Assembly (NCBI GenBank): GCA_036867785.1
Contig: CP145422.1
Coordinates: 1 to 64,000 of the forward strand
DNA: 64,000 nt
DNA from: Plasmodiophora brassicae
Lineage: Eukaryota
Direction: 5' to 3'
The notes below the pieces were generated by a model that did not search any database, was not told the DNA's origin, and was given only the letters and a program-made list of their open reading frames with translations. Shown piece by piece: positions 1 through 64,000 of the stretch. Within the stretch, counting starts at the first letter, position 1. The number at the start of each line of letters is the position of its first letter. A program made the translations under genes and the position numbers.

Positions 1-412
1 AAAACCCTAAAACCCTAAAACCCTAAAACCCTAAAACCCTAAAAACCCTAAAACCACCTAAAACCCTAAAACCCTAAAACCCAAAAACCCTAAAACCCTA
101 AAACCCTAAAACCCTAAAACCCTAAAACCCTAAAACCCTAAAACCCTAAAACCCTAAAACCCTAAAACCCTAAAACCCTAAAACCCTAAAACCCTAAAAC
201 CCTAAAACCCTAAAACCCTAAAACCCTAAAACCCTAAAACCCTAAAACCCTAAAACCCTAAAACCCTAAAACCCTAAAACCCTAAAAACCCTAAAACCCT
301 AAAACCCTAAGCCCCTAAACCCTAAGCCTAAAAAACCCTATAAAACCCTAAAACCCTAAAACCCTAAAACCCTAAGCCCCTAAAACCCTAAAAAACCCTA
401 AAAAAACCCTAA
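1..412. repeat. Telomeric repeat array (CCCTAAAA)n = (TTTTAGGG)n; left chromosome end
   Basis: About 50 tandem CCCTAAAA units from base 1, C-rich strand on +. Units are more degenerate at ~285-412 (CCCTAAG, CCCTATAAAA, longer A runs). Confidence 0.99.
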
Positions 413-3400
413 GCCCGGAACCTTACCCGGTTCAGGCAATCCGATGAGTACATAGTCACCGATCTGAAAGTTCGGTGCAGTTGCTCGTCGGTACGCGTCG
501 CTCCTCTTCCTGTGTACGGCTCGGATTTTCTTCGATTGCTGCACTGCTCCCTTGTGCATTTCATTCAGCGACGTCTGCAATTGCATGACTAGCTCCTGAA
601 TATGCTCCTTTGAGAGTGTAGCTTCCCCATACTTCTCATCCCCTGGCCTCTTGAACACTTGCTTCAGCGGGTTGTCTGGTTGACGTCCCATCATCACTGT
701 CACTGGCGCATTCCCGTTGGTACGCGCCTGCGACCTGTGATTGATCGTGTGTTCAATGTTGTGGTTCAACCATGGCCAATCGTATTTGTCCCACTGCAAT
801 TCAGACAGAAGTGCTCTGACTAGTTGCAAGTAGTTCCTGTTGATCACCTCAATTGATCCATTACTGTAATGCCCATAGGCAACAGTCGGGTGATGAGCAA
901 ATCCACATCGACGCGCCAGTTCCTTCACAACGTTTGCCAGAAAGCAAGACGCCATGTCTGACACCATCAACTCAAACGTTCCGAAGATAGCCCTCCATTC
1001 GAGCAGTGCCTCTACAGTGGTTTCCGCATTGGGTGTATGGTCAGGAGTAATCTTGACCATGCCAGACAGATCATCCCTGATTATCAGGTTCCATTGCAGA
1101 TCATGTCTTCCGCCCTTCTGAGCCGCCATCATGTATAGCCAATCCAAGTGAATCACCTGATTCGGCCTAACACCATGAACAGCTGTTCCCAATGGCCTGG
1201 GAATCCTAACCCCGCCCCTTGTCGGTAGACAGTTCAAACACGCGTTGCAGAACGTCCTCATGTCCTCATCGCAGTGTGCCCAATGGCAGAACTCCCCCAA
1301 CTTCCTCAACGAGGCCTTCAGTCCTAGATGCCCACTGTTTCCGCCCGCATGAGCAATAGCGCATAGCTGCAGCTTCAGCTCGTTGCATTCGTCTGGTATG
1401 ATCACCTGTCCCTTCCCTGTGACGAAGAGATCATCACCATTCTTCGGTCGTTTCGTTCCTCTGAGCCATTTCCTCTGAGCCTTACGGATTTCGTCCACGG
1501 TCGGCCATTGGAATTCCTTCCTTTGTAACGGCCGTACCCGATATCCGTCCTCAATTTGAAGCGTTATCCTCCTGATCGTGCGTACCTCTAGGTGCTGGTC
1601 ATCAGGCCCACCGTCCGGTGCACCCCACCGCGTCATAAGATCCGACCACACATTGTCCTCCCCCGCAATGTGTTTAATGACGTAGTTGACCCTCTGTATG
1701 TCCAGTGCCCATCGTTGCAGTTTCTGCGCCGTTGGCTTTGACACGTCCGTTGGTGAGAATATCCTCACGAGATTCCTATGATCGGTAAACAAACGAAACT
1801 GCTCGTTGGTTGTAACGAGATAGTCCAGTTTGTCAATCCCATCCTTGATCGCGAACCCTTCCTTCTCCACCGTGGACCAGTTCCGCTCTGGGCCCGCGAA
1901 CTTGTGTCCGACGAAACCCAGCGGTTCATGTCGCTGCCCATGCACTGGTTTACCCAAGTCCTCAGGCGGAATCTGTGTGACTACCGCCGCGCTGTTAACC
2001 TCATTTGCATCTGAGAATAGGCATTGGATCCGGTCCTTTCGCGGGTACGCTAGTTGGACCGTGTCCGCCACTGCCATCTTCAGTTTCTCGAATGCCAGCG
2101 CATGTTCGGGTGACCATCCATATTTGCACAATCGCACCCTCCTGGCAATGGCTTTCGTCCTGCCAGGTTGGTCCTTCATTGCATCCTCGTATATCCTCTG
2201 TAACAGGTGTACCTTCCTGTTGTACTCAGGGATGGACCTACTCATCCACTGAGTTGCCATAAGGAATTGTTGCAAGTCCCTTGCCGTCCTCGGCTGTGGT
2301 ATCGCCATTAAAGCCTCAATCCTAGCAGGATCGTGCCTTACCCCTTCTGGCGTGAATATCCTTCCACAGAACCGAACCTCTGTTGTGAAGAGCTCACACT
2401 TCTCCACGTTGAACTTGATGCTGTGCCGTTCGGCTAGCATCAGAGTCCGTTCCAACGTTCGGAACCAATCATCCTCCCTTTGGGCATGCCCCATTAGATC
2501 ATCGATCCATATGATTAGTTTGTGGAACATAAGTTCCCCGAACACCTCAAACATCCTCCCTTGATACTGAGGGGCGGAGTTCATTCCCCCCTGCATCGAC
2601 CTCGTTGGGTTATACACCCCCTTATCTGTCATGAAGGAGAAGATCTCCTGACACGCTTCATCCAGCGGCATCATCCAGAAGCCTTTGAACGCGTCTAGCT
2701 TAAACCAGAACCTCGAGCCTGCCAGGTTCCTGAGTATCGCCTCCTGATGTGGCATAGGCCACGCCACGGCGACACATTTGGCATTAACAGCTCTGAGATC
2801 AACACAGAACCGCTTTCCGCCCCCTGGCTTCGTCACCACCACCACCGGTGAAGCCCACTTCGCGTTGTAGTTTTCAACGACTAGGCCATACTTCTTCAAT
2901 TGGGCGACGAATTCCTCCATGAAAGCACTGTCCTCCATACTGTACTTTCTGGCTCGGCACCTGTAAGGTTCCGCATCCGGTTTCAGCTCCGTGACAAATG
3001 GTGTAACCCTGGCTGGACCATCAGGTCCAATGCTCATACGCCAAACGTCCCTATATCTTCTGACGAGTTTCCGAAGCGATTTCCCCATCGCTTGCGGTAG
3101 GCCATTCCTCAATGCGCGCTCGACCATCCCGTCCATCTCCCTTTCCAGGGAGTCTGTGGAATCGGTTCCGATCCTCACATCCTCTGTTTCCTCTTCCTCC
3201 CCTTCCCAGAGAGGTGGCATCTCGTTTGCCATATTGTGCACTTCATCCATGACGTCATTCCCCTTCTTCGGCGTGCTCTTAATGAGTACGTCCAGGGCCT
3301 TCTTTGGGTGGATACCCAAGTCGTCCAACAGCCTCTCCCCTGGGATTATTTCCTTTTCAGGAATGTCCCATACAAGGCATCGGCGCCGGCGAGTGATCAG

Positions 3401-4654
3401 TTCGCCTGCCGTCGTCGTCAGTCCCAGATCCAGTATCATCACATGGTAGGCTGTGTGCTTCGTTTCTCTGTCTACCAGACAGAACGTTTCCGGCTTCTGG
3501 AGGTTCTCCATTGTTAACAATGGGTCCCGCTCCATTAGCTCGCGCGCTATGGTCAATGGCATCAGAACGTCAACCGATGTCGCTCCACTGTCCAGAACCC
3601 CAACGTAGTCTTCCTCATGTCCGTTTACACGAACGACTACTTGGTCCCCTGTCCTCTGCGCCCCCTCCGACACTCTTCCTACCACTGGAAGCCATGGGTA
3701 CTCTGACAAGTCGTCATCTTTATCAGATTTGGCCTTACGGGGTCCATCCCTTCCCGTTGGCCCCTTGCGGCGATCCTTCAGCAGGTCTGCGACCTGCTTC
3801 TTGGTAGGCTTCTTCGGGCAACGAAACGCTGGATGTCCAACCTCGTCACAGTTGAAACATCGCAGGTCCTTCCGGTGTCGTTTCGTGTCCCGGCCTCCAT
3901 CGCCTCCTTCATCCGTCTGCGCCCCTCGCTTCTTCGGGGTGGGTTTGACCTTTCCCTTCCCCTTGCCATCCTCACGTCCCGGCTCCATGTACAACATCGT
4001 CTCCTCATACGATGCAGCCCGTTCCTTCAGCACCCGATAGAATTCCAAAGGGTCCTTCTGGAGATCGGTCTGGCGCTTCATGACGAGGGTCCGCATGAGC
4101 GCTTGTAAACCGGATGGGCGCACAGCACCCAGTAGGTACTTGACCAGGTTCTTCCGTCCCTCGCGGGACGTGAAGAGGTCCTGCCACCCGTTGCGCGCGA
4201 CCAATTCCTCGTACTGCTGCACGAGGTTCACGACCCTTGCCGCTGGTGTGGTGATGGTCAGCTTCATCGCCAGCTTCCGCATCTCCCGGTCGATGTTCGC
4301 GTCCGTCGAGCGATCCTGCTCCAGATGCCTCTTCATCCAGTCCATCAGGTCGCTCTCCGTCACCCCCTCGGCGTCCTTGCCGAGTTCCCACTTGCAGATC
4401 GCCCTGAGCAGACCGGGGTCGATCATACTCCTCACTGACCGCGGGATCTGGCCCTTGGCGTTCGGATCGTCCCGGAAGTGATTCCGATACGTCTTCAGCT
4501 CGGCCATGAACGTCGTGACGGCCTTGCGGTCCATGCTTTTCAAGGTCGGCGCCTTGTTCATCTGCAGGACGATCGTTGAGCCTTGCACGCTCTGTCCTTG
4601 TTGTCGATCATCGACGTCATCTTCCAGCAGCATCTCCTGCGCGGTGGCCACCAT
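398..4654 (-). CDS. Gag-Pol polyprotein (copy 1); last 4 codons and stop come from telomeric DNA
   Basis: CCHC knuckle CFNCDEVGHPAFRC; protease LDSGA; RT RFCVDLR/KLDAFKGFW/WIDD; RNase H FSDA..EKEG..TDHRNL; integrase HHCC (HAGGNSGH..CLNC) and D,D,E (HLDW, VSDMA, SIEVIN). First ATG after the LTR is at 4654; the open frame extends to 4876. Confidence 0.93.
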   Translation of the reverse strand: MVATAQEMLLEDDVDDRQQGQSVQGSTIVLQMNKAPTLKSMDRKAVTTFMAELKTYRNHFRDDPNAKGQIPRSVRSMIDPGLLRAICKWELGKDAEGVTESDLMDWMKRHLEQDRSTDANIDREMRKLAMKLTITTPAARVVNLVQQYEELVARNGWQDLFTSREGRKNLVKYLLGAVRPSGLQALMRTLVMKRQTDLQKDPLEFYRVLKERAASYEETMLYMEPGREDGKGKGKVKPTPKKRGAQTDEGGDGGRDTKRHRKDLRCFNCDEVGHPAFRCPKKPTKKQVADLLKDRRKGPTGRDGPRKAKSDKDDDLSEYPWLPVVGRVSEGAQRTGDQVVVRVNGHEEDYVGVLDSGATSVDVLMPLTIARELMERDPLLTMENLQKPETFCLVDRETKHTAYHVMILDLGLTTTAGELITRRRRCLVWDIPEKEIIPGERLLDDLGIHPKKALDVLIKSTPKKGNDVMDEVHNMANEMPPLWEGEEEETEDVRIGTDSTDSLEREMDGMVERALRNGLPQAMGKSLRKLVRRYRDVWRMSIGPDGPARVTPFVTELKPDAEPYRCRARKYSMEDSAFMEEFVAQLKKYGLVVENYNAKWASPVVVVTKPGGGKRFCVDLRAVNAKCVAVAWPMPHQEAILRNLAGSRFWFKLDAFKGFWMMPLDEACQEIFSFMTDKGVYNPTRSMQGGMNSAPQYQGRMFEVFGELMFHKLIIWIDDLMGHAQREDDWFRTLERTLMLAERHSIKFNVEKCELFTTEVRFCGRIFTPEGVRHDPARIEALMAIPQPRTARDLQQFLMATQWMSRSIPEYNRKVHLLQRIYEDAMKDQPGRTKAIARRVRLCKYGWSPEHALAFEKLKMAVADTVQLAYPRKDRIQCLFSDANEVNSAAVVTQIPPEDLGKPVHGQRHEPLGFVGHKFAGPERNWSTVEKEGFAIKDGIDKLDYLVTTNEQFRLFTDHRNLVRIFSPTDVSKPTAQKLQRWALDIQRVNYVIKHIAGEDNVWSDLMTRWGAPDGGPDDQHLEVRTIRRITLQIEDGYRVRPLQRKEFQWPTVDEIRKAQRKWLRGTKRPKNGDDLFVTGKGQVIIPDECNELKLQLCAIAHAGGNSGHLGLKASLRKLGEFCHWAHCDEDMRTFCNACLNCLPTRGGVRIPRPLGTAVHGVRPNQVIHLDWLYMMAAQKGGRHDLQWNLIIRDDLSGMVKITPDHTPNAETTVEALLEWRAIFGTFELMVSDMASCFLANVVKELARRCGFAHHPTVAYGHYSNGSIEVINRNYLQLVRALLSELQWDKYDWPWLNHNIEHTINHRSQARTNGNAPVTVMMGRQPDNPLKQVFKRPGDEKYGEATLSKEHIQELVMQLQTSLNEMHKGAVQQSKKIRAVHRKRSDAYRRATAPNFQIGDYVLIGLPEPGKVPGLGFF

Positions 4655-4950
4655 CGCGTCCTTCTTTGAAACCTTCCCCGAAAGGATGTTCAAGAGATCT
4701 CTGTGACGTCCCAACGGTGATGGTATATCAGCCGTGTAGTATAATCGTCTGTGTCCCCGACCTGCAGCTCCCACGGACGCCGTGCGGACTCCGTGCGCAC
4801 TCCGTGCATGTCCGTCATTCTTAGGGCGGCCTAGCCGGATCACAGCTATTCTTGTCTTATAGCTTGGAGCCGGCACACGCTTTATTATTGCAGCCCCCGT
4901 CTATCCGAATTCGATCCGACTCGAAGCAGATAGTGGCGACTGCAATCACA
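413..4950 (-). mobile_element. Ty3/gypsy LTR retrotransposon, distal copy, 3'-truncated by the telomere
   Basis: Domain order Gag-PR-RT-RH-IN. One putative 5' LTR. No PPT or 3' LTR; sequence joins telomere repeats at 412/413. Confidence 0.95.
4702..4950 (-). repeat. Putative 5' LTR (249 bp) of gypsy copy 1
   Basis: On the minus strand it starts TGTGA (4950) and ends TCACA (4702), just upstream of gag. Contains AATAAA, TATAAG and an 11-bp internal tandem (CACGGAGTGCG/CACGGAGTCCG). No partner LTR confirms the limits; 4844 is an alternative start. Confidence 0.55.
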
Positions 4951-5596
4951 GCACGATTGACCTCGGTTTCCGGATGATCCGACCACTGGGGGTCGCTCAG
5001 GACTGCCGCGCCTGCACCGATTGCAGCGAACGCTGACGCTCGGTGCCGGCTGAGGCGAGGATGACCAGCACGCTCGGGGCACGCGCGTATCGACCTCATC
5101 GGCTTGTATTGGACAGTTCTGGGTGAGGCGACGTGCCGGCGGCGACTTGTCGATAGTAGGCAGGCGTTCGCATATCGATCGCCGGCAACTGGCGCTGGCG
5201 GGCGCTGTCGTGCTGGACGACCTGCGGGACGGGCAGGTGACTCTCGACAGGCCGGCGGTGACTTCGGCGTGAAGGGCGGCGTTGGCGACCGGCAGCGTCG
5301 TCGGATCGTCGGTCGCGCGGGCGAAGCCCACCATGGAGTCGGCGCCTTCTTCACGTTGGGATGACTCCACGTCTATGGCGTATACCGCCCTCCAACGGGC
5401 ATGCGCATCGCGAACTCGTGTAGGAGGCGCCGGAGAACGGCGCACGCTCCATGGTGTACAGCGCATCCGCCCAGGCTACCTACCGCACGCCGCGCCGCCA
5501 CACGCCACCCGACCGCTTGCAAAATATCAACGGGGCTATTTTGGGAAGGGATCAAGCGTTTTTTGCGTAACCAAGACCAGGGATACACCTGTCATA

Positions 5597-8500
5597 TCAC
5601 CCTTTACCATAATCCATCTGTCGCTTCAGTTCCTCAGTGGCATTCACTTTGCCATGTTCATAGAGGCGAACGCGGTCCCCGTGAACGGTTCGAGTGTCCG
5701 TCTCATTGAACATATTCCTCACCTCGTAGGTGTAGTTCTCGTGGCTATCAGTTATTTGATATAGGCCCCGCCACTTCATAAAGAGCTTCTTGCCCGGAAC
5801 CTTACCCGGTTCAGGCAATCCGATGAGTACATAGTCACCGATCTGAAAGTTCGGTGCAGTTGCTCGTCGGTACGCGTCGCTCCTCTTCCTGTGTACGGCT
5901 CGGATTTTCTTCGATTGCTGCACTGCTCCCTTGTGCATTTCATTCAGCGACGTCTGCAATTGCATGACTAGCTCCTGAATATGCTCCTTTGAGAGTGTAG
6001 CTTCCCCATACTTCTCATCCCCTGGCCTCTTGAACACTTGCTTCAGCGGGTTGTCTGGTTGACGTCCCATCATCACTGTCACTGGCGCATTCCCGTTGGT
6101 ACGCGCCTGCGACCTGTGATTGATCGTGTGTTCAATGTTGTGGTTCAACCATGGCCAATCGTATTTGTCCCACTGCAATTCAGACAGAAGTGCTCTGACT
6201 AGTTGCAAGTAGTTCCTGTTGATCACCTCAATTGATCCATTACTGTAATGCCCATAGGCAACAGTCGGGTGATGAGCAAATCCACATCGACGCGCCAGTT
6301 CCTTCACAACGTTTGCCAGAAAGCAAGACGCCATGTCTGACACCATCAACTCAAACGTTCCGAAGATAGCCCTCCATTCGAGCAGTGCCTCTACAGTGGT
6401 TTCCGCATTGGGTGTATGGTCAGGAGTAATCTTGACCATGCCAGACAGATCATCCCTGATTATCAGGTTCCATTGCAGATCATGTCTTCCGCCCTTCTGA
6501 GCCGCCATCATGTATAGCCAATCCAAGTGAATCACCTGATTCGGCCTAACACCATGAACAGCTGTTCCCAATGGCCTGGGAATCCTAACCCCGCCCCTTG
6601 TCGGTAGACAGTTCAAACACGCGTTGCAGAACGTCCTCATGTCCTCATCGCAGTGTGCCCAATGGCAGAACTCCCCCAACTTCCTCAACGAGGCCTTCAG
6701 TCCTAGATGCCCACTGTTTCCGCCCGCATGAGCAATAGCGCATAGCTGCAGCTTCAGCTCGTTGCATTCGTCTGGTATGATCACCTGTCCCTTCCCTGTG
6801 ACGAAGAGATCATCACCATTCTTCGGTCGTTTCGTTCCTCTGAGCCATTTCCTCTGAGCCTTACGGATTTCGTCCACGGTCGGCCATTGGAATTCCTTCC
6901 TTTGTAACGGCCGTACCCGATATCCGTCCTCAATTTGAAGCGTTATCCTCCTGATCGTGCGTACCTCTAGGTGCTGGTCATCAGGCCCACCGTCCGGTGC
7001 ACCCCACCGCGTCATAAGATCCGACCACACATTGTCCTCCCCCGCAATGTGTTTAATGACGTAGTTGACCCTCTGTATGTCCAGTGCCCATCGTTGCAGT
7101 TTCTGCGCCGTTGGCTTTGACACGTCCGTTGGTGAGAATATCCTCACGAGATTCCTATGATCGGTAAACAAACGAAACTGCTCGTTGGTTGTAACGAGAT
7201 AGTCCAGTTTGTCAATCCCATCCTTGATCGCGAACCCTTCCTTCTCCACCGTGGACCAGTTCCGCTCTGGGCCCGCGAACTTGTGTCCGACGAAACCCAG
7301 CGGTTCATGTCGCTGCCCATGCACTGGTTTACCCAAGTCCTCAGGCGGAATCTGTGTGACTACCGCCGCGCTGTTAACCTCATTTGCATCTGAGAATAGG
7401 CATTGGATCCGGTCCTTTCGCGGGTACGCTAGTTGGACCGTGTCCGCCACTGCCATCTTCAGTTTCTCGAATGCCAGCGCATGTTCGGGTGACCATCCAT
7501 ATTTGCACAATCGCACCCTCCTGGCAATGGCTTTCGTCCTGCCAGGTTGGTCCTTCATTGCATCCTCGTATATCCTCTGTAACAGGTGTACCTTCCTGTT
7601 GTACTCAGGGATGGACCTACTCATCCACTGAGTTGCCATAAGGAATTGTTGCAAGTCCCTTGCCGTCCTCGGCTGTGGTATCGCCATTAAAGCCTCAATC
7701 CTAGCAGGATCGTGCCTTACCCCTTCTGGCGTGAATATCCTTCCACAGAACCGAACCTCTGTTGTGAAGAGCTCACACTTCTCCACGTTGAACTTGATGC
7801 TGTGCCGTTCGGCTAGCATCAGAGTCCGTTCCAACGTTCGGAACCAATCATCCTCCCTTTGGGCATGCCCCATTAGATCATCGATCCATATGATTAGTTT
7901 GTGGAACATAAGTTCCCCGAACACCTCAAACATCCTCCCTTGATACTGAGGGGCGGAGTTCATTCCCCCCTGCATCGACCTCGTTGGGTTATACACCCCC
8001 TTATCTGTCATGAAGGAGAAGATCTCCTGACACGCTTCATCCAGCGGCATCATCCAGAAGCCTTTGAACGCGTCTAGCTTAAACCAGAACCTCGAGCCTG
8101 CCAGGTTCCTGAGTATCGCCTCCTGATGTGGCATAGGCCACGCCACGGCGACACATTTGGCATTAACAGCTCTGAGATCAACACAGAACCGCTTTCCGCC
8201 CCCTGGCTTCGTCACCACCACCACCGGTGAAGCCCACTTCGCGTTGTAGTTTTCAACGACTAGGCCATACTTCTTCAATTGGGCGACGAATTCCTCCATG
8301 AAAGCACTGTCCTCCATACTGTACTTTCTGGCTCGGCACCTGTAAGGTTCCGCATCCGGTTTCAGCTCCGTGACAAATGGTGTAACCCTGGCTGGACCAT
8401 CAGGTCCAATGCTCATACGCCAAACGTCCCTATATCTTCTGACGAGTTTCCGAAGCGATTTCCCCATCGCTTGCGGTAGGCCATTCCTCAATGCGCGCTC

Positions 8501-10033
8501 GACCATCCCGTCCATCTCCCTTTCCAGGGAGTCTGTGGAATCGGTTCCGATCCTCACATCCTCTGTTTCCTCTTCCTCCCCTTCCCAGAGAGGTGGCATC
8601 TCGTTTGCCATATTGTGCACTTCATCCATGACGTCATTCCCCTTCTTCGGCGTGCTCTTAATGAGTACGTCCAGGGCCTTCTTTGGGTGGATACCCAAGT
8701 CGTCCAACAGCCTCTCCCCTGGGATTATTTCCTTTTCAGGAATGTCCCATACAAGGCATCGGCGCCGGCGAGTGATCAGTTCGCCTGCCGTCGTCGTCAG
8801 TCCCAGATCCAGTATCATCACATGGTAGGCTGTGTGCTTCGTTTCTCTGTCTACCAGACAGAACGTTTCCGGCTTCTGGAGGTTCTCCATTGTTAACAAT
8901 GGGTCCCGCTCCATTAGCTCGCGCGCTATGGTCAATGGCATCAGAACGTCAACCGATGTCGCTCCACTGTCCAGAACCCCAACGTAGTCTTCCTCATGTC
9001 CGTTTACACGAACGACTACTTGGTCCCCTGTCCTCTGCGCCCCCTCCGACACTCTTCCTACCACTGGAAGCCATGGGTACTCTGACAAGTCGTCATCTTT
9101 ATCAGATTTGGCCTTACGGGGTCCATCCCTTCCCGTTGGCCCCTTGCGGCGATCCTTCAGCAGGTCTGCGACCTGCTTCTTGGTAGGCTTCTTCGGGCAA
9201 CGAAACGCTGGATGTCCAACCTCGTCACAGTTGAAACATCGCAGGTCCTTCCGGTGTCGTTTCGTGTCCCGGCCTCCATCGCCTCCTTCATCCGTCTGCG
9301 CCCCTCGCTTCTTCGGGGTGGGTTTGACCTTTCCCTTCCCCTTGCCATCCTCACGTCCCGGCTCCATGTACAACATCGTCTCCTCATACGATGCAGCCCG
9401 TTCCTTCAGCACCCGATAGAATTCCAAAGGGTCCTTCTGGAGATCGGTCTGGCGCTTCATGACGAGGGTCCGCATGAGCGCTTGTAAACCGGATGGGCGC
9501 ACAGCACCCAGTAGGTACTTGACCAGGTTCTTCCGTCCCTCGCGGGACGTGAAGAGGTCCTGCCACCCGTTGCGCGCGACCAATTCCTCGTACTGCTGCA
9601 CGAGGTTCACGACCCTTGCCGCTGGTGTGGTGATGGTCAGCTTCATCGCCAGCTTCCGCATCTCCCGGTCGATGTTCGCGTCCGTCGAGCGATCCTGCTC
9701 CAGATGCCTCTTCATCCAGTCCATCAGGTCGCTCTCCGTCACCCCCTCGGCGTCCTTGCCGAGTTCCCACTTGCAGATCGCCCTGAGCAGACCGGGGTCG
9801 ATCATACTCCTCACTGACCGCGGGATCTGGCCCTTGGCGTTCGGATCGTCCCGGAAGTGATTCCGATACGTCTTCAGCTCGGCCATGAACGTCGTGACGG
9901 CCTTGCGGTCCATGCTTTTCAAGGTCGGCGCCTTGTTCATCTGCAGGACGATCGTTGAGCCTTGCACGCTCTGTCCTTGTTGTCGATCATCGACGTCATC
10001 TTCCAGCAGCATCTCCTGCGCGGTGGCCACCAT
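5597..10033 (-). CDS. Gag-Pol polyprotein (copy 2); terminal YGKG* comes from the duplication junction
   Basis: Uninterrupted ORF (frame open 5597-10255) with the same motifs as copy 1 plus the GPY/F-like motif. Confidence 0.93.
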   Translation of the reverse strand: MVATAQEMLLEDDVDDRQQGQSVQGSTIVLQMNKAPTLKSMDRKAVTTFMAELKTYRNHFRDDPNAKGQIPRSVRSMIDPGLLRAICKWELGKDAEGVTESDLMDWMKRHLEQDRSTDANIDREMRKLAMKLTITTPAARVVNLVQQYEELVARNGWQDLFTSREGRKNLVKYLLGAVRPSGLQALMRTLVMKRQTDLQKDPLEFYRVLKERAASYEETMLYMEPGREDGKGKGKVKPTPKKRGAQTDEGGDGGRDTKRHRKDLRCFNCDEVGHPAFRCPKKPTKKQVADLLKDRRKGPTGRDGPRKAKSDKDDDLSEYPWLPVVGRVSEGAQRTGDQVVVRVNGHEEDYVGVLDSGATSVDVLMPLTIARELMERDPLLTMENLQKPETFCLVDRETKHTAYHVMILDLGLTTTAGELITRRRRCLVWDIPEKEIIPGERLLDDLGIHPKKALDVLIKSTPKKGNDVMDEVHNMANEMPPLWEGEEEETEDVRIGTDSTDSLEREMDGMVERALRNGLPQAMGKSLRKLVRRYRDVWRMSIGPDGPARVTPFVTELKPDAEPYRCRARKYSMEDSAFMEEFVAQLKKYGLVVENYNAKWASPVVVVTKPGGGKRFCVDLRAVNAKCVAVAWPMPHQEAILRNLAGSRFWFKLDAFKGFWMMPLDEACQEIFSFMTDKGVYNPTRSMQGGMNSAPQYQGRMFEVFGELMFHKLIIWIDDLMGHAQREDDWFRTLERTLMLAERHSIKFNVEKCELFTTEVRFCGRIFTPEGVRHDPARIEALMAIPQPRTARDLQQFLMATQWMSRSIPEYNRKVHLLQRIYEDAMKDQPGRTKAIARRVRLCKYGWSPEHALAFEKLKMAVADTVQLAYPRKDRIQCLFSDANEVNSAAVVTQIPPEDLGKPVHGQRHEPLGFVGHKFAGPERNWSTVEKEGFAIKDGIDKLDYLVTTNEQFRLFTDHRNLVRIFSPTDVSKPTAQKLQRWALDIQRVNYVIKHIAGEDNVWSDLMTRWGAPDGGPDDQHLEVRTIRRITLQIEDGYRVRPLQRKEFQWPTVDEIRKAQRKWLRGTKRPKNGDDLFVTGKGQVIIPDECNELKLQLCAIAHAGGNSGHLGLKASLRKLGEFCHWAHCDEDMRTFCNACLNCLPTRGGVRIPRPLGTAVHGVRPNQVIHLDWLYMMAAQKGGRHDLQWNLIIRDDLSGMVKITPDHTPNAETTVEALLEWRAIFGTFELMVSDMASCFLANVVKELARRCGFAHHPTVAYGHYSNGSIEVINRNYLQLVRALLSELQWDKYDWPWLNHNIEHTINHRSQARTNGNAPVTVMMGRQPDNPLKQVFKRPGDEKYGEATLSKEHIQELVMQLQTSLNEMHKGAVQQSKKIRAVHRKRSDAYRRATAPNFQIGDYVLIGLPEPGKVPGKKLFMKWRGLYQITDSHENYTYEVRNMFNETDTRTVHGDRVRLYEHGKVNATEELKRQMDYGKG

Positions 10034-10329
10034 CGCGTCCTTCTTTGAAACCTTCCCCGAAAGGATGTTCAAGAGATCTCTGTGACGTCCCAACGGTGAT
10101 GGTATATCAGCCGTGTAGTATAATCGTCTGTGTCCCCGACCTGCAGCTCCCACGGACGCCGTGCGGACTCCGTGCGCACTCCGTGCATGTCCGTCATTCT
10201 TAGGGCGGCCTAGCCGGATCACAGCTATTCTTGTCTTATAGCTTGGAGCCGGCACACGCTTTATTATTGCAGCCCCCGTCTATCCGAATTCGATCCGACT
10301 CGAAGCAGATAGTGGCGACTGCAATCACA
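5614..10329 (-). mobile_element. Ty3/gypsy LTR retrotransposon, proximal copy, truncated just after the GPY/F region
   Basis: Same as copy 1 plus 178 bp more of integrase C-terminus (KWRGLYQI...VHGDRVRLY). No chromodomain, PPT or 3' LTR. Confidence 0.95.
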
Positions 10330-10992
10330 GCACGATTGACCTCGGTTTCCGGATGATCCGACCACTGGGGGTCGCTCAGGACTGCCGCGCCTGCACCGAT
10401 TGCAGCGAACGCTGACGCTCGGTGCCGGCTGAGGCGAGGATGACCAGCACGCTCGGGGCACGCGCGTATCGACCTCATCGGCTTGTATTGGACAGTTCTG
10501 GGTGAGGCGACGTGCCGGCGGCGACTTGTCGATAGTAGGCAGGCGTTCGCATATCGATCGCCGGCAACTGGCGCTGGCGGGCGCTGTCGTGCTGGACGAC
10601 CTGCGGGACGGGCAGGTGACTCTCGACAGGCCGGCGGTGACTTCGGCGTGAAGGGCGGCGTTGGCGACCGGCAGCGTCGTCGGATCGTCGGTCGCGCGGG
10701 CGAAGCCCACCATGGAGTCGGCGCCTTCTTCACGTTGGGATGACTCCACGTCTATGGCGTATACCGCCCTCCAACGGGCATGCGCATCGCGAACTCGTGT
10801 AGGAGGCGCCGGAGAACGGCGCACGCTCCATGGTGTACAGCGCATCCGCCCAGGCTACCTACCGCACGCCGCGCCGCCACACGCCACCCGACCGCTTGCA
10901 AAATATCAACGGGGCTATTTTGGGAAGGGATCAAGCGTTTTTTGCGTAACCAAGACCAGGGATACACCTGTCATATCACCCTTTACCATAAT
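5792..10992. repeat. Tandem segmental duplication, proximal (template) copy
   Basis: Same match as above. This copy is continuous with unique sequence on both sides (pol 5614-5791; kinase exon beyond 10992). Confidence 0.97.
10081..10329 (-). repeat. Putative 5' LTR of gypsy copy 2
   Basis: Duplicate of 4702-4950; TGTGA...TCACA termini. Confidence 0.55.
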
Positions 10993-11644
10993 GATATAGC
11001 CGAAATCCTTGTGGCAAAACGTTGCCTCAACCTGCACGATGCTTGCATGCTGCCCGATCGTCTCGGCTGCCTTGACCTCACGCTCATAGTCTTCCTGAGC
11101 CGCCATGCGATAACGCTTTGCGACCCGCACGATGCCATCCCCGGTTCCGTACGCATAGAACAACGAAGACTTCGCTTGGCCAGCGACTGGGAGCACGCCG
11201 TCCAAAATGAACCCGTACGTTTCGCCAATGTAGTGACGGTCCGTCGTGATGAATTGAGACCGCGCCTTGGTTAGGATTCGCTCGGCCTCGTTCTGATTCG
11301 CATGGCGCAGCTCGCCATATGCGGCAACGTCCTTGTCAATTAAGAAATTAAGGTCTCTGGTTGTGACCCGGACGTTGAGCCGTCGCAGGCGATCGCGAAT
11401 GCTCTCGTCTATACACTGGATTTAGCAAAACGGGCGGAAATGGCGTGTAGCCGGTCTACGTACCGACCGGGCGAACGGCCTGGAGGGCGGCCAGGGCAGC
11501 GTCGCGGGCACGCTCGGCGGCGGCGGCGTCGCGCTCCATGTGAGGCAGGCGCGGGTCATCGGGGTTGGCGTCCCGCACGGCCCTGTTCGCGGCCACGGCG
11601 TCGGCGTCGCTCTGCTTGAAAAGCTCCTCCAAAGACTGCGACAT
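10915..11644 (-). pseudogene. Protein kinase gene fragment (N-terminal extension plus N-lobe only)
   Basis: Exon MSQSLEELFK...RPV, a probable short intron, then the open frame IDESIRDRL...FILDGVL...VRVAKRY...DYEREVKA...HASIVQV...GYIIM (VAxK lysine, helix-C Glu, HxxIV). After a probable intron ending at 10915 the frame reads PR*; no HRD or DFG follows. Confidence 0.7.
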
Positions 11645-12252
11645 GATGGCCGCCCACGTCAAACTGGAGTGAAAGTCCGTGTGGACAGACCTGGCCAGGA
11701 AGGTTGTGAGCGTCGCTCCGAGGCTACCAGTCAGGCGCTCCGAGGCCACTAGTCAGGCACTTCAGGTCGCCATCATGTCCGAGGGCAGTGCCAAGCGCAT
11801 GTCGATATCGGGCACGCCAACGCCGGACATGCAGGTTGTTGGTCGATGACGATGATGGCCCGACGGCCACCACAGATGGGGCTCTGCCAGATGTTGTTGG
11901 CGCGAGAACCATGGCACGATTGTCGACAATAGAGTGTACTTACTCAACCGAGAAGCCCGGGCCGCCCGCATGCGAAAATGGGCATGTCGGCGGAGGCTTG
12001 GTACGCCAGCATTATCGTCTGTTGGTGGCGCGCGGCGCCGGCGGCGGCCCACCTTCGCACCGCATTGGGGCGTCGCCCCCCGTGACGACGGCACGTGGAC
12101 GGAAGGATGATGCGTCGCCCGATCGATCCGCCATCGTGTGCCGCACGAATATGCTGGTGCCGAGGGGCGGGAGGGTGCTTGTGGCGTCGAAAGAGAGGAT
12201 GAACGACGAGTGAGGATTTAACTTCATCGGAAAGGAGATGTACATTCGGAGG

Positions 12253-12640
12253 TCAGGGGTAAGTACTGTTGCAGGGTTGCTGGCCTATCTTGCGGCGACC
12301 AGCACAGCGAAGAACCACGTCGCAGCTTGGTGTCCTGGTTCTGACGAACTTACAGCAGGTTCTGCTGCTCGATGCGAAGATACTGATGCACCACGACTGT
12401 GGAAACAGCTTACCCCACCGAATTAATGAGGACGTTGTCGCCAATGTCGCGTTGCTGGAGAGGTACTGCGTGTACGCCTTCATCGTGACGCCCGTGTCTT
12501 GCTTGAATGCGATAGGCCAGCCTTCGCGACCGTGCCAAACCATAATCAGATAGGAAAGGGCGTTGTACAGCGGGTGTGTCTCCTTAACGAAGCGCAGTCC
12601 GCCACCACGTACATGTACATAGCACCAAGTTACGTCCCTT
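12253..12640 (-). mobile_element. Helitron Rep-domain remnant (frameshifted, with stop)
   Basis: LRFVKETHPLYNALSYLIMVWHGREGW...VTMKAYTQYL...LIRWGKLF, then in a shifted frame VVHQYLRIEQQNLL*VRQNQDTKLRR. This matches the Helitron RepHel pattern HPxYxxLxYPLLFxxGExGW...GRLFQQYxVDxYxxIExxRLxxIRxNQxxLR. Confidence 0.8.
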
Positions 12641-15600
12641 GGCAAGCGCGCCCATCGACATTGTCTGCATCGAGAACGACAACATCGAACTTAGGGACCG
12701 TGGGCTCGTTGTCGCGCCGAACATGTTCCCTGCTGGGGCGCTGGCAATGACAACCACGCGCAGATTTGGCGACGTGCACATGCGGCCCTTCCAACCGATT
12801 TCGGACCGGGCACCAAGGTCGGATAAGCCCTGACAGCGGGGTGCATTTATGCAAATTGTGGAGCTGATTGGCCGGTGCTCACTATCGCTCTTGAACTATG
12901 CACTCCGCAGCGATCCCAGTCGCTGGACATTCGTGGTGCCCAACGGCAACGGACGCTCCGTCGTCGATCTCGCCTTGACCCGCGGTCTCGACTCTGCGCG
13001 CCTCAGCGTGGTTGACGCACCGATCAGCACGGCGCATCGCATGCTGGTTGTCGCGAGCGATCACGTCGTGCTGGAACGCGTTGACCCGAAGCGCTACTCC
13101 TGGGCGCGCAGGATGTTCGCTGACCCGGACGATCGCCCAGCCCTGTCGGTCCTGCTGGCCCCGGCCTACAATTACCTACGAGCCCTGTGGATGGATGCCA
13201 CCCTGGATTTCGACGACATCGCTGACCACCCTACCGCAGCCCTGCAGGACGCCGTCGACAGTCTGTACCGCCACACCACTGACGTCCTTCGCGCCGTTCT
13301 CGAGGACATCGCCTGCTGGCCCAGCTCCCGGTCCAAGCGAGGTCGCACCGCAACGATGCGTCCCGACTGGCAGGCGCTGCAGCGCTGCGACCTGCGCTTC
13401 TACCTCAGTTCGATGCGACGCGTCTTTGCAGCCACGTCGCAGCTGCAGCCCAGCCAGCGCCCGTCCATCGAGGAATTCGCCGACCATTGGAAAGCGGTCT
13501 TCGAGAAGCCGGGCGTGGACGACGGCCCGCGCCTGCGTTGCCCGCGTCTCTCCACCGACCTGGACGACGAGGAGCGCCATGCGTTCGGCCCCGCTGTCGT
13601 CACCGCCATCATCAAGCGGCATGAGTGGATGAAGGGGGTCGGCCCGGACAACATACCGATGGACCTCCTGAAGCGTGACCCGGATGCCGCCGGCCCCTGG
13701 ATATCCTGCATGTTCACCTGTTTGTACACTGTGCAGCTCGTGCCGTCTGATTGGCGGTCGGCGCTCGTTGTGCCCGTGCACAAACGGAACACCGAACCCG
13801 CTGACCCGTTGAACTGGCGAGGCATTGCGCTGCAGTCCCACCTCCGGAAGGCATACGAGACGTGTCTGATCACGCACATGCACCTGAAGGGGTGGCTGCA
13901 GATGCACTTCCTGCAGTTTGGATTTCGGCGAGGCATCGGTGTCCCTGAAGCCGTATGGGTGGCTGACGAGCTGACCACCCACTGGGCGTCACGACGCAAG
14001 CCACTGACCGAAGTCCTCCTCGACATGAGGAAGGCGTACGATAGCGCCCGCCGCATCCACGTCTACAACAAGCTGCAGAGGCGCGGTGTGCCGGCCCATG
14101 TCATCGCCGTTCTGCAAGCCCTGTTCGACGGCTGCCACTTCATTATCGCCCTGGACGGGCAGCTCTCCGAGCGGATCGCCGCGCTCGTCGGCCTATTCCA
14201 GGGCGCCATTGGCTCCCCTGATCACTTGTTCAACGTTCTGATCGACGACCTGCCGTACCAGATTGTGTCGCGGTTCGGCGACGAGGGCCCGATGTTCGAC
14301 CACATGCCGGTGCCCTGCCAGTTCTACGCCGACGACACCCTGCTGCACGCCTTCACCGACCAGATGGCCCAGGCCATGATGGACCTCTGCCAGGAGTACG
14401 CGCAGCGGCACGAACTCGAGTGGAACGCGACGAAATGGATCGTCTCCAGGCCGAGGACGTCGACCGCCGCGCAGCCGGCCGCCCTGACCATCGGCGGCAA
14501 CCGCGTCGTCGAGGAGCACGAGCTCGACAAGCCGGTGTGCTTCCTGGGCGCCGTCATGAAGGATGGTCGCCTCGATCATCGAGCCCAGCTCGCCTCGCGG
14601 ACAGCCAGAGCCGAGAAGGCCATGATCGGGATTATGCACTCGGGCGTGTTCAGCACGAAGCACCTGTCGATCGTCCGGAAGACGCGCGTCGTCGGCGCCT
14701 GGATCCGTTCGCGCGCCGAGTACGGACTCGCCATCAGCAACAGCCACGTCGGCCTGCTGAAGAAGCTCGACCAGCTGCAGAAGTCGGCCGCCGCCCTGTT
14801 CTTCGGTGGGTACCGCCGCCGCATCGGCTCGTCCCTGATGCTCCGGTACGCGGGACCCGTGCCCGCCGCTGCCCGCCAAGCCAAGCTGCGCGCCCGGTTC
14901 GCGTTCAAGCAGATCACGTGGTCGGAGCAGATCAAGGATGGCGACCGCGTCCCGTACCTGGTCCGCGTCACGCGTTGGGCGCTCAACAACCCGCGCAGCC
15001 GCTTCAACATGATGCTGAAGGGCTGCAAGGTCTACGCGGACGCGACGGCCATCTACAAGAACGGCGAACAGGCACGCGCGATACGTAACAGCGATGAACT
15101 CGCTGACGTCGAGGCCGGCCGACCGACACGAAAGCGCCCACGCCTGCCCGATCGGCAAGACGCCCTGCTGCAGGCGCTCGAGCTGCACACATGGACCGCT
15201 GCCAACGCGACCTGCAAGCTGATGCGCCTGCAGATGCAGCCGTACAATCTGCCCTTCCCGGCCGCGTACCACTCAGGAGACGACGCGTACGCGGTGGCCT
15301 CCTGGATCACGAACCGGATCCCGGGCTCGAGTGCTCAATGCCGAGGTTGCAACGACCGCAACCTATCCCGGTACCACATGTCGGAGCGGTGCACTGACTC
15401 GACCCGGTTGCTCAGGCCCGTCAGCGATTGGCGCATCCGGGCGCTACACTTCAACAGGGCCGACACCGGGATCGCCATCGACTACGTGGCCATTCAGCTG
15501 AAGTACGATTACGCTCGGCTGACGGCGCCGCCCGCCAGCGAAGCCGACCGCCTGCGCCCTCGTCGGATGCCGGATCCGCGCGACCCGACGTTTCGGCTGA

Positions 15601-16014
15601 GCGATCGCCAGCGACGTTGGCTGGCCATCCTGGGAACGTTCATCCACGCCGTTGCCGCCCGATGCATCCGCGGCGAGCCGCTCCCGATCTCCGCCCAGGG
15701 CGACGCAGCGCTTCCTGGGCTGGACGCGACGCTCTGGAACGAGATCAGCGACGATCGATGAGGAGAACGAGAACGCGCGCGTCGCCGTTGAAGCCGCTGA
15801 ACGTGTCCTCGACGACCCTGCAATGGCCGGGATCCTGGGCGATGCGAAGGCAAGACCACCCGGCCGCGCTCGTGACGATCCCGTGCTGGCCGATCGCGAA
15901 CATGACGGCGCGAACCCTCCCGGGGACAGCATTGCGAACGGCAACACTGAAGACGACACCATCATGCCCGAAGATGATACCGCCGATCCTGGCGGTGACA
16001 CGGATTATGATTGA
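12639..16014 (+). mobile_element. Non-LTR retrotransposon (LINE-like, APE-RT-CCHC), degenerate at the 5' end
   Basis: APE remnants upstream of and within the long ORF, a full RT, a C-terminal Cys/His knuckle and a frameshifted acidic tail. Ends are undefined; no poly(A) or TSD seen. Confidence 0.88.
12849..15761 (+). CDS. LINE ORF2: C-terminal part of AP endonuclease, reverse transcriptase and zinc knuckle
   Basis: APE motifs WTF...SVVDL and SDHVVL. RT motifs KGVGPDNIP, VHKR...NWRGIAL, QFGFRRG, LLDMRKAYDS, GLFQGAIGSP.LF, FYADDT, FLG. C-terminal CRGC...YHMSERC. Confidence 0.92.
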   Translation: MQIVELIGRCSLSLLNYALRSDPSRWTFVVPNGNGRSVVDLALTRGLDSARLSVVDAPISTAHRMLVVASDHVVLERVDPKRYSWARRMFADPDDRPALSVLLAPAYNYLRALWMDATLDFDDIADHPTAALQDAVDSLYRHTTDVLRAVLEDIACWPSSRSKRGRTATMRPDWQALQRCDLRFYLSSMRRVFAATSQLQPSQRPSIEEFADHWKAVFEKPGVDDGPRLRCPRLSTDLDDEERHAFGPAVVTAIIKRHEWMKGVGPDNIPMDLLKRDPDAAGPWISCMFTCLYTVQLVPSDWRSALVVPVHKRNTEPADPLNWRGIALQSHLRKAYETCLITHMHLKGWLQMHFLQFGFRRGIGVPEAVWVADELTTHWASRRKPLTEVLLDMRKAYDSARRIHVYNKLQRRGVPAHVIAVLQALFDGCHFIIALDGQLSERIAALVGLFQGAIGSPDHLFNVLIDDLPYQIVSRFGDEGPMFDHMPVPCQFYADDTLLHAFTDQMAQAMMDLCQEYAQRHELEWNATKWIVSRPRTSTAAQPAALTIGGNRVVEEHELDKPVCFLGAVMKDGRLDHRAQLASRTARAEKAMIGIMHSGVFSTKHLSIVRKTRVVGAWIRSRAEYGLAISNSHVGLLKKLDQLQKSAAALFFGGYRRRIGSSLMLRYAGPVPAAARQAKLRARFAFKQITWSEQIKDGDRVPYLVRVTRWALNNPRSRFNMMLKGCKVYADATAIYKNGEQARAIRNSDELADVEAGRPTRKRPRLPDRQDALLQALELHTWTAANATCKLMRLQMQPYNLPFPAAYHSGDDAYAVASWITNRIPGSSAQCRGCNDRNLSRYHMSERCTDSTRLLRPVSDWRIRALHFNRADTGIAIDYVAIQLKYDYARLTAPPASEADRLRPRRMPDPRDPTFRLSDRQRRWLAILGTFIHAVAARCIRGEPLPISAQGDAALPGLDATLWNEISDDR

Positions 16015-16450
16015 CTCGACGAACAGACTCTGGGGAAGCACAGACAGGACGAATAATCATCATTCGTCATGTCTGTGCTTCCCCAAAGTCTGTTCGTCGA
16101 CTCAATCACGACGCGTCAGCTGTATCCTCACTAATACATATAGAAGCCCTTAAGCTCCTACGTTTCGCCACCACACACCACACTAAACGCGTCTGATAAC
16201 GTTGGGTAAGCGGGTTTAACTCTTCCGCAGCGTCGAGCAATCCACAGAATAGACCAGAACCTGAACCCTGCAAAGGTCCCGGCAGCGAAGCCTGAGAAGC
16301 CACCGGACACATCGAGATCAATGCGCCTAGCAGCAGTCGTCCACGATGGTCACCGTCCGCGACGTTTCCATGGGTGTCCGCCGGCCATCAGTGCACACGA
16401 CGCACGCGAGAAGCTCTTTGGCGGTGGTGGCTGCGCGAACGTCGACGCGG

Positions 16451-17678
16451 TCATCTACGAGGCCGACACTGCCACAGTCCATTCACGTACGTACCTGATT
16501 GGGGCATTCCAGCAATCAATCCTGGCACAGCTGGGCTCGGGTTCGTGAAAGCTTGGGCAATCTCGTCCAACACCTCGGGAAGTACAGTCGCATCCTCACC
16601 TCGGTCAACTGGGCTGTTGCCCATGCGAGATACGACAGAACCGCGAGCCTCCACAGACAACAGCTCAAGACTCTGCTGGATGTGTTTGTCCGCTTGCTCG
16701 AGGTGTTCCAGAGCATCGTTGTACAGGACGCCCATGCACTCAACCTGGCCAATCAGCAGGTGCACGCGGCCGATTAGGGTACGAAGCGGTGACACCATCT
16801 TCGTGGCTTTCGTCGGCGACATTCGTTCGGTGTCCGCCGCAACGGCATCCTCTGCCAGACTGCAGACGGAGGAGGCCAGGTCCAGAATCCGGGTGTACAT
16901 GTCATACAGGATCAGTCGGTCAACGATCAGCTGATGCAGCATCAACCGCGACGCCGAGATCTGGTTCGCGGTCTCGGATATCGCATTCATCAGGTCATCG
17001 ACCGACACACGGGCCACATTCCAGAAGCGTTGCACGGGCAAGTCGACGAAGTTTGCATCGCGGATCGCGAAGTCGTTCCTCGTATGGAGATCGCGACCAA
17101 ACCGAAGCATATGGTCGGTCCCGAGCGAGCGGACGATGGAAACCAGCTTGTCAAAGCGGTCGCGAGAGACATGATGGTCATGGCGCGGTGGCGCGACCGT
17201 CTGTCTTTCGGGGTCGTTCAATATACCGTCGGCCCAGCTGTGCACGCGGGAGATCTCCCGCGTGGAAGATAACACGTTTTTGATCAGGCGCTGCTCCAAG
17301 AGACGGAACACGGTCGTGAAAGCTGGTGCGTTTGGACCATGACGAATAGGCTGGCGAGACGCGCGATTGTTGGCCGAGCGGTCACCCGACGGCCTGGGGA
17401 CGCGCTGGAGCCGGTCGGTACCGAAGGACCGGCCAACGTCGAGAACGGTGAGGTCAGCTTCGCAGAGGGACGATCGCGCCGCTTCCAGTAGCACGACGGC
17501 GTCAGATATGCCCGCGCGGCGGTCGGCAGGGCCGCCGACATTCCCCCTGTACGGTCGTGCCGGCACGTCAGGTACGCATCGACAACGGGCGCATGGCGCG
17601 GGAGGACCTGGTATCGCATCGTGTGCCGGGGTTGCAGACGACGATGAGTGGCAGTAGGACGGCGAGGGCGACGCGCAT
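16451..17678 (-). CDS. Predicted secreted, helical orphan protein (effector candidate), at least 2 exons
   Basis: ATG at 17678 gives a signal-peptide-like MRVALAVLLPLIVVCNPGTRC. A 61-bp intron at 17607-17547 (GT...CCTGAC...CAG) joins it in frame to the 371-aa ORF. The 3' end may be spliced further. Confidence 0.65.
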
Positions 17679-19035
17679 GATCCCGAAGTGATTTGGTGAA
17701 TACTGACACTCTCTCACGGCGTCGCCAGGTTTCCCGGTCCGGGCACTCCGGTGACATCTCCGCACCCAACAATCCCAAAAATAGGATTACTGTGACGTGG
17801 CGTGCCACGTCTGACGAACACTCGCCACCCTTCTGTCCCTCGTCGCTCTCGTCGTCGTCATCGAGCATGTCGCTTCTGCACACAAGTGTAGTGGGAATAG
17901 ACCATGCGGGCGATGGCCTAGCATTATTCCGAGTCGTCCGAGAGAGATATGTCACCATTCTCGACGTCGTCACCAGCAACTGGGCCCTCCTTTGAGAAGA
18001 CATAGACAATGTACGTTCCGTGCCCGTACCTGCATCGCCTTCACGACAAGCCAACCTCATGTGTTTCCGCGCCTTATGGTCCAGGTTCGACAGGTCCACG
18101 GTGAACAACGACACGTTGGTCTGCAATTGCAGGCTACCCACTCCGTGACGGTAACCGCCTCGAGCAATTACCCGTTGGCGGCGCTGACAATGCTGCGCTG
18201 GACGGTGCCCGACATTACCGTCATCGACATGTCACCGTAGCCGGCATCGACGAGCATCGCATATTCGATATCGCGGGATCGCGGTCGGCTGCAGGTTCAC
18301 CTCCACGACTCGATGCTGTGCTCCTGGATCCACAAGTCGAGGAGTTTTTGAGGCGATGTGGCACGTACTGGCCTGACGAAGACGTGTGACAAGGCCGTCA
18401 TCAAGCGTTCTGTTGGCGCCCGGTCGCCCTGAATAGGTGCTTGTCGTCGTAGCGTCCAACCAGTTCTACTTCGACGCTCGATCGAACAGAACCGCCCGGA
18501 GAAAGACGCACCCGGTACGGGCAACGCGCAACGAAGCGAACTTGCGACGTCATGACCCACACACACACTGGTGTACAGGATGTCGTGCCAGGACTCATTT
18601 GGTTGTTGATGGCGCCCTCCTGCGGCTCCTACCTAGGACTGGTGGACCGGGTCGGGGATTACGTCGATGTGTGCCACTACCGCGCATGGGCAACGGAGGT
18701 CGACTTGGGCCACTACAGCGCACGGCCGTGCACTGTAGCGGTGGGGGGCGGGCAACACTGAAAGGGGGCTGGGCTGACTGCGACGCCGACCACCTGGATC
18801 ACTTTTCCGATCGGGATATAGAGCCACTGATCGGCCAGCTCGCTAGTTTGACGACGTCCTACGAGCACTGCTAGCTGTAGACCGTACCGCCCATCTAAGC
18901 CACGAAAAGCGGCCCGCGAACATCGCACTCGTTTCGAGGGCACGCAAGTGGACAACCAGCAGAGTAGGCAAGCGCGCGCAGCCGGCCAGGCAGACGCTGA
19001 AGCCGGCGACGCCCCTGCTTGCTGGGCTCGCCATC

Positions 19036-21051
19036 GTGGGATGGTTCAGGTCAGGCAGACGCACAACAAATTGCAGCGGTCGACGGTGGGTGGGGCAGGG
19101 CGCCGTCCCATGTGGGGAGCAGCTGGCCGCAAAGCTGCAGGTCGAGCCCCGCCTAGGCAGGACCACGACTACCCTGAAGGCTTTCGTGATGGACAAGCGA
19201 AGTCACACGACAGCGGACGACTCCTGTCCACCACTTGTCAGAGGCCCTGGTCGCCCAGGCGACAACTCCTACCCATGTCCTGGAGCTTCAAGAACGTCAC
19301 CCAGAGAACACGATTCACATGTCCAAATCGTACCGGCAGCTGTCGAAGCAGGTCAGCAAACTGGTCAAGGACGTGTCCGGACATTGGCCGTTGCCGGTCG
19401 ACCTGTCCAAATGGGGCCTGGAGCAGAGGATCATCCTGATGATCTACCATGCGCGCAGCCTTGGTTCCTTGACATATCTTGGTCCAAACAGGAACTCCGC
19501 CGGGGGCAGGTCGTCGAACACACCATCGACGTCGCGGCGCTCCTCAAGTCGCTGAACGCCGGCCTCATCGAATGGGGAGACTTCGCCCACGAACTTTGCC
19601 CGATCGGCGCTGTCGGGGGCAATCTCAGCGAGGTCGGGTGCGCCACCAAGCACACCTTCGAGGTCCTTCGTATTGCGATCGAGTTCGTCGTTCTCACGTC
19701 GAGGAGTCAGGAGGACGCCGCTGACGACAGGATCGCGTCGCTCGTCGGACGCCTGCTGATGATGTTCCAAGACGCACTGAGGAAACGCAGAAACACTATC
19801 GACCTGGCCGGCGACGGCATGGCGACCGATGGTGTCGATGCCGACATCGTCGATGAGGGTAACGCCCCCGCCCGTCGAACAGCGAACAGTCGGCGCGCTT
19901 CCTTGCTGCAGTACCGAGCTGCAACGAGGTCCCGGCGAACTGTACGTGTACTGCTGGCATGTGCACATATTAGTACGACTCTGCTGAACCACTTTGTGTT
20001 TGAACAGAGTAAGAAGGATTTGGATCCAATGTCCAGCGACGTCGACAGCGAAGAACCGTCCCAGGACACCAGCGTCGTCTGCGAGTCGTGGGTGCGAGTC
20101 GTCGTCACGGTCGTCGACGTACACGTTCCAAAGCTGATGTTGCTGCGCAAGCGAGCCGCCCTGCGAAGAAGCCCAGAGAGGTTCGAATCTGTCAATGCCG
20201 CTACTGAGGCGATTAACGCGTGCGCAATCTCAGGTAAACGAACATACAGCTGGCGGACGCGCGAACCGCCCCGCACGAAAGGTCGAGATCGACCCGGTCC
20301 AACAGGTGCCACGTCCTGCACAGGTGAGAGAAACCGTGCAATTGGCATCGACGACGCTGAAGGTGATATTTAGGAGTCGGGCGCTGAGTCGTTACTGACA
20401 GGGGGCATAACGAATACGGACGCGGCCGGCGTTTGCCGGCAGATCTGCTATGCGATTGCACCGCTGCAGATCATGCGTGCGTTGCCCGGCTGGGAACACG
20501 TGTCCGGGCAAGTGCCCTGGGTGGACCTGTATAACCATGTCATGAACCTCTGCCTTGATGCGCAAGTGGCGTCGGATCTGCTCAGTGAGCTCATTCGCCT
20601 GCTGAACGGCGCCGACCGTTCCACCAGATCGTTCCCGGCCGGGCAACAGCATGACGCGGACGACTTCGTCCTGGAGGTGCTTGCGCAGATGGAGGCGTAC
20701 GCTGTCGTCAGATCGACCGGACAACCGATCAGTCGTGAGGTCATTGGATTCGTCGAGTACGTGGTCGACACGTGCATGATCTGCGCGCATGGATCTGCGC
20801 GCCCGCCCTGCGAACTCACGGTGGTGATGCTGGGTGGTTCGCAGGAGCGTATTACGCTCGCCGAACGCGCTTACCCGGGAGCAAACGACGATAATTTCAA
20901 GGAGGTGCTCCTCCAACCGGCGCTGCAATTCTGGCCAGGATGTGGAGCACCGGTCCACGACGTTTCGTTCAATCAAAGGAACGCCGCGGCCGGGCTCGGT
21001 CATGATCGTTCGTCAGGACCCGATGGAGATCGTCCGGCAATCCGGCCCTGA
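19036..21051 (+). pseudogene. Gene remnant ending in a truncated ubiquitin-specific protease (C19/USP) domain
   Basis: From 20401: Cys box GITNT...ICYAIAPLQIM, Q-box GQQHDADDF and fingers CMIC. Same frame as ORF 19036-20373, joinable through a 39-nt GT..CTGACAG intron (20363-20401). His box is absent; the 5' extent is uncertain. Confidence 0.65.
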
Positions 21052-21180
21052 CGGCGAGGTCATGACCGAGCCCGGCCGTGGCGTTCCTTGCATTGAGCGA
21101 AAAGTCGTGGACCGGTGCTCCACGTCCTGGCCAGGCTTGCAAGCCCGGTTGGAGGACCACCTCCTGGAGATTGTCGTCGT
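20886..21180. repeat. Diverged fold-back inverted repeat (arms ~120 bp, spacer ~55 bp)
   Basis: 20886-21005 (...CTGGCCAGGATGTGGAGCACCGGTCCACGA...GGCCGGGCTCGGTCATGA) is the reverse complement of 21060-21180 (TCATGACCGAGCCCGGCCG...TCGTGGACCGGTGCTCCACGTCCTGGCCAG...). The ORF track shows MTEPGRGVP.IER.VVDRCSTSWP on both strands. Confidence 0.9.
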
Positions 21181-22269
21181 GTCCTGCCTAGGCTGGGCGA
21201 GGCCAGCCTGGCGGCCACCTGCTACACACCGATATACCGTCAGGGATGGTGGATGATCGTGGTCGGAAGGCAGTCGTCCGCGAGGCGGTCAGCAGCAACG
21301 GACGCTGGGTATCGCTGCCGTGCTGCTGGACAACCAGCAGAGTAGGCAGGCGCACCTGCCCAGGCACACGAGAAAGCCGGCGACGCTCTTGCTTGCTGCG
21401 CCTGCCATTCCTGGATGGTTCACCTTCGGGGCGCGAACGTTCAATTGCAGCCATCGACTGGGGATTGACAGGGGACCGAGTCAGGTGTGTAGCAGGTGGC
21501 CGCACTGCTGGCTTCGCCCAGCCTAGGCAGGACCATAGCTGCTTGAAGGCTCCCATGATGGACAAACGACGTCACGCGACAGCTGGCGTCTCCTGTCCAC
21601 CACATGTCACAGGCCCTGGTCGCATCGCATCAGGCGACAGCACGTACCTGTCCTTGACCTGCAAGAAGATCACACAGGGATATCGATCGCGTCTACAGGA
21701 GAGAAGCAGGGGGCGTTGTCTTCGTAGTGGATGTGTTGGCCCGTGCAGATACGATCGGCGGCGACGTCAGGAAGGCGTATCCGGGCGTCAATGGCTACGG
21801 TAATCAGGATGACGACACGCCGCTGACCAGGAGGTGAACAGGCGGCCAACAGGCCCTGTTATGGTCGTAGGCTGCCGCGTCGGCCCGTGGCGCCGGTCGA
21901 CGACGACCACTGCGAGGACGCAAGCAGGGCAGACAGGCGCGACAGGTCGTCTGCGACACGCGAGGTGCGAGTCCTGTGCAGAACGTGTGAGGCCCTGGTC
22001 CTTTGCATTAGACGACAGTCTGTACCAGTGCATGGCGTTCGCCCAGACATGCTCGGCGCGTCAGCAGACATCCTGCGGTATGCATCGATGACGTCGCAAT
22101 AGTCGCAGGTACGGCGATCAGGCGCCTCGGTACATCGAGGACTTGCGACATGCGATGCCGAACACAACGTAGGCAGGCAGGCACCGCTCGACGCGCAGAC
22201 AGGGAGGTCGGCGACGACCCTGGCTGGTCAGCCAGCCACCGTCGCATGGTGCAGGGCTGGGGAGCGGCA

Positions 22270-22920
22270 TGTCAAGTCGTAGCAATCGTTGGACGACGAG
22301 CGCGTCACCAGGCTCATCCCGCTTCGACGGCAGACGACGGCAGACCTGTAGGGATCTGCGGTGCTGGTTGCTGGATTGCAAAGTCAACAAACAACACCTT
22401 GTGACGGCGGTGCCACAGTCTTTGCGGAGTGCGTGGCGGCGTCGGCGTTGTCCACGAGTGTGCTGCTGGTCGTACTGGATAAGTTGTTTGACACGCCCCC
22501 TCCAACAGCACACGGTCGCCTGGGTCAGGTTCGTATGAAACGACGTGCTGGCAGCAGGCTTTGTCAGGTAGTCGGCAGCCATCATGGCGGACGCGCACTT
22601 GGCGACTGCTTCCCGGGTGTAAGCCTTGGCGCCTTGATTGTTCTCGTACACGATCGTCGGACCGGAATGCAGGTAGCCGATCTCGGCGAGGAAGGAGTGG
22701 GAATCCACGCGAGCTAACGTGTAACAACATACAGCGATTTGATCTCAGCATGCGTTGACGATAGACTGACTTTGACGACTCCCAGGTCCCGACGCCGCAA
22801 CTGCCAGTGCACGGGTCCACCAGCCAGCAATATGATGTGGCCGGAACGGGAACGTCGGGTGCCTGGGTCGGAGGCCCAATCAGCGTCGACATACGCAACC
22901 AGGCTGTCTTCGTTCGTAGC
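22270..22920 (-). mobile_element. Ty1/copia remnant: RNase H pseudogene, PPT and 3' LTR (22270-22493)
   Basis: LVAYVDADWASDPGTRRSRSG...GGPVHW, VSLSSTHAE, TIVYENNQGA and MAADYLTKP across frameshifts. PPT GGAGGGGGCG is followed at once by TGTCAA (22493), with a matching TTGACA end at 22270. Confidence 0.88.
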
Positions 22921-23089
22921 GGATGCCTTGCGTCTAGCTCGCGTCAGCGCTGTCCCTGTTTCAAGCGGGTTCGGCAGCCAACTGCTGGCGAGTGCTGTTC
23001 CAGGCATGCAGCCCGTCGTCCCTGGTATCGGTCGTGCGCGCCGTTCGAGATCTAGTCACTATCCAGCATGCTTACGCCACCCGAGTTTC

Positions 23090-23590
23090 CGCTCATCAAT
23101 CTGGAGTCGCCGCTTATCAATCTGGAGCCGACGCGCATCGAGCTCCCGCCGCAGTTCCAGACCGACACGGCTGTCCCGAGGACAGCAGCGGCGATGACTG
23201 CAATGAATAGGTATGATGAGAACGCTGTTCATCGGCCGGTTGTTCACGGAAATTGTTTACTCACGGCAAATGTTATCCATGCCGATGTGGTACCATCATC
23301 TCCCTACATGGCGCCAGAGATCTATAGAACTGGCGGTGGGCGCAATATGCGCGTAGCGGCGCCCACCGCCAGTTCTATAGATCTCTGGCGCCATGATACC
23401 ACATCGGCATGGATAACATTCGCCGCGGGAAACAATGCGGCCGATGAACAGCGTTCTCATCGTATTCATTGCAGTCATCGCCGCTGCTGTCCTCGGGACA
23501 GCCGTGTGGGTCTGGAACTGCTACGCGGATCGCCAACTGCGGCGGGAGCTCGATGCGCGTCGCCTCCAGATTGATGAGCGGCGACTCAAG
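23090..23590. repeat. Long inverted repeat / hairpin (arms ~230-250 bp, 15-nt loop)
   Basis: Perfect 37-bp core: 23307-23343 CATGGCGCCAGAGATCTATAGAACTGGCGGTGGGCGC versus 23359-23395. Pairing continues with indels out to about 23100 and 23588. Confidence 0.95.
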
Positions 23591-23692
23591 CACGAAGAGC
23601 ATTCCACCATGATACAGTTGTTCCTGGCTTCAAGGGGTGACGGGCATCTACCGCGACAGACCCTTGAAGGACTGGAGACCTTCCTGGACTGA
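23435..23692 (+). CDS. Small single-pass membrane protein with coiled coil (orphan)
   Basis: MNSVLIVFIAVIAAAVLGTAVWVW hydrophobic segment, then charged heptads DRQLRRELDARRLQIDERRLKHEE. AT-rich tract with AATAAA downstream at ~23946. Confidence 0.5.
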   Translation: MRPMNSVLIVFIAVIAAAVLGTAVWVWNCYADRQLRRELDARRLQIDERRLKHEEHSTMIQLFLASRGDGHLPRQTLEGLETFLD

Positions 23693-25527
23693 AGGTTCGT
23701 CATGCAGTCTCGGCATGTTTACGAAACGTAATACGGTCGTCGTCTTACGGATTGATTTCGTTCATCTCTGGGCCCAAGGGGACACATATTGTGCAACCGC
23801 GCCCCCGTCTTATTTCTTGGACACCTGTCAACTGGCAACCAGCGCCACGCGCGACCACGGATTCCACTCAGGCCCTGTCTTAGGAGCGAACGAACGTGTG
23901 TCGTGACGCGAGTGGCGGCGGAATATGAACTATGTGTTTGTTTACAATAAAGTATACTTTATCAATATTTCTCCGATCCGGCAGCCGAGCAGATACCGTG
24001 CGGACGACACCAGGAACATTCCAGGGAGCAAGGAACGTTCAGTGGTAAATATGGAGGTCGGCATCTAATAACACGACCCCTCAGTCTAGCTGTAGTAGGT
24101 AGATTGGCTGGACTTGAGCTGAGAATGATGGCGACCGACGAGGAGTATATGGCTGATAGGGGGACACAGGCGCAGGTGCTAGCGCACTACTGTCGGGTTG
24201 CAGGCTGTGGGATCGGTGCTCGGCAGCATGCAACTACCCAGTAAAACCCGTTTACTTGGGACCTATTGAGTTGATAACGGGACTGGCTTGACGCTGAACC
24301 GTGACCTGAGCTCTTGGAATTGCGGCTTGCGAAAGTGCCTTGCCCGCCATCAACATACCGCATGAAGGTCTTCACCAGCAGTATAAACATGGCGAAGATC
24401 ATGAACACTACAGTAGATATCAAGAGTGTTCAATGAATAGATAATGACCGTCCCAGCAACGATCGGCAGACGGCCTGGACGCCGCTTCAGTTGACGAGTA
24501 TGTCGGCGCGCGACGCTGGTCCTGGTCCGTCTAGGCAAGTACCTAGACGGCTGAGCAGCAGCAGCTGATATATATGCTACCGGGGACGACAGGCGTATCC
24601 TGTCCAGCGTGGTTTGAGGACCTGGCCGCTTGTGTACCAGACGACGACACGCACCTTAACTGGAGGTCCATGGCGAACGTCCAGACGCGTCTGAGTAATC
24701 ATCGCGAGGCGTCCAAGCATGACGTGTTGTGGTCGTAGTGGTCCGTTGGGATGTGCCGCTGGTCGGCGGCGATGTCGGCGCGAACGCAGGGCTGGCGCGT
24801 CAGGGCGTCGACGGCCTGCGACGTCCGATGACGGGCACAACGGCAGGACGGCGGGTGGGCGGCTTGACGATCGGCAGCATCCGCTGGACGCCGGTCGCGC
24901 CGATGACGTCCATCACGGAGTCGCCGTCGGCGCCTGCGTCAGTTTTGACCGACATCCGCTTTCGTTCGATGGCCTCGTACAGACCTGGTACCTGGCCCGC
25001 ATATGGAGTTGTCGCGATGTGCCCTGCCCTGCATCATTGGCACAACGACAAGCTGACCCGCTGTCGTGCCGCACAACCACGTCGATCGTCGCCGGTATCG
25101 GTCGCTGCCGTTAGGGGCAGGCTGACGCCACGACGACGTGCATGGCCGATGTACGCAAGTGTCCACCTGATATGCTTCTATTGAACGGATCTCGTTGTGG
25201 CAATATTCCGGCTTAGGGATGGCGACGGGTCGTCGACGGCAGGCAGGCGTGCGCATGTCGACCGGCGACATCCGGCGCTGGATGTTGTCCCGTTGCTCGA
25301 CGACATGCAGGCAGTCACGCCCTGCTGACCAGACGCATGAGGAGCTAGGCGAAGTCATCGGTGGGGCGGCTCATCGTCGAGGCATTATGCGGACGTTCGT
25401 CAAGTTCGTACGAAACTTTTTTTGCGGAATCACCAGTCTTTTGATGATCTGTTGTTCGTCGTCATCGTGTCGCCGTCAGCCGTACACACGACTTGACTCG
25501 CAACCCTCTTTCCAATTGCCTTTGACG

Positions 25528-26103
25528 ATGACGAAGATGTTTGTAGTTGTTGTCACTTTGCTCTTGCAATTGGCGACGGCAGAGTATGGTGTCTGGTCTA
25601 CGTTCCGGTATCATTCTCCCGGGCACTATGTCATTCCTTTACAAGCATCCGGCTCCGGTTATCGCAAGGCAGCGTTTGCGGTGAAAGCCGACGATGAGTT
25701 CCAGGTCGACGTCTATCCGTTCAAGTCCGCCGTTCCAGGCCTTACTCGCTGTTTCCCGGACAGATGGTTCATGTCCATGTTTTCTTGTGAGTTCCCGCAT
25801 CGTCTTCCTAAGAGGTGCTTCCCACTGCTTAACGACGTCACCCCATTGGCGTATGGCCCATCCTCAAACAAGACTTTCTGGTTGGCTCCGATTGACCTAT
25901 TTACTGGCAAAAGCGCAGCGAATCCTGGCGAACATACGGGCGGTCTTCTGGTCATCATACGTTTCAATCGTCCTAGACGTTTCATCGAGAACACACGAAG
26001 GGCGCTGTCTCGAGGGCTTGTTACACGCAAGGCGTGGTCTCGACTGTGTACCATCCGTTTCATTGCATCCACTGACCTGCGCCCTTCCGAAGGGTCCTCT
26101 TGA
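25528..26103 (+). CDS. Predicted small secreted protein (191 aa), effector candidate
   Basis: Intronless ORF with signal-peptide-like MTKMFVVVVTLLLQLATA/EY. It sits in a lower-GC island flanked by degenerate repeats; no recognisable domain. Confidence 0.65.
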   Translation: MTKMFVVVVTLLLQLATAEYGVWSTFRYHSPGHYVIPLQASGSGYRKAAFAVKADDEFQVDVYPFKSAVPGLTRCFPDRWFMSMFSCEFPHRLPKRCFPLLNDVTPLAYGPSSNKTFWLAPIDLFTGKSAANPGEHTGGLLVIIRFNRPRRFIENTRRALSRGLVTRKAWSRLCTIRFIASTDLRPSEGSS

Positions 26104-27469
26104 ATGAGACCTCAGCAATGATTGTATTCGTGAATACACTACAGAAGTTCCTAAACCGGTGCCGCCCAGACTTATAGTTAGTTCCGCATAAAGGCTGATG
26201 CTGACAGTCAAGCGCGCACGTGCTGGAGGACATTGATAACGGACAGACATCGAGTGCCAACAGGTGTCCTACGTGCGTGCTACGACGCCCCACATGACTG
26301 TAATAATGCTCGTCTTGTTTGTTCAGCCATGCAAGTCGACACGCACGAGGGGGCGATATCGGCGACCTCGATCGGCGGCGGGCACCAAGCCGTGCACCCG
26401 CTGTAGCCAATACCGCCGAGGCGCTGGTTGGCGCTTAGGGACCTGCAGGGTCAGTGTCCCCGCGTTTCGATCTAGTCTGCTTGTTTTGAAGGGCTCCGCT
26501 TGTGAGGATACGAAAGCAGGGAACGTGACGGGCACCGGCGGCAGCGGGCGCTGGCGGGCGCTGCCGTGCTGGACGCCCTGCAGGGCTGGAAGGCGTCGCT
26601 CTCCACGCCGAAGGGATCTCGACAACGTCCTTAGTTGATCGCTCTGCCACCGACGCATTCTCCAGAGCAGGGGCGTACGTGACAGATTGCAACGATCGGC
26701 GAGCGGCCAGGGCGACGTCGCCGCTCTCGATCGTCGACAAGCGCCCGCCGCTTCATCAATTGCAGGGAACGCTGCCGTTCTGTGCCACCTGACGCCAGGT
26801 CGATCTCCAGTGACGTCATACGCGCGTGTTGACATGGTATCTTTGTATTGAACGGATCTGGTTGTGGCCGTATGCCCGGGAGGGCTGACGATGGGTCGTG
26901 TCGTCAAACGCCAGGACAATCTGGTTGAGGCGGTACGCCCGGCAGGCCTGACGACGGCCGGGTCGTCGACGCCAGGCAGGCGCACTGGGCTTCGACGCCC
27001 AGCTGGACGATTTGCACGGCGGTCAGCGCCGATTACAATGCGGACGGGGACCTCGGCGACGCCCTTGCTTGGTCGTTCCGCCATCGACAAACGGTGCAGG
27101 GCAGGACAGCGCGACCGATTGCAACGACCGGCGCGCCGCCACAGCTGAGGAGAAGGTCGACACGACGTTGTCTCCACCTCGCCTAGGCAGGATAACAGCT
27201 GCCTTGCAGGTGCTCATGCTGGACGGGAGACGGCAGGCGACGGCAGGAGTACCCTGCCCTGCACGTATTAGAGGGCCTGGCTCTGTGCGTTACGCGAAGA
27301 ACCGTACCTGTTATGGAGGTGCAGCGCGTTCGCCCTGACGTATGGGGCTTGCTGTTGTAAGGCGCTCAGCAGGATGTGTGGTGGTTCGTAGTCGCTCCGG
27401 GCATCAGCGCCGCTGGACGGCGGCGACGTCAGCGCCCGAGCACGCAGGTCCGCCAGACGGCGGTCGGAG

Positions 27470-27730
27470 TGGCGGGTTGGCTCTGTACGTTGCTCAGCCG
27501 TGCCAAATAGGAGACATGGTGCATCTAGACGCACGATGACGGCTTAACCGGGCGACACTTCTGCAGTAGTCATGGTCAGATTCGTATGGCGGGTTGGCTC
27601 TGTGCGTGCCTGCAACTGGCGGTCACGATGTCGTTGCTCTCCCAGGCCATATAGCAGAAGTGGCGCAGCTAGACGCACGATGACGGCTTCACCGGGCGAC
27701 AGTCCTGCAGTAGACGTGGTCAGATTCGTG
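27470..27730. repeat. Degenerate tandem repeat (about 2 units, 120-145 bp)
   Basis: TGGCGGGTTGGCTCTGT at 27470 and 27587; CTAGACGCACGATGACGGCTT.ACCGGGCGACA...CTGCAGTAG...TGGTCAGATTCGT at ~27525 and ~27669. Confidence 0.85.
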
Positions 27731-29386
27731 CACCGAAAGGGATGGGCGAGTAACATACGTGAAGTGACACAGCGTTGTGAGGTGACGAGCGATTCCAGAA
27801 CGGTCCCTGCAATAGAAGCAGAACCGTTCAAAAGCGATGCCAAGGGGAAACGACGGGCGGCGTACCAGAATGGAGTGGTTCAAGCAGATCGCAGACACGT
27901 GAAGGTCGACCAGGACAGAAACTGGATTACGCGACGACTGTCGACCAGCATCAGAAAGACGCAGTCAACAGAAGTTCAACCAGGACAGGAACTGGCTTAC
28001 AGGACAACTGTTGACCAGCGTCAGAGTTACGGCCGCATCAGCGGCGACGCAGATCTCGGCACGATTTTTTGCAGCATCGACAGTGTCTGCCAGAATGTCG
28101 AGGATGTCATGGACCAACACATCGCAGAAGACCAGATTCATCGGCAGGACGAATGCTCGCTGCAGGCGATCATGTTGGTCTGGCGACGGCAGGCGAGTCC
28201 TGTCCAGAACGTCAGAGATCTACCTAGGAGCCTCTGCATCAGACGACAACTCGCACCTGTCCTGGAGGTGCTGAGCGACATACCAGACGTATCTGGCGCG
28301 TCAGGATACGCCCTGCAGGACGTGTTGTGGTCGTAGTGAATCTATTGGCCCGTGCAGTTGGTCGGCGTCGACGACGGCGTGGGCCAGGCAAGGCAGGCAG
28401 GATCGTCAAGGCGGCGACGACCTCCGATGCCAAACAAATGGCACGTCGGGCGGCCGCGTACAACGTTTGCAGTGGGCGGCGTTGACGACCGGCAGCGCCA
28501 TCGGGTCGTCGGTCGCGCCGTCGATGACAGCCCATCACGGAGTTGGCGCCTGCTTCGCTTGAACGGCCGCCACCTTGATTCGATGGCTGTGGATAGACAT
28601 GGTACCGGACACGACCCACGACTCGAAACGATTTGTATCGCCTCCATCGGAACCATCGCAAGACACCCGTTCCCGAACGATGTTGTGCGCATAACCAGAT
28701 CGACTACGACCTGGTCCGGGGGCATACCTGAGCGCATCAGCGGCTCGGGACGCGAAGCGTTTGCTGGGAGTCTGTCGCAACCAAATGTCCTGCGCGCGCG
28801 ATATGATTCCCGGCCAGCGTGCGCCGCTCGTGTAGTCTGGTCTGCCGTGTAATTCGACACGTAGGTCCGGACGGCGTCGGCGCCCTCGATCGGCGACGGG
28901 CGCGGGCCAGGGCCCTCATTGCAGCAAACGCTGCCGTCCGACGACACGGCTTAAGCCAGAACGATCTTCAGGGTCGTTGACACGGTCTGCTTCTATTGAA
29001 CGGGCCTGGCTGTGGCGACATTGTCGGCGGCCGGTCGTCGGCGTCACGCAGGCGTTTGCACGCTGAACGGCGGCAACGGGCGGTGGGCGCCGCTGCCCTG
29101 CTGGACGACGTCCTGAAAGGCAGGCACGCGCACACCCCAGAGAGCCATGGGCATGCGAGATCGCCGAGACAGACAGCCGTGGAAGAATTCGCATAATGGA
29201 TCTCCGTGCAACATACCAAGCACCTGTGGGCCAGTTCGTTGGACCAACCAGCGTTGGGGTCGCTACCGTATATTGCAGAAAATAGTGCCCCCTGTTGAAT
29301 AGTACCCGTCCTATAGGTACCTATTTCCGAACCTTGCTGGGTTGCGCGCCCCTTACTTCTGACGAGTGACTGCTGGTGGGCGGTGG

Positions 29387-29480
29387 CCAATGGACGATGG
29401 CGCAATGGAGAGCAACGGAACGCAATGAAACGCAAAGCAGGGCAATGGTGCGCAACGGAGCGCAATGCGGTGGCGCAATG
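29387..29480. repeat. 10-bp-period minisatellite (CGCAATGGNG-like)
   Basis: CGCAATGGAG AGCAACGGAA CGCAATGAAA CGCAAAGCAG GGCAATGGTG CGCAACGGAG CGCAATGCGG at 29401-29470. Confidence 0.8.
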
Positions 29481-29551
29481 CTCCGCGTGGGGCGTGCGCC
29501 GGACATTGCGCGTTATTTTTCATTCGCGGGTGGTGGCCGCGGCGACGTACG

Positions 29552-30601
29552 ATGTCCGGCACACTGGCCGATCTACTCGCGCGGGCGAACCCTGACGGGA
29601 CGATAAATTTCAGCGAGTATAAGCAAATGATGTCACAAGTGCAGAAGCGATCCCTGTCAACGTGCGCGAACACGCCGCCCGGTTGTGCGCTGTTCTGTCG
29701 AACTGCGCTTGATGTGATCGCGTCCAACATGGCCATTGCAGCGCAAGTTGGCGATCCCGAATTCTTGTCGCGAACCATTACTATTGACTCATTGAATATG
29801 ATCGAGAGTATTGCCGAATACGCGGACGAACGCGCCGTCCTGGCCATGTCTCTGCTGATCCATGCATCGAAAGCGACCCGGTTCCGGCAATGGAAACGGT
29901 TTGACGATTTTATCATGGTTCTCCACGATCACGAGGAATTCCGCTTGGCATCCGACGATGAGAAACCTTCGCACGATGTCGAATATGTCGCACGATCGAT
30001 CGTCGAATTGGGCGACCGCATTACAGCCTGGATTCTCTGCACCACTCGCGATCGTCTACAGGCAATTCCTACTATATATTATGTGGCTTGTTCAGCTGCG
30101 GTTCGCGGATGGTCTACTCCGATCGGCATCGTCATCAACGTCGTTGCCGTGCCACGCCGACGTTATCACGTGCTCACTCACCCAATTGCGCTTGCCTGTT
30201 TGATTGGACACGAAAATGCCCACTATCAACTACGCCTGTTGAGCAATGATCACAACGTATCCAGTCCGGCTAAACTGCCTGCTCTGAACGAGGCTGCTGG
30301 TCCCGCCGGATGGACCCAAGAACAGGTTCATGACGCACTCCGTTTTGAAGCCTTCAAAGCGGGACACATCGAAACGGGACTCATGTTTGAGATTCTGTTC
30401 TTCGGCGAGAAACTCAACTTTATCCGGTGTAATCTAGCTGATCAACTTCTGGAAGACCTGAATCACAGGCTGCAATCATTGGATCCTTTCCCACTGTTGC
30501 GAAATGGCGATCTGGTGAAATACAGGCGGCTAACCCTGCCGTGGAATGACGAAATGGCGTTTGAACCTGACCCGTGGTTCCAGGACCTCCCGTTCGAATG
30601 A
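29552..30601 (+). CDS. Hypothetical protein with HExxH zincin-like motif
   Basis: Intronless 349-aa ORF; LACLIGHENAHYQLR plus a downstream AGHIE...FEILFFG block. Confidence 0.7.
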   Translation: MSGTLADLLARANPDGTINFSEYKQMMSQVQKRSLSTCANTPPGCALFCRTALDVIASNMAIAAQVGDPEFLSRTITIDSLNMIESIAEYADERAVLAMSLLIHASKATRFRQWKRFDDFIMVLHDHEEFRLASDDEKPSHDVEYVARSIVELGDRITAWILCTTRDRLQAIPTIYYVACSAAVRGWSTPIGIVINVVAVPRRRYHVLTHPIALACLIGHENAHYQLRLLSNDHNVSSPAKLPALNEAAGPAGWTQEQVHDALRFEAFKAGHIETGLMFEILFFGEKLNFIRCNLADQLLEDLNHRLQSLDPFPLLRNGDLVKYRRLTLPWNDEMAFEPDPWFQDLPFE

Positions 30602-31684
30602 ATTCCTACATAGCTACTTCTTCCGCGACTGAGTGGTCGCAGCGTGCAGGACTTTGTCCAATTATCCAACGACGCTGCTTCCAGGCATGCGGCAGCCGTG
30701 TGCCACTCCGGACCTGAAAATGAACGGCCATTGTCTTCTGACGATATGTTATTGAATCGATCGCGACCCCAATATGCTAAACAGTCTGACGACAATGCGG
30801 CTTCGGTGGTATAGTGACGGCGTCCGCATGAATTTGTTGAAGTTCGCCGATGTCGGCTCCGGTTGCGACCACAGGAGCCAACCCGAGTCCGCCCATCGGC
30901 GGACCGGCTCTATACTAGTGCTGCAGGGTCCCGAGTTGACAGGTCGACTGAACAGTATCCGCGGCAGGGTCCCATCAACCCATCCCTTCAGGTCGAACGA
31001 GGTGGCAAACGTTCGCGGTTTGGTGGCGAAGCAGAGAGGTTGGTATGATACTCTTTTTGAGATCGGTGAAGCAACTGTGTCATCCTCGACCAGTTGTGTA
31101 GACCGGACCGCCCAACTAGGCCACGAGAGCAGCCGCTCTTGTGGCCTAGTTGGGCGGTACGGTCCGGTCAACAATGGCGCTGATACTGATCACGGAGATG
31201 ATCGAATCTCATGTGATGCGCCACCTCCGAATGACAGTGACACAGCGATTACTGTGTAAATCGAAATCGAGTGTACATATTGGGGTTTCGTCTCTTCAGG
31301 ATACAGGAAAGTCTCTCCTACGCCTAGCTTCCACATGCATCCCTTCAAAGAGTAATATGCGACTCATTGCCATTTCGTCACCGAACGCTGTCCACCCTTT
31401 ATTAGGACTGCACGAGGCGCTCCTATCCAGTCGATGGTCGCCACTCTCATGTATAGCTGTATGCTATACGGACGACGTCTGATGTCGTTCAAACAGCTCG
31501 CGTCGATCCCTCTATGAGTGCAACTTCACCGACGTTACTGTAACCCCTGCTGGCCTACCAGTTACTGTTCGGTCGGCTGGCTGCTGTTGCGAAAATGGAG
31601 CAACCCCGCAAGTGACTGACACACGACCAGTGCTGTCGCTCTGGGCGCCTGCTCTGCGCTCGCTCTGATACGAATACCGGAGCG

Positions 31685-33788
31685 ATGAGGACGTCGACGA
31701 CATCGCTCTTGACGACAGTCATCATTGGGGGCAGCCTCTTGGTCGCCGTCGCGACTTTATCGCATGTCGTTTGGACATGGGCCTCGCCCATTCATGATCG
31801 CATCCAGTTTAGCGTCCACCACGACCTACTCTGCCAATCGGCAACCAAGTGTCCAGAACACTTGTGGGTGGATGCAGGCGTTGCCGATCCGCTAAAGGAG
31901 AAGCAGTTGATATTTGCGGTGGCTCATTCTCATCCACTGTCATCCATCGACGCTGCCCTGGAAAAGGTTTCGAATCCATCTTCTCCACTGTACGGCCAAT
32001 GGATGTCTCTCCAAGAGACAGCTGTCTTTACGAAGAACGACGAAGCGTTCCGTACAGTGACATCGTTCCTCCGAATGAATGGCGTCCCAGACTGGAGCAT
32101 GAATGCGACGATCAATCGTGACTACTTGGTTGTGACCCTACCCGTCTACAATGCGAACCGATTGTTGGGTGCTGATTTTCGTATCTACGAACGCGGGCAG
32201 CAGAGGTACATCCGGACGCGGACGTATTCGTTGCCGGCGTGGGTTGCCCCATACATCGATTTCGTTGGAGGGGCTATCGATCTTCCTGATGTGCGGCCCG
32301 TCCGACACAAGCAACGCGTCGATACCACTGAGGTTGGCCCTGGACCCGTCATCAAAGGATACGTGACGCCCCAGGCCCTCAATGACGTCTATCATATCGA
32401 TGACAACAAGGCCAGCGCATCGAACGGTGCAACTCAGTCCCTGTAAGTACTCCAGTTGGGCATTCGCGCCGCCATTCATCATACGCGGGCTGGCCGCTGA
32501 TGTGTGTACCGCAGGTTTGAAGCCCTGGGGCAGAACTTCTCACCGGATGACCTGGCTTTGTTTCAGGACAAATTCCATTTGCCTGCGGTGCCAGTTTCGA
32601 CAGTGATTGGCCCTAATTCCAAAGATGCCTGCAAGGTCAATGCGGGGTCCTGCGCAGAAGCGAACCTGTAGGACCACAAGTGGCCTCGTTCCCTGTACGG
32701 TTTCTCGTGTTCCTCACATCCTCCGTCGTGCAGGGACGTTCAGTACATTATGGCGGTGGCCCAGCACGCGGACACAACCTTCTGGGCGATCGACGCCAGC
32801 GACTGGGACCCGTTCACGACCTGGATCGTGGCGTTGGCCAATTGCACCGACCCTCCCAAGGTGGATCCAACGCCACTGGGCAGTCTACAGTTCGCTCATC
32901 TGCTCGCCAGGTGCATTCCATCTCCTACGGAGGTGTCGAGCGAGAAACCCCTGCCCTGCATCGGTTCAATAAGGACCTCGCCCTGCTCGCTGTCCGAGGC
33001 ATCACTGTGGTCGTGTCGTCGGGCGATGACGGTGTCGGCAACTTCCCGATTCGCGACAACCCGCAAGCATGCGGTTTGAATCCCTCGTTCCCCGCCAGCT
33101 GCCCATACGTCGTTAGTGTTGGGGCCACGCAGGGTCCTGAATCAGGACAACCCGAAATCAGCTGTAGCTCAGACACGGGTGGGATCATCACGAGCGGCGG
33201 CGGATTCTCGACCGTGTTCCCTGCACCATCGTACCAAGCGGGAGCCGTGCGACGCTTCCTGCTCGCTTCGAAGAGTGACGATTTGCCGCCCGACGAGATG
33301 TTCAACCGCTCAGGCCGTGGTTACCCCGACGTGGCTCTCCTCGGGTACAACTACATTGTCACTGATGGAGGCCAGTTCGTCGCAGAATCTGGAACTTCAG
33401 CATCTGGTACGCTCATGGCACTGGTTATCGCAGACAGTCGTAACCGGCCGCTAACCGTGACCTATCAGCCCCCGTATTTGCCGGCATGTTGACGCTGATC
33501 AACAGCGTCCTCATCGATCACGGGCGCCCGGTTGTGGGCTTTGTCAACCCGCTTCTGTACTCATTGGCAAAGCACGCCGCCATCTACACAGATGTCACCC
33601 AGGGCAACAATCATTGCGGGGCCGGGCGCGCGCCTCAGATCACCTGCTGCATGTATGGATTCAAAGCCATGCCGGGATGGGATCCCCTGACGGGGCTCGG
33701 TTCCATTCATTTCGCCAACCTCAAAGCAGCTGTCCTGGCAGGCGCTACCAAGGCGCCCAAGCAGCGTGCTCCTGTCGCTGTACAGTAA
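31685..33788 (+). CDS. Sedolisin / tripeptidyl-peptidase I-like serine-carboxyl peptidase (S53), multi-exon, secreted or N-anchored
   Basis: N-terminal hydrophobic segment; pro-domain VSNPSSPLYGQWMS; EANL|DVQY (catalytic Glu/Asp, split by an intron), SISYG, SSGDDG, SGGGFS, GRGYPDV, SGTSAS (catalytic Ser) and GWDPLTGLGS. Confidence 0.95.
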
Positions 33789-33976
33789 TAATTGCAGGCT
33801 GCATCGATGCTGTCGTTCTTCTGAAGTGGAAGGTGGAATAAACGTCCTTTCCAATGCATGGTCACTTGGAATGATCAATACGATATATATGATTAATGAC
33901 CATATTGATGGATGCCTGTCGATGTCCTGTGGCTTGGCGTACATTGCCACGACAAAAGTAACCGCACCTCGGGAAG

Positions 33977-36028
33977 TTATGTAGAACTCTGCCCGATTCT
34001 TTCAAACGCCGACGTGATGCAGCTGAGAATTGCAGGGTCAGCTAGTACCATGCCGGAATCACATGCCACCTGATGCACCAATTGAACTGACGTCAGGCAG
34101 GAGCAGCGAGCAAATGAGTCTACAAAGGCGCAGATGACTGCTGGCGTCAGCAACGTGCATCTGCCCTCCGCAAACTTCCATAGCCTCTGTAAGTCTACTA
34201 AACGGCGAGGGTGCCCGAGGGCAGTGACGAAGGAAGCAAACGCGTCTGGGTCGTTGCCGAAGCAGGAGTCTTCTAAAACACTTTGGGCAGTCATCGTCTC
34301 ACCACATTGGGTATACGCAGAGACAATGGCGCTGAGGACCCTGGGATCACCGAGAAGGTTCCGCTGGCGCGCCATCTCGTGCACTGATCGGACGGATCCC
34401 AGGTCAGAGCACCGTCCATACGCTATGGCGAATTCGCTGACAAGTAACGGACGGTCTAGTGAGGCCTGCCCTGACTGTTTCGCGTAGACGAACAGCATAT
34501 GAAGTGGCTGGAGGGCCGAGTAGTCCCCGCAAGCGCGTACGAGTGCTTGAAGAACCTGAGGGTAAATAGGAGCATGCCGGTTCAGCAGTGATCCGAACAA
34601 ATCCATCGCCTCCGCGATGTGGCGCGATTTTACGAAGGCGCTCAGCATTGCGTTATTGGTCGACGGGCGTGGTTCAACAAGTTGCTCAAAGATGTGCTGT
34701 GCAATGTCGATCCGCCCGACGCGACCAAACGCGGCAATGAACGCATTCACAACGGACGCGTTTGCGAGCACCGCCTTGTCGATATTGGTGGCGTACTGAT
34801 ACAGCATCTGAACTGGATGAAGAGTAGCGCAGCAAGAGATGAGCCCGCTGAGCATGCGCGCCTCCGCTGGGAAGCCGTATCCGATCATGGCCCGGAACAC
34901 GGAAATCGCATTGGTGTCCTTGTCGGCCTTGACGAATGCGCCGATCATTGTGTTGAATGTGACCTCGTCCGGGTTCGGAAACGCTCGAAACAGGCTGTAC
35001 GCGATGTCGAGGCGACCGCACCGGCTGAACGCGGTTATGAAGGCGTTCGTAACAATAACGTCATCAAGCAGCGCCCTATCAGCTTCAGTCGCAAAGTCAT
35101 ACAGACGTTGTAGCGGTTCGTCGGCGGCAGAGTTCCCGCAGGCGGTGATGAGGACGGTGATGTCAGCAGGTAACAAGGAACCGCCGTTCAGGATCATTGT
35201 TCGAAACACGAACATCGCATCGTCGATACGATCAGCTTTGGCTAACGCGTTGATGATCAGCCCGTACATATGCTGGGACGGCGTCAAGTCCTGTGATGTA
35301 AGCCATCGTAGGAGGCCGACCGCTGGAACGAATCGGCCTTGAGCCAGCAGTGGCTTAACAAGGTTGGCATAGATTTGAGGACAATGATAATGCTCAATGT
35401 GGCCTGATTCAATGTGCTGCAAGAGAAGTGCAGCAGCGTCGGCACCGTCCGGGCTGGCTTCGGCGCAACACGCTGCGAGAACGGATAGCAGGACCTCACT
35501 GAATGCAACCCCGTTGGAGATGGAGTCGGCCGCAAGAAATAGAGCGGACTGAGGTTGACGACAAGCTCTGCAGAGCCCCGCTAGGCTGCAGACGACATTA
35601 TGGGTCGGAGGTCTGACCTGGCGATAGAGTTCAAGGGCGTCACCTAGCAATGCAGGCATCGCTAGTTGACAGGCCTTGACAAACAGACAAAACAAGGGCT
35701 CGTCGATGGGAACGCCTTCCCGGATGGCAGCGCGTAACGCGTCTGGTGCTTTCAACGGCGCCGTCCTCAGGCAGAACTGCAACATCCGAGTGAAAAACTG
35801 TGCACGAGGACGCAAACGGCAATCGAGGACATGCCAGAAAACGGCCCATCCTCTGCGCGAGTCACCCTCATCCTGTAGAATACGTGCCGCAAGACCGACG
35901 GTAGGCCTCAGGAAGAAATCATCGTAGAGCGACGGCGAGGATGCTAGGGAGCCCGTAAGGGCACGGGCGCGACGAGGCATCAGGCAATTTACAAGACGGC
36001 TGGTGCGGGTGAGGGTACGTTTGGCCAT
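33977..36028 (-). CDS. Pentatricopeptide repeat (PPR) protein without DYW domain
   Basis: 683-aa intronless ORF; 35-aa-type repeats (MYGLIINALAKADRIDDAMFVFRTM, TFNTMIGAFVKADKDTNAISVFRAM, NAFIAAFGRVGRIDIAQHIFEQL); Arg-rich N-terminus resembling a mitochondrial transit peptide. Confidence 0.92.
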   Translation of the reverse strand: MAKRTLTRTSRLVNCLMPRRARALTGSLASSPSLYDDFFLRPTVGLAARILQDEGDSRRGWAVFWHVLDCRLRPRAQFFTRMLQFCLRTAPLKAPDALRAAIREGVPIDEPLFCLFVKACQLAMPALLGDALELYRQVRPPTHNVVCSLAGLCRACRQPQSALFLAADSISNGVAFSEVLLSVLAACCAEASPDGADAAALLLQHIESGHIEHYHCPQIYANLVKPLLAQGRFVPAVGLLRWLTSQDLTPSQHMYGLIINALAKADRIDDAMFVFRTMILNGGSLLPADITVLITACGNSAADEPLQRLYDFATEADRALLDDVIVTNAFITAFSRCGRLDIAYSLFRAFPNPDEVTFNTMIGAFVKADKDTNAISVFRAMIGYGFPAEARMLSGLISCCATLHPVQMLYQYATNIDKAVLANASVVNAFIAAFGRVGRIDIAQHIFEQLVEPRPSTNNAMLSAFVKSRHIAEAMDLFGSLLNRHAPIYPQVLQALVRACGDYSALQPLHMLFVYAKQSGQASLDRPLLVSEFAIAYGRCSDLGSVRSVHEMARQRNLLGDPRVLSAIVSAYTQCGETMTAQSVLEDSCFGNDPDAFASFVTALGHPRRLVDLQRLWKFAEGRCTLLTPAVICAFVDSFARCSCLTSVQLVHQVACDSGMVLADPAILSCITSAFERIGQSST

Positions 36029-36366
36029 AACTTCATGGCTCGACCACGCGGACTCCGCTTGTGGCGCAGTTCCGAAGGCAGCAACGCTATGTACATAGTT
36101 CGAGCAACATATGCATACCAGCGACGTACGTACGCCTTGCGCTGACTCAGTCTGCGTCCTGATTGTTCCGCCTAGAAATTGTCAGTCAGCAAACCATCGC
36201 AGGTTTTACACATTGCACGACAGCAGAACTGGAACCTGTGTGCCAAGAGCCTCCGTGGCAATTTCGGGCAGTGATTGGTGGGGACGTGGCCGACGGAGTT
36301 GCGATGGTCATTGCGTGCCCTATGTCGGCAGAGACCGCCAGCCTCTGATCCGGCAGTACATCCATT

Positions 36367-37965
36367 ATGGGTCTTGCCCATCCGGTTGCCTGCAAGGCCG
36401 TGTACAATGTCGCGCATCCCGGCGTCGTCGCTGGCGTCGGTTCCATGCAGGGGTACCGCGTGTCCATGGAGGACACGCATTCCCTCTGCGTTCCTCTACG
36501 GCGCCACCCGAACACACACTTGCTCGCCGTGTTTGATGGTAATGTCCAGAATGCCGAACTGGCTGCACCAATGAACGCTAACGTAGACTTGTAATCAGGT
36601 CATGGTGGAAGTGCCGCCGCTCGTAGGAACGCCTTACGTAATGGTCCTTGTGCCTCTGCTGATGGTACGTAGAGTTTGCCGAGCGTGAAATTGCTCGAAA
36701 TGTCGACCTGCTCGATGTCATCGAGGAAGCCGGCGTACGACGCGTTATCATGGAGGCGGACAGCAGGTTTCTGGCCGAGTCCAACCAGGTTAGCTGATTC
36801 GACCATGTCCTTTGGCTCAGTTTTGTCTCCGTTCCCTGCATCGACGTATTGCGTTTGGGCCATTGCCGCTGTTTCTGTGGGACCCGTGCTCTAACTCTAC
36901 TGTCCACATGCAGTCGTGTAAACAAGGTGCCTGCCTGGTGATGGCTGTGGTGACGGCCAGTGCCGCCAATGGGGAATGGGTTAGTCAGGGCGCTGCAACT
37001 GTGTCTGACGTGATCTCATCCACGGTGGCTGTAGGACGTGCTGTGTGTGAATGTGGGCGATTCGCGGATTCTGGTCGGGACGGTGCCGGGTAGCGCCGAA
37101 CACGAGATCGACTGCCGTGTCATGACGGTGGACCACAAACCGGAGGTGTCGCAGGAGAGGGAACGGATCGTGAATGCGGGTGGTTCTGTCGTCATGGGCC
37201 GCATCGACAGGACGCTAGCCGTGTCTCGCGCCCTGGGCGACTGGGTATTCAAGAGCAACGATTCGTTACCCCCAGATGAACAAAAAGTCGTCAGCGTCCC
37301 TGAGTTCACCAGGACGACCGTCGGATGCGGCGCCTTCCTCCTCGTGGCATGCGATGGCATCTTCGAGGCTATGTCCAGTGCGCAAGTGGCCAGCTTTGTC
37401 GGCCGGGACCTTGCCGAAACGTCATGCGCCGATCCCGCAATGACTGTCGCTAGGCTATTGGATGCCTCCTTGCGGTCCGGATCCAAAGGTGACATGGGTA
37501 CGGCAACGTTGCATCTTTCTGATCTAACGGGTCGTGGGCTCTCGTGCAGACAACATGACCTGCATCGTGGCATGTTTCGTCGACGCTGATGGTGTTCCAG
37601 TCGAGAGGCGGTTTGTGCACCCTGAACCACTGCCCAACTTCGAGGCGATGCGTCAAGTGGACCGGGTGGCTTTCTGCCGGGCGTACCTGAGTTTCGCTGT
37701 ACGTGTCGTATGATGCCGGCGCTTTGGTGTCTGGGTAGGCGCTGACGAATAGCAGGAGTCATATGGATTTCGGCACGACGCAGAGAAGGTTCTATCTTCG
37801 CATGGGTTTGACGTGGCACACTGTTCAACATTGCGAAAACGACGCCACAAGGGCATGCAGATGCGGGAACGCGCTGTCCACGGGCTGACAATTGCTGCAT
37901 GCATTGTCGCTGTCATCGCGGTTATCATGGCGTTCACACGACTGACCGCTATCTATCCCACATGA
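36367..37965 (+). CDS. Protein phosphatase 2C (PPM family), multi-exon, C-terminal transmembrane tail
   Basis: MQGYRVSMED, AVFDG|HGG, NVGDSR, DHKP, LAVSRALGD, LVACDGIF, GSK|DNMT. Last exon follows an intron at ~37699-37752 and ends GLTIAACIVAVIAVIMAFTRLTAIYPT*. Confidence 0.9.
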
Positions 37966-39415
37966 CAAGGGTGTCCCGGCCGCACCACTGTATTATAATA
38001 ATGTCCCTGGATCAAGAATTGGGTTGCAGATGTGAACGCTAAGTAGGCGTATGCATGGATGCTTCCAATGATGAAGCACGTGCTGAGACGCCAGGCTGTT
38101 GTTACAATATCAGTTTCCAGAAGTTCACCGTAGCGGTGGTTACATTATCCGTATTCGTCATACGTGAACCAGTACTATAGCAGTTCTCGTTATGGTTGCT
38201 GGGCGCGGCAAGTCGTGGTTGCGGTTGACGATACCACACCCCCGCTGTGTAGCCACTAGATTCAACCTGCGTCGCATTGCTACTGCAACCTCAAGAACAG
38301 GGTGCTGTCAGTTTGTTCTCCAGAGCGGAATTGATGCCGCCGACCCAGAACCTGCCGGCGTCATCTATGGGAACCCTTATCACAACGTCGTATGTTGTAG
38401 TCCGCTACGCTCATGTTCTCGTACAAGCCCTGCAGACTGGGCACCGACTCCCCCTGATCTGATATGACTCGCGTGCTTCCATACCGTAGTGGTTTGTTTC
38501 GGTGGAGTGGGCAGAGCTCCATGACCCGAAAACCGTTTTTCTTCAGCCGAGAACCGTTTCATGCATCCGGATAGGAGTCGCCGTCCAATGTTGACGTAAT
38601 GAGCCGACCGGAACGAATTTGGTTCTGCCGTAAGCGTCGTCCGTATCACGTCCGTCACCAAAGCTGGACGGGGTTACGCTGCTGCCGAACTGGCCGAAGC
38701 AGCGCTGAGGTCCCGTGCGTCAATCCATGTCGTGATTCATTGTTGGATGCGGAATATGCGTTGGTCATGTCTTGCTTCTATCTGGCGTTTGCTGCGGGTC
38801 GCATAATTGTTTGAGGGCGATAAGACTGCACTTGACAGCCAGCGGTGCGAACTTTATAACGAGGTGCAATGCCATATAGAATTGCCTACGTCGGCCAGAA
38901 CCCGGGTACCGAAAGCGCCAGGACATACTCCATCGATATCCCTGGGTGTAGCCACGCTACACCTATTGGTGAGGGCGCAGTGCATGCCGCACTCTGTGCC
39001 GGCCCGCACCGGCCGCACACTTCCCAGCCGGAACCAGTCCTGAATCCTGTGCACCGCGAAACAACCAGCTCTGCAACGGGCAGTTCCGTACCAGGGCATG
39101 TGCAGCATCACACCGGGTCGGATGCGGGAGTGGCCCGGGTGCGCACATGCCAATATTCCAGCAGCGGGACTACCTCGAATGCCGTGCGCTCTAATAATAA
39201 GTGCCCGAGTGGGGGAAGTCCGTAGGGCACGCCGCGGCACAGAAAGTGCGGACCCCAGGCTCGGGGTTTATTCTGTGGTGCGGTGTGCTCGTTCCGTCGT
39301 CGCCCATCGCGCGCCATCGTCCCCCGGTCGGGTCGCGCGCGACTGGTCCCAGTCGGCACCCCGCCTGCACGGTTATCGCGCTGGCTTCCACTGCGTCTGC
39401 ACCGCACCTAGTAGC

Positions 39416-42400
39416 ATGAGCCGACGCGCGCAGCGCCCTGCCACCATTGACATTCGACCCAGTCGGGTGCGTCCGGCGTTTTCCCATGCATTCCGGGATT
39501 GGCCACGCCGCTGACATGATTCCGCTCGTTCCTGTACAGACATCGCGTCAGGCCGCCCTCCAGCGGGTACCGTCCAGGCGGAAACGCGCGCGCGACGATG
39601 ACGACGATGACGACGATACCGACGACGATCTTGTCATTCGAGTAACGTTCCATTGTATCGTCCGCAATCGGTTTTCCACGTTGCTGAATGTTGCACCTTC
39701 CCATCCAGTCTGCAACCGGGTCCAGTAACGTGTCCGTCAACAATGACGCTTCGGACAGTGCGGTCGACGAAAACGATGATGATGATGATGAGACGGTTGG
39801 CGCTGACGGTTTCGCGTTCGCGCATGACCGTCTAATTGTTCTGGACGCAGGTGCCTCGATCGAGAACCGGATCCCGTCGATCTGCTCGCGACGTGAAGGC
39901 CTCGTCCGCCCAGCGGGGCAGCGATGCGGACGACCTCGATGAGTACTTGGAACCCATTGAGGACGACGATGACGCGAACGGCGCGTCTGGTGCTAGCGAG
40001 GATGACGACGGCGGCGGCGATGTCATCGAGAAGATTATCGCGCGACGTGTTGTTACGCCGAGTTCCGGCAAAGGTACAGGTGATGCCCTATCGGGTGCCA
40101 TTCCAGAACCCTGTTTCTCATGTGCCGGCGCCTAGGTCCATCGGAGGAATTCCTCGTCAAGTACAAGGACGTGTCGTACGTGCACTGCGAATGGATACCG
40201 CGTGCGGGCCTGGAAGCGACCAAGGCGGACCGTGCACGCTTGAATCGATTCCTGCAGAACGAGGGCACCAATGACGACGATGCTGTCGACGTCGACGGGG
40301 ACGATGACAACAATGTTTCTAATGGTACGACTGGCTTTGGTCGCCCTGCTACCAGCAACCTTTATAACAGCGGCGGCAGGTGCAGGCCAGTACTTCCCGT
40401 CCGACTACTGTCGAGTGGATCGAATTGTCGCGCACCGGTCCGCCTTGGACGCTGGCGGATCGAAGCGCACCCTTCGACTGGCTGACCTGCGCGAAGGCAA
40501 GCACTGGGACGAGTGCGAGTTCCTGGTGCGCTGGATGCAACAGGGATACGATGAAGCGACCTGGGAACCGTATTCCACGTTACGACTCCTGGACTGTCAG
40601 GAGGACGTCCGCAACGAGATCATGCGGTACTTCCGGTTCGTGGAGCCTCTGCCGATCGCGACGCCGAAACCCGCCCCCACTAAAAAAGAGACCAAGAAAC
40701 GTTCCACGTCGTCGTCCCGTAACAACAACGCCGCGACGGCTGCCTGGAAGGTATAGCGTGTCGCGCTGTGTCGTCGTAACTTACCCTGACGCACACCCGT
40801 ACCTCTGTAGGCGCAATCATTCCCGGTTCTGGCGTTCGCCAATGGGCTGGCGCTTCGTGACTACCAGGTCGATGGTGTGAAGTGGATGTCGTTCAACTGG
40901 GCCCAGGGTCGTAATTCCATATTGGCTGATGAGATGGGCCTGGGGAAGACGGTCCAGATTGCGGCGTTCATCTCCCATCTACATTCTCACGAAGGCGTTC
41001 CGGGCCCGTTCCTCATCGTTGCACCGCTGTCAACGTTGCAGCATTGGAGGAGAGAGTGCGAGGCCTGGGCGCCCAAGTTGAATTGCCTCGTCTACCATGG
41101 TGGTGCAATAGCTCGTGAAATCATCCGGTACTGGACAACGCCCCTCGACGTTGAATGTACTGACGCGCGTCCGTTCAGTGAGTACGAGTTCAAGTACGAT
41201 AAGAAGTTCGCGCACAAGCCGTTCAAGTTTGACATTTTCGTCACATCGTACGAGATGGTGCTGGCGGACGCCAAGGTCATGTCCCGCATTAACTGGGACC
41301 TGCTCGTCGTTGATGAATCCCATCGCCTCAAGAACCGCGATAGCAAACTCTTCAAGGAGCTCGTCCGGTTCAAGGTTAAACACTGCGTTATGCTTACCGG
41401 TAACGGCGCCCCCTCTTCATTACGCCATTGGTCTAAGGGTCGCGGCGCACGACAGGCACGCCGGTGCAGAACTCGATCGACGAGCTATGGGTGCTGTTGC
41501 ACTTCCTCGACAGCCAGTCGTTCGATTCCCTGGAGGAATTCCAGGCCAAGTTCGGCGACCTGAAGCGAAAGGAGGACGTGGATGCCCTGCATTCGCTGCT
41601 GAAGCCATACTTCCTCCGGCGTATGAAGGGTGACGTTGAGAAGGACTTACCGGATCGGCAAGAGATCGTCATCGATGTCGAGATGACCATGCTGCAGAAG
41701 CGTCTTTACAAGGCGATCTATGAGAAGAACACCGAGTTCCTGTTTCAGAAATCGTCGGTGCCCTCGCTCATGAACATCGGCATGCAACTTCGCAAATGCT
41801 GCAACCATCCGTATCTGATTCGAGGCGTCGAGGTAAGCGGGTCCCTTCGTGCGGTCAGCTCCCCTGTAACGTATGTGCTGCAGGAAGATCAAGTGGAGGA
41901 TTCCATGGACGACGATGCGAAGATGGATCGATTGGTGGCAGCGTCTGGGAAGTTTGTTCTCCTCGACAAGCTGTTGCCGAAACTGAAGAGCGAAGGTCAC
42001 CGCGTCCTCATCTTCTCGCAGATGGTCCGCATGCTGGACATCATCGAGGACTACCTGAACCATCGGTCGTACAGCTACGAGCGCATCGATGGCAACATTC
42101 GCGGCAGCGATCGCCAGACGGCCATCGACAACTTCACACGCACCCCTGACATGTAACGGTGGCTCACGAGCCGCTGTCAGCTCTCTACGCTAACCCGTCT
42201 GCATCATAGCTTCATCTTCATGCTGGCGACTCGAGCAGGAGGCGTTGGCATCAACCTGACGGCTGCCGATACGGTCATCATCTTCGACTCGGACTGGAAC
42301 CCGCAGAACGACCTGCAGGCGCAGGCGCGCTGCCATCGTATCGGGCAGACGCAGCACGTCAAGGTGTATCGGCTGATCACGAAGAACACATACGAAATGG

Positions 42401-64000: not shown

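Follow-up and report, generated by a model that had tools for sequence, protein, structure and literature searches.

The window analysed here is the whole stretch of 64,000 nucleotides from Plasmodiophora brassicae, described as an unculturable obligate biotroph (PMC11191646), which corresponds to positions 1 to 64,000 of contig CP145422.1 (assembly GCA_036867785.1). All features described below are read on the minus strand. Positions 1–412 are filled by (CCCTAAAA)n, a terminal telomere tract, (TTTTAGGG)n on the feature strand, which runs out of the window and was delimited with TRF and by unit parsing. TRF reported a period of 8 with 49.5 copies and the consensus AAAACCCT, and the canonical unit TTTTAGGG accounts for 35 of the 48 parsed units. 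This agrees with the repeat given for the species in published reports (PMC6823432, PMC11191646). A green-alga origin, to which TTTTAGGG and ~60% GC had pointed (Chlamydomonas), is rejected in view of this agreement and of the 99.7% identity between the pol protein and a P. brassicae protein. The proximal ~110 nt of the tract are rich in variants (GCTTAGGG four times, T7AGGG and T6AGGG). A search of the window with a pattern of two units, allowing up to two mismatches, placed all 42 matches within 5–393, with no telomere repeats between the two copies described below or further inward.

Comparison of the window with itself showed that the sequence at 413–5613, next to the telomere (the distal copy), is identical to that at 5792–10992 (the proximal copy) over 5201 bp, with 0 mismatches at an offset of 5379. 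This confirms the repeat and the period reported in the initial annotation, and the exact alignment of the two copies that had been proposed there has thereby been carried out. At this offset, it is the single unbroken identical run among those of at least 20 nt. The copies follow one another head to tail at the extreme chromosome end and amount to 1.97 units of 5379 bp, so what had been described as an array is a tandem duplication of two copies and not a long array. The 178 bp which lie between them (5614–5791) are found in the proximal copy only, where they extend the pol ORF and encode an integrase C-terminal SH3/GPY-F-like module (KWRGLYQ...VHGDRVRLY), and the distal copy falls short of the end point of the proximal one by 178 bp. 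Its content is, in order, the hexamer ATTATG, a 5' non-coding region, gag-pol up to the integrase residues ...PEPGKVPG, and the telomere.

Judging from its sequence, the unit is composed of the 5' non-coding region and the gag-pol gene of a chromovirus-like Ty3/gypsy element. In the proximal copy, the gag-pol ORF (5597–10033, ATG at 10033–10031) is open up to the junction between the copies and terminates in five junction-encoded codons and a stop. In the distal copy, the ORF (398–4654 from the ATG at 4654–4652, 398–4900 in its full open extent) continues into the telomere, which encodes its last codons (LGFF*). A CCHC zinc knuckle (CFNCDEVGHPAFRC, 9191–9241 in the proximal ORF) can be read in P0001, for which the Pfam zf-CCHC model scores below its cut-off (E = 0.0085, 16.6 bits against 20.8). 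It is followed by the protease motif DSG (8957–8974, read in the sequence), the reverse transcriptase (RVT_1, residues 690–846 of P0001; 7742–8212), RNase H (RT_RNaseH, residues 929–1070; 7070–7495), the integrase zinc domain (Integrase_H2C2, residues 1174–1225; 6605–6760) and the integrase core (6227–6523). The Pfam search of P0001 did not report rve, and the D,D35E core was recognised by reading D...D-35-E in the sequence. The order of protease, reverse transcriptase, RNase H and integrase (HHCC and D,D35E) is that of gypsy elements. The 5' end of the element is proximal and its truncated 3' end distal, which means that the ORF reads toward the chromosome end.

The proximal gag-pol product is nearly identical to the P. 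brassicae protein P0002 (1108 of 1111 residues, 99.7%), which extends 80 element-coded codons beyond the junction and includes a chromodomain-like stretch. The Pfam match to Chromo in P0002 is weak (E = 6.3e-4, 20 bits, under the cut-off of 25.1), and PF00385 is precomputed in nine of the ten closest relatives from outside P. brassicae (P0003–P0012); relatives of the element with a C-terminal chromodomain share 46–59% identity with it. The chromodomain is missing from both copies owing to their truncation, the 3' end of pol having been sought across the window. P0002 itself ends in telomere-encoded residues, so that the same element lies at a telomere in a second record, in the same orientation and capped at a point 80 codons further 3'. 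In the protein database, the element forms one cluster at 90% identity with 8 member sequences. A query with the C-terminal part of P0002 against proteins shorter than 658 aa retrieved 5 proteins, all with at most 52% identity, and thus no further close copies.

Upstream of gag lies the 5' non-coding region of the element (10034–10986, with its twin at 4655–5607), which comprises the LTR and leader and possibly some non-element DNA. These 953 bp separate the gag ATG from the hexamer ATTATG at the end of the kinase exon described below. Its first bases are GTAAAG, possibly a splice-donor-like site or else, counted from 10988, the TG... start of an LTR. Self-BLAST of the unit found neither a second LTR nor an internal direct repeat, the longest self-match being 24 nt. 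Candidate terminal inverted repeats are matches of 5–6 nt, which is at chance level, and primer binding site (PBS) candidates picked by eye in the 5' region are unlike tRNA 3' ends, the window containing no tRNA genes for comparison. At the nucleotide level, 10385–10731 resembles dispersed repeats at 24.5–29.1 kb, which are not colinear with the unit, and a tblastx comparison of 10280–12830 with the remaining window was swamped by GC-rich low-complexity matches. One 5' LTR is presumed to be present in the unit, and the full set of LTR-element features (two LTRs, PBS, PPT and target-site duplication) is not found in it. The earlier description of one LTR plus ~660 bp of non-element flank stands as regards the absence of a 3' LTR, while its division of the flank does not, as the window gives no basis for dividing the 953 bp. 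It was also right that the unit is not a provirus, since it is without the final section of pol and has neither a PPT nor a 3' LTR.

The proximal copy borders on a truncated protein-kinase gene, of which exon 1 (11464–11644, beginning MSQSLEELFKQ), intron 1 (11409–11463, GTACGT...TATAG) and exon 2 (10987–11408, N-lobe, ending ...FGYIIM) remain. Direct Pfam and PDB sequence searches with the fragment gave no match, and its identity as a kinase is assigned through relatives only. No full-length orthologue was found among 566 candidates, of which two (97% and 92% identity) were retained at E <= 1e-10. Both kinase paralogues, P0122 and P0150, carry on after ...YIIM with PFFPRSASDLL..., a continuation that the window does not contain. 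Nowhere in the window are the kinase C-lobe, the 3' end of pol or the 3' LTR found. The piece of kinase gene that the initial annotation had placed in the unit is reduced to 6 nt of recognisable coding sequence, the last six of the unit (ATTATG, 10987–10992), and the remainder of the fragment (10993–11644) lies outside it.

The same hexamer marks the junction between the copies (5608–5613), where the integrase C-terminal region meets kinase gene sequence. On the kinase side, ATTATG is seen as DNA, and encodes the I-M at the end of the exon. On the pol side, it is deduced from the protein P0002, as the identity with P0002 persists for two residues (D and Y) past the repeat boundary, encoded by the AT TAT of the hexamer. 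From this we infer a microhomology of 5–6 nt at the junction. On the minus strand of positions 1–25000, ATTATG has three occurrences, namely the junction itself at 5608, the site used at 10987, and one more at 12541, for an expectation of ~2 in 19.4 kb, which indicates that the nearest upstream copy was the one used. Since the junction lies within the integrase C-terminal region and a kinase gene, it did not arise from integrase-mediated transposition, as had been claimed earlier, or from LTR-LTR exchange. An array of the LTR-internal-LTR-internal type, produced by unequal LTR exchange or from multimeric cDNA, was considered and rejected, both because pol continues past the junction in P0002 and the relatives and because the unit begins in a kinase exon.

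A perfect identity over 5.2 kb at the end of a contig is a place where assemblers err, and the count of two copies is taken from the assembled window sequence. Manual patching was needed at some chromosome ends of published P. brassicae assemblies, according to one genome report (PMC11191646). There could then be one true copy, with the junction derived from chimeric reads or from mixed genotypes in a field isolate, or more than two copies collapsed by the assembler. We consider such an artefact of assembly or copy number improbable. The join is clean and direct, with neither inversion nor filler, and falls at a rare hexamer which is the nearest one upstream; supporting reads would be required at two joins, telomere to pol and pol to kinase; and in P0002, an independent protein record, the element again lies immediately below a telomere and points the same way.

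At the other end of the distal copy, the telomere is joined to pol at GGGC. The join reads ...CCGGGC/TTAGGG, or ...GGTTCCGGGC/TTAGGG in its longer context, with a G-rich seed, and the first repeats are irregular. The repeats are thus seated on unique sequence at a short G-rich overlap and the DNA distal to it is gone, which are the marks of chromosome healing. The telomere might also have been captured from an existing one by recombination instead of being added de novo. The duplication as a whole has the marks of a terminal amplicon, i.e. direct, near-identical terminal copies (5201 bp, 100%) under a telomere, with a junction of short microhomology.

The reading we favour, with a probability of roughly 50%, is that erosion or a break in pol was followed by resection, microhomology-primed break-induced replication (BIR), either in cis or with the sister chromatid as template, run-off of synthesis, and healing by telomerase. 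We infer the following order of events. A chromovirus-like Ty3/gypsy element, its 3' end facing the telomere, would have been located beside a subtelomeric kinase gene or within it. The chromosome end would have been lost or broken within the region coding for the integrase C-terminus, and the 5' strand resected by ~180 nt. Through its terminal ATTATG, the exposed 3' end could then have paired with the nearest such hexamer upstream, which lies at a distance of 5.4 kb and makes up the final two codons of kinase exon 2; the partner would have been the same arm or a sister chromatid that was equally broken. From there, the segment would have been copied again through BIR, until synthesis reached the template's resected 5' end and ran off it, and the new ...CCGGGC end would have been lengthened by telomerase. 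Run-off at this place would account for the new copy being 178 bp shorter. The proposal of the initial annotation that a broken end in pol invaded 5.4 kb upstream and was healed by telomerase fits these observations, with a microhomology of 5–6 nt and the nearest upstream hexamer at the site. Under this microhomology-mediated BIR (mmBIR) model, synthesis would be conservative and the process would depend on BIR factors (Pol32/Pif1).

Some features sit less well with a single episode. That the upstream site lies exactly at the end of the kinase homology (10987) would be a coincidence under this model. It is softened only in the case of an intron donor at 10986 (GTAAAG), because the DNA here, at ~60% GC, contains few AT-rich hexamers. 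In addition, with an intact sister chromatid BIR should have copied to its natural end, and the model consequently needs the template itself to be broken and resected. The same geometry could also result by chance from two separate events.

Such a history, which we regard as possible but rather unlikely, would consist of an interstitial microhomology-mediated tandem duplication of the 5379-bp segment, either through a template switch in replication or through microhomology-mediated end joining (MMEJ) between sister chromatids, and a later, unrelated terminal deletion in the distal copy which was healed. The same junction microhomology and the same healed end account for the data under this history, both types of event are common, and no special template geometry is necessary. 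Moreover, P0002 shows that in another record healing took place elsewhere in an element of this family, which implies that terminal breaks and their healing recur in this sequence. The second break would however need to lie no more than 178 bp from where the duplicated segment ends, for which the chance is about 3% (178/5379) if breaks in the distal unit are random and uniform, and below 3% over a longer lost arm. The absence of any difference between the copies also demands that both events be very recent.

The start of the unit within 6 nt of the onset of non-kinase and possibly LTR sequence brings to mind a retroelement circle, the content of which would be exactly LTR-gag-pol(partial). A one-LTR circle of 5379 bp, for example an autointegration product in which the 5' end of the LTR is joined to a site in pol, could have undergone recombination with the copy in the chromosome, or have acted as rolling-circle template for a broken end, which would yield identical head-to-tail copies, before healing of the end. 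This seems highly improbable to us: that the host kinase exon has the hexamer too would become a 1-in-4096 coincidence and not the cause of the join, and the 178-bp shortfall would be left unexplained. The LTR start at 10986–10988 is moreover putative, with a 5-bp terminal inverted match at chance level, and no PBS is recognisable by eye, the window offering no tRNA genes to compare.

The initial annotation had also raised the prospect of a dedicated system in which an LTR element elongates subtelomeres. The chromovirus family would then be drawn to chromosome ends and amplified in that location, as Y' is in yeast, so as to buffer or lengthen them. The telomere-capped element of P0002 in a second record, in the same orientation and 80 codons further 3', points in this direction, as do the ORF reading toward the chromosome end and the known targeting of heterochromatin by chromodomain integrases. 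Against this, there are only 1.97 copies, an ordinary telomerase-type tract caps the end, no telomere repeats separate the copies, and the unit includes host kinase bases while being without the parts required for transposition. The protein database holds a single cluster at 90% identity with 8 member sequences, and P0002 may represent the same chromosome end in another isolate. The orientation is furthermore the opposite of that known for target-primed additions, and thus wrong for end-targeted retrotransposition. We therefore hold this system to be extremely unlikely. A related reading, very unlikely in our view, is that the chromovirus family resides preferentially at P. brassicae ends with its 3' side outward and is repeatedly eroded, copied again by recombination and capped again, P0002 being at another end; it would serve as a buffer separating genes from the telomere, one that can be sacrificed and expanded, and would be the counterpart of yeast Y' among LTR elements.

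The duplicated end reveals no new telomere-maintenance system, and has the look of a scar that the repair of a break left once, not of a new route of end maintenance. If real, it is a clean natural case of a rhizarian plant parasite in which a chromosome end was rebuilt within a single episode by microhomology-primed re-copying and then telomerase healing, and the 178-bp shortfall may preserve the length of the end resection. This P. brassicae chromosome end is also shown to be unstable: the kinase gene and the retrotransposon are both truncated, and in another record a telomere caps a near-identical copy of the element at a position that differs. This bears on the origin of structural variation in a clonal crop pathogen.

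Comparison with known systems suggests that the duplication and healing at this end would be a further instance of mechanism types which have already been described. Among telomere-specific retroelements, HeT-A/TART, SART/TRAS, MoTeR and Penelope-like elements have a non-LTR or Penelope-type reverse transcriptase, are target-primed, and lie with their 3' end proximal and 5' end distal, whereas the element described here is of the LTR type, has an integrase, and has its 5' end proximal. To our knowledge, the earlier statement that telomere-associated retroelements are never LTR elements overlooks Ty5, a telomere-targeted LTR element, and the targeting of heterochromatin by chromoviruses. The element shares its subtelomeric location with Ty5, and with chromoviruses the succession of gag-CCHC, protease, reverse transcriptase, RNase H and integrase in gypsy order. 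Unlike chromoviruses, the copies in the window are without chromodomain, PPT and 3' LTR, and would have been multiplied by host DNA repair and not by transposition. The Y' elements of yeast, which carry a helicase ORF and an ARS and lie between X and the telomere at many ends, resemble this locus in that repeated, ORF-bearing units adjoin the telomere with the ORF directed toward the end. They differ from it in that the unit contains retroelement domains only and no helicase ORF, and in that two copies are found at one known end.

Healing by de novo telomere addition occurs in yeast, Plasmodium, ciliates and human terminal deletions. As in those cases, the repeats abut unique coding sequence at a G-rich overlap, the distal DNA is lost, and no subtelomeric repeat intervenes; here, unlike elsewhere, the re-copying of 5.2 kb would have come first, and the healed end is in the duplicated segment. 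In Chlamydomonas, new telomeres without subtelomeres have been described, which are preceded by tandem duplications with microhomologies of 2–4 bp (PMC10620057). There is a further likeness to the terminal head-to-tail amplicons reported in yeast (SUL1, Y'), attributed to mmBIR in cis, with a similar amplification at human 18p (PMC13515017). The pseudo-rolling-circle mmBIR presented in that report shares with the present end the near-identical head-to-tail terminal copies, conservative copying toward the end (which would apply here as well), and a short-microhomology join several kb upstream on the same arm (PMC13515017). In the amplicons described there, it is a short telomere that invades, internal telomere-like sequence provides the microhomology, and the copies are set apart by expanded telomeric tracts (PMC13515017), whereas here the invading end would lie inside a retrotransposon gene, the microhomology is ATTATG, and no such tract is present. 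The P. brassicae end differs from these amplicons (PMC13515017) also in having gained approximately one extra copy, and in needing a fresh addition of telomere.

A comparison of the window with itself showed that positions 413–5613 and 5792–10992 are identical over 5201 bp (0 mismatches, in a single unbroken run at an offset of 5379 bp), which confirms the exact repeat reported by the initial annotation. The head-to-tail structure totals 1.97 units of 5379 bp, and 178 bp (5614–5791) are found in the proximal copy only, without counterpart in the distal, telomere-side copy. It is unlikely that the arrangement reflects an assembly error or an incorrect copy number. Telomeric sequence occupies 1–412 and joins the distal copy as ...GGTTCCGGGC/TTAGGG-T7AGGG-T6AGGG.... 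TRF returned a period of 8, 49.5 copies and the consensus AAAACCCT; the canonical TTTTAGGG, the published P. brassicae telomere repeat according to PMC6823432 and PMC11191646, accounts for 35 of the 48 parsed units. The repeat and a GC content of about 60% would also suit Chlamydomonas, an origin set aside since the element's polyprotein and the adjacent kinase fragment match P. brassicae proteins. Non-canonical units are concentrated in the ~110 nt beside the telomere junction, the distal tract being almost entirely canonical; the variants at 300–412 are GCTTAGGG (four occurrences, one of them right at the junction), T7AGGG, T6AGGG and TTTTATAGGG. All 42 two-unit pattern matches lie within 5–393, so that there are no telomere repeats between the copies or elsewhere in the 64 kb.

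The gag-pol ORF of the proximal copy (10279..5597, minus strand, 1560 codons), in which gag likely starts at 10033, encodes a CCHC knuckle, a DSG protease motif, RT, RNase H, an integrase zinc domain and a D,D35E core, in gypsy order. Its translation (P0001) shares 1108 of 1111 residues with P0002, an NCBI protein of Plasmodiophora brassicae from a sister copy outside the window; the closest relatives from other organisms are 46–59% identical, most with a C-terminal chromodomain (128 database relatives, E <= 1e-3). P0002 extends 80 element-coded residues past the window's junction, across a chromodomain-like stretch (Chromo profile E 6.3e-4, under Pfam's cut-off). This region of pol is absent throughout the 64-kb window and no internal direct repeat able to serve as a second LTR occurs within the unit, so the 3' truncation affects both element copies: pol breaks off after ...RQMD(Y) in the proximal copy and, 59 codons before that point, at ...PEPGKVPG in the distal copy. 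The presumed 5' LTR and leader must lie within the 953 bp upstream of gag (10034–10986). Positions 10385–10731 resemble dispersed, non-coding repeats at 24.5–29.1 kb (66–83% identity, not colinear). The latter (24582–25310, 26516–26899 and 28182–29124) are diverged, show relatedness in permuted order both among themselves and to 10385–10731, and could be relics of ancient LTRs or members of a local repeat family.

The ORF crossing 10992 had 28 matches (E <= 1e-3) among 1.84 billion representative proteins, the best being P0122, a P. brassicae kinase paralogue of 359 aa (95% identity); seven of the eight scanned matches contain a Pkinase domain, and the fragment is 97% and 92% identical to two named P. 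brassicae kinases. With tblastn, 27 of the 28 relatives align to the window, every alignment falling inside 11644–10921, and no kinase C-lobe was found anywhere in it. Close-paralogue homology ends exactly at 10987 (...FGYIIM), a single weak alignment extending to 10921, and after this point P0122 and a second paralogue, P0150, both read PFFPRSASDLL.... On the minus strand, exon 1 (11644–11464) is followed by a 55-nt intron and by exon 2 (11408–10987), which places the repeat boundary 10992/10993 6 nt inside the final kinase codons, ATT ATG; the GTAAAG... that comes next may represent either an intron donor or the beginning of inserted DNA. The piece of kinase gene assigned earlier to the unit is real, but merely 6 nt of it lie inside. 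The truncated kinase (10987–11644, minus) is one of a small group of P. brassicae kinases (359–362 aa, 92–97% identity), the others being encoded on other large contigs, and protein searches did not find the window's variant in full-length form. Just upstream of it, a 975-codon open frame (12834–15761, plus) with an RVT_1 match (E 6.9e-17) and no other Pfam match represents a second, different retroelement. The window also holds four palindromic self-matches (16008–16108, 20877–21188, 23101–23590 and 31101–31164), which are inverted repeats centred on themselves (64–540 nt, 77–91% identity), and a 734-codon frame with PPR repeats (33977–36181, minus; PF01535, E 6.7e-23). Long in-frame, GAAGAAG/GACGAC-rich tandem repeats (49633–51501; periods 15, 33, 48 and 144 nt) within open frames of ~1000 codons precede a block of 70–72% GC at 52–62 kb, which includes a REJ-domain frame (56084–60241, E 1.2e-19).

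Read on the minus strand, the sequence is ...CAGATGG ATTATG GTAAAGG... where the two copies meet and ...GGCTATATC ATTATG GTAAAGG... at the proximal boundary. Identity between P0002 and the window persists for two residues (D, Y) beyond the repeat boundary; AT TAT codes for these two, and P0002 then has a D, whose codon begins with G. Judging from the protein, intact pol almost certainly reads GATTATG at the breakpoint, which would set the join within a microhomology of 5–6 nt. The window's DNA is GC-rich (about 60%), and within positions 1–25000 ATTATG has just three minus-strand occurrences, one at the join (5608), one at the site used (10987) and one at 12541, the upstream site used being the nearest one. 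LTR–LTR exchange, multimeric cDNA and integrase action do not fit because the join connects the interior of pol to a host exon, in agreement with the earlier view that integrase-mediated transposition does not explain the unit. A retroelement circle acting as template or recombination partner would account for the unit starting where non-kinase DNA starts, but it makes the shared hexamer a coincidence and is improbable.

The best fit, to which we give a probability of about one half, is repair of the chromosome end. The chromosome would first lose its end, or break, within pol; 5' resection would follow, and the 3' end in ATTATG would anneal to the closest upstream ATTATG, on the same arm or on an equally broken sister chromatid, the template's 5' strand being resected in either case. 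Break-induced replication would then proceed toward the chromosome end and run off before reaching the old end, and telomerase would extend the G-rich end. A shortfall of 178 bp (184 nt including the hexamer) is what short-range resection would leave. Against end repair, kinase homology ends just where the upstream annealing site lies, which is unremarkable only if an intron donor lies there, since AT-rich hexamers are rare and clustered in such places. It is conceivable but doubtful that a tandem duplication arose first and an unrelated terminal deletion came later, as the second break demands a coincidence of ~3%. The junction microhomology, its pol side deduced from protein, and the use of the nearest ATTATG support and sharpen the end-repair interpretation already put forward.

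P0002 terminates in ...KAEGVQ-FRVFLGF-stop, where FRVFLGF-stop is the translation of TnAGGG-T7AGGG-T4AG. By this coding evidence, the element copy behind P0002 is itself directly telomere-capped, in the same orientation and 80 codons 3' of the window's join. The telomere starts alike in both, with xTTAGGG-T7AGGG (compare 395–430 of the window). The P0002 copy may represent either the same chromosome end in another isolate, in which case a history of erosion and re-healing would follow, or a different end. No further close copies of the element were found among the shorter proteins searched (5 matches, all <= 52% identity). A dedicated end-elongation system based on LTR elements, as the initial annotation had suggested, is unsupported and very improbable.

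The duplication adds one more case of processes already known, of interest mainly as a tidy natural example of them and as evidence for the instability of this P. brassicae chromosome end. The end-repair reading has precedents: PMC13515017 describes terminal head-to-tail amplicons arising in yeast via mmBIR in cis and an amplification at human 18p similar to them, and, in PMC10620057, tandem duplications with 2–4-bp microhomologies are reported to precede new telomeres in Chlamydomonas telomerase mutants.
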